A DNA stretch of 64,000 bases from Syntrophorhabdaceae bacterium. GTDB taxonomy: Bacteria > Desulfobacterota > Syntrophorhabdia > Syntrophorhabdales > Syntrophorhabdaceae. Numbering within the stretch: position 1 is the first letter of the stretch; the number at the start of each line of letters is the position of its first letter. Shown piece by piece: positions 1-64,000 of the stretch. The stretch covers positions 3,392,001 to 3,456,000 of the forward strand of contig OY762209.1 of the NCBI GenBank assembly GCA_963665295.1, in the 5' to 3' direction. The translations under genes and the position numbers were made by a program. A model generated the notes under the pieces. That model searched no databases. It was not told the origin of the DNA and saw only the letters and a program-made list of their open reading frames with translations.

Positions 1-415
1 CCGGGTGCTCTACGTGACGGATAATGCGGGAGAGATAGGATTTGATTCGATTGTGCTGAAATCCCTTAAAGATAGGGGGATCTATGTAACGTTGGTGGTA
101 AAGGAAGACGGTTTCTTTGAGGACGCGACCATGAGCGACGCGAGCTATTTTGGCCTTGAAGAAGTTGTTGATGAGATTGTTGCGTCAAGAGGGTTTTTCG
201 TGAGGGGCGAACTCTCAACCGCCCTGAGCATGGCCTATGATCTGTGTGACTTGATAATCGTGAAGGGTACCGGAAGCTTTGAGGCGCTAAGGGGGGAGAC
301 AGCCGAAAGAAAGGTTATTTTCATGCTCAAAGTGAAGTGCAAGCCCATCGCCATAGACACGGGGGTTGAGCAGGGCCGGGTCCTTGTGAAGGTGGAGGCT
401 GGTAAAATCCAATAA
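1..415 (+). CDS. DUF89/ARMT1-like damage-control phosphatase, 5'-truncated by the window edge
   Basis: Motifs YVTDNAGEIGFD, KGTGSFE and FMLKVKC match the C-terminal half of DUF89 proteins. The frame is open to the window start, and the stop is followed directly by the RBS (aaggagg) of the next gene. Confidence 0.8.
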   Translation, partial: RVLYVTDNAGEIGFDSIVLKSLKDRGIYVTLVVKEDGFFEDATMSDASYFGLEEVVDEIVASRGFFVRGELSTALSMAYDLCDLIIVKGTGSFEALRGETAERKVIFMLKVKCKPIAIDTGVEQGRVLVKVEAGKIQ

Positions 416-424
416 GGAGGAACT

Positions 425-2140
425 ATGGGACAGTTCATGTTTAAGCGACATGTACGAGAGTTTTGGCCGGAAAGAGACTTCAAGAAGTATCCGGTATGGT
501 TTGTCGATTTTTCTCACTCCTATCCCGCATGGACACCGCTTTTCGAGTGGACGTGGATCTTCAACCTCGTCCACGGTCACATTTATGGCTGTAATGAGGC
601 TTGGATACCCGAAACCAGGTCGTCTGATTGGCGCGAGATCGACGGAATGGCGATCTGCACTGCCACGCCCGTGCCTACCGAGGAGGAGGTCGAGTTCAGG
701 CGCAAGAAATTTTATGAACACATCAAGGGCGATTTCGAGCCCAATTACGATAAACACTGGGAGAAGAGCAAAACTGAGATGCTCGAGCGTTACAGCAAGC
801 TCAAGGATTTCGACTACGAGAAGGCGACATTCTACGAGTTATACAAGCTCTTCAACTTCGCTATAGAGACCCACAAAAGGATGTGGGAGGACCACTTTTA
901 CTTCATGTATGCCCTCTATGGGGCTTACTGGTACTTCGAGGACCTGTGCAAGAAATATGTGGGGATCAAGGAGACATCCACCGAGTGGCACAAGTTGGTT
1001 CGGGGTTACGAGAACATGCTCTTCCGCCAGGACAAGGCCATGTGGGAGCTTCGCAATAAGGCAATACAAAACGGTATCGATACCATTATTTCGGGCAACC
1101 CGGGCAACAAGGTCATCGAGGAACTGATGAAAACGCCCGCCGGCAAGGAGTGGGTCGAAAAGGACCTTGAGCACTTCATGCACGGTCTTGCCTACGGCTG
1201 GCGCATGATCAGGATGATGGAGTTCATCGAGCCCACGTGGTGGGAGCAGCCCGAAAGCGCCATACTCCACATACAACAGTACCTGATGGCGGACCGGGAG
1301 GTCAGGCCATTCCCGCTTGATGCAATAAGAGAAAAGCTGATCGAGGAACGAAAGGAAGTGGAACAGGCGATCGTGGCCAAAGCCGAGGCAAACGGGTGCA
1401 AGGACATGGAATGGTTCAAATGCCTCCTCCGGCTTTCCCAGAGGACCAGTTCTTTCAGCGAAAGTCACGACTTCCTTTACGAGCACAGGTGCTTTTCCGC
1501 GTTCCGTTTCGCCATGCTGAAGATCGGGGAGAGGCTCGCAAAGGTGGGCACTTTCAATAAGCCCGATGATATGTTCTTCTTCATCCCGGAAGAACTCCAA
1601 ACCATGATCGCCATGCCGGAAAACTATCAGTCGGGCTTCATCGCGGCCGAGCGAAGGCTGGAATGGATTGCCAACAAGGAATATCTCACCCGTCCGCCCA
1701 TTATGGCGAGAGATCCTTCCATGCAGCCCCATCAGGCAGGGGCATTCATGGTGGCTGCCAAGGACCCGATTATCGCCAAGATCACGATCGGCGAGTTTGT
1801 ACAGCCCGATCCGTCTACAGGGGCACTCTGCTTCGGCAACCCCGGAAGCCCCGGCGTGGCCGAGGGTACGGCCCGGATCGTCATTACCGCCGCAGACCTC
1901 AAGAAGATTCAATGGGGCGACATCATGGTCTGTCCGTCTTCGCAGTCTTCCTATACCCCCGTGTTCCCGCTTTTGAAAGGTGTTGTCTGCAATGGCGGAG
2001 GGAGTCTGTCCCACGGACCTATTGTGGGCCGTGAGTGGAATATCCCTGTTGTGGCCAATTGTATTACGGGAACACAATTGATAAAGGACGGCGACCGCAT
2101 CAGAGTAGATGGGTTTAAGGGGTTGGTCTACAAGCTTTAG
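425..2140 (+). CDS. Phenylphosphate synthase alpha-like subunit 1 (substrate-binding region plus PEP-utilising swivelling His domain)
   Basis: 571 aa. C-terminal GSPGVAEGTAR...GGSLSHGPIVGREWNIPVV is the phospho-His mobile domain. N-terminal WFVDFSH.P.WTP motif. No ATP-grasp or pyruvate-binding barrel. RBS aaggagg. Confidence 0.8.
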   Translation: MGQFMFKRHVREFWPERDFKKYPVWFVDFSHSYPAWTPLFEWTWIFNLVHGHIYGCNEAWIPETRSSDWREIDGMAICTATPVPTEEEVEFRRKKFYEHIKGDFEPNYDKHWEKSKTEMLERYSKLKDFDYEKATFYELYKLFNFAIETHKRMWEDHFYFMYALYGAYWYFEDLCKKYVGIKETSTEWHKLVRGYENMLFRQDKAMWELRNKAIQNGIDTIISGNPGNKVIEELMKTPAGKEWVEKDLEHFMHGLAYGWRMIRMMEFIEPTWWEQPESAILHIQQYLMADREVRPFPLDAIREKLIEERKEVEQAIVAKAEANGCKDMEWFKCLLRLSQRTSSFSESHDFLYEHRCFSAFRFAMLKIGERLAKVGTFNKPDDMFFFIPEELQTMIAMPENYQSGFIAAERRLEWIANKEYLTRPPIMARDPSMQPHQAGAFMVAAKDPIIAKITIGEFVQPDPSTGALCFGNPGSPGVAEGTARIVITAADLKKIQWGDIMVCPSSQSSYTPVFPLLKGVVCNGGGSLSHGPIVGREWNIPVVANCITGTQLIKDGDRIRVDGFKGLVYKL

Positions 2141-2255
2141 CGTGCGAGGCCCCGGGGTTCGGGGACTTCAAGTCCGGTGCTTATCCCGGAATCCTTGAGG
2201 CCTCGATCCCCGCTGCAGGAAGAGCGAGTCCAAACAGTCATTTAAGGAGAGGATA

Positions 2256-3011
2256 ATGAAACGTCTGGATGGAAAAGTTGCCATTATCACAGGGGCAGGA
2301 AAAGGCCTCGGCAAGGCGTTTGCGGTGAGGTTTGCCGAAGAGGGCGCCAAACTCGTACTTGTAACGAGAAAGGATATGGAAGGTCTCAAGAATGTTGCGG
2401 AGGAGGCTACTGCAAAAGGGGCGGAATGCATCTTCCTTAAGGCCGACGTGACGAATATCGAGGATGTGGGGAGAATGGCCGATGAGGCGGCTAAGAAATT
2501 CGGAAGGATCGACATACTCGTGAACAATGCCGCCTACTACTTCGGGGTGGAAAGAAGGCCCTTTAATACTATCCCTCTTGCAGAGTGGGACATGATGATG
2601 AACATCAATGTGAAGGGTCCGTGGCTTTGTGCCCGGGCGGTCTATCCCTATATGAAAGCCCAGGGGAAGGGCAAGATAATAAACCTCACCTCCGAGGTAT
2701 TTTTCACCGGTTCGAACGGATTTGTTCACTACGTTGCCTCAAAGGGAGGAGTGGTAGGACTCACAAGAGCCCTTGCCGCGGAACTGGGGCCTGACAACAT
2801 CACCGTCAACGGGGTGGCCCCGGGGTTCACCGATACGGAGGCAAGCAGGACCATCGCTGATGTGAATAAGTATGATGTATCGAAAACGCCTCTACGCAGG
2901 CTCGGGGTGGCCGAGGACATCATAGGAGCAACATTGTTCTTCGCCTCCGACGACGCCGACTTTGTAACCGGCGAGATACTTCTCGTAGACGGTGGAAGGG
3001 CCATGCACTGA
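2256..3011 (+). CDS. SDR family NAD(P)-dependent oxidoreductase
   Basis: TGAGKGLG, NNA, YVASK and VDGG motifs; RBS aaggag. Confidence 0.92.
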   Translation: MKRLDGKVAIITGAGKGLGKAFAVRFAEEGAKLVLVTRKDMEGLKNVAEEATAKGAECIFLKADVTNIEDVGRMADEAAKKFGRIDILVNNAAYYFGVERRPFNTIPLAEWDMMMNINVKGPWLCARAVYPYMKAQGKGKIINLTSEVFFTGSNGFVHYVASKGGVVGLTRALAAELGPDNITVNGVAPGFTDTEASRTIADVNKYDVSKTPLRRLGVAEDIIGATLFFASDDADFVTGEILLVDGGRAMH

Positions 3012-3066
3012 GCGGAGAACCTATGCGCACGTGAGGAAAGGACCAATCCGCCAAAGGAGGGCGATT

Positions 3067-3387
3067 ATGTATGTGAGAATGACGTTCTTTAAGACGCAAC
3101 CGGGGAAGTTGGACGCGGTACGTAATACCTATGTGAACGAAGTAATACCCATGCATAAAGGACACAAGGGTATCAGGTTCGTTCACCTCCTCGAAGATAT
3201 GGAGGCGCCTGACGAAGGGATCTCAATTACGGCCTGGGACACCAAGGGAGATCTGGAAGCCTATGAGAAGAGCGGAGATTACGCGAAGATAATCACAAAA
3301 TTCAAAGTGATGCTGAAGGGTGAAACGACACTGAGATCATACGAGGTTACCGCGAGTTCTGAACCCCTGCTCCTGCGGATATTTTAG
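3067..3387 (+). CDS. ABM-like dimeric alpha+beta barrel protein
   Basis: RBS aaggagg precedes ATG 3067 (in frame with ORF 2992). The sequence MYVRMTFF..QPGK...GISITAWDTK.D.EAY has the typical ABM pattern. Confidence 0.7.
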   Translation: MYVRMTFFKTQPGKLDAVRNTYVNEVIPMHKGHKGIRFVHLLEDMEAPDEGISITAWDTKGDLEAYEKSGDYAKIITKFKVMLKGETTLRSYEVTASSEPLLLRIF

Positions 3388-3521
3388 ATGAAAGGGCGGG
3401 AAGTACCTCACCAGTTTGACCACGCGGGCCCTTCGATGAGGCCGATTGGTAGCTTTATTTTCGAACCGCCGCAAAGGAGTGGCGGAGATATATACAAATC
3501 CCCTGAAGCGAGGCGCTGCCC

Positions 3522-5216
3522 ATGAAGGTGTACGATTGTGTACCCGGGTTGGAGTTCGACGAGAAAGATGATCTGGAACAATCACCCGCCTGGTTCCTCG
3601 ACGGGACGCATTGCGTGCCCCCTTGGACCCCTATGTTCGGATGGTTCTGGGTAAACTTCTGTCGTCACGGCATGCAGTATGGCGCCGACGCCCTTCAGAT
3701 CCCTACCACGAGAGGCTGGGACTGGCGTTTCAAGGACGGCGGGGGATATTTGACCATCATACCCGTGAACACCCAGGCCGAGAAAAGAGAAAGGGCAATC
3801 CGATTCCGCGAGGCAATAAAACCGTTCCTTGAAGATTACGACGGGCTATGGAGCGGATTTGTCTCCGAAATGCTCACGCGATACGAAAAGATAAAGAGCC
3901 TGGACGGCTCAAGGGCCACGAACGTCGAGCTTCTGCAGAATTTTGAATACGCCATCGATACATGCAGGAGGATGTGGGAGATCCACATGTATATGATGTA
4001 CGGCACATACATGCCCTACATCCTTTTTGAGCAGTTATGTATGCAGTTGTTCAACATCGACGACACGAATCCCACGTTTCTCACGCTCATGAGCGGCTTT
4101 GACAACGAAAGCTTCAGGGTAGACAAGGGTCTTTGGGATCTCTCCCGGAGGGCGGTGGCGCTGGGCCTGAAAGAGACCATAATCGACTCCCCCATGAAGG
4201 AGGTGGTGGACCGGCTGCACGTAACCGACAAAGGGTGCCAGTTCATGGAAGAACTCAAGTTGTTTCTCGATCGGAAGGCGGGGTGGCGCATGGAGAGAAT
4301 GGCCGAATTGAATACGCCCACATGGGCCGAGGAGCCCGGTCTCGCCCTCTCCAGAGTCAGAGTCTACCTCATGATGGGCAGGGAATATGACCTTGACAGG
4401 GAAAGACAGAAACGCGAGCGGGAAAGGACGAAAGCCGAGGAAGAACTGCTTCAGCAGATGGCCCCCGAACAGCGCGGATGGTTTTGCACGCTCATGAAAA
4501 TTGCCCAGAACTCAAGCCGCTTCAGCGAAGAGCATAACCACTATCTCGACCTTTATACCCATGCGGTAATCCGCAAAACCTGTCTTGATATGGGAAGACG
4601 TTTCGTAATCTCGGGGACCATCGAAAAGACCGATAATATATTCTTTCTCATACCTGACGAGGTAAGAAAGGCTATGCTCAACCCGGATAAAATGAGCCTC
4701 AAAACGATAGTATCGAGACGTCAGGCCGAGTGGAGTAGATGGAACGACACGGGAAATCCACCCTTCATATTGCGCAAGGGCTTCGGACTCGACAAAGCGA
4801 CGCAATTGTTGACCACTTCGTTTGACCCCATAGCTCTGAAGGTCGTGGTAGGCAAACTACCCGCAGCGAAGCCTGGACTGAAGGCGGACCTCTTCGGCAC
4901 CTGCGGTTCCCCGGGCGTGGCCGAGGGCACTGCCAGGCTGGTCCTGAAAGAGGATGACCTCGAAAAGGTGCAGGACGGCGATATTCTGGTTGCAGCTAGT
5001 ACCTCGCCTTCGTGGACCCCCATATTCGGCATGATACGAGGTTTGGTGGTGGACCGGGGTGGGGCGCTTTCCCATGCGGCCATAGTGGGGAGAGAATATG
5101 GGATCCCGGTTATCATGAACGTCTTCGAGGGGACCACTAAGCTGAAATCAGGCCAGAAGCTGAGAATAGATGCAAATCTCGGGACGGTTACGATATTGGA
5201 GACGGAGACCAAATAA
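3522..5216 (+). CDS. Phenylphosphate synthase alpha-like subunit 2 (substrate-binding plus His domain)
   Basis: 564 aa, paralog of 425..2140: WFLDGTH.PPWTP, RMWEIH, GWRM, SEEH, GSPGVAEGTAR...GGALSHAAIVGREYGIPVI. Confidence 0.82.
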   Translation: MKVYDCVPGLEFDEKDDLEQSPAWFLDGTHCVPPWTPMFGWFWVNFCRHGMQYGADALQIPTTRGWDWRFKDGGGYLTIIPVNTQAEKRERAIRFREAIKPFLEDYDGLWSGFVSEMLTRYEKIKSLDGSRATNVELLQNFEYAIDTCRRMWEIHMYMMYGTYMPYILFEQLCMQLFNIDDTNPTFLTLMSGFDNESFRVDKGLWDLSRRAVALGLKETIIDSPMKEVVDRLHVTDKGCQFMEELKLFLDRKAGWRMERMAELNTPTWAEEPGLALSRVRVYLMMGREYDLDRERQKRERERTKAEEELLQQMAPEQRGWFCTLMKIAQNSSRFSEEHNHYLDLYTHAVIRKTCLDMGRRFVISGTIEKTDNIFFLIPDEVRKAMLNPDKMSLKTIVSRRQAEWSRWNDTGNPPFILRKGFGLDKATQLLTTSFDPIALKVVVGKLPAAKPGLKADLFGTCGSPGVAEGTARLVLKEDDLEKVQDGDILVAASTSPSWTPIFGMIRGLVVDRGGALSHAAIVGREYGIPVIMNVFEGTTKLKSGQKLRIDANLGTVTILETETK

Positions 5217-5234
5217 AGCGATAAGGATGGGGCT

Positions 5235-5894
5235 ATGTTTTTATTTGTACAGTCGTGGGATATCGTTCGGGGGAAAGAAAAGGAGTATACCGATTTCGTG
5301 CTTGGGGAACACCTCCCGGTATTCCGGAGAATCGGCCTTAACGTAGTCGGAGGCTTTCATGTTATTGTCGGGGCCGGCCCGCGCATCAGCCACGTTGTCG
5401 CCGCCGGTGATCTCCGGAACCTCCAGGAGGCCCTGGAAACAGCAGATTTTCTCAGGATCACGGGATCGCTGCAGGAATACATAGTCAATTACAGCAGCAG
5501 GATATTCCGTCACACGGACAGAGTCAAACTGGAAACGTACGGCATCGGGATCGGAACATGGAGATTCAACCAGCACTATACCCTTATCCCGGGGGCGGAA
5601 GAAGAATATGGCCGCTTTCTTGGCAATGAATATTCCGCTGCGCTCCTTGACCAGGGGATAAGGATCAAAGCCGAGTGGCAGGGCCTCGTCGGTTCCGGTC
5701 CTTACCGCATCCTCCTGGAAGGAGTGGCAGAGAATATTCAGGATATCGCCGGGACCATAATTTCCGACGAGTACAGGGCTGTCAAGCGTACCCTTCTTAC
5801 CCGTTACGCGCGACAGTACAGCAGCAGGATTCTCGCGCCCACAGGGCGGGTGGAGGTCGCGTTTATTCTGGGAGAAATGACGAGGTCCCTGTGA
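5235..5894 (+). CDS. Hypothetical protein with two tandem NIPSNAP/alpha+beta-barrel-like repeats
   Basis: The two ~105-aa halves align: Q.W/Y...G.E.EY..F...E.......G......VG.GP.I...YSSRI. Confidence 0.6.
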   Translation: MFLFVQSWDIVRGKEKEYTDFVLGEHLPVFRRIGLNVVGGFHVIVGAGPRISHVVAAGDLRNLQEALETADFLRITGSLQEYIVNYSSRIFRHTDRVKLETYGIGIGTWRFNQHYTLIPGAEEEYGRFLGNEYSAALLDQGIRIKAEWQGLVGSGPYRILLEGVAENIQDIAGTIISDEYRAVKRTLLTRYARQYSSRILAPTGRVEVAFILGEMTRSL

Positions 5895-5969
5895 ATCGGA
5901 ACCGGGAGATGGGCGCCGGCCGTGCCAATGCTCCCTTGAAGGGAAAAACATGATGAGGAGGAACGCTCA

Positions 5970-7301
5970 ATGGCTATTGATATGAGCATTTACTGGAATC
6001 CTGTTCTAGAGACACTGCCCCGCGAAAAACTGCAAGAACTACAGGTGAAGAAGTTCGCGCGTATTTTCGAGTGGGCCTATAACAACTCGCCCTTCTACGC
6101 CAAAATTTACAGAGATGCGGGCATTGAACCGGGAGACATCAAAACGTTGGCGGATATCAGGAAGATCCCGAAAATAGACAAAGGTATGTTGAGGGATGTG
6201 CAGACCAGGGACCCCTTTCCCTATGGCGACATGCTTGCGGTGCCCCTCTCCATGGTTACCGAGTTCCGCCAGACGAGCGGAACTACGGGTACGCCCGTCT
6301 ATCAGGCGGACACCTGGCAGGATTGGGAGTGGTGGGCCGAGTGCTGGGCCTACATCCTCCATGCTCAGGGATACAGGGATACGGACAGGGTCTTCGTTCC
6401 TTTCGGCTACAATATTTTCGTAGCATTCTGGGCGGGTCACTATGCGGCGGAAAAGGTCGGGTGCGAGGTGGTACCGGGCGGGGTCCTCGACACGGAAGCC
6501 CGAATCATGAAGATGAGGGAACTGAAATGTAATGCATTTATGGCAACCCCCACGTACGTCCTCGGCATGGCCGACACTGCCAGGAAGATAGGAATAGAAC
6601 CCAAGAGTATAGGTATCCAAAAAATCACTTGCGCAGGGGAACCCGGCGCGAGTATCCCGACGACCAAACAACGCATCGAGGATGCATGGGGTGCGAAGGT
6701 ATATGACCACATAGGGGCAACGGAGATCGGGGCCTGGAGCTACATGTGCACTTCTCAACCGAGGGGTTTGCACGTGAACGAGGCCTTTTTTCTCGTGGAG
6801 ATCGAGGACGTGGAAACGGGTGAAATCATAGAGGAACCGGGCAGGAACGGTAAGATGGTCATTACCGCTTTTGACAGGATAGCCAAACCCTGCATCCGCT
6901 TCGATTCAAAGGACGTGATACGATGGGCCGATTACACATGCGAGTGCGGCAGGACCTTTCGCATCATCGACGGAGGCGTCGTCGGGAGGGCCGATGACAT
7001 AACCAAGGTGAAGGGTGTGCTCCTCGCCCCCACAGCCATAGAAGAGGTGGTGCGAAGCTTTGCGGAACTAAGCAACGAATATGAGGTGATAGTGACGAAG
7101 AAAGGCGACATCGACGATATCGCCCTCAAAATAGAGATCACCCCGGGTTTCGAGGAAAGAAAGGAAGCCCTTCTCGCAAGGCTCAAGGACGAGTTGCGGG
7201 TGAAGACGAACCTTGGATATAAGATCGAGGTCCATCCTCATGGCAGCCTCCCGCGCTATGAGGTGAAGGCAAAGAGGTTCAAAGACCTCAGAAAACATTG
7301 A
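5970..7301 (+). CDS. Phenylacetate-CoA ligase family (PaaK-like) aryl-CoA ligase
   Basis: QTSGTTGTP, ATPTY, AGEPG, HIGATE, GRADD..KVKGV and KAKRF motifs. Confidence 0.88.
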   Translation: MAIDMSIYWNPVLETLPREKLQELQVKKFARIFEWAYNNSPFYAKIYRDAGIEPGDIKTLADIRKIPKIDKGMLRDVQTRDPFPYGDMLAVPLSMVTEFRQTSGTTGTPVYQADTWQDWEWWAECWAYILHAQGYRDTDRVFVPFGYNIFVAFWAGHYAAEKVGCEVVPGGVLDTEARIMKMRELKCNAFMATPTYVLGMADTARKIGIEPKSIGIQKITCAGEPGASIPTTKQRIEDAWGAKVYDHIGATEIGAWSYMCTSQPRGLHVNEAFFLVEIEDVETGEIIEEPGRNGKMVITAFDRIAKPCIRFDSKDVIRWADYTCECGRTFRIIDGGVVGRADDITKVKGVLLAPTAIEEVVRSFAELSNEYEVIVTKKGDIDDIALKIEITPGFEERKEALLARLKDELRVKTNLGYKIEVHPHGSLPRYEVKAKRFKDLRKH

Positions 7302-7315
7302 AAGGAGGGACAAAC

Positions 7316-7495
7316 GTGGACACCCGGTACGACATAAATGCGATGGACGAAAAGATAAGGCTCATCCGCAAGACCGCGGAGGAGTTGATGAGTATAGGCG
7401 GTGGGATCGAAGCGGTGAAGAAGAATCTGGTGAGACTGCTGGCAAGCACAAAGATGCTCGAACTGAACATAAGCGACGCGAAAGAAGTGCTTTGA
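7316..7495 (+). CDS. Small helical hypothetical protein (~59 aa)
   Basis: Strong RBS aaaggagg at 7301-7308 before GTG 7316; fills the gap between two co-oriented genes. Confidence 0.6.
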   Translation: MDTRYDINAMDEKIRLIRKTAEELMSIGGGIEAVKKNLVRLLASTKMLELNISDAKEVL

Positions 7496-7535
7496 CAGAT
7501 GGCTTCCCGCGCCGGACCGATATCAGGGGGCGACA

Positions 7536-8561
7536 ATGGAACAGTGGATATTCTGGTTCGACGAACTCGATAAAGCACACAATGACATTGTAGGAAAGAA
7601 GTGCGCCCACCTCGGCGAACTTATCAGGTTGGGTCTCAATGTTCCGTGGGGCTTCGCAATTTCGGTGAAGGGGTTCGAAGAATTCATGAGGACCACCGGA
7701 GCCGATGAGGAACTGAAAGATGGTATGGCTTCAGCCCGGGACGAAGGGAAAAAGGTCGAAGCCTGTCACAGGGCGAGCCGCATCGCCAGGAACATCATAG
7801 AGTCAAAGCAGATGCCGGAAGCGATGGACAATGAAATTCGCGCACATTACCGGGAACTCTGCTGTCGGTCCGGGAGGCAGAATATGGCGGTTGCAGTCCG
7901 TTCAAGCGGGTCCAGGAGCATGCCGGGCCAAATGGAAACATATCTTAATGTCGAGGGCGAAAATGCAGTCCTCACCCATATCAAGAAAGTGTGGGGCAGT
8001 TCATATAGTCCCGCGGCAATAGCCTTCAGGGCAGGGCATGATTTGCCGCTGGAATGGGCTCCCATCGGCGTGGCGATAATGACCCTCGTCGATGCGAAGG
8101 CCGCCGGGGTCGCCCTTACGGTTGAACCTACCACGGGTGATGCCACAAAGGTAGTCATAGAGGGCAACTGGGGCCTTGGAGAGAGCGTGGTAGGCGGGGT
8201 TATCACACCGGATTCTTTTACCGTCGACAAAGAGAGCATGGAGATTATCGAGAGAAGGATTACCCGCAAAACAAGCATGGTGGTTCGTGGCCCATGGGGA
8301 ACCCGCTATAAGGATACCCCTCATGATCTTCAGGAACGGCCCTGTATCAATGATGAAGAGATAAGGGAGATTGTGAGGGTAGCCATCCAGGTCGAACAGC
8401 ACTTCGGGGTGGCTCAGGACATGGAATGGGTGGTGGACGGACTTCTTCCTCCGGGCGAGGATGTCTTTTGGCTCCAGGCGCGCCCCGCCGGTTATGCGAA
8501 GATGGACAAAGCAGATGAAATGGATTACCTCATCGATCTCATGGTGAGGCTTTTCAAGTGA
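7536..8561 (+). CDS. Phenylphosphate synthase beta-like subunit (PEP-synthase N-terminal ATP-binding domain)
   Basis: GKKCAHLGEL, VAVRSSG, PGQMETYLNV, GNWGLGESVVGG, QDMEW and LQARP motifs; a stand-alone 341-aa nucleotide-binding domain. Confidence 0.87.
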   Translation: MEQWIFWFDELDKAHNDIVGKKCAHLGELIRLGLNVPWGFAISVKGFEEFMRTTGADEELKDGMASARDEGKKVEACHRASRIARNIIESKQMPEAMDNEIRAHYRELCCRSGRQNMAVAVRSSGSRSMPGQMETYLNVEGENAVLTHIKKVWGSSYSPAAIAFRAGHDLPLEWAPIGVAIMTLVDAKAAGVALTVEPTTGDATKVVIEGNWGLGESVVGGVITPDSFTVDKESMEIIERRITRKTSMVVRGPWGTRYKDTPHDLQERPCINDEEIREIVRVAIQVEQHFGVAQDMEWVVDGLLPPGEDVFWLQARPAGYAKMDKADEMDYLIDLMVRLFK

Positions 8562-8599
8562 TGGGTTGTTACGCATAAGAAAAAGGGGGTACTTAAAAC

Positions 8600-11266
8600 A
8601 TGGAGGAGATCAATTTCAGCATTAATGGCCTGCCCATAAAGGTTATTTCCGACCCGAAGAAGACTTTGCTCAAAGTACTTCGGGAAGACCTCCACCTGAC
8701 TGGAACCAAGGAAGGGTGCTCCGCAGGCCACTGCGGCACTTGTGCCGTACTCGTGGACGGAGAAATTGTCATGTCGTGCCACTATCCGCTGGAAAAGGCA
8801 CGGAACAAGAAGGTGGTAACCATTGAGGGCATAGGGACACTGGAGAAACCTCATCCTATTCAGATAGCATTTGCGGTAAACGGCGCGGTCCAGTGCGGGT
8901 TCTGCACGCCGGGCATGATCATCCGGGCTAAATGGCTTCTCGACAAGAATCCTAAGCCCTCACGGGAGGAGATAACGTCGGCGATCCAGCCCCATCTCTG
9001 CCGGTGCACAGGTTATGTCAGGATTGTTGACGCCATAGAGACGGCCGGCGCGTTCCTCCGGAATGAGATCAGATCCATGGAGCCGGATAAAGGCAAAGGT
9101 ATACTCGGCGAGCGGGTTCCGCGGCGCGATGCCCTGGAAAAGGCAACAGGCGCGACGCTCTTTGTCGATGATATCCCTATTAGCGGTGTGGCCCATATCA
9201 AGGTGGTAAGAAGTCCCCACCATCACGCAAGGATTGTGAATATAGATACGCAGCAGGCCCAATCGGTGCCGGGCGTGCTTGCCGTACTCACATCAGAGGA
9301 CGTAAAGGGGACCAACATCCTCAAGATGGCAGGTGACGATCAACCCATCCTCTGCGGTTTAAAGGTTCGGATGGTCGGCGACCCCGTGGCAGCGGTAGTT
9401 GCCGTCACGGAAAACGCGGCACGCGAAGCCCGGGAAAAGGTTAAAGTGACATACGAAGAACTGCCTGCGGTAGCCACCCATGAAGATGCGCTCAAGGAGG
9501 GCGCGCCCCAAGTCCACGACGGCAAGGCCAATCTCTTCTTTGATCAGCCTATCGTCTATGGCGATGTGGAAAAGGGCTTCGAAGACGCGGACGTAACGGT
9601 AGAGGGCGACTTTTCGACCCAGGTTATAGAGCATGGCTATCTGGAGACCGATTCCGGCGTTGCCTACATCCATGAGAACGGACAGCTCGTGGTCATGACA
9701 CCCAGCCAGAACATCTATGCCCACAGGAATGCAATAGCCGGCGCCGTCGGGCTGCCGCCGGAAAAGGTTCGCATGATCCAGACGGTGACGGGCGGCGCCT
9801 TTGGCGGCAAACTGGACGTTTCGGTCGGAGGAATTCTCGCGGCGGCCGCACTGGCCCTCCGGCGGCCCGTAAAGCTGGTATACACGAGGGAAGAGGTGTT
9901 TGCGGCCACCACAAAGCGCCACGCCTTCCATATGAAGGCCAGGATCGGCGCAAGGAGGGACGGCACGCTTACCGCTTTTCAAATGGACCTCATCGCGGAC
10001 GGAGGCGCCTATAAATCGTTTTCGGGGAGCGTGGTAACGCGAGGCATCGTCCACTCGAGCGGTCCCTACAGGTATGAGAGCGCCAAGGTGCGTGGGAGGG
10101 CGGTCTACACAAATTCGGCCATAAAGGGCGCTATGAGAGGTTTCGGGGTCCCCCAGACGATCTTTGTGACAGACTCCATTCTTGACGAAATTGCGGAGAA
10201 GATTGGAATGGACCCCTTTGAACTGAGGCTGAAGAACGCCTATGTCCCGGGTGACACGACCATCTGCGCACAGGGTCTTGACCATGGCTTTGGCTTCAGG
10301 GAATGCTTCGAGGGGCTGCGTCCCCACTATGAAAGGGCGGTAAAAGAGGCCAAGACCGCGTCTACGGACGCCGTAAGGAGAGGGGTGGGCCTGGGCACTG
10401 TCTTTTTCGGACCGGGAAGAAGCTCCCCGGACCAGTCTGAGGCGTGGGCGGAACTCCTGCCCGACGACAGGCTCCAGGTCTGGATCGGTTCGGCCGACAT
10501 GGGGCAAGGCTCCGATACCATGTTCTGGCAAATAGCGGCAGAGGCCTTCAATTACCCTCTCGAAAAGGTGGTTGTCTGCACCACGGACACGAACCACGTG
10601 CCTGACGGGAACTTTTCTGCCGGGAGCCGCCAGACTTACGTTTCCGGAAAGGCCGTCCAAAAGGTGGTGGAGCAGTTGAAAAACACCATGGAAGAGAATG
10701 GGTGCAAGACGTACTCGGATATGAAGGAAAAGGGCATCTCCCCCATAAGCAAACTGGTGCATCATACTGCAACTACAAAACTGGACCCTGTGGATGGACA
10801 CGGTACGCCATGGGAAACCTACTCCTTTGGAATCCAGTTGGCCGAGGTGGCGGTAGACGTGAAGACGGGCCGCATAGACGTATTGAAAATAACCGCCGCC
10901 CACGACTTGGGAAGGATTATCAACAGGATCAACTGTGACGGTCAGATGTTTGGCGGGATAGCGATGGGAATGGGCTATGCCCTCTCGGAAGAGTACCGGT
11001 ACAATGAAACGAAGAGCTTCGCCGGATTCAGAATGCCGAGGGCTAAAGACATTCCCGACATGGAAATAGTCTACATCGAAGTGCCCCGGGAGAACGGGCC
11101 CTTCGGCGCCTCCGGGGCGGGCGAGTTTGCAGACGTCCCCACGGCACCCGCCATTGCCAACGCGGTGTATAATGCGTGCGGCGTGCGCGTGCGCCATCTC
11201 CCCATTACCAAGGAGAAGGTTAAGGCCGCCCTCGCCGCAAAACCGGTTGGGAGACCGGGAGAGTAG
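8600..11266 (+). CDS. Xanthine-oxidase-family molybdopterin oxidoreductase, fused 2x[2Fe-2S] plus Mo domains (Mop/aldehyde oxidoreductase architecture)
   Basis: GTKEGCSAGHCGTC, QCGFCTPG, LCRCTGY, GGAFGGK, AMRGFG.PQ, DMGQG, GSRQT and GAGE (catalytic Glu); no FAD domain. Confidence 0.9.
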   Translation: MEEINFSINGLPIKVISDPKKTLLKVLREDLHLTGTKEGCSAGHCGTCAVLVDGEIVMSCHYPLEKARNKKVVTIEGIGTLEKPHPIQIAFAVNGAVQCGFCTPGMIIRAKWLLDKNPKPSREEITSAIQPHLCRCTGYVRIVDAIETAGAFLRNEIRSMEPDKGKGILGERVPRRDALEKATGATLFVDDIPISGVAHIKVVRSPHHHARIVNIDTQQAQSVPGVLAVLTSEDVKGTNILKMAGDDQPILCGLKVRMVGDPVAAVVAVTENAAREAREKVKVTYEELPAVATHEDALKEGAPQVHDGKANLFFDQPIVYGDVEKGFEDADVTVEGDFSTQVIEHGYLETDSGVAYIHENGQLVVMTPSQNIYAHRNAIAGAVGLPPEKVRMIQTVTGGAFGGKLDVSVGGILAAAALALRRPVKLVYTREEVFAATTKRHAFHMKARIGARRDGTLTAFQMDLIADGGAYKSFSGSVVTRGIVHSSGPYRYESAKVRGRAVYTNSAIKGAMRGFGVPQTIFVTDSILDEIAEKIGMDPFELRLKNAYVPGDTTICAQGLDHGFGFRECFEGLRPHYERAVKEAKTASTDAVRRGVGLGTVFFGPGRSSPDQSEAWAELLPDDRLQVWIGSADMGQGSDTMFWQIAAEAFNYPLEKVVVCTTDTNHVPDGNFSAGSRQTYVSGKAVQKVVEQLKNTMEENGCKTYSDMKEKGISPISKLVHHTATTKLDPVDGHGTPWETYSFGIQLAEVAVDVKTGRIDVLKITAAHDLGRIINRINCDGQMFGGIAMGMGYALSEEYRYNETKSFAGFRMPRAKDIPDMEIVYIEVPRENGPFGASGAGEFADVPTAPAIANAVYNACGVRVRHLPITKEKVKAALAAKPVGRPGE

Positions 11267-11282
11267 AATCCGTCATGGGACC

Positions 11283-11314
11283 GGCGCCCCTTGTGGTCTA
11301 TTATGAGGGGCGCC
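11283..11314. terminator. Hairpin between convergent genes, possible bidirectional terminator
   Basis: ggcgccccttgtgg-tct-attatgaggggcgcc inverted repeat with G-U pairs. Confidence 0.45.
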
Positions 11315-11383
11315 CGCCTTCGTCTGTTCCGATCCTTTCTCGTCGCCTTTTTTAGCTGCCACAGCCCTTCGGAACGGGCCTGA

Positions 11384-12496
11384 TCACGGCGGAGCTTCCC
11401 GCCAGAGCACCATGGCATCGTTGCCGGCTGTAGGGTAATCAAAGGCGCTTTGCCCGGCGGTGGCGTCCCAGGTGATCCTGGAGCCCTTTGGACCGTACAT
11501 ATTGATGGATTTCGCCGCTACCGCCCCCACGATCTCCGCGGTCGCGTTGAGGCTGACGGAAGCGTCGGGCGCATAGATGGCCCCCCTGAAATTGGAGGCA
11601 TCGTTAAGCTGAGCATTCCCTCCTGGTGTTACTATGACGAGGAGATTTGATGCGCTTGGCGCGCTCCAGTTGAAGTTGGATGATTTGTTCATCTCGAAAT
11701 TATTTGTGTAGATTGTAACATTGCCATTCGCGGTTATATTTACGGTACTGCTTTTGTTCAGGTGAAAGGAGGAACAATAATACTTCCCCGGCTGTAAAGT
11801 GGAGGTGCTCCCATTATATTCGCATCCGCTCGAGGGCGCGGAAAGGCCGCCGGGCGTAGCCACGGGCGCCAATGCGGAACTGCCGGTCATTACGCACGGA
11901 CTGCAGGGCGCGCCTGCGTCGACCGACACGGCGCAGGTTTGTGCGGTTCTGGCCGGCGGTGAAGGACACAGGATCTTTGCGCCGCCATAAAGACTGATGG
12001 TGTTGCCCTCGCTGGTAGCCGCGTGTTCACTCAGAGGGCTGCCCGGACATGTAACCATTTGGTCGATAACCCTCGTTGCCCCGGCAATCCTGCCTGTAGA
12101 GCGTATACATCGCTGGTTGGCCGATAGCGTTTCGGAGCCTGACGGGCAGGGGAAACATGGCGGTCCGCACTTTGAGAGATGTACGTCGAACTTGCCTGAG
12201 TCTTTCGCCCACTTCCGTTCGGAGCTAAGGAAGAAGTCGAGGGAGCAGTCGTCTTCACCTGAATATCCCGGTGGGTCACTTTTGCAGGTATCCTTGTATC
12301 TTTTTATGCCCCTCTCAAGGCCGCCTTCGGCGATAAACTGCGCTCGCATGGAAGCAAGATGCACGGTGGTATTTGCCCGTTTGTTAGTGAAGAGGCTGGT
12401 CGTAAGCAACCCGAGAAAACTTATTATGGTAACGATTACTATCGCGGCGATGAGAGATATCCCCGCATTATTCTCTATACAATTTACTCTGCGCAT
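11384..12496 (-). CDS. PilX/MshP-like minor pilin with Cys-rich and beta-repeat C-terminal domain
   Basis: G|ISLIAAIVIV prepilin-like N-terminus without Glu5, RAQFIAEGG motif, IRSTG, GAIYAPDA and C-terminal WRE. Confidence 0.75.
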   Translation of the reverse strand: MRRVNCIENNAGISLIAAIVIVTIISFLGLLTTSLFTNKRANTTVHLASMRAQFIAEGGLERGIKRYKDTCKSDPPGYSGEDDCSLDFFLSSERKWAKDSGKFDVHLSKCGPPCFPCPSGSETLSANQRCIRSTGRIAGATRVIDQMVTCPGSPLSEHAATSEGNTISLYGGAKILCPSPPARTAQTCAVSVDAGAPCSPCVMTGSSALAPVATPGGLSAPSSGCEYNGSTSTLQPGKYYCSSFHLNKSSTVNITANGNVTIYTNNFEMNKSSNFNWSAPSASNLLVIVTPGGNAQLNDASNFRGAIYAPDASVSLNATAEIVGAVAAKSINMYGPKGSRITWDATAGQSAFDYPTAGNDAMVLWREAPP

Positions 12497-12919
12497 CAGC
12501 GGTTATCAGGACCGTTTCTTAGAAACACGGTGGTCTGCAGCAATACGTCGGTCGGTTTGTCCTGTTGAGCCTGCTTGACCGGCACCTCCAGGCGAATCTG
12601 CACGAGCCATATCTGCCTGGCCTTTGTGAGCGACGACGGTACCGTCAAAACCATTGGAGGTATCCGAGATATCGACCGTCCGTATTTCCCTTACCATTCG
12701 GGCCATGGCAAGTTCTGCCTGGGTATTCGCGTCCGTTATCTGCTGCAGCGAAAAGAAGGCGTTGAACCCCGAGACAAAAATAGGTCTCACCACCAGGGAG
12801 ATAACGCCCACCAGAATAATGACAGTGATAAGCTCTATGAGGGAAAACCCTTTTTGAGAACCATAAAACCCTTTCATCCCCTTCGCAGGCCGTCCTCCCG
12901 ATCTAAGAAAGCGAAACAC
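12496..12919 (-). pseudogene. PilW/MshO-like minor pilin, frameshifted (probably with internal deletion)
   Basis: The N-terminus GFSLIELITVII...AMARMVREIR is in one frame. A pilin-typical C-terminus IWLVQIRLEV...LQTTVFLRN is in another frame, ending at TGA 12498-12496 which overlaps the ATG of the next gene. Confidence 0.7.
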
Positions 12920-12927
12920 TTCACTGT

Positions 12928-13416
12928 TCAGTTCGCCACAAGGAGCACTCCGTCGGCCACATGAGTTCCGTTGTGTGACACCTGGACGCTAATTCGTTTG
13001 TAGTTGACATCCGCATCCCACGGCCATGCATCTACTTTCGTGGTCCTCGTATAGCCATTTCCAAGAGGCTCGTCCGGATAACGGGATGTATTGATGTCGG
13101 TGAAAGCCATACCATGACTCCTTTTCTCTGCATAAATTCTTTCCAGTTTCTCCTGAACATACTGTGTGCCGACTGCAATTTCAAAGGGCTGGGGGGTGTT
13201 GTTTGACACGACACAATTGGTGACAATGGCAAAAAGGCCGATAACCGCAACCGAAATGATAACGATTGAGCAAATGGTCTCAATAAGCGTGAATCCGCGC
13301 TCTTTTGATCCCGCCAATCGAAGCGAGATGGCGTTCCTGTCGGCCGTAGCAATAGCAGTCGGGTTTCTTAATGACATGATCCTATTAAGCCTATCCCCTC
13401 CGGAAGAAATGATCAA
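12928..13416 (-). CDS. PilV/MshD-like prepilin (true start uncertain, possibly ATG 13377)
   Basis: ERG|FTLIETICSIVII methylation motif, QEKLERI, and C-terminal YKRISVQVS. Confidence 0.8.
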   Translation of the reverse strand: MIISSGGDRLNRIMSLRNPTAIATADRNAISLRLAGSKERGFTLIETICSIVIISVAVIGLFAIVTNCVVSNNTPQPFEIAVGTQYVQEKLERIYAEKRSHGMAFTDINTSRYPDEPLGNGYTRTTKVDAWPWDADVNYKRISVQVSHNGTHVADGVLLVAN

Positions 13417-13917
13417 GAAAATTATTACCTAATAAATAAGTATGGATATAAATCATCTAAATGCGACAAAATTGAACATTTTCTCACGGGCAGGAATCAT
13501 TTGGTTTATCCGTTCCTTGCGTGCCGCGCAGACACTTGATATCAAGAATGGACCGGATTGAAGCAGCCTTATGATATGTGCAGTTTTGAAACGGGCCCTT
13601 GCCGGTGAAAAATACGATCTCCGCGGGAGCACGTTGTCCGCAGGATTGTATGTACTTACCTTACTATTGAAGCGTGTGAAGTCCTGAAGAGGAAGGGAAG
13701 GCCGGCTTGCGGCGCTCCCTGAAGGATGCAGGTGGTCCTCATATGCCTGTTGGTTGACGGATCTTGAACATATGTAATACGGAAGGTTATCAGCACCGGG
13801 GACGGGCCGTGCATTTCGATTGACATCGCGGGCCGGTCCGGTTCAGGAGATATTATGGAGCTGCCGGATACTCCGGTGAGACGAAGTTATGCCGGATTCA
13901 GATAAAGGAGGGGCAAT

Positions 13918-14859
13918 ATGACCAGTATTGAGAAGATCGGTGATTTCCAGAAGGAGTTTGTCGAGGCGGTGCGTGCCAGGGCGGACGGCATTTTTGCACA
14001 CTGGGACCTTGACAAGGAGAGGGATTCAGGGAAGCAGTACCCGAGGTATCTCTCGGCGAACCTCGCTCCCCTCATCGAGGCCATCGAACCATTGAACATG
14101 GCGAATAATGTGTTCAGAAACATTCTGGCCGAATTCAACAGCGACGTGAAGAAGCTTCTGGTAAGCAGGAGCCCCGCCGAATTCATGCGGAATATCGGTC
14201 AGTTATGGCAGGTTGATGCGCTAGAGGGCATCCCGGGTGTCATTGAGGGACTAGTGAAGACCAATCTCGACCTCGCCTTGTCCTTCGGCATCTCATTCCC
14301 GCATTTGTCGGGTGCGAACACCTCCCTCTATGGGGAGGCCCTTCTGGAGTACCTCTTTAGCGACCATGGGTACCGGACGGTTTCCGGCAGGTGCATTCAG
14401 GCCCCAAAGCTTTTCAGCGCCCTTGAATGGGATGCGTCTGCGTCGTCCAACACCGGTGTTGGGGGAGTCAACGAAGAAATTGAAACGATCAAGAGCATGC
14501 TGAAGGACCTTGAAAGACAGGTGAGGACTACGCGGGGCGAGATGACTGCGGAACGCTACCTTCGGGATATCGCCAGGGTATGTGTAGAGGTAACGGGCGA
14601 CCGGATGTATGATCTCGAGGGGCGCTATGAAAGGTTGAAAAAGAAGCACGCCGGAAATCACGAGGCAAAACTTGTCAGTTGGTTCGACTCCTTCGGCAAT
14701 CTCGCCGAGGCCACTATTTTGCCTGCCGTGGAAACCGCATTGTCCGGCATCGGGACCATTCAACTGAACCCCAAGATAGTGACGGCCCTCGCTACGTTCT
14801 GTTCGGTTACGGTGAGAAAGGCAACGGAACACGCATACCTGCAGGTGATCGGCTTTTAG
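13918..14859 (+). CDS. Hypothetical protein (313 aa, no recognised family)
   Basis: Long ORF with RBS aaggagg and protein-like composition. Confidence 0.7.
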   Translation: MTSIEKIGDFQKEFVEAVRARADGIFAHWDLDKERDSGKQYPRYLSANLAPLIEAIEPLNMANNVFRNILAEFNSDVKKLLVSRSPAEFMRNIGQLWQVDALEGIPGVIEGLVKTNLDLALSFGISFPHLSGANTSLYGEALLEYLFSDHGYRTVSGRCIQAPKLFSALEWDASASSNTGVGGVNEEIETIKSMLKDLERQVRTTRGEMTAERYLRDIARVCVEVTGDRMYDLEGRYERLKKKHAGNHEAKLVSWFDSFGNLAEATILPAVETALSGIGTIQLNPKIVTALATFCSVTVRKATEHAYLQVIGF

Positions 14860-14933
14860 CTGCCGGATCGAGGCGCCGTGCGGGAGATGATGGGTCCCCA
14901 CTTCCCCTCTTCATGGACTGCGTGGCCGTCAGG

Positions 14934-16583
14934 TCAATAATTCGTGATCAAATATCTTTCGCTCCCGAATCCGATCACCTTTATTCTATCCCCCAGCAAC
15001 CCCTGAAGGACTTTGAGCCTCTTCTTGCCCAGGACGACGACGACGCGGGTGTCCGAAGAAAAGAGCTTCGTGAATTCGGCCTGGGTCATAAAGGAGTCCC
15101 TTGCATCTTCATATTTGGACCCCATTTCGAGTTCACCCGTGTAGGCAGCGATCACCACGCGTTTTTTTGTGTAGAAGGGCAGTGTCTCGTCATAACCGCC
15201 ATAGTTTACGACATATTCCGGAGAGGGGCTTCTGTCGTTGATGATGGCGGCGAGTCTTTTTGTGGTATTGAGTTTGTCTATCGTGTCGCTGTTACACATA
15301 ATCATCACCACGAGAACGCCGGAAAAGACCGTCAAACAAGGAAAGAGCAGGGAAAACCTGCTGATCCGCTTCAGGATGAGGGCGGCGAGGAGAAGGAACG
15401 ACATCACGGAGAGCCCTATGGAGAAACCTTTCATGTCGCCCATGATCTGTTGCGCCTCGGCGGAAACGGTTCGTATGTAAGAGGTAAAGGCGGCGCTTCC
15501 GTAGAGAAACACGGATAAGGCGAGGACGGCAAAAATAGTTATATACGAGGCCATCTCGGGCTTGCCGCCCCTTTCTTTCCATCTGTCATGGAACAGGGAC
15601 CCGATAATGAGCGCCATGGGTGGGAACACAGGGAGAATATAAGGGGGAAGCTTGGACTTCGATATGCTGAAGAAGACGAAGACCACGATCGTCCATATAA
15701 AGAAAAGCCTCAACTCCTTCCTGTTCCAAAGCTGTATGAAGCATCTGGGGATGAAGATGGACCACGGGAGCATTCCTCCGAAAAGGACGGGGAAGAAATA
15801 GAAGAGCGACCCCGTTCTCTTGTGCTTCGACGTGAGGAACCGGAGAAAATTCTGGTCGACGACGAAGAAGTAGAGAAATTCCTTTTCTCTCATGGATATG
15901 GCGATGATCCAGGGAAGGATGACCGCCAGATAGACGGCGAGCCCCCTAATCCACTTCAACTCCTTCAGAAAACCTATGTTTCTTTCCGTGAGGAGAAAGA
16001 TGAAAACAGTGCCCCCTGAGAGTATTACGGCGGCAGGGCCCTTTGTGAGCGTAGCGAACCCCAGGGCTGCGTAAAAGAGGTATATGAAAAGCGGTTTGCC
16101 CTCGCGGTAATACCCGTAGAAGAACAGGAGCGAAAGGAAGAGCCAGAGGGTGAAGAACATGTCGGTGGTCACGATCCTTGCCATGATGAAAAATCCGAGG
16201 GAGGACATGAGTATTATGGAAGAAAGAAAGGCCGTTTCCCGGCCGAGCCATCGTCTCGCCCCAAAATACAGGGCGATTACACAGAGAAAAGCCGAGAAGG
16301 CGTTGGGGAACCTGAAGGACCATTCGTGTATGCCGAAGGCCTTGTACGAAAGGGCGACGGCCCAGTAAAAGAGGGGGGGTTTCTCGAAGTACCGGACATA
16401 GTCGAGGTGAGGCACCACATAGTCGTTCAGTTCCACCATTTCCCTGGGTATTTCGGCATACCTGCCCTCGTCGGGCTCTTTGAGGGAATAGGAATGTATT
16501 CCGTAAAAGAAGAAGACGAAGGCAAGGAGGACGAGTACGGTGATATGGAATATCTCAACGGCGTTTCCGTTCCTGATCTTCAT
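14934..16583 (-). CDS. ArnT-like lipid-carrier-dependent glycosyltransferase (GT-C fold)
   Basis: EPDEGRYAEIPREM, YFEKPPLFYW, TKGP and SKLPPYILP motifs; many TM segments. Confidence 0.9.
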   Translation of the reverse strand: MKIRNGNAVEIFHITVLVLLAFVFFFYGIHSYSLKEPDEGRYAEIPREMVELNDYVVPHLDYVRYFEKPPLFYWAVALSYKAFGIHEWSFRFPNAFSAFLCVIALYFGARRWLGRETAFLSSIILMSSLGFFIMARIVTTDMFFTLWLFLSLLFFYGYYREGKPLFIYLFYAALGFATLTKGPAAVILSGGTVFIFLLTERNIGFLKELKWIRGLAVYLAVILPWIIAISMREKEFLYFFVVDQNFLRFLTSKHKRTGSLFYFFPVLFGGMLPWSIFIPRCFIQLWNRKELRLFFIWTIVVFVFFSISKSKLPPYILPVFPPMALIIGSLFHDRWKERGGKPEMASYITIFAVLALSVFLYGSAAFTSYIRTVSAEAQQIMGDMKGFSIGLSVMSFLLLAALILKRISRFSLLFPCLTVFSGVLVVMIMCNSDTIDKLNTTKRLAAIINDRSPSPEYVVNYGGYDETLPFYTKKRVVIAAYTGELEMGSKYEDARDSFMTQAEFTKLFSSDTRVVVVLGKKRLKVLQGLLGDRIKVIGFGSERYLITNY

Positions 16584-18145
16584 GGTGTCACATCCCGGTC
16601 ATACCTGGAAAAGACCATGACCGTCTCCCCGATCCTTTCTTCGAACTGGGGCCGGACCCCTGGAAGGGCCGCCGTGACTTCGTTCATGTCCCTTTTTCTT
16701 GTGAGGATGAAAAAGCTTTTCAACTCCCTGCCGAGGGCGATCAGTTTCTTTGTATCGTGTTCATCCACATGGGTTGCATAGGCACCTGCGTAGTACACGT
16801 AGACGCCCCTCATGCTCCCGTAGTATACCCAGGGCGTCCCTCCGATGATATAGGGTTTCATCTTTTCCGCCACCCGTTTTGGAGATTTATAGGGGTTAAA
16901 CTTCCCGTAAATTGATGCGTTTGCCGTGCCATAGCAGAGGACCATGAACAGGGCGACCGCTGCAAAGGCATGGAAGGGTTTTTTCTTCCAGGTGTAAAAG
17001 GCGAGGGCAAGGGAGGCCGCCAGGGAAAAGATACCTATACATAGCCTTTCGGGATAGAACTGCGGGTACCAGCCGGGCCGGTAAAGAAAGAGAAGCCAGC
17101 CAAGGGCAAAGAAGAGCATAGACAGGAAAAAGAACACCCCGTTGCGGTATTTGCTTCGCTCCTCAAGGAACACGGAACCGGCAATCAGTGAGATAGCGGG
17201 AAAGAGGGGTAGCATGTACTTGCTTATCTTTCCGGACGACAGGGAAAGGAAGAGAAACATCCATGCGGACCAGATCAGGAAATATGCGGTCTTGGGCTTC
17301 TCTCTGAGATTCGTCATGCAGAGATAGACACCCATGGGGAGGAACAGGCTCCAGGGGAAGAAATCCATGGGGAGGGTTGTGAGGTAGTAGTAGAAGGGCC
17401 TCTTGTGACTCCAGGCGTCGGCGAACCTCAGGAAGTTCTGCCGGATGATGTTTTCATACAGATAGGGAAACCCTTCCCAGCAATAGACCGCCGCATACCA
17501 GGGCAGGACTATTGCCGCAAGGATCAGGAGCCCGATATATGTCTCCTTTTGTCTGACGAGGGAAAAATCCTTCCGGAAGAGAAGATATATGGCGATTGCG
17601 GGAAAGGTCAGGGCTATTGACAAGGGGCCTTTGGTCATGAAAGCAAGTGCCGTGAAGACGAAGAAGAGATAATAGAATGCCCTCGAACCGTCCCGGCTGA
17701 ACCGGAAAAAGGAGAGCATGGCACTCGCCGTGAATACGGCAAACACCATGTCCACCTGAAGGTACCGTGCCTGCCAGTAATAAAGCGGTGCGGTAATGAG
17801 AATGGTCACGGAGATCATGGATTCTTTGATTCCGAAAAACCTCCGGACCACGGCGAAGAAGAATATGGCACAGCCCGCAGCCAGAAGGGCCGTGGGTATT
17901 CTCATGGACGTCTCATCCCTCAGAAACGGGAGCGCCCTGTGGGACCCGTAGGTTATGTAGTAGAAAAGAGGCGGTTTTTCGCCATAGGGGCTGTTGTTGA
18001 GATGGGGCACCACGGGATGGTATTCCGTCTCCCGGGCTATTTCGGCGAAATCCCCCTCGTCGGGCGCCCAGAAATCCCGTGACTGGGTGTTGTAGAGAAA
18101 GAGAAACGAACAGATGATACATAAGGCAAGGACCGGCCATTTCAT
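16580..18145 (-). CDS. Second ArnT-like glycosyltransferase
   Basis: APDEGDFAEIARE, YGEKPPLFYY, TKGP, H.RPFYYY and K.SKYMLP motifs; ATGA overlaps with its neighbours. Confidence 0.9.
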   Translation of the reverse strand: MKWPVLALCIICSFLFLYNTQSRDFWAPDEGDFAEIARETEYHPVVPHLNNSPYGEKPPLFYYITYGSHRALPFLRDETSMRIPTALLAAGCAIFFFAVVRRFFGIKESMISVTILITAPLYYWQARYLQVDMVFAVFTASAMLSFFRFSRDGSRAFYYLFFVFTALAFMTKGPLSIALTFPAIAIYLLFRKDFSLVRQKETYIGLLILAAIVLPWYAAVYCWEGFPYLYENIIRQNFLRFADAWSHKRPFYYYLTTLPMDFFPWSLFLPMGVYLCMTNLREKPKTAYFLIWSAWMFLFLSLSSGKISKYMLPLFPAISLIAGSVFLEERSKYRNGVFFFLSMLFFALGWLLFLYRPGWYPQFYPERLCIGIFSLAASLALAFYTWKKKPFHAFAAVALFMVLCYGTANASIYGKFNPYKSPKRVAEKMKPYIIGGTPWVYYGSMRGVYVYYAGAYATHVDEHDTKKLIALGRELKSFFILTRKRDMNEVTAALPGVRPQFEERIGETVMVFSRYDRDVTP

Positions 18146-18696
18146 CGGCGATTGTGATCCGCTAATGTCCCGGCGTGAGCCTTCACTATACTCTCGATGC
18201 TCTGGAGCGCGTCTTCCATGGTGCCCGTGTTGAGGATGTACTCGTCGGCAAGAGCTATTGCCTCGGCCGCTCCGTATTCGATCTCTCGCCTATCCCTTTC
18301 CTCGAAGGCTAAAGCCGAGTCATCCGGTCTGCCTCTCGATACTATCCTTGCCAACCGCGTTGCCTTCGGGGCCAAAAAAGCGATGACTACGCACGGTATG
18401 CGCCCGCGCACCAATTCGATCTCCGGCCACGAACGCATGCCCTCCATAAAAACAATGTCGCCCGGAGTTTCGAGGGCCGACGTGAGTACATGGCGTGTTA
18501 CGCCCATGCCGTCATCTCCCCGGAGTTCCGTGGAGACCATAGCCGTATTGGACGCGTCCGGCGTGAGACCCCGTCTGCTCACTTCCTTTCGCACCAGGTC
18601 GCCGGTGGAAAAATAGGGCAGCCCTTTTGACTCTGAATATATGCGGGCTATATTCTTGCCGGAGGCGGGCATGCCCACGACTATGAAGACTGTCAT
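18142..18696 (-). CDS. P-loop nucleotide kinase, UPF0200 (archaeal dephospho-CoA/NMP-kinase-like) family
   Basis: VVGMPASGK Walker A, EGMRS..E, RGRPDD and RDRREIEYG...IALADEYILNTGT; RBS aaagga before ATG 18696. Confidence 0.7.
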   Translation of the reverse strand: MTVFIVVGMPASGKNIARIYSESKGLPYFSTGDLVRKEVSRRGLTPDASNTAMVSTELRGDDGMGVTRHVLTSALETPGDIVFMEGMRSWPEIELVRGRIPCVVIAFLAPKATRLARIVSRGRPDDSALAFEERDRREIEYGAAEAIALADEYILNTGTMEDALQSIESIVKAHAGTLADHNRR

Positions 18697-18756
18697 GTGT
18701 CCATCCTTTCCCATGGTCTCCCCCTCACTGAATTTTGCCGGCATAGGTGGTAAAAG

Positions 18757-19123
18757 AAGGGGTAAACTATAAGCCGGGTTCTGTGGCCGGCTGACCGGCC
18801 GGTGATCATTTCTCTTGGATCCCGGTTACCCGGGATCTCTTGCGGCCTACCTGGGTTGAAGGACGGGCCATCCCCGCTGCCTTGCGGCAGCCCCCTGTTT
18901 GGCCTTGCATCGAATGGGGTTTGCAAAGCCACTTAGTCGCCTAAGTGCTGGTGAGCTCTTACCTCGCCTTTTCACCCTTACCGCCAGGACAAACCTGGTG
19001 AGGCGGTATGCTTTCTGTTGTACTTTCCTTAGGGTTGCCCCCAGCCCCCGTTAGGGGCCATTCTGCCCTTTGATGCCCGGACTTTCCTCAGACGCGACGC
19101 CTGCGATCACCCGTTTACCCCTT
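18757..19123 (-). ncRNA. rnpB: RNase P RNA, bacterial type A
   Basis: The minus strand contains GAGGAAAGTCCGGGC near the 5' end, GGTAAGGGTGAAAAGGCGAGGTAAGAGC, and ACAGAACCCGGCTTAT at the 3' end. P1 stem GGGGTAAAC/GTTTACCCC. Confidence 0.95.
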
Positions 19124-19517
19124 TTTTTACACCGTTTTTTGCGAGCTTATCCGCCACCCTGTTCTCTTCTCTTGGAATGTATTTCAAGGAAAACAGGTTG
19201 AAACTCCGCACAATAATTTTCGCAGTATTTACATATTCCCGCAAGCAGTCGTTGCGCACCTTGTACACGCCGTTGATCTGGTTTGCGAGAAGAAGGGAAT
19301 CCGTATAGACGTGAACCGATTCTACCTTTGATTCTCTGGCCTTTCGGAGGGCGCGAACCAGGGCTTCGTATTCCGCCATGTTGTTCGTCATGCATCCGAG
19401 GTAGGCACTCTCGCGGTATATCTCAGTTCCATTGCCGTTGAATGCCACTATACCGGCGCCCGAATCGCCGGGGTTACCCGATGACGCCCCGTCGATATAT
19501 ACGTGCCATTCGATCAT
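19107..19517 (-). CDS. rnhA: Ribonuclease HI family protein
   Basis: YIDGASSGNPG, TNNMAEYEAL, TDS.L and IPREENRVADKLA motifs. Confidence 0.92.
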   Translation of the reverse strand: MIEWHVYIDGASSGNPGDSGAGIVAFNGNGTEIYRESAYLGCMTNNMAEYEALVRALRKARESKVESVHVYTDSLLLANQINGVYKVRNDCLREYVNTAKIIVRSFNLFSLKYIPREENRVADKLAKNGVKKGVNG

Positions 19518-20230
19518 TCTTCTTCGTCTTCGATGAAGTAGAATATCCTGTTGCAGCTCGGACAGAGTATTACCTGACGGTTCTTAGTGGCCTCGATGAA
19601 AAGCTGGGGTGGTATGGTCATGAAACATCCCAGGCAGACCCCGTTCTTCACATTTACCACGGCCAGTCCATTTCTTCTTTCCAGGAGAGTCGTATAGGTC
19701 GACTTCAGGTCTTCATCGACCATGCTGAGCAGGGCATCTCTGGTTTTTGTGAGTTCGGCAACGACGGCGTCCACGGAACGGAGCTCCTCGTCGAGCTTTT
19801 TCCTCTCCGCCAATGCTTCCGTCTCCTTCTTTTTGAACTCCTTAGTGGCGGCTTCCAGGTCTTTTTTTAGCTCCTCGATCTTATCCATCAAAACGAGGAC
19901 TTCTTCTTCCGTCTTGTCGTTCGTTTCCTTGGTGGTTTCTATTTCCTTGAGCAATGCCTGGTATTCCTTGTTCGTCTTGACCTCGTAAAGCTTCGATTGA
20001 GTCTTCTTTGTTTTTTCCCTTTCTGCCTCGATCTCTTTCTCTTTCTTTCTCCGCTCTTTTTCGAGTTCTTCTATGACCGTCGTTTCTCGCGTGATCCTGT
20101 CGGTCAGTTCCTCCAGTGACGCATCCATTTCCCTTATCTTTTTCGGAGCCGACAGTATCTTCTTCTCATTCGCTATTATCTTGGTGCATATCTGCTGAGC
20201 TTCATATATCGTTTTCAGTTGCTGCTCCAA
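19514..20230 (-). CDS. Coiled-coil C4-type zinc-ribbon protein (DUF164/CT398-like)
   Basis: Long coiled coil, KTNKEYQALLKEI, C-terminal CLGC...CPSCNRI. Confidence 0.88.
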   Translation of the reverse strand: MEQQLKTIYEAQQICTKIIANEKKILSAPKKIREMDASLEELTDRITRETTVIEELEKERRKKEKEIEAEREKTKKTQSKLYEVKTNKEYQALLKEIETTKETNDKTEEEVLVLMDKIEELKKDLEAATKEFKKKETEALAERKKLDEELRSVDAVVAELTKTRDALLSMVDEDLKSTYTTLLERRNGLAVVNVKNGVCLGCFMTIPPQLFIEATKNRQVILCPSCNRIFYFIEDEEE

Positions 20231-20340
20231 TGTGTTCCCTCCAAAAAGTTAAGGGGGGTGAACCTCAATGGTTGCACCCCCCTGGATAAGTCAATTATGT
20301 TTTGTAGCAATACAATTGCGACATGACCTCTTTACTTTAA

Positions 20341-20413
20341 TGGGCCCACCTGGTCTCGAACCAGGGGCCTACCGGTTATGAGCCGGTGGCTCTACCAACT
20401 GAGCTATGGGCCC
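20341..20413 (-). tRNA. tRNA with CAT anticodon, most likely tRNA-Ile2 (lysidine-modified); CCA not encoded
   Basis: GGGCCCATAGCTCAGTTGGTAGAGCCACCGGCTCATAACCGGTAGGCCCCTGGTTCGAGACCAGGTGGGCCCA folds as a cloverleaf. The paired 1:72 position and absence of three consecutive G:C pairs at the anticodon-stem end argue against fMet. The acceptor stem resembles known Ile2 tRNAs. Confidence 0.9.
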
Positions 20414-20424
20414 TTTTGAGGAAT

Positions 20425-20453
20425 AGGATACCCGATGCCGTAGGTTTTGTCAA
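20425..20453 (-). promoter_or_regulatory. Sigma70 promoter for the tRNA/zinc-ribbon/rnhA/rnpB unit
   Basis: TTGACA (20453-20448), 17 bp, TATCCT (20430-20425), just upstream of the tRNA. Confidence 0.65.
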
Positions 20454-20610
20454 TAGCCGGAGCGAGCTTTTTTTCAGTAGTGGTAAGGGGTTGCGGCGCC
20501 GCGGATCGTCCGTGTCGCTTCATCACCTCAGTTCTCTTTATTATGTGCAAACCTTATGGTATTATTTATTAAAGGATACTTTGACCAAACAGGAAAAGCG
20601 TGGATCACGC

Positions 20611-22116
20611 GTGAATTTTAATCCGCACAGAGATCTCGATACGGTACGGTCGATTCTCGATTTCTTGCCCATGGGCGTCTACGTCGTGGATGGGGAGCGA
20701 AGAATCCAATGGGCCAACCATCGGACGCGACACCGCTTCTGCATGGAGAAGGATTTTCCGTGGGGCGACCCGCATTGCTACCAGAGCCTTTTCAAGCGCG
20801 AGAGCCCGTGCGCCGATTGCCCTGCCATGAGAACCCTCAAAACGGGGAGGACCGAGTACGAGGAGATAAAGAGTGAACACCAGGGCGAACTGAAGTACTA
20901 TCTGGTTACGGCGACGCCCCTGAGGAGGGACCGGAGCGCCTCGCAAACCCTCATCATAGAAACTATTCAGGATATTACGGACCAGAAACGGGCCGACGAG
21001 GCGCTGCGCCGTCTCGATGATATCAATAGCGCCATCATCAATAACGCGCCTGTGGCCATTTTTACCCTTGATAAGAGCGGGAAGTTCATAAGCGTGAACC
21101 CGGCCCTGGCAACCCTCTCGGGCCTGGGTGCTCAGGCCGAGGAGAAGCTCCTGGGCTTCAATTGGCTGGAGAACCCTTACACAGTGAGGAGCGGCCTTGC
21201 GGAGCGCATAAGGAATTGCCTCGCGGGTGAGCCCTTCGAGCTCCAGGACTTTCCATTTACCACTTACCGGGGAGACCGGGGGCAGTATATCCATGTCAGA
21301 GGGGTGCCCCTGAAAGGCAAGGGCGACAAGGTGGAAGGGATGCTCTGTATTATTGAGGACAATACGGAGAAGGTCAAGGCTCAGATTCAATCGATTCAGG
21401 ATGCAAAGATGTCGGTCATAGGGAGGTTGATGACAGGGGTCGCCCATGAGTTGAACAACCCCCTTGCGGCCATAGCCGCCAACACCGAGCTCGCCTGCGA
21501 TCTCTTCCAGAATGTGAAGGACGGCACGGTTGGGAAAGAAGAAATCGAGGAGCTTCGTGAATATCTTGAAGTCATTGAAGACCAGGCCTTCAGATGCAAG
21601 AATATTATCAAGGACATGATAGACCTGACAAAAAAAGACGGCTTCGAGGCCCTCGAAATAGATCTGGTCGCCATGCTTGATGAACTGCTTGAAGTGCTGA
21701 ACCTCAACAAATTGAAGATACGGCTTGTAAGAGATGTACCGCCGGACCTGCCTCCCGTGCGGGGCGACATAAACGCCCTCAAACAATGTTTCCTCAACAT
21801 CCTTCGCAACGCGACGGATGCCCTTGAAAGCAGGGATGCGGCAGTGATACGGGTCCGCGCGCAGCACCGGGACATCGGGGTCAGGGTCGAGATCGAGGAC
21901 AACGGGGTGGGCATTCACGATGGACTGGTGGATAAGATTTTCGAGCCTTTTTTTTCCACCAAAGACACGGGAAAGGGCGTGGGACTGGGCCTCACCCTGT
22001 GCTATGAGTTCCTCAAGAGGATGGGGGCGGAAATTGAGGTAAAGAGCGTACTGGGGAGAGGAAGTGTTTTCGTGGTGACCCTTCCTGTTTTTCAGGAAAC
22101 GAGCGGGGTTGAATAA
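20611..22116 (+). CDS. Cytoplasmic PAS-PAS sensor histidine kinase (start approximate)
   Basis: Two PAS domains, the first with HCY...PCADCP; H-box AHELNNPL, N-box NILRNA, DNGVG, FEPFFSTK and GVGLGL. The longer ORF start at 20386 overlaps the tRNA and is unlikely. Confidence 0.88.
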   Translation: MNFNPHRDLDTVRSILDFLPMGVYVVDGERRIQWANHRTRHRFCMEKDFPWGDPHCYQSLFKRESPCADCPAMRTLKTGRTEYEEIKSEHQGELKYYLVTATPLRRDRSASQTLIIETIQDITDQKRADEALRRLDDINSAIINNAPVAIFTLDKSGKFISVNPALATLSGLGAQAEEKLLGFNWLENPYTVRSGLAERIRNCLAGEPFELQDFPFTTYRGDRGQYIHVRGVPLKGKGDKVEGMLCIIEDNTEKVKAQIQSIQDAKMSVIGRLMTGVAHELNNPLAAIAANTELACDLFQNVKDGTVGKEEIEELREYLEVIEDQAFRCKNIIKDMIDLTKKDGFEALEIDLVAMLDELLEVLNLNKLKIRLVRDVPPDLPPVRGDINALKQCFLNILRNATDALESRDAAVIRVRAQHRDIGVRVEIEDNGVGIHDGLVDKIFEPFFSTKDTGKGVGLGLTLCYEFLKRMGAEIEVKSVLGRGSVFVVTLPVFQETSGVE

Positions 22117-22122
22117 TTTGCC

Positions 22123-23469
22123 ATGATACGGATTCTGATCGTCGATGACGAGCACCAGCTTGTGGAGGCATTCAGAAAGAAGCTTTCCAGGGAAGGTATG
22201 GATGTTTTTACCGCCCTGAACGGCAGAGAGGCTATTTCCATTATGAAGCAGGAAACCCTCGACATCGGTCTCTTCGATATGCGGCTCCCCGACATGGATG
22301 GAGTGGAACTCCTGGGAAGACTGAAAGAGATGCAGCCCACGTCCGAGGTGATTATGCTTACGGGCTATGCATCCGTGGATACCGCTATACGGTCCATGAA
22401 GCTCGGAGCCTACGATTACCTCACTAAACCGTGTAAGCTCTCGGAACTGCACAATGTGATACTCAAGGCTTACGAAAAGAAGCAGTTGAAGGAAAAGAAC
22501 ATCGTCCTGGAGGAACACCTTCAGCGCGTTGAACTCCATGACAGGTTTATCGGTGAAAGCAAAGAAATAAGAGAAGTAAAGAAGCTCATCTCGATAGTCG
22601 GCACGGCCAACGTCCCGGTTCTGGTCCTCGGGGAGACGGGCACGGGAAAGGAGCTTGTGGCAAGGGCCATCCACTCTGTTTCCATACGCTCCACAAATCC
22701 TTTTGTGGCGATTAATGCGAGTTGCCTGCAGGAAAGTATCCTCGAGAGTGAGTTGTTCGGCTACAAAAAAGGCGCCTTTACCGGGGCTCAGACAGATAAA
22801 GTGGGCCTTCTCGAAATCGCGAACAAGGGCACCTTCTTTGTTGACGAGATCGGGGACATGGGGCCTGCCATCCAGGCTAAACTGCTCAGAGTCCTCGAGA
22901 CCGCGGCCTTCAGGAAGCTCGGGGATACGAAAGAGATAAAAGTGGATGTCCGTTTCATTTTTGCCACCAACAAGAGCCTCGAAGAAGAAGTGGAGACAAA
23001 CAGGTTTCGAAAGGACCTTTTTTACAGGCTCAACACTTTCATCATCATGGTTCCCCCTGTGAGGGACAGGAAGGACGATGTCCCCGTCCTCGCAGAATAC
23101 TTTATGGACAAGTTCGCAAGGGGCGGGCCGAAAAAGAAAATATCCAGGCAGGCCATGGATCTGCTCATGGACTACCACTGGCCCGGCAATGTGAGGGAAC
23201 TGGCGAATGTCCTCGAAAGAGCTATTCTGGTTTCGGGAAAGAGAGACGAGATAGTCGGCAACGACCTTCCGCCCGGCATGATCCAGTCGCCGCCCGTGGA
23301 ACCGGAGAGCGTGAAACCGAGACTGACCCAGGACAAATTGCGACTGGACAAGATGGAAAAGGAACATATAGAGAGGGTGCTCAAGATGGCAGGGGGCAAT
23401 AAAAGCAAAGCTGCCCGCCTCCTGGGCATCAGTCGGAAAAAACTGTACGAAAAAATAGACGACAATTAA
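22123..23469 (+). CDS. Sigma54-dependent response regulator (NtrC family)
   Basis: Receiver domain (DD, D.RLPDMDG, KP), GETGTGKE, ESELFG, GAFTGA, WPGNVREL and Fis-type HTH. Confidence 0.95.
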   Translation: MIRILIVDDEHQLVEAFRKKLSREGMDVFTALNGREAISIMKQETLDIGLFDMRLPDMDGVELLGRLKEMQPTSEVIMLTGYASVDTAIRSMKLGAYDYLTKPCKLSELHNVILKAYEKKQLKEKNIVLEEHLQRVELHDRFIGESKEIREVKKLISIVGTANVPVLVLGETGTGKELVARAIHSVSIRSTNPFVAINASCLQESILESELFGYKKGAFTGAQTDKVGLLEIANKGTFFVDEIGDMGPAIQAKLLRVLETAAFRKLGDTKEIKVDVRFIFATNKSLEEEVETNRFRKDLFYRLNTFIIMVPPVRDRKDDVPVLAEYFMDKFARGGPKKKISRQAMDLLMDYHWPGNVRELANVLERAILVSGKRDEIVGNDLPPGMIQSPPVEPESVKPRLTQDKLRLDKMEKEHIERVLKMAGGNKSKAARLLGISRKKLYEKIDDN

Positions 23470-23553
23470 CGGCGGTCATTCGGGGATAAGGGCCGTATCC
23501 GGCCATAATCGCGAATCTGCCCCAACTCCTAATGTATATAAATTCGTGCAGAC

Positions 23554-23606
23554 ATGTGCAGTTTAGATACAGTTGTCCCCATGCCTTTATGTGCATTTTA
23601 GATACA
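23554..23606 (+). promoter_or_regulatory. Tandem enhancer-like (UAS) sites
   Basis: ATGTGCA(G/T)TTTAGATACA at 23554-23571 and 23589-23606, each TGT-N11-ACA, about 110-160 bp upstream of a sigma54 promoter. Confidence 0.65.
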
Positions 23607-23712
23607 CTCGGCAGCGTCTCACCCCCGGACTGAGAACACCTTTTTCTACCCTACTATCAAGTAAATAGGCTGATAGCCATTTTTCCCATGAGTCACCCGG
23701 TTGTTCTAAAAT

Positions 23713-23728
23713 TGGCACAGTAATTGCT
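23713..23728 (+). promoter_or_regulatory. Sigma54 (-24/-12) promoter
   Basis: TGGCAC-AGTAA-TTGCT, a match to the TGGCAC-N5-TTGC consensus. Confidence 0.85.
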
Positions 23729-23871
23729 ATACTGTTTATCATGACATCCACACAAAAGGGTCACTTCCTGCGAGAGACGGTGAAGATCGTGCCCGACAAA
23801 GACGGAGTGGACGACAGAACGAATGGAGTGAAGGTAAACTCCATTCATCAATGACTAAAGGAGAAAAGGGT

Positions 23872-25026
23872 ATGCCACTTTTTGCAGACACGCAGGACGA
23901 ACGGGATTTCAGGTTGGCTTTAAAGAAATTCGTTGCGAAGGAATTCACTCCTCACCGCGAGGAATGGGACAACAACAGGGGCGTACCCCGCGAGGCATGG
24001 AAAAAGATGGGCCAACAGGGCTTTCTCTGTGCCTGGCTCCCGGAAGAGTACGGCGGCGCCGGCGTCAACTTCAAGTATTCCGTCATAGTAGGCCAGGAAC
24101 TTATCAGGGGCGATGCGATGGGAATCGGCGTACCCAACCATCAGGACGTGGCCGTTCCTTACATCTATTCCTTTGGTTCCGAAGAGCTCAAAAGGAAGCT
24201 TTTGCCGAAAACCGCGTCAGGAGATGCCATAGCATGCCTCTGTGTCACCGAACCGAATACGGGCTCCGATGCGGCCGCCATCCGGACCAAGGCGGTGAAG
24301 GACGGGGACCATTACATTCTTACCGGACAAAAGACATTCATCACGAACGGCACCTTTGCCGACATTATGGTCGTGCTCTGCAAGGTTGAATCCCCGGGAA
24401 GTTCGGGCAAGAACATCAGCCTTCTTGTTGTTGAAGGAGACAGCCTGAAGTCCGTGCAGCGTCGCCAGTTGGAAAAGATGGGCCGTCATGCCACAGATAC
24501 CACGGAACTTTATTTTGAGGACGTGAAAGTGCCCGTGGGAAACCTTCTCGGCAACGAAGGGGAAGGCTTCAAGTACACAATGCAGAAATTTAACCAGGAA
24601 AGGCTTGAAGTCTGTATAAAATGCCAGACCTACGCAGAGGAGTGCTTCAAGGAGGCCCTCGAATACGCAAAGGTCCGCGAGGCTTTCGGCAAGCCTATTG
24701 GAAACTTTGAGCACATTTCTTTTGAGCTTGCCGAGATGGCTACGGACGTCGAGATCGGAAATACCTTTCTTCAGACCTGTGTCGAGGAGTTTGTAAGGGG
24801 AGAGGATATTACCAAAAAGGTGTCCATGGCAAAGGCGTGGCTTGCCGAGATGGCCAACAGGGTCGCCTATAAAGCGGTCCAGATCCATGGTGGGTATGGT
24901 TATATGGCTGAATACCGGATTTGTCGTCTGTACCAGGACGTCCGCGTTCTGCCGATCTTTGCGGGTACCACCGAGATTATGAAAGTTATCATTGCCCGCC
25001 AGTTGGGCTTGAAGCCTATTTTTTGA
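23872..25026 (+). CDS. Acyl-CoA dehydrogenase
   Basis: TEPNTGSD, GQKTFITNG, QERL, REAFGKPI, QIHGGYGY and IFAGTTEIMK motifs; RBS aaggag before ATG 23872. Confidence 0.93.
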   Translation: MPLFADTQDERDFRLALKKFVAKEFTPHREEWDNNRGVPREAWKKMGQQGFLCAWLPEEYGGAGVNFKYSVIVGQELIRGDAMGIGVPNHQDVAVPYIYSFGSEELKRKLLPKTASGDAIACLCVTEPNTGSDAAAIRTKAVKDGDHYILTGQKTFITNGTFADIMVVLCKVESPGSSGKNISLLVVEGDSLKSVQRRQLEKMGRHATDTTELYFEDVKVPVGNLLGNEGEGFKYTMQKFNQERLEVCIKCQTYAEECFKEALEYAKVREAFGKPIGNFEHISFELAEMATDVEIGNTFLQTCVEEFVRGEDITKKVSMAKAWLAEMANRVAYKAVQIHGGYGYMAEYRICRLYQDVRVLPIFAGTTEIMKVIIARQLGLKPIF

Positions 25027-25284
25027 ATGTGTTATGTTTAAGAAAAGACGCGGACCGCAGCCACCGGGCACAAAGGGCTCGGGATTTTGACAAAGCTGGG
25101 ACGGTCCATTCCGGAAAGAAGGCTTTACACGCATCCCGACTGCGGGAGGTCGGGATCGGGCCTGGTATGAGGGGCAACGGTGCAGGTTGAAGCGGGAACC
25201 TGGGCCCGGCCGCGGGCGAGGCGAAACTACCTGAATAGGGGAGAGGCTTTCCGGGAGTCTCAAGGCATTCCAAGGGAGGGTTCA

Positions 25285-26430
25285 ATGGAGTTGACATCGG
25301 AACAAAAAGACATTGTAAAGGCTGCCCGTGAATTTGCAGAAGGGGAGTTCAGGGACAGGGCCAGAGAATTCGACGAAAAAGAAGAGTTCGATATGGCGAT
25401 TTGGAAGCGGGCTGCGGAGAATGGATTCATAGGTTGTTTTATCAAGGAGGAATACGGGGGAATGGGACTCGGATTTCTCGAGCACAGCCTTATTACAGAG
25501 CAGTTGTGGCGCGTTGATCCGGGCTGCGGTCAGGCGCTCTGCGCCCTCAGTTTCGGTTCCGAGATGATACAGCAATTCGGGACTGAAGAACAGAAGAAGA
25601 AATATTTGCCACCCATACCCGCGGGCGAGGCGATCATAGCCTCTGCTATTACAGAACCCGATGCGGGCAGCGATGTGACCATGATTAAGACAAGGGCGGA
25701 GAAGAAGGGCGACAAATTTATCATCAACGGATCGAAGATGTTTATCACCAACGGCTGTACTGCACACTACGCCCTGGTTTACGCGCTTACCGACCCCGCG
25801 GCAAAGAACGCTCACAACAGGCATTCCGTCATTCTTGTGGAGACATCCACGCCCGGTTTTGAAGCAACGAAGATACACGGAAAGATGGGAATCAGGGCAT
25901 CGAATACCGCCGAGTTGAGCTTCAGCAATGTGGAAGTACCCGTGGAAAATGTGATCGGAAAGGAAGGTCGCGGCTTTTACCAGCTTATGGATTTTTTCAA
26001 CAAGACCAGGAACCACGTGGCGGCTCAAGGCGTCGGCGTTGCTCAGGGGGCCCTCGAAATGGCTATCTCCTATGTGAAGAAAAGGAAAGCTTTCGGAGGG
26101 ACGTTGTCGAAGTTACAAGGTGTCCAGTTCAAAATTGCCGAAATGGCCACAAGAATTGAAGCCGCAAGAAGCCTCTATTGGAGGGCTGCCTGGCTTCTCG
26201 ACCACGGAAAGCTCGACCCCGCGCTGGTCTCCATGGCCAAGTGGTTTGCCGGGGAAACGGCGGTATATGTAGCGAATGAGGCTTTGCAGCTTCACGGTGG
26301 CTATGGATATATTGCTGAATACGATATTCAGAGATTTTACCGGGATGCCAAGATTGTGGAGATATATGAGGGCTCGAAAGAAGTCGAGAAGGCGGTTATA
26401 GCAAGTGAACTATTGAAAAGGGTATTTTAG
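25285..26430 (+). CDS. Acyl-CoA dehydrogenase
   Basis: TEPDAGSD, NGSKMFITNG, QLHGGYGY and EIYEGSKE motifs; RBS ggagg before ATG 25285. Confidence 0.93.
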   Translation: MELTSEQKDIVKAAREFAEGEFRDRAREFDEKEEFDMAIWKRAAENGFIGCFIKEEYGGMGLGFLEHSLITEQLWRVDPGCGQALCALSFGSEMIQQFGTEEQKKKYLPPIPAGEAIIASAITEPDAGSDVTMIKTRAEKKGDKFIINGSKMFITNGCTAHYALVYALTDPAAKNAHNRHSVILVETSTPGFEATKIHGKMGIRASNTAELSFSNVEVPVENVIGKEGRGFYQLMDFFNKTRNHVAAQGVGVAQGALEMAISYVKKRKAFGGTLSKLQGVQFKIAEMATRIEAARSLYWRAAWLLDHGKLDPALVSMAKWFAGETAVYVANEALQLHGGYGYIAEYDIQRFYRDAKIVEIYEGSKEVEKAVIASELLKRVF

Positions 26431-26444
26431 GGCTGCACCCATCA

Positions 26445-26473
26445 GGAGGGAAGCCTCGCTGAGGCTTCCCTCC
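26445..26473 (+). terminator. Stem-loop after the second ACAD
   Basis: ggagggaagcctc-gct-gaggcttccctcc, a perfect 13-bp stem with no U-tract. Confidence 0.5.
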
Positions 26474-26665
26474 GCCCTCGACTTCTACGTTGGCGGGTCC
26501 CATACCACTTGAAAAGATGGCTGTGGGGTGTATCGAAACGATACAGACGCGTTTCGACGATGGATGTCGCCCGTGCTTAGATTATTGGAAGGTTGTGCGT
26601 TACGATAGTCCCGGCTTTGGTCAAACTACCAGGGACTATAACAAAATTAATTTTTTGGGGGTACC

Positions 26666-27694
26666 ATGAAACGTTTCAGTATTATCAGTCTTTTAGCAGT
26701 GTTCTGTGTTTCGGTGATGTGTGTGGTTGCGTCGGTCGGTTCTGCCGCCGAAGAGAAGGCCATTACACTCAGATTCTCTACGTTCTTTCCGCCCACTCAT
26801 CCATTGGCGGTTATTACCGCCGACTGGTGCAAGGAAGTTGAAAAAAGGACATCAGGAAGGGTCAAAATCCGCCAGTATGCAGGCGGAACACTGACACCGC
26901 CCGCCCAGACATACGACAGCGTGGTCCAGGGCGTAGTTGACGGCGGCAACATCGTCCTCGGTTACACCATGGGCAAGTTCCCCCTGTCCGAGGTCCTCGA
27001 TTATCCGCTCGGATACCCGAACGGAACCGTGGCGCATAAGCTGGCCAACGCCTATTATGCGAAGTTCAATCCCAAAGAGTTCAGCGAAGTGAAGCCTATG
27101 TATTTTGCGGGCCAGACACCCGGTATTCTCCACACCAGGAAACCGGTATACAAACTGGAGGACCTGAAGGGCATGAAGATAAGGACCTTCGGTTCAAACG
27201 CACGGTTCATGTCCCTCCTTGGCGGCGTTCCCGTTGCCATGCCTATGGGTGATGCCTATGACGCCCTTTCAAAGGGTGTTGCAGATGGTCTCCTTTGCGC
27301 AGACGAAGTCTTGAAGAGCTGGAAGATCGGCGAAGTGGTGAAGTATACCACCCAGAACTACGGCAGCGCCTATACGGCCATCTTTATCGTAGCATTGAAT
27401 AAGAACAAATGGGCAACCATAAAGCCTGAAGACCAGAAGATCATCGAGCAGATCAATGCTGAGTGGATCGACAGGTCAGCGAAAGTCTGGGAACAGATCG
27501 ACAAAGAAGGTCAGGCCTTTGCAAATCAGAGAGGTATTAAGGTTATCAAACTCTCCAAGGAAGAAGACGCCCGCTGGGCCGCAAAGGCGCAGCCTCTCTT
27601 CGAGGAGTACGTAAAGAACATGAAGGCGAAGAACCTTCCCGGCGACGAGGTGCTCAAGTTCGCCCGCGAATTCATAAAGAAGAACAGCAAGTAA
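26666..27694 (+). CDS. dctP: TRAP transporter substrate-binding protein, copy 1
   Basis: Signal peptide; EDLKGMKIR (conserved Arg) and PVAMPMGDAYDALSKGVADG motifs. Confidence 0.93.
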   Translation: MKRFSIISLLAVFCVSVMCVVASVGSAAEEKAITLRFSTFFPPTHPLAVITADWCKEVEKRTSGRVKIRQYAGGTLTPPAQTYDSVVQGVVDGGNIVLGYTMGKFPLSEVLDYPLGYPNGTVAHKLANAYYAKFNPKEFSEVKPMYFAGQTPGILHTRKPVYKLEDLKGMKIRTFGSNARFMSLLGGVPVAMPMGDAYDALSKGVADGLLCADEVLKSWKIGEVVKYTTQNYGSAYTAIFIVALNKNKWATIKPEDQKIIEQINAEWIDRSAKVWEQIDKEGQAFANQRGIKVIKLSKEEDARWAAKAQPLFEEYVKNMKAKNLPGDEVLKFAREFIKKNSK

Positions 27695-29525
27695 AAACAA
27701 GAGCGCCGGGGAGTATTCCCCGGCGCCTCTTCCAGGAGGTTTAATGAGCGCATTTGTTGCGGTGTTCAAGAGGATATGCAGTTGGATGAACGGACTTGCG
27801 GGGGTCGTGCTTTTCTTTATGCTGATGCTCACCGTGGCGGACGTGGTGCTCCGCATGTTCGGCACCGCTATACTCGGGACCTACGAACTGGTTGCCGTCT
27901 CGGGCGCCATAGTCGTCGGGTTCGCCGTGCCCCAGACCACATGGGGAAAAGGGCACGTGGCGGTTGACTTCCTTATCGAGAACCGTTCCCCTGCAGTGAA
28001 GAACACATTCTTCATCGTCACGAGACTCATGGGGATAATCCTTTTTGCCCTTCTCTCCTTCTTCCTTTACCGGAAAGGGATCCACCTGTACAAAACCGGC
28101 GAGGTCTCCCTGACTCTCCACATACCCTATTTCCCTGCTTCATTTGGTCTGGCATTCTGCTTCTTTATCGAATGCTTCGCACTTATAAGCGATATTTTCA
28201 AGATATTCATCGTGGAGAAAGAAAATGGATGAAATAACTGTCGGAATAGTCGGAATAGTTGTCCTGTTGGGATTGTTCCTGACGGGTATCGAACTCGCCT
28301 TTGCCATGGCGATCATCGGGGTTGCGGGCTATGCGATCGTGGTCGGCCCCGGCCCTGCCATGAACATACTGGCAAATGACTTCTACGATGCCCTCGAATC
28401 ATACAGCCTCACCGTGGTGCCCCTCTTTGTCCTTATGGGACAGATCGCATTCAACGCGGGTATCGCGAAGAGACTCTATGACAGTGCCCACAGGTTCCTG
28501 GGTCACATCCCCGGAGGCCTTGCCATGGCCACCGTGGCAGGGGCCACGGTCTTTAAAGCCATATGCGGCTCCCAGGTCGCCACCTGCGCCACCTTCGCAA
28601 GCGTCGCGGTCCCCGAGATGGACCGCTTCAACTACAGCAAGAAACTCTCAACAGGCATCGTGGCCACCGTGGGTACCTTAGGCGTGCTCATCCCCCCGAG
28701 CGTCATCCTCATCATACTCGGGATCATCACCCAGCAGTCCATAGGGAAGCTCTTCATGGCAGGCGTGATCCCCGGTCTCATGCTCGCCTTCTTCTTTCTC
28801 GTGGTCATCTTCGGGTGGGCGCGGATAAACCCCACCATAGGGCCCGCATGCGAACCTTTTTCATGGAAGGAGAGAGTGGCGACCCTGCCCGCCGTCATCT
28901 GGCCCATCGTGATCTTCTGCGTCATGATCGGGGGCCTTATGAAAGGCTTCTTCACCCCTACCGAAGCAGGCAGCGTGGGGACCTTCGCAGTCCTTCTCCT
29001 CTGCCTCGTCAAAAAGGACATCAACTTCCAGGGCCTCAAGCGCTCCATCCTGGAGGCGTTACGGACTTCCTGCATGGTGCTCCTCATCGTGGCATCCTCC
29101 AGCGTGCTCGGTCACTTCGTGGCAGTGACGAACATACCGGACATCGTGGCCCAGTGGGTAGTGACTCTTCCCCTTAACCGCCACATCATCATGAGCATCA
29201 TCTTTATCGTCTACCTCGTAGGAGGGTCGTTCATCGACGACCTCGCGTTCATGATTCTCGCCACACCCATATTCTTCCCCGCCATACTCTCCATGGGGTA
29301 CGACCCCATATGGGCATGCATCATGGTCTCCCTCACCGTCTGCGTGGGCTCCGTGATCCCTCCCGTCGCCATGTGCGTATTCGTGGTGAAGAACATCACG
29401 AAGGTGCCTATGAGTATCATCTACTCGGGCGTCTACCCGTTCCTCATCTCCCTTATCATCTGCATCATACTCTTCTTCATATTCCCGCAGCTGATACTTT
29501 ATCTGCCGGGAGTGTTTATGTCGTA
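27545..29525 (+). repeat. 1981-bp direct repeat, copy 1 (3' end of dctP, dctQ, dctM)
   Basis: Matches 30709..32689 at offset 3164. Translations are identical and no nucleotide differences were seen by eye. Confidence 0.9.
27744..28232 (+). CDS. dctQ: TRAP small permease
   Basis: 162 aa, 4 TM segments, DVVLR and GHVAVD motifs. Confidence 0.92.
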   Translation: MSAFVAVFKRICSWMNGLAGVVLFFMLMLTVADVVLRMFGTAILGTYELVAVSGAIVVGFAVPQTTWGKGHVAVDFLIENRSPAVKNTFFIVTRLMGIILFALLSFFLYRKGIHLYKTGEVSLTLHIPYFPASFGLAFCFFIECFALISDIFKIFIVEKENG

Positions 29526-29526
29526 A
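28225..29526 (+). CDS. dctM: TRAP large permease
   Basis: 433 aa; VPLFVLMG, IPPS, FTPTEAG and PPV motifs. Confidence 0.94.
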   Translation: MDEITVGIVGIVVLLGLFLTGIELAFAMAIIGVAGYAIVVGPGPAMNILANDFYDALESYSLTVVPLFVLMGQIAFNAGIAKRLYDSAHRFLGHIPGGLAMATVAGATVFKAICGSQVATCATFASVAVPEMDRFNYSKKLSTGIVATVGTLGVLIPPSVILIILGIITQQSIGKLFMAGVIPGLMLAFFFLVVIFGWARINPTIGPACEPFSWKERVATLPAVIWPIVIFCVMIGGLMKGFFTPTEAGSVGTFAVLLLCLVKKDINFQGLKRSILEALRTSCMVLLIVASSSVLGHFVAVTNIPDIVAQWVVTLPLNRHIIMSIIFIVYLVGGSFIDDLAFMILATPIFFPAILSMGYDPIWACIMVSLTVCVGSVIPPVAMCVFVVKNITKVPMSIIYSGVYPFLISLIICIILFFIFPQLILYLPGVFMS

Positions 29527-29573
29527 GGGGGTACGGGATTTCTTGAAAAGACTGCTTCAATAGTGAATAGGGC

Positions 29574-29620
29574 AACAGAAAGGGCCCCCGGCGTGTGAAC
29601 GCCGGGGGCCCTTTCTGTTT
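29574..29620. terminator. Rho-independent terminator (21-bp stem)
   Basis: aacagaaagggcccccggcgt-gtga-acgccgggggccctttctgtt followed by further T. Confidence 0.8.
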
Positions 29621-29832
29621 ATATACCGACCTCGGAAGAGGGGTCTATTCTGGGGCGGTAGGACAGGTGGCGGGAAAGACACGTGCTCATAGGGGACAAA
29701 AGTGTGTCGAAGGGGCACATGCGGGGAACGAGTCCGGGGCGGACGGTCCGTTTATTACTCGGTTTATGAAATGGCCCTGAATTTGCTATGCTTTTTTACA
29801 AGCGACAACAAATACATTTTCAAGGGGGTATT

Positions 29833-30858
29833 ATGAGACGTTCCAGCACCATCAGTGTATTCGCAGTCTTCTGTTTCGCGGTAATGGTTATGGCGGCTTC
29901 ATCGGGCTATGCCCAGGAGAAGGCCATTTCCTTAAGGTTCTCCACCTTCTTTCCTCCCACCCACAAGCTCGCGGTAGTCACTGCGGACTGGTGTAAGGAA
30001 GTGGAAAAGAGGACCCACGGTAAGGTGAAAGTCCGCCAGTACGCGGGGGCCACCCTTACCCCTCCGGGCCAGACCTATGACAGTGTGGTCCAGGGCGTGG
30101 TAGACCTGGGTAATATCGTTCTTGGCTACACCATGGGCAAATTTCCCCTCACCGAGGTCCTCGACTATCCCCTGGGATACCCGAACGGCGCTGTATCCAC
30201 CCACCTCGCCAACGCCTACTTCAAGAAGTTCAACCCCAAGGAGTTCGGTGACGTGAAGGTCATGTACTTCCACGGCCAGACCCCGGGCATCCTCCACGCG
30301 AGAAAACCCGTGAACAAACTTGAGGACCTGAAGGGCATGAAGATGAGGACCTTCGGCTCGAACGCCCGGTTCATGTCCCTCCTGGGCGGCACCCCTGTGG
30401 CCATGCCCATGGGTGATGCCTATGACGCCCTTTCAAAGGGTGTAGCCGACGGTCTCCTCTGCCCGTACGAGGCCCTCGAGGGCTGGAAGCTCGGCGAGGT
30501 GATCAAGTTTACCACGGAGAACTACGGCACCGCCTACACGGCCGTATTCGTGGTTGCCATGAACAAGGACAAATGGAACAGCATCTCTCCGGAGAACCAG
30601 AAGATCATCGAGCAGATCAACCAGGAATGGATCGAGAAACAGGCCCAGGTCTGGGAGGCCATCGATGAGTCGGGCAAAGCCTTCTCCCTCAAGAGGGGCA
30701 ACAAAATCATCAAACTCTCCAAGGAAGAAGACGCCCGCTGGGCCGCAAAGGCGCAGCCTCTCTTCGAGGAGTACGTAAAGAACATGAAGGCGAAGAACCT
30801 TCCCGGCGACGAGGTGCTCAAGTTCGCCCGCGAATTCATAAAGAAGAACAGCAAGTAA
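29833..30858 (+). CDS. dctP: TRAP substrate-binding protein, copy 2 (diverged from copy 1)
   Basis: Signal peptide and KGMKMR; RBS aggggg before ATG 29833. Confidence 0.93.
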   Translation: MRRSSTISVFAVFCFAVMVMAASSGYAQEKAISLRFSTFFPPTHKLAVVTADWCKEVEKRTHGKVKVRQYAGATLTPPGQTYDSVVQGVVDLGNIVLGYTMGKFPLTEVLDYPLGYPNGAVSTHLANAYFKKFNPKEFGDVKVMYFHGQTPGILHARKPVNKLEDLKGMKMRTFGSNARFMSLLGGTPVAMPMGDAYDALSKGVADGLLCPYEALEGWKLGEVIKFTTENYGTAYTAVFVVAMNKDKWNSISPENQKIIEQINQEWIEKQAQVWEAIDESGKAFSLKRGNKIIKLSKEEDARWAAKAQPLFEEYVKNMKAKNLPGDEVLKFAREFIKKNSK

Positions 30859-32689
30859 AAACAAGAGCGCCGGGGAGTATTCCCCGGCGCCTCTTCCAGG
30901 AGGTTTAATGAGCGCATTTGTTGCGGTGTTCAAGAGGATATGCAGTTGGATGAACGGACTTGCGGGGGTCGTGCTTTTCTTTATGCTGATGCTCACCGTG
31001 GCGGACGTGGTGCTCCGCATGTTCGGCACCGCTATACTCGGGACCTACGAACTGGTTGCCGTCTCGGGCGCCATAGTCGTCGGGTTCGCCGTGCCCCAGA
31101 CCACATGGGGAAAAGGGCACGTGGCGGTTGACTTCCTTATCGAGAACCGTTCCCCTGCAGTGAAGAACACATTCTTCATCGTCACGAGACTCATGGGGAT
31201 AATCCTTTTTGCCCTTCTCTCCTTCTTCCTTTACCGGAAAGGGATCCACCTGTACAAAACCGGCGAGGTCTCCCTGACTCTCCACATACCCTATTTCCCT
31301 GCTTCATTTGGTCTGGCATTCTGCTTCTTTATCGAATGCTTCGCACTTATAAGCGATATTTTCAAGATATTCATCGTGGAGAAAGAAAATGGATGAAATA
31401 ACTGTCGGAATAGTCGGAATAGTTGTCCTGTTGGGATTGTTCCTGACGGGTATCGAACTCGCCTTTGCCATGGCGATCATCGGGGTTGCGGGCTATGCGA
31501 TCGTGGTCGGCCCCGGCCCTGCCATGAACATACTGGCAAATGACTTCTACGATGCCCTCGAATCATACAGCCTCACCGTGGTGCCCCTCTTTGTCCTTAT
31601 GGGACAGATCGCATTCAACGCGGGTATCGCGAAGAGACTCTATGACAGTGCCCACAGGTTCCTGGGTCACATCCCCGGAGGCCTTGCCATGGCCACCGTG
31701 GCAGGGGCCACGGTCTTTAAAGCCATATGCGGCTCCCAGGTCGCCACCTGCGCCACCTTCGCAAGCGTCGCGGTCCCCGAGATGGACCGCTTCAACTACA
31801 GCAAGAAACTCTCAACAGGCATCGTGGCCACCGTGGGTACCTTAGGCGTGCTCATCCCCCCGAGCGTCATCCTCATCATACTCGGGATCATCACCCAGCA
31901 GTCCATAGGGAAGCTCTTCATGGCAGGCGTGATCCCCGGTCTCATGCTCGCCTTCTTCTTTCTCGTGGTCATCTTCGGGTGGGCGCGGATAAACCCCACC
32001 ATAGGGCCCGCATGCGAACCTTTTTCATGGAAGGAGAGAGTGGCGACCCTGCCCGCCGTCATCTGGCCCATCGTGATCTTCTGCGTCATGATCGGGGGCC
32101 TTATGAAAGGCTTCTTCACCCCTACCGAAGCAGGCAGCGTGGGGACCTTCGCAGTCCTTCTCCTCTGCCTCGTCAAAAAGGACATCAACTTCCAGGGCCT
32201 CAAGCGCTCCATCCTGGAGGCGTTACGGACTTCCTGCATGGTGCTCCTCATCGTGGCATCCTCCAGCGTGCTCGGTCACTTCGTGGCAGTGACGAACATA
32301 CCGGACATCGTGGCCCAGTGGGTAGTGACTCTTCCCCTTAACCGCCACATCATCATGAGCATCATCTTTATCGTCTACCTCGTAGGAGGGTCGTTCATCG
32401 ACGACCTCGCGTTCATGATTCTCGCCACACCCATATTCTTCCCCGCCATACTCTCCATGGGGTACGACCCCATATGGGCATGCATCATGGTCTCCCTCAC
32501 CGTCTGCGTGGGCTCCGTGATCCCTCCCGTCGCCATGTGCGTATTCGTGGTGAAGAACATCACGAAGGTGCCTATGAGTATCATCTACTCGGGCGTCTAC
32601 CCGTTCCTCATCTCCCTTATCATCTGCATCATACTCTTCTTCATATTCCCGCAGCTGATACTTTATCTGCCGGGAGTGTTTATGTCGTA
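30709..32689 (+). repeat. 1981-bp direct repeat, copy 2
   Basis: See copy 1. Identity starts at atcaaactctcc and ends inside the dctM stop codon (TAA versus TAG). Confidence 0.9.
30908..31396 (+). CDS. dctQ: TRAP small permease (identical to 27744..28232)
   Basis: Identical translation. Confidence 0.92.
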   Translation: MSAFVAVFKRICSWMNGLAGVVLFFMLMLTVADVVLRMFGTAILGTYELVAVSGAIVVGFAVPQTTWGKGHVAVDFLIENRSPAVKNTFFIVTRLMGIILFALLSFFLYRKGIHLYKTGEVSLTLHIPYFPASFGLAFCFFIECFALISDIFKIFIVEKENG

Positions 32690-32690
32690 G
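31389..32690 (+). CDS. dctM: TRAP large permease (identical to 28225..29526)
   Basis: Identical translation. Confidence 0.94.
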   Translation: MDEITVGIVGIVVLLGLFLTGIELAFAMAIIGVAGYAIVVGPGPAMNILANDFYDALESYSLTVVPLFVLMGQIAFNAGIAKRLYDSAHRFLGHIPGGLAMATVAGATVFKAICGSQVATCATFASVAVPEMDRFNYSKKLSTGIVATVGTLGVLIPPSVILIILGIITQQSIGKLFMAGVIPGLMLAFFFLVVIFGWARINPTIGPACEPFSWKERVATLPAVIWPIVIFCVMIGGLMKGFFTPTEAGSVGTFAVLLLCLVKKDINFQGLKRSILEALRTSCMVLLIVASSSVLGHFVAVTNIPDIVAQWVVTLPLNRHIIMSIIFIVYLVGGSFIDDLAFMILATPIFFPAILSMGYDPIWACIMVSLTVCVGSVIPPVAMCVFVVKNITKVPMSIIYSGVYPFLISLIICIILFFIFPQLILYLPGVFMS

Positions 32691-32804
32691 GCAGGGGGGA
32701 CTGTCAAGCGTGTTGCTACTGCGCCCGTCGGGCCCTGATCCGCAAAGATATGGAGATCAGGCGCCCGCGGGCGATTGACTTTGGGTGTGGCGGAGGCTAC
32801 CGGA

Positions 32805-34436
32805 TCAGAGAGTCCTGCCCGATCCTTTCCAGTATTTTTCTCTGAGGGCCCGCCTGAGGATCTTACCGTGCGCACTCTTGGGCAATTCTTTGAGGAATTC
32901 GATTGATTGAGGTTTCTTATAGTCTGCGAGCCGGTTTCCGCAGAAATTGATTATATCGGCCTTGGAGATTGTTATCCCTTCTCTCATGACGACGAGGGCT
33001 TTTACGGACTCACCCCACAGGTCGTCGGGCACTCCTATCACCGTCGCCTCGATAATGCCGGGGAATGTGTAAAGGATTTCCTCTATCTCCCTGGGGTATA
33101 TGTTCTTGCCGCCCCGGATAATCATGTCGCCTTTCCGGTTCACGAGATAGAGGTAACCGTCCTTGTCGAACTTGCCGAGATCACCTGTATAGAGCCAGCC
33201 TCCTTTGATCTTGTCCGCCGTCATCCGCGGGAGGTTCCAGTATCCCTTCATGATGGTTTCGGACCTTCCTATGATCTCGCCGACCTTGCCCGGGGCGACG
33301 TCTCTGCCTCTCTCGTCTACGATCCTTATCTCGCAGTCGAGCACGGGCCGTCCCGCCGACGCAAGCCTGGGGGTATGGTCATCCGATCCGTCAGTGATGT
33401 GGTCTTCAGGAGGAAGGACGGTCATGGAGGGACCACTCTCCGTAAGGCCGTAATGTTGCAGGAAACGGACCCCTAAAGGGTGGAAAACCTGGATCGCTGT
33501 CCTGAGTAATTCCAAGGGCATCGGGCCGCCCGCGTAGATAATGAGGCGGAGGCGGGCCAGGTCGAACTTGGAGATATCAAGGCAGCGGATCAAGGCATTT
33601 ATCATGATAGGGATGAACGTCGCGACGGTGACGCATTCCCGTGAAAGGAGGCCGAGAGTGCTTTCCGGGTCAAATTGCTCTCCCCCTATTACCGTCGTAT
33701 TGGGGAAGAGAAAAGATCTTCCAAGGTTGCCTTCGAAAGAGACGTGGTAGAACGGAGTGGTCATGAGTATCCGTTCGTCGTAATAAATCTTCTCCTCCAG
33801 GACCGTGCTGTAGGCGGCGGTGATAATATGCCTGTGGGTTCGCATTGCCCCCATGGGTTGGCCGGTCGGCCCGGATGTGAGGAAGATGCTCATTGTGTCA
33901 TCGTCCTTCACGTTGACCCGGGGTTCGGACGCACTGCCATGAGCAAGAAACTCTTCGTAGTCGAGAAACGGAACCTTTCTTGCCTTTCGAAGCACCGGTT
34001 TCCCGAGGCAGATAAGACAGACCCGTGCCCCTACCCGGTCTCCGACGGAATCGATGAGATCCGTCGAACTCTTTCCAAAGAAGAGAAACCGGGGTGTAGT
34101 GTATTCTATGACGTCAATAAGCTCCTTTTCCTTGAACATGGGGTTAAAAGGGCAAAAGATTGCCCCCGTTTTTGCTGCGGCGAAGTATATCTCAATGAAG
34201 TGGCGGGTATTGGGGAGGAGTACGCCCACGCGGTCGCCCGGCATGAGGCCTTGATGAAGCAAAGAATCCGCCAGGGCGTTGACCCTGTCATTAAGCGCTT
34301 CGTAAGTAACTGAAATGCCATCCTGGCGGATGGCAATATTGGCGGGGAATTTGCGGGCGTTCCTCGTCAGTAAATCTCCTACTATCACTATGCCTCCCCG
34401 GGCCCTTGGGAGCCCGTCATCATCAAAGCAATTCAT
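32805..34436 (-). CDS. AMP-forming acyl-CoA ligase (ANL family) with atypical P-loop; start may be ~34390
   Basis: YGLTE, GWLYTGD, NIYPREIE and LPKSAHGKIL motifs; the A3 motif reads TSGPTGQPMG. Confidence 0.88.
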   Translation of the reverse strand: MNCFDDDGLPRARGGIVIVGDLLTRNARKFPANIAIRQDGISVTYEALNDRVNALADSLLHQGLMPGDRVGVLLPNTRHFIEIYFAAAKTGAIFCPFNPMFKEKELIDVIEYTTPRFLFFGKSSTDLIDSVGDRVGARVCLICLGKPVLRKARKVPFLDYEEFLAHGSASEPRVNVKDDDTMSIFLTSGPTGQPMGAMRTHRHIITAAYSTVLEEKIYYDERILMTTPFYHVSFEGNLGRSFLFPNTTVIGGEQFDPESTLGLLSRECVTVATFIPIMINALIRCLDISKFDLARLRLIIYAGGPMPLELLRTAIQVFHPLGVRFLQHYGLTESGPSMTVLPPEDHITDGSDDHTPRLASAGRPVLDCEIRIVDERGRDVAPGKVGEIIGRSETIMKGYWNLPRMTADKIKGGWLYTGDLGKFDKDGYLYLVNRKGDMIIRGGKNIYPREIEEILYTFPGIIEATVIGVPDDLWGESVKALVVMREGITISKADIINFCGNRLADYKKPQSIEFLKELPKSAHGKILRRALREKYWKGSGRTL

Positions 34437-34645
34437 ATGCCATGTTGCGAATTACGGGGTGTAGGGGAAATACGTCAAGCCTATAGGGTATCAGTGAGTT
34501 TAGCCTTGGCGCTTCGTGCTATAGGAAGGGATACAACCATGTACTGAAAAGAATCAGACGTATCATAATTATACAGTTAAGGACTGAAAGATTACGTGAT
34601 TCCGGACCCCGTGTTCCATGTGCGAAATGACATCCGGCGGTCCGG

Positions 34646-35242
34646 TTATTTGAGGATGCCCGCGAGAACGATGTTTCTGTAAGTCAACGCAAACTGAACG
34701 CCGTCGATATTGTCATAGTTGCCGTACCACTCCAGAAGGCTGCCGTCGTGGATGGCGTTTATGGCATGGGCTGCGAGATCGATGTCGATGTCATCCTTTA
34801 CGACGTCCTCCTTCCTGCCCAGTTCGAGGAGTCTCCTGTAAAAGGCGCGGTGTTTCTCTTTTATGGCCCGGATCTTCTCCTCTATCTTTGTTCCACTGCC
34901 CACCATCTCGGCGGCGATGGTCGTGAAGCCAACGCAGAGATCCTTGTTATTGAGTGCGAATTCGGTAGCATACTTATGGCTGTACTTGATCTTGGAGAGG
35001 AAGCCCCCTTTCGCGCGCAATACCGATTCCATGTGTTGATCCACAAACAGGAGTTCATATCGCTCTACAATGGTTTCAAGGAGTTCGTCTTTGCTTGCGA
35101 AGTGCCAGTAGAACGCCCCCTTGCTCACACCCACGGCATCTGTGATGTCGCTGATGGTGGTGGCGTTAAAGCCTTTGCGAAGAAAGAGTTTTATGCCTTC
35201 GCTTATTATTCCTTCCCGTTTTGGCGCCTTCTCGTTTCTCAT
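34646..35242 (-). CDS. TetR/AcrR family transcriptional regulator
   Basis: LFLRKGFNATTISDITDAVGVSKGAFYWHFASKDEL HTH. Confidence 0.95.
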   Translation of the reverse strand: MRNEKAPKREGIISEGIKLFLRKGFNATTISDITDAVGVSKGAFYWHFASKDELLETIVERYELLFVDQHMESVLRAKGGFLSKIKYSHKYATEFALNNKDLCVGFTTIAAEMVGSGTKIEEKIRAIKEKHRAFYRRLLELGRKEDVVKDDIDIDLAAHAINAIHDGSLLEWYGNYDNIDGVQFALTYRNIVLAGILK

Positions 35243-35261
35243 TTCCCTGTTCTCCCGGGAG

Positions 35262-35320
35262 CTAAACCGACCGGTTAGTTAAGACGGTAAGCTTTTAGCA
35301 CGACCTAAAATGGTTGTCAA
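35262..35320 (-). promoter_or_regulatory. tetR promoter with downstream operator-like site
   Basis: TTGACA (35320-35315), 17 bp, TGn-TAAAAG; site TTAACTAACCGGTCGGTTTAG at 35282-35262. Confidence 0.6.
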
Positions 35321-35575
35321 GAAAAAAAGCGAGACAATTTGCCTGACAGAATGGTGCGATCGGGCGCCGTGAAGTGTTCTCCCTGTTATGTAAGGAAAGG
35401 GAATGGCTGTATCCTATTTATACACCGGTATACATATGGCCCAGGGAGCTGAACAAAAAAAGAACGTTATTTCTGAGTGTTACAGGCCTGCACTCCATGG
35501 TATGCATATTGCAATTCTCCCTACAGGTGACCGAAAGTGTACAGATACAGGATTTCATGTGTGCGACAAAGAGTA

Positions 35576-35622
35576 TTGACAAAGTCAGCACATTTTGGTT
35601 TATTAACTAAACGGTAGGTTAA
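35576..35622 (+). promoter_or_regulatory. Promoter of the etf-hdr operon with overlapping operator-like site
   Basis: TTGACA (35576-81), 17 bp, TGn-TTTATT; site TTAACTAAACGGTAGGTTAA at 35603-35622. Confidence 0.6.
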
Positions 35623-35673
35623 TAAGGCAACGATGTATGGGTTACAGAAAGCCTTTATACGAGGTGTAAATAT

Positions 35674-36768
35674 ATGGTTAGTCAAAGCCAGACCAGGGTA
35701 TTAACCTGCATCCAGTGTGGAAAATGCACAGGGGGCTGCCCTGAATCGGGACGAACTCCTTTCAATGTCCGTATGCTCGTAAGAAAAACACAATTCAAGC
35801 AGGCCATAAACGAATCACTTCCCTGGTATTGTACTTCCTGCGGGGCTTGCACACTCAGATGTCCCCGGGACATAAAGCCTTCCGAAGTGGTTATCGAACT
35901 GCGGTCCGCCTTTGTCGAGGACGGAGAGATACCCGTGTCTATCCAGAAGGCCCTGGAAAACACCTTTGTCCAGAAGAACCCTTGGGGGCGTTCGCGGGCG
36001 AAGAGGGGCGCATGGGCGGATAAGCTCGATTTCGAGGTACCTCACGTCAGCGAGACGAAGTCAAAAAGGCTGCTCTTTACATGCTGCATACAGGCTTATG
36101 ATCCCCGCTGCATGGTCATACCGGCGAATGTGGCGCGGTTGCTCAACCGCGGAGGTTTCGAATTCGGAGTCCTTGGTGAAGAAGAGGCTTGCTGCGGTAA
36201 CGAGATAAGGCGTATCGGCGAGTCGGGTCTTTTTGAAGAACTTCAGGAAGAAAACATTGCAACCTTTCAGGAATATGGGGTAGAGGAGATTATCGCCCTG
36301 TCGCCCCACTGCATGAATACCCTGAAAAAGGAATACGGAGAACTGGGGATAAAGGTATCTCACTATACGGAGATTGTGGCGCGCATGATCCGGGAAGGGT
36401 CCATCGTCCCGAAGGCGCCTTATGAGAAGAAAGTGATATACCATGATCCCTGCTTTCTCGGCAAACAGAACGGTGTCTTTGATGAACCGAGGAGTATCCT
36501 TACGGCAATAGACGGTCTTGACCTCCTTGAGTTTTCAAGGGCGAGGGAAATATCCCTGTGCTGTGAGGGGGGAGGGGGAAGGATGTTTTATGAGGCTGAA
36601 ACAACGTATGAAAGAAACAGCGAGGTAAGGGTGTCGGAGGCGTTGGAAAAAGGGGCGGAAATAATCGCGACGAGTTGCCCCTTCTGTGTGATGACTCTCG
36701 AGGACCCGGCCACCGAGAAAGGATTGCTGGTACGGGAAATATCCGAGATACTTACGGAGGTTTTATAA
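35674..36768 (+). CDS. Soluble Fe-S oxidoreductase with 2x[4Fe-4S] and two CCG domains (HdrD/HdrF/DUF224-like, no TM domain)
   Basis: CIQCGKCTGGCP, CTSCGACTLRCP, EACCG, SPHC, YHDPC, LCCEGGGG and SCPFC motifs. Confidence 0.88.
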   Translation: MVSQSQTRVLTCIQCGKCTGGCPESGRTPFNVRMLVRKTQFKQAINESLPWYCTSCGACTLRCPRDIKPSEVVIELRSAFVEDGEIPVSIQKALENTFVQKNPWGRSRAKRGAWADKLDFEVPHVSETKSKRLLFTCCIQAYDPRCMVIPANVARLLNRGGFEFGVLGEEEACCGNEIRRIGESGLFEELQEENIATFQEYGVEEIIALSPHCMNTLKKEYGELGIKVSHYTEIVARMIREGSIVPKAPYEKKVIYHDPCFLGKQNGVFDEPRSILTAIDGLDLLEFSRAREISLCCEGGGGRMFYEAETTYERNSEVRVSEALEKGAEIIATSCPFCVMTLEDPATEKGLLVREISEILTEVL

Positions 36769-36769
36769 T

Positions 36770-37549
36770 ATGAATCTATTAGTGTTCACGAAAAGAGTAC
36801 CTGCTACCCAGGAAGAGGAAATACGGATTATTGATGACGGCAAGGGAATCGATCTCTCGAAAGTGCCGTTCAAGGTGAACGACTGGGACAATTATTCTGT
36901 TGAAGCGGCTGTCCAGATCGCGGAGAAGACCGGAGGTTCCGTAACGGCCGTCTCCATAGGAGATGCGGAATCCGACGAAGTTCTGAGACGGGCCATCGCC
37001 ATGGGCGCAAAGGACGGGTCCCTCATTGAGGTGGAGAAGGTCCTCCATGATCCGGGCGCAAGGGCGACCCTGGCGCACAACTTCCTGAAGAAGGAAAACA
37101 TACCTTTCGACATGATCTTCACGGGGGTACAGTCCGAAGACGATCAGTTTGCTGCTGTCGGCGGCATTCTTGCCGCGAAACTGGGCCTGCCTTATGTCTC
37201 CATGGTCATTGGTATCGACGCCGTTGAAAAGGACCATGCGATTTTGAGAAGGGAACTCGAAGGAGGGCTTCAGGAACGGGTCAAAGTGACGCTGCCTGCG
37301 ATTCTTTCCATTCAGAGCGGGATTAACGAACCACGCTATGTCTCCATTATGGGCGTGAGGAAAGCGTCCAAGGTGGAGCGAAAGTTCTACAAGGCGAAAG
37401 AGTATGAAGATGGGCTCCAGAGCCTTATTGAAGTCGCGAAATGGGTTTACCCTCCGAAGAAGGGAGGGGCGCAAATGCTGGCGGGCGAACTCGACGTGGT
37501 GTGCAAAGACCTGCTTGGAATTCTGAAAGAAAAGGGGGTATGGCAATGA
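36770..37549 (+). CDS. etfB: Electron transfer flavoprotein beta subunit
   Basis: KRVP, AIAMGA, GVQSEDD, RELEGG and NEPRY motifs. Confidence 0.95.
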   Translation: MNLLVFTKRVPATQEEEIRIIDDGKGIDLSKVPFKVNDWDNYSVEAAVQIAEKTGGSVTAVSIGDAESDEVLRRAIAMGAKDGSLIEVEKVLHDPGARATLAHNFLKKENIPFDMIFTGVQSEDDQFAAVGGILAAKLGLPYVSMVIGIDAVEKDHAILRRELEGGLQERVKVTLPAILSIQSGINEPRYVSIMGVRKASKVERKFYKAKEYEDGLQSLIEVAKWVYPPKKGGAQMLAGELDVVCKDLLGILKEKGVWQ

Positions 37550-38484
37550 GCTATGCACTGGTTGTGGCCGAAGTAAGGCGTGGTGTTTTCGAAGAGAGAA
37601 ACCTGGATGCCATCGGTATCAGCAACGTCCTCGAAAAGGACAGTGTTCTCCTCATCCCCGAAGGCACTTACGATGTCAACAGGAAACTGATCAATTCCAT
37701 GGTGAACGTGAAGGTGGCGGAGGAAATATTCCTCAACCCCCTGAATATGGTTGATGTGATAAAGAAGGTCATGGATTCGAAGGGCAAACCGGACACGATA
37801 GTCTTTACGCATTCATCGGCCGGCACGGACCTTGCCTCCTATGTGGCGGGATGGTTCAACTTGCCCCTCATTACGGATGTGAACGGATTCGACAAGGAAC
37901 GGGGTATCTTTTACAAGAGCTATTACTCCGACAAGATATTCGGCGAATTTAAGACCCTCGCTGAAGGCCCCTTCGCGGTGACGGTGCGGAGTGGAAGCTT
38001 CAAGGACTTCGCTCTTGAAAAAGGTCAGTCCGCCGCGGAAGAAACGCTGGACGGCATCGCGGTGAGCGAGTCGAGGACCTTCGTGGGCTATGTGGAAGAA
38101 GAAAAGACGGAGATCGATATCACCAAGGCGGAATTCCTCCTGTCGGTGGGAAGAGGCATAGGAAACAAGGATGAGATACCTGACTACGAAGAACTGGCTG
38201 CGCTCTTAAGAGCGGTCCTTTCAGGGTCGAGGCCGGTGATCGACAAGACATGGCTCCCCAAGGCGAGACAGGTAGGAACGTCGGGGAAGACGGTCAAACC
38301 CAAGGTCTACCTGGCCATGGGTATAAGCGGCGCGTTTCAGCATATTGCGGGCATGAAGGACTCGGATTGTATCATCGCGGTGAACAAAGACCCGGAAGCG
38401 CCCATTTTCCAGTATGCCCATTATGGCATTGTGGGAGATATGCATAAGGTCCGGGACAAACTGAAAGACATAGTAAAGGGATGA
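37546..38484 (+). CDS. etfA: Electron transfer flavoprotein alpha subunit
   Basis: SVGRG, SRP, QVGTSGKTVKP, GISGAFQH and AVNKDPEAPIF motifs; ATGA overlap with etfB. Confidence 0.95.
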   Translation: MSYALVVAEVRRGVFEERNLDAIGISNVLEKDSVLLIPEGTYDVNRKLINSMVNVKVAEEIFLNPLNMVDVIKKVMDSKGKPDTIVFTHSSAGTDLASYVAGWFNLPLITDVNGFDKERGIFYKSYYSDKIFGEFKTLAEGPFAVTVRSGSFKDFALEKGQSAAEETLDGIAVSESRTFVGYVEEEKTEIDITKAEFLLSVGRGIGNKDEIPDYEELAALLRAVLSGSRPVIDKTWLPKARQVGTSGKTVKPKVYLAMGISGAFQHIAGMKDSDCIIAVNKDPEAPIFQYAHYGIVGDMHKVRDKLKDIVKG

Positions 38485-41195
38485 TGACGGAACAGGAAGA
38501 AAAGGTAAAACGGGTTCTCGTAGTGGGCGGGGGAATAGGCGGCATCACTGCCGCCCTTGAGATCGCGTCATGCGGCGTGGACGTGACCATGCTCGAAGAG
38601 GGGCCCTCCATAGGCGGAAGGATGATCCAACTGGACAAGACCTTCCCCACCCTTGACTGCTCGACTTGCACTCTTTCGCCAAAGATGGTGGAGGTGGCTC
38701 TCCAGAAGAAGATAGAACTTCTCTCGTGGGCAAAGCCGGTGGCGGTCAGGAAAGAAGGCAAGGGCTTTGCGGTCACGGTTCTCAAGAAATCACGCTATGT
38801 GGACATAAGCAAGTGCACTGCCTGCGGAAGTTGTTCTCCGTGGTGCCCCGTAGTGATGAAGAGCGAGTTCAACATGGGCACCGGCCCGAGAAAAGCGGTC
38901 TATATTCCCTTTCCACAGGCCATACCCAACAAGGCGAGTATCGACAAGCGGGAAGACAGGCCCTGCAAAGCTGCATGTGTCGATGCGTGCCCCGTACGCA
39001 CTAACGTGCTCGGATACCTGAAACATATCAGTGAGGGAAGGTTCAGCGACGCTTACATGCTGATCAGAGAAACAAATCCTTTCCCCTCGGCTTGCGGCAG
39101 GGTGTGCTATGCGCCTTGCGAAAAGGTGTGTAACAGGGGGCAGATGGACGACCCCCTGGCGATCCGCGATCTTAAGCGGTTTGCCGTTGACTCCTTTGAC
39201 CCCGCTTCCCTGGAGACGCCCCAGGTGCAAGGAACGGAACGGAAAGTGGCGGTTATCGGCGCGGGGCCGGCAGGGCTCGCGTGCGCCCACGATCTTGCCA
39301 TGGAAGGGCATGACGTGACGGTTTACGAGGCACTCCCCGAGCCGGGCGGGATGCTCCGGTACGCAATTCCGGAATACCGTCTGCCGAAGGCGGAACTGAG
39401 GGCGGAGATCGGTTTCATCGAGAGACTCGGGGTTACGATTAAATGTGGTGTGGAGATCGGCAAAGAGGTGACCCTCGATGTCTTGAAGAGTGATTACGAA
39501 GCGGTGTTTATCGGTACCGGCGCTCCGAAGGGGCTGGGGCTCGGCGTGGAAGGAGAAGACCTTGCCGGCATAATGGACGGCATCAGGTTCCTCCGGGCGA
39601 TAAATACGGGCGAGACAATAGCGATAGGAAAGCATGTGGCCGTCATCGGCGGAGGCAATACCGCGGTGGACTGCGCGAGGACTGCAAAGCGACTTGGCAG
39701 CGAGTCGGTGAAGCTCGTTTACCGTCGTACTCGCGAGGAAATGCCTGCCGCGGACGAGGAGATAGAAGCCCTTCTGCATGAGGGAGTGGAGATCGAGTTT
39801 CTTTCAGCCCCGGTGTGTTTTTTCGGCACGAACGGCAAGCTGGCTGAGATGGAATGTATTCGCATGGAGTTGGGAGACGCGGATTCGAGTGGAAGAAGAC
39901 GTCCGGTTCCCGTCAAAGGCTCAGAGTTCAAATTGCCTGTCGACAGCGTCATCACCGCCCTCGGGCAGGCAACGGATACGTCTTTTACCGGTACTGCCGG
40001 GGTGTCGCTCGGTAAAGGCGACACTATCGTGATTGATGCCGCCACGGGAGCCACCAATATTGAGGGCATTTTTGCCGGGGGTGATGTGACTACAGGGCCT
40101 GCCTATGTGGTCGATGCGATCGCCGCGGGAAAAAAGGGCGCCCGCTCCATAAGCAAGTACCTTAAAGGGGAACCGGTGACTGCCGAGGAGGCCGGGCAAA
40201 AGCCGGAACAGCTTTCAGAGACGGAGTTGGCTGTGGTGGTGAAAAGATTTCCGAAGGCAGAACGGCTCGCCATGCCCGAGGAGCCTGTCGAAGAGAGGGT
40301 GACTGATTTTCGTGAAGTGGCGACGGGCTACCGGCCGGAGGACGCAATGAAGGAGGCGTCCCGTTGCCTTGCAGGGCAGATCGAGGGATGCATCCAGTGT
40401 GGAGAGTGCGAGAGGCGTTGCGAGGTAAATGCCGTGCATTACGACATGGAGAATGAGATCGTGGAGATGGCCTTTGACAGCATAGTCCTTGCGCCCGGAT
40501 TCGACCTCTATGATCCGACGGAGAAGAGGGAATATGGTTATGGCGTTCTTGAGGGCGTGATAAGCGGAATAGAGTTCGAAAGGATCTGCTCGGTTACAGG
40601 ACCCACAGGTGGAGATATTCTTGTGAATGGAAAGACGCCGAAGCGGTTCTTCTTCATTCAATGCGTAGGATCGAGAGACCGTCAGAGCGGGGCCCGTTAC
40701 TGTTCCAGGGTATGCTGCATGTACACCGCGAAGCACGCAAGCATTGTGAAAGACAGGATCGCCGGAGCGGAGATATATGTTTCATATATCGATGTGAGGG
40801 CCTACGGCAAAAACTATGAAGAGTTCTATAAGAGCACGCAGGAAAGCGGTACGTATTATATAAGGGGAATTCCGGGAGAGGTATCTAAAGGAGAAAACGG
40901 GCTCATAGTGAGGGTGGAGGACATGCTGAGCGGCGAACTGCGTGAGGTTGAGGCGGACCTCGTTATACTCGCCACAGGGGTGAGGCCGCGTAAGCAAACC
41001 GCGGAACTCTGCGATATAATGTCCATCGAGAGAGATGAGTACGGATTTATCAAGGTAGATTCCGTGAGCCCTTCAAAGACGAACGTGGACGGTATTTTTG
41101 TGTGCGGCATGGCTTCCGGGCCCAAGGACGTACCCGATACCGTTGCCTCGGGCGGAGAGGCCGCGTCACGGTGCATGGAGTATATAAGCGAATGA
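38481..41195 (+). CDS. HdrL-type protein: HdrA core with an inserted GltD/NfnB-like NAD(P)H-binding module
   Basis: GGGIGG and KTFPTLDCSTC; inserted CGRVC..PCE, GAGPAG, GGGNTAVD and YRR; then QCVGSRD...YCSRVCCMY. Confidence 0.88.
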   Translation: MMTEQEEKVKRVLVVGGGIGGITAALEIASCGVDVTMLEEGPSIGGRMIQLDKTFPTLDCSTCTLSPKMVEVALQKKIELLSWAKPVAVRKEGKGFAVTVLKKSRYVDISKCTACGSCSPWCPVVMKSEFNMGTGPRKAVYIPFPQAIPNKASIDKREDRPCKAACVDACPVRTNVLGYLKHISEGRFSDAYMLIRETNPFPSACGRVCYAPCEKVCNRGQMDDPLAIRDLKRFAVDSFDPASLETPQVQGTERKVAVIGAGPAGLACAHDLAMEGHDVTVYEALPEPGGMLRYAIPEYRLPKAELRAEIGFIERLGVTIKCGVEIGKEVTLDVLKSDYEAVFIGTGAPKGLGLGVEGEDLAGIMDGIRFLRAINTGETIAIGKHVAVIGGGNTAVDCARTAKRLGSESVKLVYRRTREEMPAADEEIEALLHEGVEIEFLSAPVCFFGTNGKLAEMECIRMELGDADSSGRRRPVPVKGSEFKLPVDSVITALGQATDTSFTGTAGVSLGKGDTIVIDAATGATNIEGIFAGGDVTTGPAYVVDAIAAGKKGARSISKYLKGEPVTAEEAGQKPEQLSETELAVVVKRFPKAERLAMPEEPVEERVTDFREVATGYRPEDAMKEASRCLAGQIEGCIQCGECERRCEVNAVHYDMENEIVEMAFDSIVLAPGFDLYDPTEKREYGYGVLEGVISGIEFERICSVTGPTGGDILVNGKTPKRFFFIQCVGSRDRQSGARYCSRVCCMYTAKHASIVKDRIAGAEIYVSYIDVRAYGKNYEEFYKSTQESGTYYIRGIPGEVSKGENGLIVRVEDMLSGELREVEADLVILATGVRPRKQTAELCDIMSIERDEYGFIKVDSVSPSKTNVDGIFVCGMASGPKDVPDTVASGGEAASRCMEYISE

Positions 41196-41274
41196 CAGGC
41201 AACGAACTCTTAAAACATCATAGGCCCATTGTGACGCATTGGACCTATAGAACCAATCAGGCGGGGAACTTAAC

Positions 41275-42948
41275 GTGAAAACCGGTATATTTATCTGCCA
41301 TTGCGGACACAATATCAAGCACACGGTAGATGTGAAGAAGGTAAGTCAGTTTTTTAAGGTGTTTCCCAGCGTGATCGTCTCGGAGGACTACCCCTTCGTC
41401 TGCTCCGAGCCGGGCCAGGACATGATCCACGAGAGCATCGAAAAATACGGTCTCGACCGCGTCATCATTGCGTCATGTACGCCTTCGCTCCACGGGGAAT
41501 TGTTCAAGGACCTGTTGAAGAAGTCCAACCTGAACCCCTTTCTCCTGAGGAGAGTGGGCATAAGGGAACACTGCTCGTGGGTTGGAGACGACGTAGAGAA
41601 GAATACGGCAAAGGCGATAAAGCTGATAAAAGCGGGGCTTTATGCGTCATCCCATTATGTTCCCCTGGAAGAAAAGATGGTGGACGTGACGAAGTCGGCC
41701 CTGATTATAGGGGGTGGTGTCTCCGGTTTGAGCGCAGCCCTTTTCCTTTCGAAGATGGGGATGCAGGTATTCCTTGTGGAGAAGGGGGCGGAGCTTGGCG
41801 GTCATGTGAGAACCCTTAAGGATATATGGCCCATCAGACAGGATGGCAAGGCCGTTATCGACGGCATGGTGAGCGAACTTGAGACCCGGGAAAACGTGGA
41901 GATCTTCACGTCGACCACTGTGAGCGCTTTTGAAGGCTTCTTCGGAAATTACGAGGCGACCCTCGACACCCCGTCCGGGCAGAGAAAGGTAATAGCCGGC
42001 GGGATTATCGTGTCGATAGGTTTTTCGCCCTTTGACCCTCGCGTGATACCCGAGCTGAATTACGGCAAAGACGAGAGGATCATGACCACTATCGAGTTCG
42101 AAAAGAGGAAGGATGCGCTGGGCCTTCCCGAGAACCCGAGGATTGCAGTGCTCCACTGCGTGGGGTCACGGAACGAACAACTGGGGAGACCTTACTGTTC
42201 GAGGGTCTGCTGCATAAACGCACTCAGGGTGGGGGATGCAATAAAGGACAAATACAAGGAATCCTATGTGGAATCCTTTTACATGGATGTGAGGGCCCAT
42301 CCGCGGGGCGGCGAGGAATTTTTCGAGGATACCCAGGAAAAAGGTGTTCTCTTCACGCGAAGCAACGTTGCGGAGATTGTCCCCGGTCCGGGAGGGTTGA
42401 CGATACGGGGTGAGGATACGCTGTTCGGAGAACCCTTTGAGAGGGAGTTCGATGCCGCAGTGCTCTCTGTCGGAATGTCGCCGCCGGCCGATAGCCAGTC
42501 TATCGCCTCGCTCCTCAAGATTACCCTCGATAAGGATAAGTTTTTCCTCGAAGCCCATATCAAGCTCCGTCCTTTCGATACCGCGGTAAAGGGAATCTTC
42601 ATCGCCGGCTCATGTTCGGGCCCCAAGGATATGGAGGAGTCGATCAACCATGGCAGGGCATCGGCATTAAAGCTCTTCGGGTTCCTGAACCTGGGCTATG
42701 CCTTTGTCGACCCCTTTATCTCGTGGGTTGACCCCAAGAGGTGCAGCGGATGCAGGATGTGTGAAAAAGCATGCGTTGCAAAGGCGATAAAGTATGACGA
42801 GGAAAAGAGGATCGTCCACGTTGAGGAAGCGGCGTGCATGGGATGCGGACTTTGTAACGCCACATGCCCGTCTTCGTCCGTAAGCCTCAAGGGGCATATG
42901 GACAGTTACATTGACGACGAGATCGGCGCCCTTACGGAGGCGATGTGA
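41275..42948 (+). CDS. hdrA: Heterodisulfide reductase subunit A-like protein
   Basis: GIFICHCG, ASCTP, REHCSW, GGGVSG, HCVGSRN..YCSRVCC and a C-terminal 2x[4Fe-4S] ferredoxin. Confidence 0.9.
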   Translation: MKTGIFICHCGHNIKHTVDVKKVSQFFKVFPSVIVSEDYPFVCSEPGQDMIHESIEKYGLDRVIIASCTPSLHGELFKDLLKKSNLNPFLLRRVGIREHCSWVGDDVEKNTAKAIKLIKAGLYASSHYVPLEEKMVDVTKSALIIGGGVSGLSAALFLSKMGMQVFLVEKGAELGGHVRTLKDIWPIRQDGKAVIDGMVSELETRENVEIFTSTTVSAFEGFFGNYEATLDTPSGQRKVIAGGIIVSIGFSPFDPRVIPELNYGKDERIMTTIEFEKRKDALGLPENPRIAVLHCVGSRNEQLGRPYCSRVCCINALRVGDAIKDKYKESYVESFYMDVRAHPRGGEEFFEDTQEKGVLFTRSNVAEIVPGPGGLTIRGEDTLFGEPFEREFDAAVLSVGMSPPADSQSIASLLKITLDKDKFFLEAHIKLRPFDTAVKGIFIAGSCSGPKDMEESINHGRASALKLFGFLNLGYAFVDPFISWVDPKRCSGCRMCEKACVAKAIKYDEEKRIVHVEEAACMGCGLCNATCPSSSVSLKGHMDSYIDDEIGALTEAM

Positions 42949-43005
42949 AAACAAGGGTTGCAGGTGGAAATAATCCGGACCGCGACTCAATTATTTGGAG
43001 GAAAG

Positions 43006-43425
43006 ATGTCGGAAGACAAGGCTGAAAAGAACCCGGAAATCATAGGTTTCGCATGTTCTTTTTGTACATTCAAGGCTTCTGAAATGGCGGGGAGTCTGAG
43101 GATGAAATACCCCGACGGGGTGAAGCTGGTTCAGGTCCCCTGTTCGAGCAGGGTCGATCCCGCCTTTGTCATCAAGTCGATCTTTGACGGAGCGGACGGC
43201 GTCTTTGTGGCGGGCTGCCACCCGGGGGACTGCCACTTCATTAAAGGCAACTATTTTACGCGAAGAAAGATCGCCGCCCTGAAAGAGATGCTGGATGCTT
43301 TTTCGATGAAAGACAAACTTCGTCTCTTCTGGGTGAGCGCTGCCGAGGCACGGCGTTTTGTGGAGAAGGTTTCAGGAATGTATAACGAGATAAAGGAAAA
43401 GAAAAATGCAGGGAAAACAAATTAA
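43006..43425 (+). CDS. mvhD: MvhD-like [2Fe-2S] subunit
   Basis: GFACSFC, VPCSSRVDP, GADGVFVAGCHPGDCHF and WVSAAE motifs; RBS ggagg. Confidence 0.92.
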   Translation: MSEDKAEKNPEIIGFACSFCTFKASEMAGSLRMKYPDGVKLVQVPCSSRVDPAFVIKSIFDGADGVFVAGCHPGDCHFIKGNYFTRRKIAALKEMLDAFSMKDKLRLFWVSAAEARRFVEKVSGMYNEIKEKKNAGKTN

Positions 43426-44419
43426 GAACGGCAATATCGAGAGCGCCCTTAATCGGTTTCTGGAGCAGGATGAACAACGTCTGGTTCTCGGTTACGAAAA
43501 GGGTGAAAACGATGTACGCCATCGCATATTCAAAGGAAATCTCGAACATTTCTCTTTGCTGAACCCCTTTTTCGGTGTTAACGGTGCGGTCTATCTGCGC
43601 CGGTTATTCTCAAAGGGAACGGGGATTATTCTCATGCTGAGACCCTGCGAGATAAGGGCGTACAATGAATTGATCAAATTGAACCAGATTGAGCGCGCGG
43701 GCATCACGGCCGTTTCGATTGACTGTTTCGGGGCAGTATCCCTAAAAGACAATACCGCGGAAATACCGACGGAAGCAGGCGAGTTGAAGGAATACTTCAA
43801 GGGATCGGACAATATGCGCTGGGCATGCCGGGTATGCAGGGAAAGGAGAGGTGTGGTCGGGGACGCGGGCATCAGAATCGACAAGGAAGGCAAATTCTGG
43901 GCCTTCTCCTACACGGAGAAGGGAGATGCGTTTCTTTCCCTTATCGAGGGCGAGCCCGAGGAAAGCGGCGCCGGGATGCTTCTGGAAGAGTCTCCTAAAA
44001 CGGACAAGTTCGCCACCGACATGGAACAATTTTCCAAGGACTTTTCAAAGTGCATCATGTGCAAGAACTGCAGGGATATGTGTCCTGTCTGTTATTGTGT
44101 GGATTGTGTATTCAACGGCGACGAATATCTGCCGAAGGGCGACGCACTTCTCAATAAGATCTTCCGCACAGGTTCCACGGACATGCCCCAAGGGAAAGAG
44201 CTTTTTCACATGGTCAGAATGTACCATGTATCCCAGGTTTGTGTGGGGTGCGGAGCGTGCGAGGAGGCGTGCCCCCAGGGCATTCCCCTTTCCAAGTATT
44301 TCAAGGGGATTTCGGAAAGACTCCAGGGCATGTTCTCCTATATGTCGGGAAGGAGTCTCGACGAAGACATACCTTACCTTACATTTCTTGAGGATGAATT
44401 GAAAGATGCAGAAGATTGA
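43406..44419 (+). CDS. FdhB/FrhB-like Fe-S protein
   Basis: LRPCEIRA, IDC.G, RWACRVC, CIMCKNCRDMCPVCYCVDC and CVGCGACEEACP motifs. Confidence 0.78.
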   Translation: MQGKQIKNGNIESALNRFLEQDEQRLVLGYEKGENDVRHRIFKGNLEHFSLLNPFFGVNGAVYLRRLFSKGTGIILMLRPCEIRAYNELIKLNQIERAGITAVSIDCFGAVSLKDNTAEIPTEAGELKEYFKGSDNMRWACRVCRERRGVVGDAGIRIDKEGKFWAFSYTEKGDAFLSLIEGEPEESGAGMLLEESPKTDKFATDMEQFSKDFSKCIMCKNCRDMCPVCYCVDCVFNGDEYLPKGDALLNKIFRTGSTDMPQGKELFHMVRMYHVSQVCVGCGACEEACPQGIPLSKYFKGISERLQGMFSYMSGRSLDEDIPYLTFLEDELKDAED

Positions 44420-44864
44420 TAAGATCATAGAGCTCGCAGGGCACAAAAAGGAAGACCTTTCGGTCTGCATGGGATGCAAGGTCTGCGCGTCGGTCTGTAC
44501 GGTGAACGACCTCGACATTGCCATGAACCCCCAGGAACTCCTTGTCCGTCTGTTTCTGGGAGAGGAAATAGAAAAGGACCATCCTCTTGTCCGTTACTGC
44601 ACGAGTTGCTACCGCTGTACGGGGGCGTGTCCGTGGAAGATACGGATACCGGAGGTGGTGAGAGCCTTGCGGGAGTCCCTCGACGTGGCGTCCCCCTTTG
44701 AGAAGGCGTTTAAGGGGTCCCTCAAGATTTGGGGAAGGGTTTACGAGCCTTATGTGTTTCTTATGTCGGTCTCCTTTCTGCTAAAGGAAGGCTATGTGAA
44801 ACATATGCCGAAATGGACGGAGTACATGAGCTTTCATCTGCCCCACAAAGTGAAGAGGACTTGA
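44406..44864 (+). CDS. hdrC: HdrC-like 2x[4Fe-4S] subunit
   Basis: CMGCKVCASVC and CTSCYRCTGACP motifs; lies upstream of hdrB. Confidence 0.82.
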   Translation: MQKIDKIIELAGHKKEDLSVCMGCKVCASVCTVNDLDIAMNPQELLVRLFLGEEIEKDHPLVRYCTSCYRCTGACPWKIRIPEVVRALRESLDVASPFEKAFKGSLKIWGRVYEPYVFLMSVSFLLKEGYVKHMPKWTEYMSFHLPHKVKRT

Positions 44865-44865
44865 C

Positions 44866-45546
44866 ATGGATTACGGATATTACCCAGGCTGTTCCCTGAC
44901 GGGTTCGGCTCGTAAGCTCGATAAAGGTGTAAAAGAGGTATTCAAGAAATTGGGACACCGTCTTACGGAGATCCCGGACTGGAACTGCTGCGGCGCCCTG
45001 GAATACGGAGACCGGAACGAACTGGTGGCGCTTTCCAAAGAAAACCTGAGGAAAGCCGAAGGGATGTGCAAGGAGATCGTGGCACCTTGCCCCGCGTGTT
45101 ACAAAAACCTCAAGGACGCGAATTCCGATGACAGGTTTACCATACTCAATCCCCTTGAGCTCCTTGATAAGGAAGTGCTCTCTTCCATCAACGCCAAGCG
45201 CGATCTGAAGGGAAAGGTCTTTACTCCCTATTACGGATGCGTCCTTTTGCGCCCTGAGGGAACGGCCATCAAGAATAAGAATGTAATGGAAGATCTGATC
45301 ACACACTTTGGCGGCGAGATCGAAGGCGAGAAGGTCAAGGACAGGTGTTGCGGCGGCAACCAGTTTTTTGCCAATAAATGGGCTACGGAGAAACTTTCAG
45401 GTTTGATCATCGATAAGTCGAAGGGGACCATCGTGGTATTCTGCCCCCTCTGCGAGATGGCGCTGAAGACCTTCTCGACGGGCAGGAAGATCATTTATCT
45501 CACGGACCTTGTACTCTATATCATGGGAGAGAATAACGTAATATGA
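44866..45546 (+). CDS. hdrB: HdrB-like CCG-domain subunit (short, 226 aa)
   Basis: YYPGCSL, DWNCCG, PCPAC, YYGC.LLRP, RCCG and FCPLC motifs. Confidence 0.87.
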   Translation: MDYGYYPGCSLTGSARKLDKGVKEVFKKLGHRLTEIPDWNCCGALEYGDRNELVALSKENLRKAEGMCKEIVAPCPACYKNLKDANSDDRFTILNPLELLDKEVLSSINAKRDLKGKVFTPYYGCVLLRPEGTAIKNKNVMEDLITHFGGEIEGEKVKDRCCGGNQFFANKWATEKLSGLIIDKSKGTIVVFCPLCEMALKTFSTGRKIIYLTDLVLYIMGENNVI

Positions 45547-47285
45547 ACGTACTCATAGTAGGCGGCGGTATAAGCGGCATATCTGCCGCAAAGGTTGCCC
45601 TGAAAGAAGGCCACGAGGTTACGATCCTCGAGTCCTCGCCGGAGCCGGGCGGCCTCATGGCCCGTATCGCAAACTGCAGGGTTGGGTTCACCACTTTTTT
45701 TGACGAGATACGTGATAATCCCGGACTTACGGTTATCAGGGAAAGTGTGATTACGAGTGTCGAGAAGAAAAACGGCGTGTTCGCCGTAACCCTGGCAAAC
45801 GGAAAATCCCTCGATGCGGACAAGGTGATAATCGCGGCGGGTCTGAGCCCTTACGATCCTGTCCAGTATAAGGGGAAAAGGGTGGTCACGAGTCTCGAGT
45901 ATGACGCTCTTATCGATCAGCGCAACGGCGAGCTTCCTTCGGATTTCAACAAGGTGGCCTTTGTGCTCTGTGTCGGCTCGCGTTGCGAGGAATACCCCCT
46001 CTGCTCGTCGGTCTGCTGTTCCTACACGATACGGGAGATCAAATGGACGCTTCAGAGAGCGAAACCGGATATAAAGGTTTTTTATAACGACCTTCGTTTC
46101 TTCGGACAGGAGTTTTATCTGGAGAAGATTTACAGGGATGCGGGTGTTGCTTTTGTCAGGGCAAATTCCCGGTATTTCGATGAAGACGAGACAGGTGTCA
46201 ACGTGCGGTACTATACGGACGGAGAGCTTAAAGAGGAACGGTTTGACTACGTAGTCCTCGCCATCGGGCTTCGTCCGAATCCCGAGCTACAGCGCTTGAG
46301 CGCGCTTTTCGGATTCAGCCTGAATGAGTTCGGGTTTGTGAGGGAAAAGGAGCCTTTAACCACGGACGTTGAAGGCGTCTATGTTTCGGGTGGAGCTCTT
46401 GAGCCCATGAACATAAAGGATTCCATCCTTACCGGATTTGGCGCCGGCGTGCGCGCGACCAGGGATGCAGGCTTTTCCGTGGAAGCAGCGCGAAACCGTG
46501 AAAAGCTCTATAGAGAGCCCGAGCCTGAAATTGCAGTCTCTGATGAAGGGTCTTCATGCCTTTTTTACATAGGCACGGAAGACGCAGGGTCTGCCATATT
46601 TTACGAGTATATATCATCCAAATTTATCGCCCTGGCGCGATATCTCAAGAAGGCAGGGAAGACGGTTTATGTGACCACGAAGAACATGGTTACGCCCTCT
46701 TACGCCGAAGTCGCCTATGAGGCGGCAAGAAGAGAGGGCATTATCTTTATTCACCTTGAAGAAGGGGAGCGCATAGACTTCGAGGAAGGCAAGGCACGCA
46801 TATCAGGGCTGAAAAGAAATATGACCCTGGCAGTCGATAAGGTAATCCGGTTTGAAGACTATGCCGCCTTTTTCAATGATAAGGAATTCCTTTCGCTTTA
46901 CAGATCTGAGCCTCAGCTCAGATGGTCACCTACAAAATGGGGCAGGAAGAAGTACCACGTGGGTTTTATCAGACATCCCCGGGCCGAGAGATGGGAGCCG
47001 AGAGAGGTTTTTGGCGCCCTTGGGGAAATGATTCTCGACCTGGAAGAGGAAAGGGTGCTGCCGCAGGTAAACGAAGAAAGATGCAGCGGTTGCGGTTCCT
47101 GTAAGGATGCGTGCCCTCATAGCGCTATTGAACTGGAGATAAGAGAACGAGGTATAGCCGTCTTCGGGCTTCAGGCGGCGTCCAGTGTGCCCATTGCTCA
47201 TGTAAAAGAAGACGAGTGTGCAGGTTGCGGTTTGTGCGCTTCCACATGCCCGTCCGATGTGATCAGCTATCCCGAAGTAAGGTAA
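45543..47285 (+). CDS. Third HdrA-like flavoprotein with a degenerate second module and C-terminal ferredoxin
   Basis: GGGISG, LCVGSR...CSSVCC, CSGCGSCKDACP and CAGCGLCASTCP motifs. Confidence 0.82.
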   Translation: MNVLIVGGGISGISAAKVALKEGHEVTILESSPEPGGLMARIANCRVGFTTFFDEIRDNPGLTVIRESVITSVEKKNGVFAVTLANGKSLDADKVIIAAGLSPYDPVQYKGKRVVTSLEYDALIDQRNGELPSDFNKVAFVLCVGSRCEEYPLCSSVCCSYTIREIKWTLQRAKPDIKVFYNDLRFFGQEFYLEKIYRDAGVAFVRANSRYFDEDETGVNVRYYTDGELKEERFDYVVLAIGLRPNPELQRLSALFGFSLNEFGFVREKEPLTTDVEGVYVSGGALEPMNIKDSILTGFGAGVRATRDAGFSVEAARNREKLYREPEPEIAVSDEGSSCLFYIGTEDAGSAIFYEYISSKFIALARYLKKAGKTVYVTTKNMVTPSYAEVAYEAARREGIIFIHLEEGERIDFEEGKARISGLKRNMTLAVDKVIRFEDYAAFFNDKEFLSLYRSEPQLRWSPTKWGRKKYHVGFIRHPRAERWEPREVFGALGEMILDLEEERVLPQVNEERCSGCGSCKDACPHSAIELEIRERGIAVFGLQAASSVPIAHVKEDECAGCGLCASTCPSDVISYPEVR

Positions 47286-47297
47286 GTCAAGTGACCG

Positions 47298-47331
47298 TCC
47301 GGAAGCCCGCGGAGAGCGGGTTCCCGGATTT
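47298..47331 (+). terminator. Terminator-like hairpin after the hdr operon
   Basis: tccggaagcccgc-ggaga-gcgggttcccgga-ttt. Confidence 0.6.
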
Positions 47332-47351
47332 ATATACATTGAATGTATATA
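47331..47351. promoter_or_regulatory. Perfect 21-bp palindrome, candidate operator
   Basis: TATATACATT-G-AATGTATATA. Confidence 0.5.
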
Positions 47352-47730
47352 CGTTGATATTTGATGTGTTGATTGCTTACTCCTTTTCCATGGTTTTCGC
47401 AGGAGCCGTAGAGAGGGCGTTTGTATCCGGAAAGGACTATGCCTGCAAAGGAGGTGAGGCCCCGCAAGATAGAAAAACGATATACCGGCAGGACGGATAT
47501 GAGGGGCGGCCTGGGAGGGTCGTGAAGGTATCCGGGGCAGGGGAATTTCTTGAAGAAAGACAGGACCCTGTGAGGCGTGACAGGAAAGCCGAGAAAATGG
47601 TGGAAGGCGGCCGCATAGGTGGACGCAGATGGCCCTGTCACGTGTTTGAATCCCTGGAGAGCTTCAGGACTGGTCGTGTAAAACTCATAAACGGAGAGTC
47701 ACACAAAATTCAAATTAATGGGGAGGTTTT

Positions 47731-48762
47731 ATGAAAAGATCAACATGGATGATCGGTTGTCTCATGGTATGCGCATTACTGTTTTTATTCCTCGTCCCCC
47801 TTCAGAGCCACGCGGCGGAGAAGGTAATCACCCTTAAGGTAGCCAACTGGTTCCCTATCACCCACAAGCAGAGCATCCTCCTCGATGCGTGGGGCAAGGA
47901 AGTGGAGAAGAAGACGGGGGGCAAGGTAAAGGTCAACTACTATGCCGCAGGCACCCTCGTGCCCGCTGCCCAGAGCTATGACGCGGTCACCAAGGGTATC
48001 GCCGATGTAGGCAACCACGTCCTCGGATACACGGTAGGGAAGTTCCCCTTGACGGAGATCATCGACCTCCCCCTGGGCTACCCCAACAACACGGTTCCCA
48101 CCAAGATGGCCAATGCCTTCTACGGCAAGTTCAAACCGAAAGAGTTCGATGAGGTGAAGGTCCTCTGGTTCCACGCCCAGGCCCCCGGCATCGTCCACAC
48201 GAAGTCAAAACCCGTCCACAAACTCGAGGACCTGAAGGGCCTCAAGATGAGGACCTACGGCTCCAATGCGAAGCTCATGGGACTTCTGGGAGGAACCCCC
48301 GTGGCAATGCCCATGACCGATGTGTATGACGCCCTTTCGAGAGGCGTAGCCGACGGCGTCATGGCCGCATACGAGGCACTGGAAGGCTTCAGGCTCGGAG
48401 AGCAGGTGAAGTACTCCACGGAGAACTACGACACCTCCTACAGCGCCACCTTCGTGGTCGTCATGAACAAGAGAAAATGGAACGCCCTTCCCCCGGACGT
48501 GCAGAAGGTGATCGACGGGATGAGCCCCGAGTATATCGAGAAGTACGCCGCCATGTGGGATGACATCGAAAAGAGCGGCAAGGAATACTGCATCAAGAAA
48601 GGCAACAAGATCATCACCCTCGACAAAGCCGAACAAGCCAAGTGGGTGGCCAAGGCCGAACCTCTCTTCGATGACTACGTGAAGAGGATGAAGGCAAAGA
48701 ACCTGCCGGGCGACGAAGCGCTGAAGTTCGTCCGCGATTACTTAAAACCCTACAAAAAGTAA
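47731..48762 (+). CDS. dctP: TRAP substrate-binding protein, third paralog
   Basis: Signal peptide, KGLKMR and PVAMPMTDVYDALSRG. Confidence 0.93.
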   Translation: MKRSTWMIGCLMVCALLFLFLVPLQSHAAEKVITLKVANWFPITHKQSILLDAWGKEVEKKTGGKVKVNYYAAGTLVPAAQSYDAVTKGIADVGNHVLGYTVGKFPLTEIIDLPLGYPNNTVPTKMANAFYGKFKPKEFDEVKVLWFHAQAPGIVHTKSKPVHKLEDLKGLKMRTYGSNAKLMGLLGGTPVAMPMTDVYDALSRGVADGVMAAYEALEGFRLGEQVKYSTENYDTSYSATFVVVMNKRKWNALPPDVQKVIDGMSPEYIEKYAAMWDDIEKSGKEYCIKKGNKIITLDKAEQAKWVAKAEPLFDDYVKRMKAKNLPGDEALKFVRDYLKPYKK

Positions 48763-48777
48763 TATCCGGGAGGAGAA

Positions 48778-49260
48778 ATGCAGGTATTTCACTCGGTGGT
48801 TTTGAGAGTCGGCAAGGTGATGGACGTGATCGGGGGGACCGTCCTTACCCTGATGATGCTTATCACCGTGCTGGACGTGGTCCTCCGGCTCTTCCGGAAG
48901 CCCATTACCGGCACGTATGAACTGGTTTTCCTGGGAGGCGCGGTGGTAATCGGATGCGCCATCCCCATCACTTCATGGGAGGGAGGACACGTGTGCGTCG
49001 ACTTTCTGCTCGAACACTTCTCTCCCATGGCGAAGAAGGTCATCATGCTCCTCACGAGGCTCCTGGGCATCGCGTTCTTTCTCCTTCTCGCATGCAACCT
49101 CTTCCTCCTCGGGACCGATCTCTTCACGTCCGGAGAGGTGTCGCTCACGCTGCACGTGCCCTACTACCCCGCTGCCTATATCCTCGCGCTCTGCGCTTTC
49201 GTGGAGTGCCTCGTGCTCGTGTCGTCCTTTATAAAGATTATCGGGGGAGATCATGAATGA
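48778..49260 (+). CDS. dctQ: TRAP small permease
   Basis: Paralog of 27744..28232. Confidence 0.92.
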   Translation: MQVFHSVVLRVGKVMDVIGGTVLTLMMLITVLDVVLRLFRKPITGTYELVFLGGAVVIGCAIPITSWEGGHVCVDFLLEHFSPMAKKVIMLLTRLLGIAFFLLLACNLFLLGTDLFTSGEVSLTLHVPYYPAAYILALCAFVECLVLVSSFIKIIGGDHE

Positions 49261-50554
49261 GACCGTCGTAGGAGTCATCGTACTCTGTCTGTTATTGGGG
49301 CTGTTTCTCACGGGTATCGAACTCGCCTTTGCCATGGGCATTCTCGGGGTGGCGGGGTTTGCCTACCTCGTGGACGTGCCGGCTGCCATGGGTCTCATGG
49401 CGAACGACTTTTTCGATGCCCTCGCATCATACGGGCTCACGGTCATCCCGCTCTTCGTACTCATGGGCCAGATCGCCTTCAACGCGGGTATCGCGAAGAG
49501 GCTCTATGACTGCGCCCACAGGTTCTTAGGCCACATCCCCGGGGGCCTCGCCATCGCCACGGTGGCAGGGGCAACGGCCTTCAAGGCCATCTGCGGCTCC
49601 GTGGCAGCCACATCAGCCACCTTTGCGAGTGTGGCCGTGCCCGAGATGACAAAATACGGGTATGACAAGAAGCTCTCCACAGGGATCGTGGCCACAGTGG
49701 GCACCCTGGGCTGTCTTATCCCCCCGAGTGTGGTCCTCATCATATTCGGTATCGTGACCCAGCAGTCCATAGGGAGGCTCTTTCTCGCGGGCATCCTCCC
49801 CGGGCTCCTTATCGCATTCTTCTTTGTCGTGGTCATCTTCGGCTGGTGCAGGATAAACCCCAAGCTGGGCCCGAAGTGCGAGCCCTTCACCTGGGGCGAG
49901 AGAATGAAAACGGTGCCCGACGTCATATGGCCCATCGGCATCTTCCTCGTCATTATCGTGGGAATGATGAAGGGGTTCTTTACCCCCACGGAAGCAGGGA
50001 GTATCGGGGCCTTCTCGGTCCTCGTGCTCTGCATCGCCAAAAAGAACATGAACTTCAAGGGATATGTGAAGTCCGTGAAGGAGTCCCTCAGGACCGCGTG
50101 TATGGTCCTTCTTCTCATTGCCACATCGAGCATGCTCGGGCACTTCATCGCAGTGACGAACATACCCAGCCGCCTCGGCGAATGGACCTTAAGCCTCACG
50201 CTCCCGTCCTTTGTCGTGGTGGTCATGATATTCTTTATCTACCTCCTGGGCGGGTCGTTCATCGACGACCTGGCGTTTATGATCCTCGCCACGCCCATAT
50301 TCTTCCCCATCATCACGAAACTCGGGTATGACCCCCTCTGGGCAGGCATTGTCATCGCCCTTACCGTCTGCATAGGGTCCGTGGTCCCGCCCGTGGCGAT
50401 CTGCGTTTTCATTGTGAGGAACATTACGAAGGTACCCATGGGGGTCATCTATTCCGGGGTCTACCCCTTTCTCATCTCCCTGGTCCTCGTGGTGGTGCTC
50501 TGTTTTCTCTTTCCCCAGATCGCCCTGTTTTTGCCTAATCTGCTTATGCCGTAG
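49253..50554 (+). CDS. dctM: TRAP large permease
   Basis: 433-aa paralog of 28225..29526. Confidence 0.94.
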   Translation: MNETVVGVIVLCLLLGLFLTGIELAFAMGILGVAGFAYLVDVPAAMGLMANDFFDALASYGLTVIPLFVLMGQIAFNAGIAKRLYDCAHRFLGHIPGGLAIATVAGATAFKAICGSVAATSATFASVAVPEMTKYGYDKKLSTGIVATVGTLGCLIPPSVVLIIFGIVTQQSIGRLFLAGILPGLLIAFFFVVVIFGWCRINPKLGPKCEPFTWGERMKTVPDVIWPIGIFLVIIVGMMKGFFTPTEAGSIGAFSVLVLCIAKKNMNFKGYVKSVKESLRTACMVLLLIATSSMLGHFIAVTNIPSRLGEWTLSLTLPSFVVVVMIFFIYLLGGSFIDDLAFMILATPIFFPIITKLGYDPLWAGIVIALTVCIGSVVPPVAICVFIVRNITKVPMGVIYSGVYPFLISLVLVVVLCFLFPQIALFLPNLLMP

Positions 50555-50569
50555 AAAAGAGGAGGAAGT

Positions 50570-52066
50570 ATGACCATAGGTGATTTATTAGTAAGAAATG
50601 CCCACAAGTTCCCGGAGAAGACCGCCGTAGTCACGGAGGATGCGTCCTTTACCTTCCGCGCCCTCAACGAGCGGGTCAACAGTCTTGCCGGTCTTCTTAT
50701 AAGCCGCGGCCTCGAAAAGGGAGACCGCATCGGGGTGGTGGTGCATAACGGACATCGTTTCATGGAGATCTACTTTGCCGCGGCAAAGACGGGGGGCATC
50801 TTCTGCCCCTATAACAACCACCTGAGAAGCGAGGAGCTTAAGGACCTCATCCAGTACTCGACGCCCAAGTTCCTCTTCTTCGACGAGGACTTCGGCAGCA
50901 TGATCGAGGGCCTTAAACCCGAACTCGCGGTGACTCACTATATCGGGGACTACGAAGGGCTCCTTGCGCCTTTTGCCGAGCCGGCTGTGAAAGTGACGGA
51001 AGAGGACGTGCTCTCCATCATCTTTACCGCAGGCACCACAGGCAAGCCGAAGGGCGCCATGAGGACCCACCGCCACCTCATGTCGGATGCCATTGCGAGC
51101 GCCATCGACCTTAGAGTGGAGTACGACGAGAAGGTGCTCATTACCTTCCCTATGTACCACGTGGCCGCAGAGGACAACATCGTGCGCCATTCCTTTCTGC
51201 CCAATACGATCTATATAAAGAAAGAAGGAGGCTTCAACCCCGAGGAGGTCCTCGCCTACATCTCGAAGGAGAAGATCACGAGGTGCCAGTTCGTCCCCAC
51301 CATGATCCACAGCCTCCTCCAGATACCGGATGTGAAGAAGTTCGACCTTTCGAGCCTGAGGCTCATCCTCTACGCAGGCTCCCCCATGCCGGCCGAGCTT
51401 CTAAGGCAGGCCCTCGAGGTGTTCCCCTGCGGGTTCGCCCAACTCTATGGGCAGACGGAGAGCGGTCCCTTTACCACAGTCCTCAAGCCGGAGGACCATG
51501 ACCTCACGAAGCCCGCAAGGCTCGCCTCCTCAGGCAAGGCGGCCCTCAACTACGAGATAAGGATCGTCGATGAGTCCGATAAGGACGTTGCCGTAGGCGA
51601 GGTGGGAGAGATCATAGGGAAGAGCGAGGCCATGACCATAGGGTACTGGCAGATGCCCGAGGCTACTGCGGAGAAACTCCGGGGAGGCTGGCTCAGGACC
51701 GGGGACCTGGGGAGATTCGATGAAGAGGGGTTCATCTACATCGTGGAGAGGAAGAACGACATGATCATCTCCGGCGGGGTGAACATCTATCCCCGTGAGG
51801 TGGAGGAAGTCCTCTACCGCCACCCCGCAGTATCGGAGGTATCGGTAATAGGGATACCCGACGAGCACTGGGGAGAGGTGGTAAAAGCGGCGGTGGTATT
51901 GAAGCCCGGGGCTTCCGCGGAACCCGCGGAGCTTATAGACTTCTGCGGCAAGAACCTCGCGGGGTATAAAAAACCCAAGTCCGTAGACTTCTGGGAGGAA
52001 CTCCCCAAGAGTCCCCAGGGGAAGATCCTGAAGAAGGAGATAAGGAAGCATTACGGGGAAAAGTAA
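50570..52066 (+). CDS. AMP-forming acyl-CoA ligase (ANL family)
   Basis: FTAGTTGKPKG, YGQTE, GWLRTGD and LPKSPQGKIL motifs. Confidence 0.93.
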   Translation: MTIGDLLVRNAHKFPEKTAVVTEDASFTFRALNERVNSLAGLLISRGLEKGDRIGVVVHNGHRFMEIYFAAAKTGGIFCPYNNHLRSEELKDLIQYSTPKFLFFDEDFGSMIEGLKPELAVTHYIGDYEGLLAPFAEPAVKVTEEDVLSIIFTAGTTGKPKGAMRTHRHLMSDAIASAIDLRVEYDEKVLITFPMYHVAAEDNIVRHSFLPNTIYIKKEGGFNPEEVLAYISKEKITRCQFVPTMIHSLLQIPDVKKFDLSSLRLILYAGSPMPAELLRQALEVFPCGFAQLYGQTESGPFTTVLKPEDHDLTKPARLASSGKAALNYEIRIVDESDKDVAVGEVGEIIGKSEAMTIGYWQMPEATAEKLRGGWLRTGDLGRFDEEGFIYIVERKNDMIISGGVNIYPREVEEVLYRHPAVSEVSVIGIPDEHWGEVVKAAVVLKPGASAEPAELIDFCGKNLAGYKKPKSVDFWEELPKSPQGKILKKEIRKHYGEK

Positions 52067-52436
52067 AAAAGGTTGGAAATCCGATAATTTTCGTATCTGA
52101 TATCATATCAGTTGCGTCAGACAAAACCCTCCTTGTTAAGGCCTGTTGTGGTGCGCTGTTGCAATGGCTCTCACAGGGAGGGTCCCCCCCTTTGTTTTCT
52201 GGAGGTGTGATCCTGTAGGGCTCCGACACGCGCGGGTGCCTCATGGGTCTGGTGCGGGATGCGCTGTTTCGTGGAATGCGGAAAAGTGACGAAAGGGGGG
52301 GAGGCAGGAAATATGGATGGACGAGGGAGAGGAAAGGTTTCCCGAGGGAGGGCGGAGAAGATGAAAGACCGGCCCTTGAAGGACCGGCCCGTGAAACTTA
52401 AAAGCCCCGCATGGAGTGTTCAGGCCTTGGTTTAGA

Positions 52437-54357
52437 CCGAAGTTCCCCCTGTGAAATCCCCCCAATATCACTCTATCCCGTTGAAATGACGGGAATAGGG
52501 TGATAATCATATCTTCTACTTGTTGCCATGTAATAGTGCATTATGTACTTGACATGTAGGTAAGCTATTTGCTATATATGTTCCATGTACATCGAAAGCA
52601 TCCCCAACCGCAACTCCCGGCCCGCCATCCTCTTGAGGGAGGCATGGAGGGAAGGCAAAAAGATAAAGAAGAAGACAGTCGCAAACCTCACTGATTGGCC
52701 GGAAGAGAAGATCGAGCTCTTGAGGCGTGTATTGAAAGGGGAGTCTCTCGTCTCTCCGAAGGAAGCCTTTAAGGTTGAGCAGTCTCTCCCCCACGGCCAT
52801 GTGGAGGCCATACTCGGGACAATAAAGAAGCTTGGCCTTGATACGGTCATTGCCTCGAAGCCTGGAAGGGAGAGAGACCTCGTAATCGCCATGATCGTGG
52901 AACGCCTCATCCACCCCTCATCGAAATTAGCAACTACGAGGCTCTGGCATACTACTTCGGTGGCGGAGGAACTCTCGGTTGCAGATGCCGATGAGGACGA
53001 ACTCTATGATGCCCTGGACTGGCTTTTGGCAAGACAGGAGCGGATCGAGAAGAAGCTGGCGAATAAGCACCTTACCGAGGGCTCGCTCGTGCTCTACGAT
53101 GTGACGAGCAGTTACTACGAGGGCCACACCTGTCCCCTTGCGCAGTTCGGCCATGACCGGGATGAAAAGGGAAAGAGGATCATCGTCTATGGAGTACTCA
53201 CCGATCACGAAGGCCGACCTGTTGCAGTTACCGTCTATCCGGGGAATACGGGCGATCCCTCTACCATTCCCGACCAGACGGCAAAGCTCAAAGAAAGATT
53301 CGGTCTCGATCACCTCGTCCTCGTGGGCGACAGGGGCATGCTTACGGAGACACAGATTACAAAGATAAAGGAGATGCCCGGCATAGGGTGGATATCGGCC
53401 CTCAGGTCTTCCGCCATACGCGAGCTTGTGGGACAGGGGAGCATCCAGATGTCCCTCTTCGATACCCAGGACTTTGCGGAAATCACCTCTCCCGAGTATC
53501 CGGGGGAAAGGCTCATCGCTTGCTTCAACCCCCTTCTTGCCGAAGAGAGAAAGAGGAAAAGAAACGCGCTCCTCGATGTGACGGAAAAGAAGTTGTCCTC
53601 CATTGTACGGGCGGTCGGGAGAAGGACAAGGACGCCTCTTTCCGCAGCGGAGATAGGGAAGAAAGTCGGCGCGGTAGTCAACGATCACAAGATGGCGAAG
53701 CACTTTATCCTTACCATCGGAGACGGGTCCTTCTCATTCGCCCGGAACGAGGAGTCAATCACCGAAGAAGAAGCCCTCGACGGGATCTATGTGATCCGTA
53801 CGAGTGAACCAGCCCTTCCTCCCGCCGATGTGGTACGGAACTACAAGAACCTTGCCCGGGTAGAGCGGGCCTTCAGGACCTTGAAGGGCATCGATCTTCT
53901 CGTCCGTCCCATTCACCACCGTACCGAGGATCACGTGCGAGCCCACATCTTTCTCTGCACCCTCGCCTATTACGTAGAGTGGCATATGAGGGAGGCCCTT
54001 ACGCCGCTGCTCTTCGACGATGAGGAGCTTCCCCTCTCACGAACGACGAGAGACCCGGTAAAGCCCGCGGAGTCATCTTCTTCCGCAAAGAAAAAGAAGA
54101 CCACCAAGCTCACCCCTGACGGCCTTCCCGTCCAGAGCTTCCGTACCCTCCTTGCCGCACTGGGGACCCGATGCAAAAACCGGTGCAGGATGGTTTTGGA
54201 CTCCATGGCCCCGGCCTTCACCCTTCTTACTGATCCGACACCTCTCCAGGCCCGCGCCCTTGCCCTCCTCGGACTGTAGCCAGTAACGGGAAATCAATTT
54301 CTGCCATAATCATTGGAATATCAAGGTGATGGGTTAATATTGGGCGGGGAACTTCGG
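52437..54357 (+). mobile_element. IS1634-family insertion sequence, 1921 bp, apparently intact
   Basis: Perfect 12-bp terminal IRs CCGAAGTTCCCC (52437-48) and GGGGAACTTCGG (54346-57), with flanking direct repeats TTTAGA (52431-36, 54358-63). Confidence 0.9.
52585..54279 (+). CDS. IS1634-family DDE transposase
   Basis: N-terminal LLRE.WREG.K.....ANL, LYDVTSSYYEG, VGDRGM and Y..L..VERAFR.LK...RPI.H motifs. Confidence 0.92.
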   Translation: MYIESIPNRNSRPAILLREAWREGKKIKKKTVANLTDWPEEKIELLRRVLKGESLVSPKEAFKVEQSLPHGHVEAILGTIKKLGLDTVIASKPGRERDLVIAMIVERLIHPSSKLATTRLWHTTSVAEELSVADADEDELYDALDWLLARQERIEKKLANKHLTEGSLVLYDVTSSYYEGHTCPLAQFGHDRDEKGKRIIVYGVLTDHEGRPVAVTVYPGNTGDPSTIPDQTAKLKERFGLDHLVLVGDRGMLTETQITKIKEMPGIGWISALRSSAIRELVGQGSIQMSLFDTQDFAEITSPEYPGERLIACFNPLLAEERKRKRNALLDVTEKKLSSIVRAVGRRTRTPLSAAEIGKKVGAVVNDHKMAKHFILTIGDGSFSFARNEESITEEEALDGIYVIRTSEPALPPADVVRNYKNLARVERAFRTLKGIDLLVRPIHHRTEDHVRAHIFLCTLAYYVEWHMREALTPLLFDDEELPLSRTTRDPVKPAESSSSAKKKKTTKLTPDGLPVQSFRTLLAALGTRCKNRCRMVLDSMAPAFTLLTDPTPLQARALALLGL

Positions 54358-54358
54358 T

Positions 54359-54802
54359 TTAGACATACTTCCCGTTGATATACTGATTGAGGAAGTCGAT
54401 TTCAATCTTCTGTTCCCTCACGATAGCCTTGACGACATCGCCTATTGAGACGAGCCCGGTCATTTTCCCCTTGTCGAAGACGGGCAGGTGCCTGATACGT
54501 TTCTTTGTCATAAGGGAGATGCATTCGTCAACCGTGGTTGAAGGAGAGACCACATAGAGGTCCTTGGTCATAATGTCCCTGGTGAAGGTCTCTTTTGAAG
54601 ACCTGCCCTCCAGTATAACCTTCCGCGCATAGTCGCGCTCGGATATGATCCCCACTACGTTTCCCTCTTCACCGAGGACGACCGCCGCTCCGATGCCCTT
54701 GTCCTGCATCAACTGAAGCGCCCTGTACACCAGGGTATCGATGGAGACGGTCCATACCTCGCCCCCCTTGTGCTGCAAAATCTGACTCACTGTTGTTTTC
54801 AT
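54359..54802 (-). CDS. CBS-domain pair protein
   Basis: VGIISERDYARK, IRHLPV and GLVSIGDVVK motifs; RBS aggggg before ATG 54802. Confidence 0.9.
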   Translation of the reverse strand: MKTTVSQILQHKGGEVWTVSIDTLVYRALQLMQDKGIGAAVVLGEEGNVVGIISERDYARKVILEGRSSKETFTRDIMTKDLYVVSPSTTVDECISLMTKKRIRHLPVFDKGKMTGLVSIGDVVKAIVREQKIEIDFLNQYINGKYV

Positions 54803-55007
54803 AAAAACCCCCTTAACGATGTATTGTTTCCGGGCAAACCCGGATTCTTCAATATGAGATCTCTGCGGCCCTCCAGTCCGGCTCAGCCCGCAACGGACCG
54901 GCACAGGATCCTTTTGCTTACACGGGTGACGAAATCAACTATACATTTATTACTATGAAGGGCGGTATAAAGTCAACAGTTAAAATATCAACAGATGTAA
55001 TATCAAG

Positions 55008-57152
55008 ATGTGTAATTTAATCACATCAGGTCGCGAATCCTTTGCCTTCCCCGGCCAAAAGGATATATACTATGAGGGCGCAGTGACTACTAATCTTCCG
55101 GAGTGTCTGATGGAAACCATGTTTTTTCCCAGGAGCATAGCGATTATAGGGGTGTCGAATTCTCCCTCCAATAACGGACGGGTCATTGTGGAGAATATGG
55201 AGCGTTTCGGTTTCGACGGAATAATGCATCTTGTTGGAGGGAGAAGGGACTCACTTTCAGGAAGAACGATATTCGCTCATGTGAGCGAAATTCCCGAAAC
55301 CCCGGACCTTGCGGTTATCCTCGTTCCGGCGAGCCGGTTGCTGGAGGTGCTGGAGGCGTGCGGTGAGAAGGGGATACGAAGAGTCGTGATAGAAACAGGC
55401 GGCTTTTCGGAGTTCGGGGACGACCGGAAGGACCTGGAGGGCGAGATCGTGGACATGGCGTCCAAATGGAACATGAAGGTTATCGGCCCCAACTGCGTGG
55501 GTATCGTGAATGTCGAGAATGGTCTTATCCTGCCTTTTTATCCCCTTTATCCCAGTGAGGCGGGGAAGGGCCGGGTATCGATCATCAGCCAGAGCGGGGG
55601 TCTTGTCCATGATATCATCGTGCTCGCCAACATAGACAACGTGGGCGTGAACAAACTTGTCAGTATCGGGAATAAGCTGGTTTCGGACGAGAACGATGTA
55701 CTTGAATACCTCATTTCCGATACGGACACGGGCATTATCGGCCTGTACCTGGAGAATATCGCCGACGGGAGAAGACTTATGGACCTCGCGCGTTCCACGG
55801 ACAAGCCTATTGTTCTCCTCAAATCCAACAGAAGTCCGGGCAGCCGGGAAATAGCAAGATTTCATACATCTGCTCTGGCAGGGGACGACCGCGTTGTGGA
55901 CGAGGCTTTGAAGCAGGCGGGCGTTCACCGGGTGCGGGATCTGGGGGAGATGGTTGATGCCTTCAAAGCGTTTTCCCTTCCGCCTCTTAAGGGTCCGAGT
56001 CTCGCAGTCATTGCCCGTTCCGGGGGACAGGCCGTACTGTCCGCGGATAGCGTCTATCTCCATGGTTTTACTCTTGCTTCTTTTTCCGAAAGGTTTTTCG
56101 CAATGTTGTCGGAAAAGACGAGGGCAGGGGTCATCCGGAGGACCAATCCGCTCGATCTGGGGGATGTCTTCGATTTTGACGTTTATTTGGCGATAATCGA
56201 AGAAGCGTTACGGGAGGATGGCGTTGACGCCGTTCTGATGCTCCATTCCTACGCCCTTGGGGTCGATTTTCAGCCTTCGGTGAGACTCATGTCGGGCTGC
56301 GGAGAGCTGGTAAAGAAGTATGGCAAACCTGTCGTGTTCTGCACGATAGTGCACAAAGAGAACTGGACCGCCATGCACGAGATCAAGGACCTTCCCGTTT
56401 TTACCTACGTCGATGATGCGTTGGCGGCCCTCAGAAAGTCGTTGGACCATTTCGCGCCGAGGCCGGATAAGTCCACTCAGACCGTAAAATATAGCCAAAA
56501 GAGGACATCCCGTAGTCGCCTTGCGAAAGGCATCGTGCCGGTGGGTGACGTATTCGGGCTCCTCCACGCATACAATCTTGAGGTGGCGGATTACAGAATC
56601 GTGAACGCGATGAGTGATGGTCTTGGCGAGGGAAGGAATATGGGCTTTCCCTTGGCGTTAAAGACCGCTTCCGCTGAAGTGCTTCATAAGACGGAGCAGG
56701 GCGGAGTGTTCCTTGGTCTCAGGGATGACGCAGGCCTCGAAGAGGCCTTTCGTAAACTGGGGAAACCGGGCCCGTATCTTCTCCAGAAGATGGTCCCGCC
56801 GGGGTGCGAGATGATCATTGGAGGCCGCAATGACCCGGAGTTCGGGTCCGTCGTGATGTGCGGTATGGGGGGTATTTTTGTGGAGATATATAAAGACGTG
56901 GCGGTGCGGGTAGTCCCCGTTGACGAACGGGAGGCGTCGGCTATGGTAGACGACCTCAAAGGGGTTGATATTCTGAAAGGATTCAGGGGCAGCCGGCCCT
57001 ATGACATCGAATTTCTCGTTGACGCCCTTGTCAATGTGTCGAGGCTCTTGTGCGAGCACCCGGAAATCGGTACTCTGGACATAAACCCCCTCATTCTTTT
57101 CGGTAAAGGAGAAGGTGGGGTAGTAGTGGACGCGAAGCTCGAAATTACGTGA
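55008..57152 (+). CDS. ADP-forming acyl-CoA synthetase (ACD, fused alpha-beta); true start probably ~55083-55110
   Basis: PRSIAIIG, GGFSE, GPNC.G, SQSGG, GNK, HT.ALAG, NPLDL, HKTE.GGV and LDINPL motifs. Confidence 0.9.
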   Translation: MCNLITSGRESFAFPGQKDIYYEGAVTTNLPECLMETMFFPRSIAIIGVSNSPSNNGRVIVENMERFGFDGIMHLVGGRRDSLSGRTIFAHVSEIPETPDLAVILVPASRLLEVLEACGEKGIRRVVIETGGFSEFGDDRKDLEGEIVDMASKWNMKVIGPNCVGIVNVENGLILPFYPLYPSEAGKGRVSIISQSGGLVHDIIVLANIDNVGVNKLVSIGNKLVSDENDVLEYLISDTDTGIIGLYLENIADGRRLMDLARSTDKPIVLLKSNRSPGSREIARFHTSALAGDDRVVDEALKQAGVHRVRDLGEMVDAFKAFSLPPLKGPSLAVIARSGGQAVLSADSVYLHGFTLASFSERFFAMLSEKTRAGVIRRTNPLDLGDVFDFDVYLAIIEEALREDGVDAVLMLHSYALGVDFQPSVRLMSGCGELVKKYGKPVVFCTIVHKENWTAMHEIKDLPVFTYVDDALAALRKSLDHFAPRPDKSTQTVKYSQKRTSRSRLAKGIVPVGDVFGLLHAYNLEVADYRIVNAMSDGLGEGRNMGFPLALKTASAEVLHKTEQGGVFLGLRDDAGLEEAFRKLGKPGPYLLQKMVPPGCEMIIGGRNDPEFGSVVMCGMGGIFVEIYKDVAVRVVPVDEREASAMVDDLKGVDILKGFRGSRPYDIEFLVDALVNVSRLLCEHPEIGTLDINPLILFGKGEGGVVVDAKLEIT

Positions 57153-57183
57153 TATTTTGTCTGTGCGCTGGCTCATCCGTTCC

Positions 57184-57212
57184 TTGACATGGCCCGGTAT
57201 TACTGTTATATT
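57184..57212 (+). promoter_or_regulatory. Sigma70 promoter (extended -10)
   Basis: TTGACA, 17 bp, TATATT, with TG at the extended position. Confidence 0.65.
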
Positions 57213-57366
57213 TGAGTTGCGTTAAGGGCTTATCGTGAAAGAGGGTGCGTACTTTCGGTGAGATTGCTGCACGCAGTAGTTACCTGAGGCTCTTCGAATG
57301 ATATTCCGCAATAACTGAAGCGGGGATCGGCCATCGTGTCCGGTCGCCAACAGACAAGAAGGGAGT

Positions 57367-58329
57367 TTGCTTATACAGCAGCCTATGTACATCAATGCAG
57401 CCGCACACTATTTACCGAAGACAATCGTTCCTAATGAGTATTACACAAATCTGACTGGCATGACCGACGAGTGGATTTTCCGGCGCTCGGGCATTCGTAC
57501 GAGAACAAGGGCCGGGGCAGGCGAGAACACCAACACCATGTCCATCGAGGCGGTCACATCCGGAATCGGCCGGCTTCCTTATCCCGTTCAACAGATCGAC
57601 CTTGTAGTAGGCGCTACCTACACCCCCTATGACACAGTGGGGACTATAGCCCATGCGGTGCAGAGTTCCTTTGACATCCATCGGGCGAGAGTAGTTTCCG
57701 TGTCTTCCGCATGTTCTTCGTTTTTGAACGCCATGGAGATAGTGGAAGGCTACTTCGCCACAAACAAGGCCCGGAGAGCTATCGTGGTTGCCGCTGAGCA
57801 TAACACGGCTTACAGCGACGACAGGGACGAGCAGGCAGGCCACCTGTGGGGCGATGGCGCGGGCGTGGTGTTCGTCTCGAAAGAGAGGATTTCCGACGAT
57901 GACATAGAGGTGTTGGACCTCAATACAGTGGGGCTCGGACACGTGGGGAAAGGCCTGGAAGCGGTTTATCTCAGGCCCAACGACGGTGGCCTGAGAATGC
58001 CATGCGGAAAGGATATCTTCGTTCATGCAACAAAATACATGGTATCCGAGGTCGAAAATCTTCTCGCGAGAAATCACTTTGCTTTCGAAGATATTGCGTA
58101 CCTCATACCGCATCAGGCGAACTCGCGCATCATCAGCCACATTGCGTCTACCCTCGGCTTGAAGAATGGTCAGGTGATCATGAATATCGAGAACGCGGGA
58201 AACACTGGTTGTGCAAGCACGGCCATTGCCCTTTCTCAGAATTGGAGCAGATTCGGCATCGACGAGTTGATCGCCATTACGGTTTTCGGCGGTGGATATT
58301 CGGCCGGCGCCATGCTCATGCGAAAGTAA
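57367..58329 (+). CDS. 3-oxoacyl-ACP synthase III (FabH-like); start TTG 57367 or ATG 57385
   Basis: SACSSF, GDGAG, PHQAN.RI, GNT and FGGG motifs (Cys-His-Asn triad). Confidence 0.9.
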   Translation: MLIQQPMYINAAAHYLPKTIVPNEYYTNLTGMTDEWIFRRSGIRTRTRAGAGENTNTMSIEAVTSGIGRLPYPVQQIDLVVGATYTPYDTVGTIAHAVQSSFDIHRARVVSVSSACSSFLNAMEIVEGYFATNKARRAIVVAAEHNTAYSDDRDEQAGHLWGDGAGVVFVSKERISDDDIEVLDLNTVGLGHVGKGLEAVYLRPNDGGLRMPCGKDIFVHATKYMVSEVENLLARNHFAFEDIAYLIPHQANSRIISHIASTLGLKNGQVIMNIENAGNTGCASTAIALSQNWSRFGIDELIAITVFGGGYSAGAMLMRK

Positions 58330-58425
58330 CCGGACCGGCGAGGAAGTCCGATGACCAGAGCCCTCGGAACGGTTAGAACGTCATATGCTTAAAGAAGTCC
58401 TTGCTGCTGCAGGGAGGTACTAGGA

Positions 58426-59223
58426 ATGTCCCCTCCGCGTAATGTTATGGAGATCAGGAATGCCACCGTATACCGCGGAGACGTCCAGGTGTTCAAAAGC
58501 TTTTCCCTTGAGATAGAGGCAGGTCGGAGCACTGCAATCCTGGGCCCCAACGGCGCGGGTAAGTCGACCTTACTCAAACTTCTCACCAGGGAGATCTATC
58601 CCGTGCAGCAGAGAGGGAGTTTCGTGAAGGTCCTGGGCCATGGTCTTTGGAACGTATGGGATATCCGGGCTCATCTCGGCATTGTCTCACAGGACCTGCA
58701 GGGGGAATACCTGGGAGACGCGGAAGGACAGGCAGTGCTTCTGTCGGGTCTTTACTCCAGTATAGGTATCTGGGCCCATCAGGAATTTACTTCGGAAGAC
58801 CGGCAGCGGGCCGAAGGCATGCTTAAGATGCTGGGTGTATGGAGTTGCAGAAAGAAACTGTTCTCAAGGATGTCTACAGGTGAACAGCGGCGCCTTCTTC
58901 TCGGCCGCGCCCTGATTAACGACCCTGATGTGCTTGTGCTGGACGAGCCTACAAGCGGTCTCGACTTGAAGGCCTGTTTCCAATACCTCGAAATTGTCGG
59001 CAACCTCATAGCCTCAGGGAAGACGGTAGTGCTTGTAACACATCATGTCCACGAGATTCCTCCGGGCATCTCACGGGTGATCCTGCTCAAGAACGGTAAA
59101 GTAATCGCCGACGGTGAAAAATCAGGGGTTCTCACGAGTCGGTCCATGACACGGCTTTTTGACATTCCTGTCGAAGTGGTACAGGTGAACGGTTTTTATC
59201 AGGCTGTGCCCGCCGTCCTGTAG
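58426..59223 (+). CDS. ABC transporter ATP-binding protein (ModF/YlmA-like, no adjacent permease)
   Basis: GPNGAGKS, MSTGE, LDEP and VTHH motifs. Confidence 0.9.
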   Translation: MSPPRNVMEIRNATVYRGDVQVFKSFSLEIEAGRSTAILGPNGAGKSTLLKLLTREIYPVQQRGSFVKVLGHGLWNVWDIRAHLGIVSQDLQGEYLGDAEGQAVLLSGLYSSIGIWAHQEFTSEDRQRAEGMLKMLGVWSCRKKLFSRMSTGEQRRLLLGRALINDPDVLVLDEPTSGLDLKACFQYLEIVGNLIASGKTVVLVTHHVHEIPPGISRVILLKNGKVIADGEKSGVLTSRSMTRLFDIPVEVVQVNGFYQAVPAVL

Positions 59224-59437
59224 TGCCGGCATGCCCGTCCACCGGGCCTGTGGATATCAACCCGCCCATTTTGAATAATCTTTTGCTTGAATCGCAATCA
59301 ACGATAGTGGTACATATTAAGTAGAGACGAGGTGAGAAGATTCCACGACCAGGGGGGTTCGAATTCGTCAAATCGGCCGAACCCCGGTAAGTTGTCGAAC
59401 GAATAAGACCTATAGCCTACCCTCAAGGAGGATATGA

Positions 59438-61207
59438 ATGCCAAAGTTTGTCGAGCAGTGGGTTGAAGAACAGGCGAAGCTGACCAAGCCTGACAGAGTG
59501 TACTGGGTCCAGGGGACGGAACAGGAGATGCGCGATCTCATTAAGGTGGGTATCGAGAAAGAGACAACGGGCTCCCATCGTACCTTTCGCGAGTTGAACC
59601 ATGACATTTTTGCCAACTCCTATCTCCACCGGAGCCATCCCAGCGATGTGGCAAGGACTGAACAGCTTACCTTTGTCTGTACGCTGAACAAGGAAGACGC
59701 GGGTCCCAACAACAACTGGATGGAACCTGCGCAGGCAAAAGAGAAGGTTTCCGCCATTTTTGACGGATGCATGAAGGGCCGTACGCTTTATGTAATTCCC
59801 TACATGATGGGTCACCCGGATTCTCCTTACGCAAAACCATGCATACAGATTACCGATTCCATCTACGTGGTGGTAAGCATGTACATTATGACCCGCGTGG
59901 GCGGGGCGACGCTGAAAAGGATCGGCGACTCGGACAAGTTTGTGAAGGGTCTTCATTCCATCGCCGACCTGAATCCGGAAAGGCGGTACATCATGCATTT
60001 CCCCCAGGAAGACCTCGTGATGAGTGTGGGCTCGGGATACGGCGGAAATGCACTGCTCGGAAAGAAGTGCTTCTCCTTGCGAATTGCCTCCTACCAGGGC
60101 TACCAGGAAGGCTGGCTTGCCGAGCACATGATCGTAATGGGCGTGGAGGATAAAAAAACCGGGGAAAAGATGTATTTTCTCGGCTCCTTTCCGTCTGCCT
60201 GCGGGAAGACTAACCTTGCAATGATCGATCCCATTCTTGAAGGCTACAACGTGACTACTCTCGGAGATGACATTGCCTGGATCAACGTGGGACCCGACGG
60301 AAGACTCTATGCAATAAACCCGGAGGCAGGCTTCTTCGGCGTGGCCCCCGGGACATCCGACAAGACGAACCCCCAGATGATGAAGACCCTGCGGGCGGGC
60401 AAAGTCTACCCCACCCTCTTTACAAACACGGGAGTGGACACGGATACAAATGGCCCGTGGTGGGAAGGTCTCACTGATGTGGCTCCGGCCCGGCTTCTCG
60501 ATTGGCAGGGTAACACATGGGATCCCGCGTCCGGTAAGCCTGTCGCCCATCCTAACTCGCGTTTTACCGTGGCAGCCCACAACTGCCCGACCCTCTCTCC
60601 TGAGTTCGACAACCCCAAGGGCGTGCCCATCTCTGCAATCCTCTTCGGTGGAAGGAGGTCGGATACCGCTCCCCTCGTCTGCGAGAGTTTTAGCTGGAAC
60701 CACGGGGTTTTTAAGGCATCATCCCTGGGTTCGGAGACCACAACGGCGGCATCCGGAAAGGTTGGCGTGGTGAGACGTGATCCCATGGCCATGAGGCCCT
60801 TCTGTGGATACAACATGGCCGACTATTTCCGTCACTGGATGAACGTGGGCAGCCGGCTTGCGAATCCTCCCAAGATATTTTTCGTGAACTGGTTCAAGAA
60901 GGACGCCCAGGGCAAGTTTATCTGGCCGGGCTTCAGGGATAATTTCCGGATTATCAAATGGATGATGGATAGGGCCAACGGAACTGTATCGGCCGTAGAG
61001 AGTCCCATCGGACTCATGCCTCATCGCGCGGACCTTGATCTTACCGGTCTCGACATCCCGAATGAGACCTTTGACACTCTCTTTGAGTTCAAGAAAGAGG
61101 ATTGGAAAAAGGAAGTTCAGGGGATCGAGGAGTTCTATAGCGAGTTCGGGGGGAGGATCCCGAAGGAATTGACGGATTACCTTGCGGAACTGAAGAAAAG
61201 CCTGTAA
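59438..61207 (+). CDS. pckG: Phosphoenolpyruvate carboxykinase (GTP)
   Basis: DVARTE, GSGYGGNALLGKKC, FPSACGKTN, GDDIAW and HPNSRF motifs. Confidence 0.96.
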   Translation: MPKFVEQWVEEQAKLTKPDRVYWVQGTEQEMRDLIKVGIEKETTGSHRTFRELNHDIFANSYLHRSHPSDVARTEQLTFVCTLNKEDAGPNNNWMEPAQAKEKVSAIFDGCMKGRTLYVIPYMMGHPDSPYAKPCIQITDSIYVVVSMYIMTRVGGATLKRIGDSDKFVKGLHSIADLNPERRYIMHFPQEDLVMSVGSGYGGNALLGKKCFSLRIASYQGYQEGWLAEHMIVMGVEDKKTGEKMYFLGSFPSACGKTNLAMIDPILEGYNVTTLGDDIAWINVGPDGRLYAINPEAGFFGVAPGTSDKTNPQMMKTLRAGKVYPTLFTNTGVDTDTNGPWWEGLTDVAPARLLDWQGNTWDPASGKPVAHPNSRFTVAAHNCPTLSPEFDNPKGVPISAILFGGRRSDTAPLVCESFSWNHGVFKASSLGSETTTAASGKVGVVRRDPMAMRPFCGYNMADYFRHWMNVGSRLANPPKIFFVNWFKKDAQGKFIWPGFRDNFRIIKWMMDRANGTVSAVESPIGLMPHRADLDLTGLDIPNETFDTLFEFKKEDWKKEVQGIEEFYSEFGGRIPKELTDYLAELKKSL

Positions 61208-61278
61208 CGGGCCTCCAGCGCGGAGGGGGCGCGGCGCGACTGTGCGCTTCCGCTCTCTGAATATCACTTATGCATCTT

Positions 61279-61323
61279 ACCCCCGGGTTTCGCTCCGAAA
61301 GCGTCCCCCGGGGGTTTTCTTTT
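61279..61323. terminator. Terminator between convergent pckG and pentapeptide gene
   Basis: acccccggg...ccgggggt hairpin followed by ttttcttt. Confidence 0.6.
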
Positions 61324-61694
61324 CATTCCCTTTTGCATTGGCCCAGAGAGCCGTGGGCACAGAGTTGCCCGTCGGTCCAGATGGCGTTGGTAAGCTGCGC
61401 CCCGGTCAATTTCGCCCCGGCAAGGTTCGCCCCCGTAAGGTCCGCAAAATAGAGCATTGCCCCCGTAAGGTCCGCGCCCTTCAGATTCGCGCCGGCGAGA
61501 TTGGCTTCCATCAACTTTGCACCCTTAAGATTGACCCCCGCCAGGTTCGCGTTGGTGAGGTCACACGCCGGACACTCTTTTGTTGTCGTGACTCTCTCCA
61601 CCTGGGCCGGGTCAAAAGCGTAGGATGTACTCCAGATCGCGGCGAGAACCGCGACCGCCTGAAGCGAGATAAGACCTGACTTGAGTATTCTCAT
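61323..61694 (-). CDS. Secreted pentapeptide-repeat protein
   Basis: Signal peptide, CPACDL and A(N/D)L.G repeats. Confidence 0.9.
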
Positions 61695-61755
61695 GGGGAC
61701 TCCTTTCTTTATGTCCTGCCTGGAAACCCGGGAAGGGGCTTGCGCGGACTTTTAC

Positions 61756-61846
61756 ACCATATGTTTGATCGCCCGGATTGTCAATGGCAGTGTATGGCAG
61801 GTAAACAGTTGGCGGCATTGACACGGGGGGTGTTTCCTCTTATACT
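61756..61846. promoter_or_regulatory. Back-to-back sigma70 promoters
   Basis: Plus strand: TTGACA(61818)-17-TATACT(61841). Minus strand: TTGACA(61784)-17-TATGGT(61761). Confidence 0.6.
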
Positions 61847-61911
61847 CTCGATTTAACAAGGGTTGCGTTCTCCTGAAGGAGAGGCTGGTCACGGGGTGGT
61901 TATTGATTTTG

Positions 61912-62274
61912 ATGAAAACTCGCAGTTTTGCGTATCGGTGCCTTAACCTTTTGAGCGCCGTAATTTTGGTGGTCGGTTTGGGCGGCGCGGTCCTGATCTA
62001 CCAGTCGGCAGTCAACGAAGAAGAACTCGTTTCGAATTACGAAGGAGGAGAGGGGCCCTTCTACCCGGTCCCACCTGAATACTCGAAGAAGTATCAACGG
62101 GACCTGGAGCTGTACGGGGGAAAAGGGAACGTCCTTGCCACCCAGTTCCGGCGCTGGTTTGTGGGGCTGTGGCATGGAAGAACACTCGCATACATATTGG
62201 CCTCATGGACAGTACTCGTATCCTTCGGCGTGCTCTATGCAGCGGGCAGGACCATAAAAAGGGACTCATCGTGA
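61912..62274 (+). CDS. Hypothetical membrane protein (2 TM)
   Basis: Two hydrophobic segments flanking SKKYQRDLELYGGK; promoter upstream. Confidence 0.65.
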   Translation: MKTRSFAYRCLNLLSAVILVVGLGGAVLIYQSAVNEEELVSNYEGGEGPFYPVPPEYSKKYQRDLELYGGKGNVLATQFRRWFVGLWHGRTLAYILASWTVLVSFGVLYAAGRTIKRDSS

Positions 62275-62393
62275 GAAGGATGGGGAAGCGGGAATGGGAT
62301 GCTTGCGGCGGGACTAAGGGGCAAGTTATCCCGCAGGGCCGTTTCGGGTGGTAGCGTCTTGCGCGGGGGAAGAGGTGATGTACGGGAAGCCCG

Positions 62394-62627
62394 TCATTCG
62401 GACAGTCTGGTCGCCCCCGTCTGAACAACCATGTCTCTCACGTATCCGGGGCTGTTTTTGCCCATCTGTGAAAAATTCTTACAGTGTTTACAAACGGTCT
62501 CAATCCGTGCGCGGGCTTTTTCCATCAGAATGCCATATCTTTCCGCCACATGAATCAAAGACGCGACTTCGCCATTGCACTTATGGGTGAAAACATTTTC
62601 ACATGTGGTAAAGGCACACACGTTCAT
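62394..62627 (-). CDS. Small Cys-containing hypothetical protein
   Basis: RBS aaggagg before ATG 62627; C..C motif; no recognised family. Confidence 0.45.
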   Translation of the reverse strand: MNVCAFTTCENVFTHKCNGEVASLIHVAERYGILMEKARARIETVCKHCKNFSQMGKNSPGYVRDMVVQTGATRLSE

Positions 62628-62980
62628 AGCTTCCTCCTTTCTCATAATTAAGAGTCAGGACCCAACTATCCGAGGAGCTCTATCAACAGTGGCAAATAAG
62701 ACGTCATAGCATGAAAGTCGCAAATTTAACATCAGGCTGAATTCCAAAACACCCTTCATTACAATTATAGAGCGACTTCTCAAAATGTCAACCCTGGAGG
62801 GAGAAAAATTTCACTATAGCAGGGAAGGCTGTGACGGGGGCAGGGAAATTCAGGACTTGCGACCTCCGGGGGTCCGGTAAGGGGAGTGTTTGGCCGCAGG
62901 CGGAATGCGGCATTCCCGGGGGCTGTAGGTGAATCCGCCGGCCTTTGGCGGGAAAGGGGCCGTGACGGCCCCATCGATCC

Positions 62981-64000
62981 TTACAGGAAATAATCCTGAA
63001 GGGCTTTGACTTGAAGCTTTTCCTTCCGCATGCTCTCGATGGCATTAACCACTGCCTGGGCCCCGGAGAGGGTGGTAGTGTAAGGTATCTTGTATTGTAC
63101 CGCTCCGGACCTGATGAGCACTTCATCCTGTTTCGGGTTCCGTCCACTAGGTGTGTTGATGATGAAATGAATCTCGCCGTTCTTAATCATGTCCACAATG
63201 TGTGGCCGCCCTTCGGAGACCTTATGGACGAATTTCACTTCGATTCCGTTGTTGGCAAGCACTTTCCCCGTGCCCCTGGTCGCGCATATCCTGAAGCCGA
63301 GATCGGACAGCTTCTTGGTGATGAAGATGACATTTCTCTTGTCCTTGTTCTTTACGCTCACAAAGACGTTTCCTTCCGACGGAAGGACCTGACCGGCGCC
63401 GAGCTGAGCTTTCCAGAAGGCAGCGCCGAAATTGACGTCAATGCCCATGACTTCTCCCGTAGATTTCATCTCAGGACCGAGTATGGTATCGACGCCGGCG
63501 AATTTGTTGAAGGGAAATACGGACTCCTTTACGGCTACGTGCTTGATCTCAACCTCTTTTACGATGCCGAGGTCTTTGAGCTTCAACCCTACCATCAACT
63601 TCGCTGCTACCTTCGCCCATTGTATGCCCGTGGCCTTGCTGACAAAAGGTATGGTTCTACTCGCCCTGGGGTTTACTTCGAGCACATAGATAACGTCATT
63701 TTTTACCGCATACTGGATATTCATGAGGCCAATGACGTTGAGGTCTTTCGCAAGTCTGTAGGTGTCTTTCTTGATCTGCTCTATGACTGCGTCATCGAGG
63801 GAGTAAGGGGGCAGGGCGCAGGCGCTGTCTCCGGAATGAATTCCCGCTTCCTCGATGTGCTCCATGATCCCCGCGACCACGCAGGTTTCGCCGTCGCATA
63901 CCGCGTCCACGTCTATTTCAAGGGCGTCTTCGAGGAATTTGTCGATGAGGATGGGTCGCTCGGGCGACGCCTCGGCCGCCTTCACCATGAAGGATTTGAG
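62981..64000 (-). CDS. carB: Carbamoyl-phosphate synthase large subunit, C-terminal part (5' end outside the window)
   Basis: EHIEEAGIHSGDS, EVNPRASRT, GPEMKSTGEVMG and the MGS domain. Confidence 0.97.
   Translation of the reverse strand, partial: LKSFMVKAAEASPERPILIDKFLEDALEIDVDAVCDGETCVVAGIMEHIEEAGIHSGDSACALPPYSLDDAVIEQIKKDTYRLAKDLNVIGLMNIQYAVKNDVIYVLEVNPRASRTIPFVSKATGIQWAKVAAKLMVGLKLKDLGIVKEVEIKHVAVKESVFPFNKFAGVDTILGPEMKSTGEVMGIDVNFGAAFWKAQLGAGQVLPSEGNVFVSVKNKDKRNVIFITKKLSDLGFRICATRGTGKVLANNGIEVKFVHKVSEGRPHIVDMIKNGEIHFIINTPSGRNPKQDEVLIRSGAVQYKIPYTTTLSGAQAVVNAIESMRKEKLQVKALQDYFL

Follow-up and report, generated by a model that had tools for sequence, protein, structure and literature searches.

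Cresols are major pollutants and also products of lignin and tyrosine breakdown. In Corynebacterium glutamicum, the Cre pathway reportedly includes a P450, dehydrogenases and a phosphatase alongside the kinase CreHI. CreHI is described as starting 4-cresol degradation by phosphorylation (PMC9618137). Two-component dikinases carry a defined GGxxxH motif with the catalytic His, and HpeH, CreH and PpsA are mutually ~45% identical (PMC12167813). The two anaerobic entries into cresol degradation cited in the literature consulted are PCMH and hydroxybenzylsuccinate synthase (PMC13416013). In Castellaniella, CtmAB is followed by alcohol and aldehyde dehydrogenases and then by formation of a CoA thioester (PMC4109377), and the flavinylation motif of CtmAB and Delta24-SD has been described as G-F-L/R-X-N/S-T/L-H-A (PMC11061730).

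Organization of the operon

The window, i.e., the whole analysed stretch of 64,000 nucleotides from a Syntrophorhabdaceae bacterium, begins with ten co-oriented genes on the plus strand, all recovered in an ORF check of positions 1..11266 and separated by gaps of 9-134 nt. The sequence-only reading had described these closely spaced genes correctly, although its gene set was incomplete at the upstream end: outside the window, there are three further co-oriented genes, encoding flavoproteins of 546 aa (FAD1) and 560 aa (FAD2) and a 134-aa protein, along with divergent LysR and Tm-1-like genes (whole flank, L001:12990-19437). The operon accordingly comprises 13 genes, the ten in the window and the three upstream, and is likely controlled by LysR.

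L001:14526-15467, minus strand: LysR, upstream divergent ORF outside the window
L001:15654-17294: flavoprotein FAD1, 546 aa, upstream ORF outside the window
L001:17316-17720: 134-aa protein between FAD1 and FAD2, outside the window
L001:17755-19437: flavoprotein FAD2, 560 aa, upstream ORF outside the window
2..415, plus strand: DUF89/ARMT1-like metal phosphatase, 3' part (gene start at L001:19459, upstream of the window)
425..2140, plus strand: alpha1, substrate-binding and His-swivel dikinase subunit, 571 aa (PF00391, PRK08296-like)
2256..3011, plus strand: short-chain dehydrogenase (SDR), 251 aa (PF13561, E 1.7e-63)
3067..3387, plus strand: ABM-family alpha+beta barrel, 106 aa (PF03992)
3522..5216, plus strand: alpha2, substrate-binding and His-swivel kinase subunit, 564 aa (PF00391)
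5235..5894, plus strand: tandem dimeric alpha+beta barrel, 219 aa (AF2, Foldseek)
5970..7301, plus strand: PaaK-type CoA ligase, 443 aa (TIGR02155, below cut-off)
7316..7495, plus strand: 59-aa protein (sequence only)
7536..8561, plus strand: beta, ATP-grasp dikinase subunit, 341 aa (PF01326, E 6.9e-81)
8600..11266, plus strand: single-chain Mop-type Mo aldehyde oxidoreductase, 888 aa (best PDB matches 1sij, 1dgj)

A scan of the window for promoters and terminators gave matches at chance level only. Conserved synteny across anaerobe genomes was found, with the same gene order recurring, far beyond chance, in other genomes including that of Syntrophorhabdus aromaticivorans UI.

The split kinase and the carboxylase question

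PF01326 and PF00391 reside on separate ORFs, which is the two-component small-molecule dikinase architecture of the PpsAB/CreHI/HpeHI type. Both alpha subunits contain the GGxxxH motif near the C-terminus (GGSLSH530 in alpha1, GGALSH518 in alpha2), with the respective His530 and His518 retained. For alpha2, the best PDB match is rifampin phosphotransferase (RPH), H518 and E336 are invariant in 71 aligned sequences, and relatives are present in 80 loci and in 19 of the 301 sampled genomes of the phylum. Alpha2 is the conserved alpha subunit and likely phosphorylates the entering compound. Alpha1, with a pocket that differs from that of alpha2 and with orthologs in 9 of the 88 genomes of the order, is a lineage-specific second alpha subunit. 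The 25-hydroxysteroid kinase was dropped as an analog; it is described as a single 40-kDa phosphotransferase, in passages that do not mention the phenylphosphate or rifampin enzymes.

The split kinase, its His motif and the barrel and Tm-1-like neighbors resemble the Pps-Ppc and Pas-alpha/beta (Desulfatiglans anilini) systems of these anaerobes. Nevertheless, the alpha subunits are only 25% identical to PpsA, with the reference defined by Ppc linkage rather than by the Thauera sequence, and beta is 37% identical to Ppc-linked PpsB. In a quick IQ-TREE phylogeny of 74 of the 122 alpha rows, with every third sequence of the 55-62% group kept, alpha1, which forms a clade of its own, and alpha2 are both separate from the PpsA clade, so that neither nests there. 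Orthology with CreH is unlikely as well, given that CreH is ~45% identical to PpsA and the alpha subunits only 25%. Pas-alpha-like proteins, picked by synteny and length only, are nearer to the two alpha subunits (~31%), which makes an amine or a different hydroxyl a possible acceptor.

No ppc or ubiD gene was found in the upstream flank, and in a profile scan of the 16 proteins of the cluster and this flank there was no match to UbiD, UbiX or the CBS-domain PpsC, in agreement with the sequence-only reading; the PpsC criterion is weak because D. anilini also lacks this subunit. The description of the system as carboxylase-less thus holds for the locus but not for the genome, where a complete Ppc cluster that lacks a kinase gene is located at C1:1.926-1.932 Mb, 1.46 Mb from the operon, the nearest UbiD of the genome being more than 1.4 Mb away. 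Among the 80 alpha2-relative loci, UbiD is encoded within 10 kb in three and UbiX in none, i.e., unlike Pps-Ppc, 77 of the 80 loci contain no linked UbiD.

The presence of a full ppc cluster and the absence of a ~615-aa PpsA in the source genome suggest that one alpha subunit could be a stand-in phenylphosphate synthase for the remote Ppc, the other genes being bystanders. D. anilini indeed recruits subunits across clusters, and its Pas-alpha/beta phosphorylate phenol too. We consider this explanation improbable: another genome (G002) encodes both alpha subunits but no Ppc-like match above 29%, strain UI has both in addition to true PpsAB, the AU test rejects the grouping of alpha1 with PpsA (p = 0.007), and the linked oxidoreductases would be left unexplained.

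The barrel assignment of the 219-aa protein stands: the alignment-based AF2 model has a pLDDT of 93, and the Foldseek matches (3f44/2pgc) indicate a tandem dimeric alpha+beta barrel. The predicted complex of this protein with alpha2 scored 0.01, which speaks neither for nor against an interaction. The barrel gene adjoins canonical PpsA in three loci (L112, L121, L122), and its product is a companion of split kinases, canonical PpsAB included.

Flavoproteins, oxidoreductases and exchangeable slots

FAD1 and FAD2 are tandem phytoene-dehydrogenase-like proteins with 23% mutual identity which match the CrtO/CrtI families below cut-off and lie outside the VAO/PCMH family. By layout and in part by motif, they resemble CtmAB of Castellaniella defragrans and the Delta24-desaturase of Sterolibacterium denitrificans, i.e., two ~550-aa tandem genes of this type with an N-terminal flavinylation motif or a variant thereof. 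FAD1 retains the His in a variant of the covalent-flavin consensus (GMLVDSHA), in FAD2 (GFIQNVCA) the position of the CtmAB His is taken by Cys, and the exact consensus (GFLHNTHA) is found in 16 of the 24 more distant FAD1 homologs of the next group. In further distinction from CtmAB, there is no CtmEF ferredoxin pair, the 134-aa gene (which matched only unnamed clusters in the ESM Atlas) separates the two flavoprotein genes, these genes are linked to a kinase and a phosphatase, and one group of relatives has FAD2 alone with EtfAB. The flavoprotein pair, which is absent from the sequence-only reading, likely catalyzes methyl hydroxylation. The same family also contains a desaturase, Delta24-SD. 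A flavoprotein reported for benzene is unrelated and belongs to the VAO/PCMH family.

FAD2 orthologs (73% or more) are encoded in 31 of the 88 genomes of the order, and in 26 of these 31, a ~560-aa alpha subunit is located on the same contig at a distance of 6.5 kb or less. Core counts were obtained for the 43 of the 80 alpha2-relative loci with a length of 19 kb or more. The beta subunit is present in all 43 of these long loci, and the 219-aa barrel, SDR and FAD2 in 41 each. The ABM barrel travels with FAD1 (21/26 FAD1 loci vs. 0/17 others), and the set of FAD1, the small protein and ABM is almost mutually exclusive with EtfAB, both being found in a single long locus (1/43). This split accounts for only three changes on the alpha2 tree, and Fisher P values for such associations are overstated, the loci being kin.

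The aldehyde-oxidizing slot is filled by a W-AOR in 20 long loci and by the Mo enzyme in 14 (both in one, either in 33), and in L071 and L043 by an NAD-ALDH; neither the W nor the Mo enzyme is encoded within 10 kb in 10/43. Likewise, the phosphatase is DUF89 in 19 and HD in 20 (both in one, any phosphatase in 38), and none is encoded within 10 kb in 5/43. Each slot underwent at least seven changes on the alpha2 tree, suggesting that the pathway includes one aldehyde oxidation step and one dephosphorylation step. The CoA ligase (7/43) and the second alpha subunit (3/43) are lineage extras. The linkage of the Mo enzyme, ligase and DUF89 emphasized previously therefore recurs but is not a conserved core, the ligase being rare and DUF89 and the Mo enzyme being swapped.

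The SDR carries the TGxxxGxG and YVASK motifs and likely converts the benzyl alcohol to the aldehyde. The Mo enzyme contains two [2Fe-2S] motifs and the Mo domains, has no FAD domain and retains the catalytic Glu840. With E-values of about 1e-180 for 1sij and 1dgj and a score of 821 bits against the NF045668 cut-off of 1100, it probably works like Mop but is not an equivalog, and likely oxidizes the aldehyde to the acid. Its membership in the xanthine oxidase family would fit the alternative of the sequence-only reading, in which it hydroxylates an N-heterocycle and the kinase activates the lactam oxygen. This alternative is unsupported, and we regard it as highly improbable: the match to the Mop aldehyde oxidoreductase is far above those to heterocycle hydroxylases, and the enzyme is present in only 14 of the 43 long loci, being replaced elsewhere by unrelated aldehyde oxidizers, W-AOR or ALDH, that do not hydroxylate rings.

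The two halves of the DUF89 gene match PF01937 (E 1.9e-23 and 1.1e-7), and its product likely removes the phosphate tag. The PDB matches of the CoA ligase are phenylacetate-CoA ligases, and two 86% paralogs are encoded elsewhere in the genome; by homology, this enzyme likely activates the aromatic acid and is accessory to the operon. The 59-aa protein has no Pfam or NCBIfam match but follows this ligase type, its paralogs being located behind both ligase paralogs.

Proposed pathway and implications

Building on the observed genes and their order, on their conservation and catalytic motifs, on the exchange of enzymes in the slots and on the tree position, we propose, with a probability of roughly 0.6, that the operon encodes an oxygen-free counterpart of the Corynebacterium Cre route with a phosphorylate-hydroxylate-oxidize-dephosphorylate-ligate logic. 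The substrate, the order and direction of the steps and every activity are what we infer. The kinase would phosphorylate a methyl-substituted phenol; the flavoprotein would hydroxylate the methyl group with water, replacing oxygen; the side chain would be oxidized to the acid; and finally, the phosphate tag would be removed and the acid ligated to CoA. The core of the logic suggested by the sequence-only reading survives, with no ppc or ubiD upstream, the alpha subunits outside PpsA and the linkage kept, but the key flavoprotein oxidation had been missed. Among methyl-substituted phenols, p-cresol is the best single guess for the substrate, albeit with somewhat less than even odds.

Like Cre, the operon combines a two-component dikinase with side-chain oxidation enzymes and a phosphatase, and has no ring carboxylase; the alcohol and aldehyde dehydrogenases and phosphatase of Cre are paralleled by the SDR, the Mop-type enzyme and DUF89, in function class rather than by orthology. 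Unlike Cre, the cluster yielded no P450 match, a flavoprotein pair, SDR and Mo/W enzyme being found instead; the phosphatase belongs to the DUF89 or HD type, the alpha subunits fall outside the ~45% PpsA/CreH/HpeH group, the hosts are mostly strict anaerobes, and a CoA ligase follows. The kinase-initiated, O2-independent side-chain processing with a phosphatase and CoA ligase is also reminiscent of Hpe/Acv (Rhodococcus, Sphingobium) and Xcc (Aromatoleum aromaticum EbN1). In contrast to these systems, there is an aldehyde oxidoreductase here rather than a carboxylase, which fits a methyl, not an acetyl, side chain. Four related loci (L116, L119, L120, L129) are sister clusters in which a ~560-aa alpha subunit, the flavoprotein pair and SDR are joined by biotin carboxylase, thiolase, ligase and an LMW or HD phosphatase. 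This set resembles the Hpe route, in which phenyl ketones must be phosphorylated to be accepted by the carboxylase (PMC9618137).

Given that a phosphorylated phenol can no longer react through the quinone methide on which PCMH depends (PMC13416013), the second step would have to proceed through a less stabilized cation. The same enzymes could act in another order, with the flavoprotein hydroxylating the free phenol via a quinone methide and the kinase then trapping the hydroxybenzyl alcohol or aldehyde, pulling the uphill step: a free para-OH eases hydride removal (PMC13416013), HpeHI also phosphorylates 4-hydroxybenzaldehyde, and two alpha subunits that differ in their pockets could each handle one of two intermediates. 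This order appears unlikely to us, the flavoprotein being outside the VAO/PCMH family. In the Cre route of Corynebacterium, the kinase is said to act first and the next enzyme to need the phosphate, which also counts against it. The same applies to Hpe (PMC9618137).

The position of the alpha subunits outside the phenol-kinase clade and nearer to Pas-alpha-like proteins, together with the desaturase in the flavoprotein family, also fits a reductive or non-phenolic route, with an allylic or benzylic alcohol phosphate as the leaving group, or a phosphorylated amine (toluidine), and desaturation or deoxygenation by the flavoprotein; the near mutual exclusivity with EtfAB could then reflect a separate FAD1 half-reaction. 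However, the constant phosphatase slot suggests that the phosphate is a removable tag rather than a leaving group, the shared barrel and Tm-1 partners, like the location next to Pps-Ppc, speak for phenolics, and ETF/HdrD coupling fits an oxidative step, so that such a route is rather unlikely. An argument against the proposed phosphorylation-first pathway is its cost for a syntroph, which would spend four ATP equivalents before the ring is reduced.

Strain UI, a p-cresol degrader (PMC3916484), carries the same operon ~7 kb or less from its Ppc genes. In its draft genome, there was no PF02901 match indicative of a glycyl-radical enzyme (in a draft, absence is not proof), the VAO-family matches comprised only GlcD-like proteins and one 303-aa frame, with no PCMH, and no type II DMSO reductase of the EbdA hydroxylase type scored above cut-off. 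As these known starter enzymes were not found, the operon would explain how UI degrades p-cresol. A D. anilini cluster (H567DRAFT_01538-01549) matched by annotation and gene lengths is flat on phenol, aniline, 4-aminobenzoate and benzoate (PMC7500099 Table S1), making these compounds unlikely inducers. Cresol is unmentioned in PMC6114531, and the operon is undescribed in the literature searched; a different p-cresol route may be put forward in the complete paper on the UI genome (Nobu 2015), which lies outside that literature.

More tentatively, and perhaps on one chance in three, the operon would represent a third oxygen-free attack on the cresol methyl group, in which a covalent-flavin enzyme hydroxylates the methyl group of an aryl phosphate with water, independently of both fumarate addition and PCMH with its quinone methide. 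Its users would be syntrophs and sulfate reducers, and through the sister clusters ethyl- and propylphenols would be open to the same chemistry. By analogy with HpeH, which alone performs such a transfer, alpha1, where two alpha subunits are present, would recycle the phosphate from the oxidized product to fresh substrate, sparing two ATP equivalents per turn for a cell at the limit of what thermodynamics allows.

The operon can serve as a genetic marker in methanogenic and sulfate-reducing systems and can be tested directly in a cultured p-cresol degrader, strain UI. If the proposal is correct, a large branch of the two-component dikinases that has gone unstudied would gain its first function, and aromatics would join terpenes as substrates of covalent-flavin methyl hydroxylases.

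Organization and conservation of the operon

ORF calls and family profiles bear out the positions and protein families of all ten plus-strand genes (1-11266) that the sequence-only reading had assembled into a kinase-based cluster without a carboxylase. The intergenic gaps are 9-134 nt, and beyond position 11266, where the cluster ends, the neighbouring gene lies on the opposite strand. The window covers G000:C1:3392001-3456000 of a single-contig, 98% complete genome, and the closest named kin of this genome are Syntrophorhabdales records. The operon itself starts upstream of the window: in G000, a divergent LysR gene is followed by the genes for FAD1 (546 aa), a 134-aa protein, FAD2 (560 aa) and the 5' part of DUF89 (upstream stretch L001). 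The LysR-FAD1 spacer contains a conserved AT-rich block (alignment of 8 spacers) and, in G000, the element TTGACC-17 nt-CATAAT, likely a promoter with a LysR site, both predicted from sequence.

A scan with alpha2, one of the two substrate-binding/His-swivel kinase subunits, yielded 142 confirmed stretches, of which the best 80 loci, mostly from Thermodesulfobacteriota with some Alphaproteobacteria and one Anaerolineales record, were kept. Gene content was counted, with a 10-kb flank, in the 43 of these 80 loci that are at least 19 kb long: the ATP-grasp subunit beta is present in all 43, the 219-aa tandem alpha+beta barrel, the SDR and FAD2 in 41 each, FAD1 in 26, the PaaK-type ligase in 7, alpha1 and UbiD in 3 each, and UbiX in none. 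A Tm-1-like (UPF0261) gene is located at L001:12990-14264; this family occurs near the operon in 22 of the 43 loci and also accompanies Pps-Ppc operons and the sister clusters discussed below. Two further copies of the PaaK-type ligase gene (86%), at G000:C1:885159-886690 and 1607122-1608668, are each followed by the gene for the 59-aa protein, a pair that looks like a mobile unit.

The aldehyde-oxidiser slot holds a tungsten enzyme (W-AOR) in 20 long loci, the Mop-type molybdenum enzyme in 14, both in one and neither in 10; in two of these 10 an NAD aldehyde dehydrogenase takes the slot, and the other eight loci may have been cut by the 10-kb flank. The phosphatase is DUF89 in 19 loci and HD in 20 (both in one); counting one LMW enzyme, 38 of the 43 encode some phosphatase and five none. 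W-AOR and Mo, like DUF89 and HD, are unrelated families, and when mapped onto the tree of alpha2 (32 and 37 rows, respectively), each swap requires at least seven changes. FAD1, the small protein and the 106-aa barrel ABM replace EtfAB and an HdrD-like gene, the two sets co-occurring in a single long locus and alternating with three changes; therefore, catalysis likely centres on FAD2, whose electrons would leave by either of two routes. Elsewhere in the window, genes for a CCG protein, EtfBA, a 904-aa FAD/FeS oxidoreductase and HdrA-like proteins (35674-47285), near acyl-CoA dehydrogenases, likely form an electron-bifurcating module, and two tandem copies of a 2.9-kb TRAP transporter unit, 92% identical in DNA, occupy 26657-32689; a third lies near 47731-50554.

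Genome-wide, 31 of 88 genomes from the order encode a FAD2 orthologue (at least 73%), and in 26 of these the same contig carries an alpha gene of ~560 aa no more than 6.5 kb away. Across the phylum, 19 of 301 sampled genomes contain alpha2 relatives (E below 1e-150). Four FAD1 homologues (P0147, P0148, P0197 and P0199; 64-79%) are labelled as Bathyarchaeia, Nitrososphaerota or Thermoproteota archaea.

Kinase subunits and the carboxylase question

Both alphas retain the GGxxSH motif (His530 in alpha1, His518 in alpha2). Neither nests within PpsA: each is 25% identical to the reference PpsA, defined by its linkage to a Ppc operon; PpsA, alpha1 and alpha2 form three groups in a quick IQ-TREE tree (74 of 122 collected alpha rows); and grouping of alpha1 with PpsA is rejected (AU test, 29 rows, p = 0.007). 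Judged by sequence, the operon kinases are not PpsA. HpeH, CreH and PpsA share about 45% identity (PMC12167813). Alpha2 is 31% identical to 554-aa proteins whose genes are arranged as in the aniline cluster of D. anilini and which are called Pas-alpha-like from this synteny and their length. In two Syntrophorhabdales loci (L133, L134), genes for a 554-aa alpha, UbiD, a ligase, a Tm-1-like protein and beta follow that same arrangement, a possible candidate for aniline activation. Alpha1 orthologues (82-88%) are present in 9 of the 88 genomes of the order, in eight of them 3 kb from alpha2; 41 conserved positions distinguish the two alphas, and many of these fall in the predicted pocket.

No UbiD gene was found near the operon, including the upstream flank that the sequence-only reading had asked to have inspected; G000 has five UbiD genes, at contig positions 87 kb, 1.926-1.931 Mb and 4.889 Mb. 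One group of these belongs to the following feature:

G000:C1:1926014-1932646 (L083:13014-19646), complete phenylphosphate-carboxylase-like cluster with UbiX and a riboflavin kinase, without PpsAB

With two large UbiD subunits, two small HAD-like ones, one of 84 aa, another UbiD and UbiX, it has the composition of a phenylphosphate carboxylase cluster, and its genes are 70-82% identical to those adjoining PpsAB in Syntrophorhabdus aromaticivorans UI. Unlike most relatives, G000 lacks an alpha of PpsA length anywhere in its genome, so the genome may have lost its entry to phenol degradation or, alternatively, phenylphosphate may reach the cluster in trans, possibly from the operon kinase. However, one related genome (G002) has both alphas and no Ppc, whereas strain UI has both alongside PpsAB; such supply is therefore not the purpose of the operon.

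Flavoproteins and a proposed pathway

FAD1 and FAD2 are phytoene-dehydrogenase-like and 23% identical to each other. The only characterised heterodimers of this kind found in literature searches are limonene dehydrogenase CtmAB and steroid Delta24-desaturase. According to PMC11061730, CtmAB catalyses water-dependent hydroxylation of an allylic methyl, and both enzymes bind flavin covalently at the His of G-F-L/R-X-N/S-T/L-H-A. The FAD1 motif is GMLVDSHA, and among 24 more distantly related FAD1 homologues, 16 match the consensus; FAD2 has Cys in place of the His. In Castellaniella, alcohol and aldehyde dehydrogenases act after CtmAB, and CoA activation comes next (PMC4109377), i.e., the same enzyme slots as in the operon, FAD1/FAD2 being likened through the motif rather than by alignment with CtmAB itself. 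Genes for FAD-binding (485 aa), FeS/Cys-rich (445 aa) and FAD-binding (538 aa) proteins at G000:C1:3475750-3480157 (L156, L157) resemble, in layout only, those of an abundant flavoprotein of the benzene degrader BzS1 (PMC13416013).

In the most likely mechanism, all six activities of which we infer, the ring hydroxyl would be phosphorylated at the expense of ATP; hydride would be removed by the flavoproteins and water added at the methyl; the SDR would produce the aldehyde and the Mop-type enzyme (best PDB match 1sij, Glu840 kept) the acid; dephosphorylation by DUF89 and CoA ligation would follow. In G058, of the same genus, a block consisting of LysR, a 2-hydroxyacyl-CoA dehydratase/benzoyl-CoA reductase-like gene pair and a ligase directly adjoins the operon. 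Its counterpart in G000 is

G000:C1:3557813-3569000 (L084), LysR paralogue (76%), HGD-D/benzoyl-CoA-reductase-like pair and ligases

and includes an orphan second beta gene (64% to that of the window); this type of block is a possible downstream step of the pathway.

The substrate and its implications

Several considerations speak against a phenolic substrate: every proven phenol kinase lies far from the alpha clade, phosphorylation takes away the quinone-methide route (PMC13416013), and a phosphorylation-first route is costly in ATP. Nevertheless, four lines of evidence point to an alkylphenol. First, strain UI, which degrades p-cresol (PMC3916484), has the operon in the same gene order, about 7 kb or less from its Ppc genes; its genome gave no match to a glycyl-radical enzyme and no EbdA-type enzyme over the cut-off, and a VAO-family search yielded three GlcD-like FAD oxidases and one 303-aa frame. 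Second, true PpsAB likewise has neighbours of the barrel and Tm-1-like families. Third, the sister clusters (L116, L119, L120, L129 and L131), which combine a ~560-aa alpha, beta, flavoprotein(s), SDR, biotin carboxylase, thiolase and ligase with an LMW or HD phosphatase and, in some cases, methylmalonyl-CoA mutase, match the Hpe/Xcc logic for phospho-acetophenones (PMC9618137), the carboxylase being likened to HpeCBA by class only; by this analogy, they are a candidate anaerobic ethyl/propylphenol route. Fourth, D. anilini H567DRAFT_01538-01549, matched to the operon by annotation, length and order only, encodes EtfA, EtfB, a 547-aa phytoene-dehydrogenase-related protein, a 560-aa PEP-synthase-like protein and 219-aa and 289-aa hypotheticals; in PMC7500099 (Table S1), the 547-aa and 560-aa proteins stay flat, near 1e8, on phenol, aniline, 4-aminobenzoate and benzoate, against 3-11e9 for PpsA on phenol and 6-27e9 for Pas-alpha on aniline or 4-aminobenzoate.

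The operon is real and conserved, and no description of it was found in the searchable literature, which does not extend to subscription papers such as the full genome analysis of strain UI. With its activities as we infer them, it is a new anaerobic form of aromatic side-chain oxidation that begins with phosphorylation, one that is directly testable in a cultured strain, UI.

Follow-up and report, generated by a model that had tools for sequence, protein, structure and literature searches.

Electrons released by acyl-CoA oxidation (about −10 mV) present the hardest disposal step in the syntrophic breakdown of fatty acids and aromatic compounds, and the known solution is a membrane loop driven by quinone and a proton gradient. 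A locus in the genome of a Syntrophorhabdaceae bacterium raises the question of whether ETF could instead be re-oxidized by a soluble, HdrA-based machine. The locus lies at 35674-47285 of the 64,000-nt stretch of DNA that was analyzed (referred to as the window). An earlier note had read it as a membrane-independent ETF-Hdr complex with three HdrA modules, in which electrons from acyl-CoA dehydrogenases (ACADs) are disposed of by confurcation. Our analyses support this interpretation in part.

Gene content, solubility, and conservation of the operon

The locus contains ten ORFs, all on the + strand, in the order hdrD-like, etfB, etfA, hdrL, hdrA, mvhD, fdhB/flxC-like, hdrC, hdrB, and hdrA', and Pfam and NCBIfam support the gene names given previously. 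The successive intergenic gaps are +1, −4, −4, +79, +9, −20, −14, +1, and −4 nt; taking the ATG at 43006 as the start of mvhD widens the hdrA-mvhD gap from +9 to 57 nt. The ribosome-binding sites are purine-rich. The features of the locus are as follows:

34646..35242, − strand, divergent TetR-family regulator (domain match)
35498..35512, + strand, predicted sigma-54-type −24/−12 promoter, located 176 nt before hdrD
35603..35620, + strand, 18-nt box, putative operator of the divergent TetR, with a near copy before tetR
35674..36768, + strand, soluble HdrD-like Fe-S protein of BamD/EMO type with two cubanes and two CCG domains
36770..37549, + strand, EtfB, best PDB match 1O94
37546..38484, + strand, EtfA (PF00766, PF01012)
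38481..41195, + strand, HdrL, an HdrA core with the bifurcation lysine, a cysteine loop, and an inserted ferredoxin plus NADP(H)-type module
41275..42948, + strand, HdrA partner half with an N-terminal cluster domain, a FAD core of non-bifurcating type, and a C-terminal ferredoxin
42958..43425 (start probably 43006), + strand, MvhD/FlxD [2Fe-2S] adaptor (PF02662)
43406..44419, + strand, FdhB/FlxC-like polyferredoxin (PDB matches FdhB/ElpB)
44406..44864, + strand, HdrC (family profile match)
44866..45546, + strand, compact HdrB that retains the ten cysteines of the non-cubane clusters (PDB HdrB matches)
45543..47285, + strand, HdrA' with a FAD/[4Fe-4S] core, a second alpha/beta domain that lacks cysteines, and a C-terminal ferredoxin

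Using what we take to be the sigma-54 consensus, we found the promoter pattern in 25 of 44 distinct upstream regions, while 200 shuffles gave a mean of 0.2 and a maximum of 2. The only other near copy of the 18-nt box in the genome is located at 35265-35282, with 2 mismatches, before tetR, and the box is likely an operator of TetR; tetR itself is not conserved beside the operon in most relatives. Scans for sigma-70 promoters and terminators gave counts at chance level (8 versus 9.4 and 13 versus 13.7, respectively).

A Kyte-Doolittle scan called no membrane helices in seven of the ten proteins, while EtfB, HdrL, and HdrA each had a single weak hydropathy peak (1.66-1.69) located at nucleotide-binding strands; in the control, the same scan called five helices for each of the two EMO proteins of this genome. 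The Pfam/NCBIfam scan of the cluster detected no hydrogenase, no Fdh catalytic subunit, and no FlxA. The ORF map, domain scans, and hydropathy thus agree with the earlier description of ten mostly coupled genes for soluble proteins with none of these enzymes among them.

Of the distinct genome loci with sufficient length for the complete set, all 38 have the ten genes in identical order, and the order is also kept in 40 metagenome loci spanning etfA-hdrL-hdrA among 80 fetched. An HdrA' orthologue is present in 55 of 60 Syntrophorhabdales relatives. The gene order is conserved beyond chance, and synteny and hydropathy together support a conserved soluble ETF-Hdr unit, as proposed. We also considered whether the operon divides neatly in two at the 79-nt gap and rejected this, as the two ETF-less loci (L095 and L098) carry a truncated hdrA instead. 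The ten proteins would likely form one assembly, predicted to be an HdrA-type bifurcating machine.

The predicted ETF dock and a single candidate bifurcation site

The HdrD-like protein matches EtfD/EMO best among PDB entries (9OJN, E 1.6e-58) and is 38.5% identical to the BamD-like proteins of this genome and 31% identical to its EMOs. As described for BamD and EMO, it has a Cys-to-Ser change at the distal non-cubane site and a His blocking the CoM site; these residues (S210 and H212, aligned with 9OJN and the BamD-like protein of the genome) are present in 28 of 28 sequences. The five-helix heme-b membrane domain of EMO was not found by the Kyte-Doolittle scan. BamD is described as binding ETF in situ, with ETF as the acceptor (bioRxiv 10.64898/2026.04.10.717634), and the HdrD-like protein is likely an ETF dock.

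EtfB is closer to 1O94 (E 6e-34) than to CarD/LctB (E about 1e-22), and its beta-FAD-binding loop aligns with that of 1O94 and not with the CarD/LctB loop by which bifurcating ETFs (Bcd/Car/Lct/Fix) are recognized. We take 1O94 to be a non-bifurcating ETF and the loop to be diagnostic; on this assumption, the ETF of the operon is likely of the non-bifurcating type.

The earlier note had described HdrL and HdrA as complementary, and comparison of domains and residues confirms this. HdrL has the cysteine loop (C60 and C63) and the inserted ferredoxin and is missing the N- and C-terminal HdrA domains; HdrA shows the reverse, with an N-terminal cluster and a C-terminal ferredoxin and neither loop nor insert. 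Placed end to end, the two proteins align collinearly with a single fused protein of 1466 aa encoded in this genome, and it takes both of them, together with MvhD, to make up the full HdrA-type domain set (N-terminal cluster, core cluster, loop, both ferredoxins, and MvhD). HdrL K751 corresponds to Lys409 of 5ODC (Lys280 of BamE), E700 corresponds to Glu356 of 5ODC, and both, as well as Y748, are kept in 35 of 35 HdrL rows. At the Lys409 position, HdrA has Arg in 28 of 34 rows and Lys in 6, and HdrA' has Arg in all 39. HdrA N315 (34 of 34, with R/K at 318) takes the place of BamE Gln768 in the non-bifurcating half, as mapped via the same 488-residue spacing in the BamE-like ORF of this genome. 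By homology, HdrL and HdrA would together make up a BamE-like dimer encoded by two genes, with HdrL holding the single bifurcating FAD. Because only HdrL keeps the lysine in all rows, one bifurcation site is expected rather than three, and we rejected the previous suggestion of three bifurcating HdrA modules.

A GltD/NfnB-type module (about residues 160-630), with best PDB matches to 9BOV, 9N5U, and 8OH5, interrupts the ferredoxin inserted in HdrL. The Tyr-Arg-Arg motif reported earlier is present (Tyr414-Arg415-Arg416) and aligns with Nfn-type NADPH enzymes. The insert, comprising a two-cluster domain, two Rossmann folds, and the Tyr-Arg-Arg phosphate site, is complete in all 31 insert-bearing rows of 35 and is missing from HdrL in 3 of 38 genome loci. 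Its predicted specificity is for NADP(H).

Among the remaining proteins, MvhD has five cysteines in 30 of 30 sequences. The FdhB-like protein is 26% identical to the FlxC-position protein of the genome, with all 15 cysteines in common; its predicted structure is poor in the Fe-S half (mean pLDDT 71), and the protein may or may not bind FAD. The ten cysteines of HdrB for two non-cubane clusters are present in 38 of 38 sequences, making HdrB a candidate disulfide site. Known disulfide substrates of such enzymes are CoM/CoB and two-cysteine DsrC. DsrC is not supported as the substrate in this genome: the sole DsrC-family protein found in it is TusE-like, has one terminal Cys, and lies in a sulfur-relay context, which counts against the confurcation model considered below.

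Direction of electron flow

In the model that we favor, ETF electrons from ACADs would be paired with electrons from NADPH (ferredoxin where the insert is missing), and the two would jointly reduce an acceptor at mid potential, for which a disulfide at HdrB is the probable candidate. Based on homology to class II benzoyl-CoA reductase (BCRII) and methanogen Hdr, the high-potential arm would run from FAD over the core cluster and HdrD to ETF and ACAD, the low-potential arm would be the inserted HdrL ferredoxin carrying the NADP(H) module, and the mid-potential arm would run from the C-terminal HdrA ferredoxin to MvhD and the FdhB-like protein. Three elements are the most speculative: that HdrA'-HdrC-HdrB connect to the mid-potential arm, which disulfide would be reduced, and in which direction the machine would run in vivo. 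The computed mean donor potential is −150 to −190 mV with NADPH and −200 to −255 mV with ferredoxin. Together with the ten HdrB ligands, these values fit a disulfide acceptor; they fall short of −290 mV (syntrophic H2/formate) and are therefore too weak for direct formation of H2 or formate. Overall, we consider the chances of ETF re-oxidation by such confurcation to be about even. Against it, NADPH or ferredoxin is spent, −290 mV is out of reach, and the only characterized HdrA-HdrD-ETF system, BCRII, is described as running opposite to the direction claimed in the earlier note, with ETF being reduced.

The linkage to ACADs holds in relatives and not in this genome. The ACADs that had been called neighboring are located at 23851-26430, 9 kb upstream, separated from it by a duplicated TRAP operon and two genes on the opposite strand, and are thus outside the operon here, which also counts against confurcation. 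An ACAD lies directly upstream of the operon in only 14 of 48 loci with room for it; among the loci from outside the order, 19 of 20 have one adjoining ETF. In other families of the phylum, the ACAD-hdrD-etfBA-hdrL-hdrA core is found again, with the third modules swapped. In the 20 outside loci, ETF genes of the same subtype are preceded by a soluble hdrD, with hdrL/hdrA close by, in 12 cases and by a membrane EMO in 3, in beta-oxidation gene contexts, and one more locus with hdrL/hdrA is cut before hdrD. This alternation supports that HdrD and the HdrA pair stand in the place of EMO. One outside family has a NuoE/HydB/NuoG-like set in related operons, as in the BCRII input. A tblastn match to Fdh in these operons was NuoG-like and below the Fdh cut-off and was therefore not counted as FdhA.

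The implied need for a membrane-free route was not supported. A membrane EMO orthologue is encoded in 59 of 61 genomes of the order, including this one, and an EMO-like membrane domain in all five outside genomes tested; we therefore rejected the idea that no membrane route is available, and the presence of EMO counts against confurcation. This genome also has futalosine menaquinone genes and MenA/MqnP-like prenyltransferases, and no Rnf was found in it, which likewise weighs against confurcation. In favor of confurcation, MqnA/D were found in only 6 of 61 order genomes and in none of the five outside genomes carrying the core, and MenD was above the cut-off in 0 of 61, so that menaquinone ring synthesis was not detected in most order genomes. 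On the opposing side, UbiA-family genes in 60 of 61, together with the prenyltransferases here, make quinone scavenging possible.

These data also bear on a reversed operation, as in BCRII. A mid-potential donor (thiols, NADH, or formate via a partner in trans) would be split, with the low-potential electron passing to NADPH or reduced ferredoxin and the high-potential electron to ETF, which would be cleared by EMO or used by an ACAD acting as enoyl-CoA reductase. ETF is the described acceptor at BamD, EMO is nearly universal in the order, a NuoE/HydB/NuoG-like input exists outside it, any donor with a potential lower than about −190 mV would make the reaction favorable, and the HydB-GltD fusion in the hydrogenase/Fdh cluster of this genome could spend the NADPH. 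However, this direction would place more ETF burden on an acyl-CoA oxidizer, most order genomes lack detected menaquinone ring synthesis, and hdrD occupies the place of EMO before the same etfBA. We regard it as rather unlikely.

The proteins might alternatively form two linked but separate units: HdrD-EtfBA-HdrL-HdrA-MvhD-FdhB-like with a mid-potential partner encoded elsewhere (cytoplasmic FdhA, FlxAB, or MetFV), and HdrA'-HdrC-HdrB as a stand-alone non-bifurcating thiol/disulfide oxidoreductase. The HdrA'-HdrC-HdrB part is missing or replaced in outside lineages, the best fold match of HdrA' is sHdrA of sulfur oxidizers (6TJR), and fdhA follows fdhB in some Desulfobacterium autotrophicum hdr loci as described. 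This genome has orphan cytoplasmic FdhA genes, an HdrL-MetF locus, and a true Flx-Hdr cluster with FlxA and FlxB (C1:3871530-3878331), separate from the operon. However, the ten genes are together and coupled across four families, and no fdhA, flxA, or flxB adjoins the operon among the flanks listed, and we find this arrangement distinctly improbable. Finally, a plain wire from NADPH or thiols to ETF (for NADPH-driven enoyl-CoA reduction or as a redox buffer) would agree with the two HdrA cores without lysine, the apparently non-bifurcating ETF, and the caution in a review that HdrABC homologues are insufficient to conclude bifurcation, but it is very unlikely given that the HdrL Lys, Glu, Tyr, and both loop cysteines are kept in nearly all rows and that MvhD and the N-terminal cluster domain are intact.

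Relation to known systems and significance

As far as described in the sources cited, the closest known systems include BCRII of Geobacter metallireducens (BamDEF with the ETF BamOP; bioRxiv 10.64898/2026.04.10.717634); two Bam-type loci (BamB with BamC) lie elsewhere in the present genome. BamDEF and the operon share a cytoplasmic location, an MvhD-type adaptor, and a soluble HdrBC/HdrD-like subunit whose distal cluster is altered; predicted here, and described for BamDEF, are the docking of ETF to that subunit and an HdrA dimer in which one FAD bifurcates and the other does not. Unlike BCRII, the operon has the dimer in two genes, a low-potential arm bearing an NADP(H) module, its own etfBA, and additional FdhB-like, HdrC, HdrB, and HdrA' proteins, and it lacks the W-enzyme BamBC and BamGHI (HydBC-type). 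With the ETF:(methyl)menaquinone oxidoreductase EMO/EtfD/HdrF (bioRxiv 10.64898/2026.08.18.745454; PMC13083937; PDB 9OJN), it shares the soluble part, represented by the HdrD-like protein, and the etfBA/ACAD context, but has an HdrA pair instead of the heme-b membrane domain and quinone. FlxABCD-HdrABC (Hdr-Ifo; PMC6687939, PMC5736913) has HdrA, HdrB, HdrC, MvhD/FlxD, and an FlxC-like polyferredoxin in common with the operon, which lacks FlxA (NADH dehydrogenase) and FlxB. Bcd-EtfAB, CarCDE, and LctBCD (reviewed in PMC5861303) are likewise soluble systems that link a couple at the ETF level to carriers of low and mid potential, whereas in the operon the splitting would fall to the HdrA flavin, with an ETF that appears to be non-bifurcating.

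By described gene content, though not by sequence, the last seven genes match the Syntrophobacter fumaroxidans HdrABC/HdrL cluster Sfum_0819-0824 (PMC5947623), which has the same HdrL, MvhD without MvhA, FdhB-like protein, and adjacent HdrABC; the hdrL/hdrA loci of D. autotrophicum (PMC2702500) have a comparable gene set. In the descriptions of these clusters, whose functions are treated as speculative in both papers, an hdrD-etfBA module does not feature. The earlier note knew of no biochemical characterization of this composition, and our full-text literature search found neither a description nor a biochemical characterization of the ten-gene set (an earlier bioinformatic mention is possible); seven of the genes belong to a published cluster type.

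We tentatively suggest, while regarding it as rather unlikely, that the operon is the type member of an unrecognized family of quinone-free ETF oxidoreductases. In this family, the ACAD-HdrD-EtfBA-split-HdrA core would replace EMO by flavin confurcation and, in several families of the phylum, would combine with interchangeable low-potential (NADPH/ferredoxin) and mid-potential (HdrA'CB, HydBC/NuoG, or a second Hdr) modules; it would be the main acyl-CoA electron exit in syntrophs making no menaquinone. Because natural variants exist with or without the NADPH insert and with mid-potential modules of three kinds, the wiring lends itself to direct tests. The operon is a near-universal single-locus trait (55 of 60) of the Syntrophorhabdales, an order of waste-digesting anaerobes important in digesters. 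If the proposal is true, a soluble HdrA-based route would be a second solution for acyl-CoA electrons, in which an HdrA flavin does the job done elsewhere by bifurcating ETFs.

Operon layout and conservation

Ten ORFs fill positions 35674-47285 on the + strand; at six of the nine junctions the neighbouring genes overlap or almost touch, two other junctions measure at most 9 nt, and the last is a gap of 79 nt. Family scans identified a CCG/ferredoxin protein (HdrD-like), EtfB, EtfA, an HdrA-GltD fusion (HdrL), HdrA, MvhD, an Fe-S protein (FdhB/FlxC-like), HdrC, HdrB, and a third HdrA-like protein (HdrA'). As the earlier note had claimed, the cluster encodes no transmembrane protein: a hydropathy scan detected no membrane helix in any of the ten proteins, and detected five in each of the genome's two proteins of the EMO type (membrane ETF:(methyl)menaquinone oxidoreductase, or EtfD).

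Of 60 relatives, drawn from four families, 55 have an HdrA' orthologue, full-length or split and 53-79% identical. Among 300 genomes sampled across the phylum, with four candidates scored per genome, it occurred in 9 of the 10 that belong to three of these families and in 1 of 290 others. We fetched 44 loci, of which 38 remained after exclusion of one distant Chloroflexota arrangement, one duplicate, and four loci cut by contig ends. The synteny survey proposed for the cluster gave a uniform result, with all 38 loci long enough, including one in a record titled Spirochaetes, having the ten genes in identical order; these loci are kin, some near-duplicates, and do not represent independent cases. 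A search keyed on the FdhB-like gene returned 80 metagenome loci, 40 of which cover etfA, hdrL, and hdrA in that order; two lack the ETF part and carry a truncated hdrA, and the remainder are short. The flanks vary, with an acyl-CoA dehydrogenase (ACAD) gene directly upstream in 14 of the 48 loci with room for it.

Of 44 distinct upstream regions, 25 contain the sigma-54 consensus, versus a mean of 0.2 in shuffles. In the window, the match is

35498-35512, putative sigma-54-type promoter, matching this consensus

A PAS sensor kinase and a sigma-54 response regulator are encoded at 20386-23469, ahead of two ACADs, and regulator homologues lie immediately 5' of the Hdr operon in four relatives (loci L025, L027, L039, and L043); the response regulator is a candidate activator of this promoter. 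Elsewhere in the window, a TRAP operon (dctP-dctQ-dctM; 26666-32690) is tandemly duplicated, the copies being 92% identical over 2.9 kb with the same DctQ/DctM at the protein level, and a third, diverged TRAP operon (47731-50554) follows the Hdr cluster. Genes at 425-8561 that resemble those of the phenylphosphate-synthase type encode two PEP-utilizer mobile domain proteins, a PPDK N-terminal domain standing alone, and a CoA-ligase-like protein, and a DDE transposase (52585-54279) is inserted downstream of an AMP-binding gene.

Predicted bifurcation site and electron arms

Aligned to methanogen HdrA (5ODC), all 35 HdrL rows keep Lys409 (K751) and Glu356 (E700), and 34 of them keep both loop cysteines. 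The HdrA position of Lys409 is Arg (28/34) or Lys (6/34), the loop cysteines being absent, and HdrA' has Arg in 39 of 39. Of the three HdrA modules described earlier, HdrL thus retains the bifurcation-associated Lys, but HdrA mostly and HdrA' entirely do not. HdrL and HdrA align end to end with a 1466-aa fusion from the same genome. A preprint on class II benzoyl-CoA reductase (BCRII) describes BamE as a fused dimer of HdrA whose two FADs differ, the one at Lys280 being bifurcating and the one at Gln768 non-bifurcating (bioRxiv 10.64898/2026.04.10.717634). In the genome's BamE-like ORF, a Lys and a Gln are likewise 488 residues apart; the Gln768 position is Asn315 in HdrA (34/34) and Tyr in HdrL (35/35). 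Because of the collinearity with the fusion and this Lys/Gln-position pattern, we read the sequences of HdrL and HdrA as a split BamE with one predicted bifurcation site.

By analogy to BCRII and Hdr wiring, three arms may be assigned. The high-potential arm would consist of the HdrD-like protein and ETF. Among solved structures, the HdrD-like protein is closest to the soluble part of EtfD/EMO; it shares 38.5% identity with the BamD-like proteins of the genome, along with their Cys-to-Ser change and blocking His. EtfB is closer to 1O94 than to the bifurcating CarD/LctB. Two extra cysteines of the HdrD-like protein (35674-36768), Cys137 and Cys146, are invariant in 28 of 28 orthologues of the order; BamD and EMO lack them, and outside the order they are mostly missing. 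They are possibly an extra ligand or a disulfide. According to the preprint, BamD binds ETF in cells, and the inserted ferredoxin is the low-potential output in BamE and HdrA (bioRxiv 10.64898/2026.04.10.717634).

The low-potential arm would be the inserted ferredoxin of HdrL, which is split by the GltD/NfnB-type module. The cluster cysteines and Tyr414-Arg415-Arg416 of this module are kept in all 31 rows carrying it; the module is absent from 3 of the 38 genome loci and 8 of the 40 metagenome loci. Such insert-less orthologues (L025, L026, and L039 among them) would be left with a plain ferredoxin port. The mid-potential arm would run from the C-terminal ferredoxin of HdrA via MvhD to the FdhB/FlxC-like protein. 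HdrC and HdrB keep all ligands. The HdrA' structure was modelled with good confidence (pLDDT 84) as an HdrA core, a second alpha/beta domain free of cysteines, and a ferredoxin, with sHdrA as the closest fold.

Whether a soluble route is needed, and related loci outside the order

Based on its EMO-type genes, futalosine genes, and other ETF/Hdr/Bam systems, the Syntrophorhabdaceae genome (G000) does not need the operon. Of its two EMO-type genes, one has three His at heme positions; the genome further carries Flx-Hdr, three Fix-like ETF loci, and two Bam loci. Among 61 draft genomes (47 at ≥90% completeness and ≤5% contamination), an orthologue of the 673-aa EMO of G000 occurs in 59, MqnA/D in 6, UbiA-family prenyltransferases in 60, and MenD above the cut-off in none, which suggests that most members of the order either scavenge quinone precursors or lack quinones. 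The order-wide EMO gene (G000:C1:4071165-4073186, L046; L058-L062 in relatives) stands alone: in the five relatives inspected neither etfBA nor an ACAD gene lies beside it, and most of the genomes carrying it lack menaquinone ring synthesis.

The Bam loci (contig C1:4700000-4713000 and C1:5383000-5395000) have BamD/E/F/G/H-like ORFs with identical BLAST scores and differing BamB/C-like ORFs; the bamE-like gene is interrupted, perhaps at a selenocysteine codon, and reads as two ORFs. At C1:2581082-2588050 is a third locus, of the HdrA-dimer/MvhD/HydBC type and without bamB. Orphan mvhD genes without hdr neighbours lie at C1:3257502-3257945 (product 84% identical to the operon's MvhD) and C1:2684931-2685383. 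Locus L049 (C1:4680681-4689170) is a Moorella-type methylene-THF reductase cluster with a GltD-type module added: hdrC-hdrB-fused hdrL/hdrA-mvhD precedes a MetF-like gene and what is likely MetV.

Outside three families of the order, EtfB matches (E ≤ 1e-55) occurred in 19 sampled genomes at 20 places, all fetched. ACAD, soluble hdrD, etfBA, and hdrL are together at 12; another has etfBA-ACAD-hdrL-hdrA but is truncated upstream of these genes, three break off after hdrD-etfB, in three a membrane EMO replaces hdrD, and one has no such neighbour. These loci are the strongest sign that this ETF can be served either by EMO or by HdrD together with the HdrA pair. The third module is NuoE/HydB/NuoG-like in five loci of one family and a second HdrA-MvhD-FdhB-HdrC-HdrB set in L157 and L163, with none nearby in L159, L160, L164, and L169. 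The five loci (L158, L167, L170, L171, and L173) encode ACAD, HdrD, NuoE/HydB/NuoG-like proteins, EtfBA, ACAD, an HdrL with a shortened insert, and HdrA, resembling BCRII minus the tungsten subunits, and adjoin acyl-CoA mutase genes. Several outside loci are flanked by acyl-CoA mutase genes and by thiolase-like and hydroxyacyl-CoA-dehydrogenase-like genes, the latter two named from sequence starts only.

Energetics and direction

With ETF taken as -10 to +16 mV, the mean donor potential is -150 to -190 mV with NADPH at its in vivo potential and -200 to -255 mV with ferredoxin. Based on these means, confurcation could supply an acceptor at the disulfide level but would fall short of H2 or formate (-290 mV), for which a further step is needed; Rnf and two-cysteine DsrC were not found in G000. 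ETF re-oxidation has about an even chance of being the operon's function. ETF reduction, which BCRII has been shown to carry out (bioRxiv 10.64898/2026.04.10.717634), would be downhill from any donor below the calculated mean; we consider it unlikely here. Two units with a partner in trans are less probable again, and an uncoupled electron wire is improbable.

Turning to prior work, HdrABC/HdrL of S. fumaroxidans, matched in content by the last seven genes of the operon, was detected by proteomics, its function being speculative (PMC5947623), and D. autotrophicum is described as having tandem hdrL/hdrA with mvhD and fdhB (PMC2702500). Neither the ten-gene set nor the ACAD-hdrD-etfBA-hdrL-hdrA core was described in anything that full-text searches of the accessible literature returned; the single characterised precedent for an HdrA-HdrD-ETF link is BCRII (bioRxiv 10.64898/2026.04.10.717634). 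The operon is real and strongly conserved, joins known parts in an uncharacterised combination, and probably encodes some form of soluble, ETF-linked HdrA-type unit.
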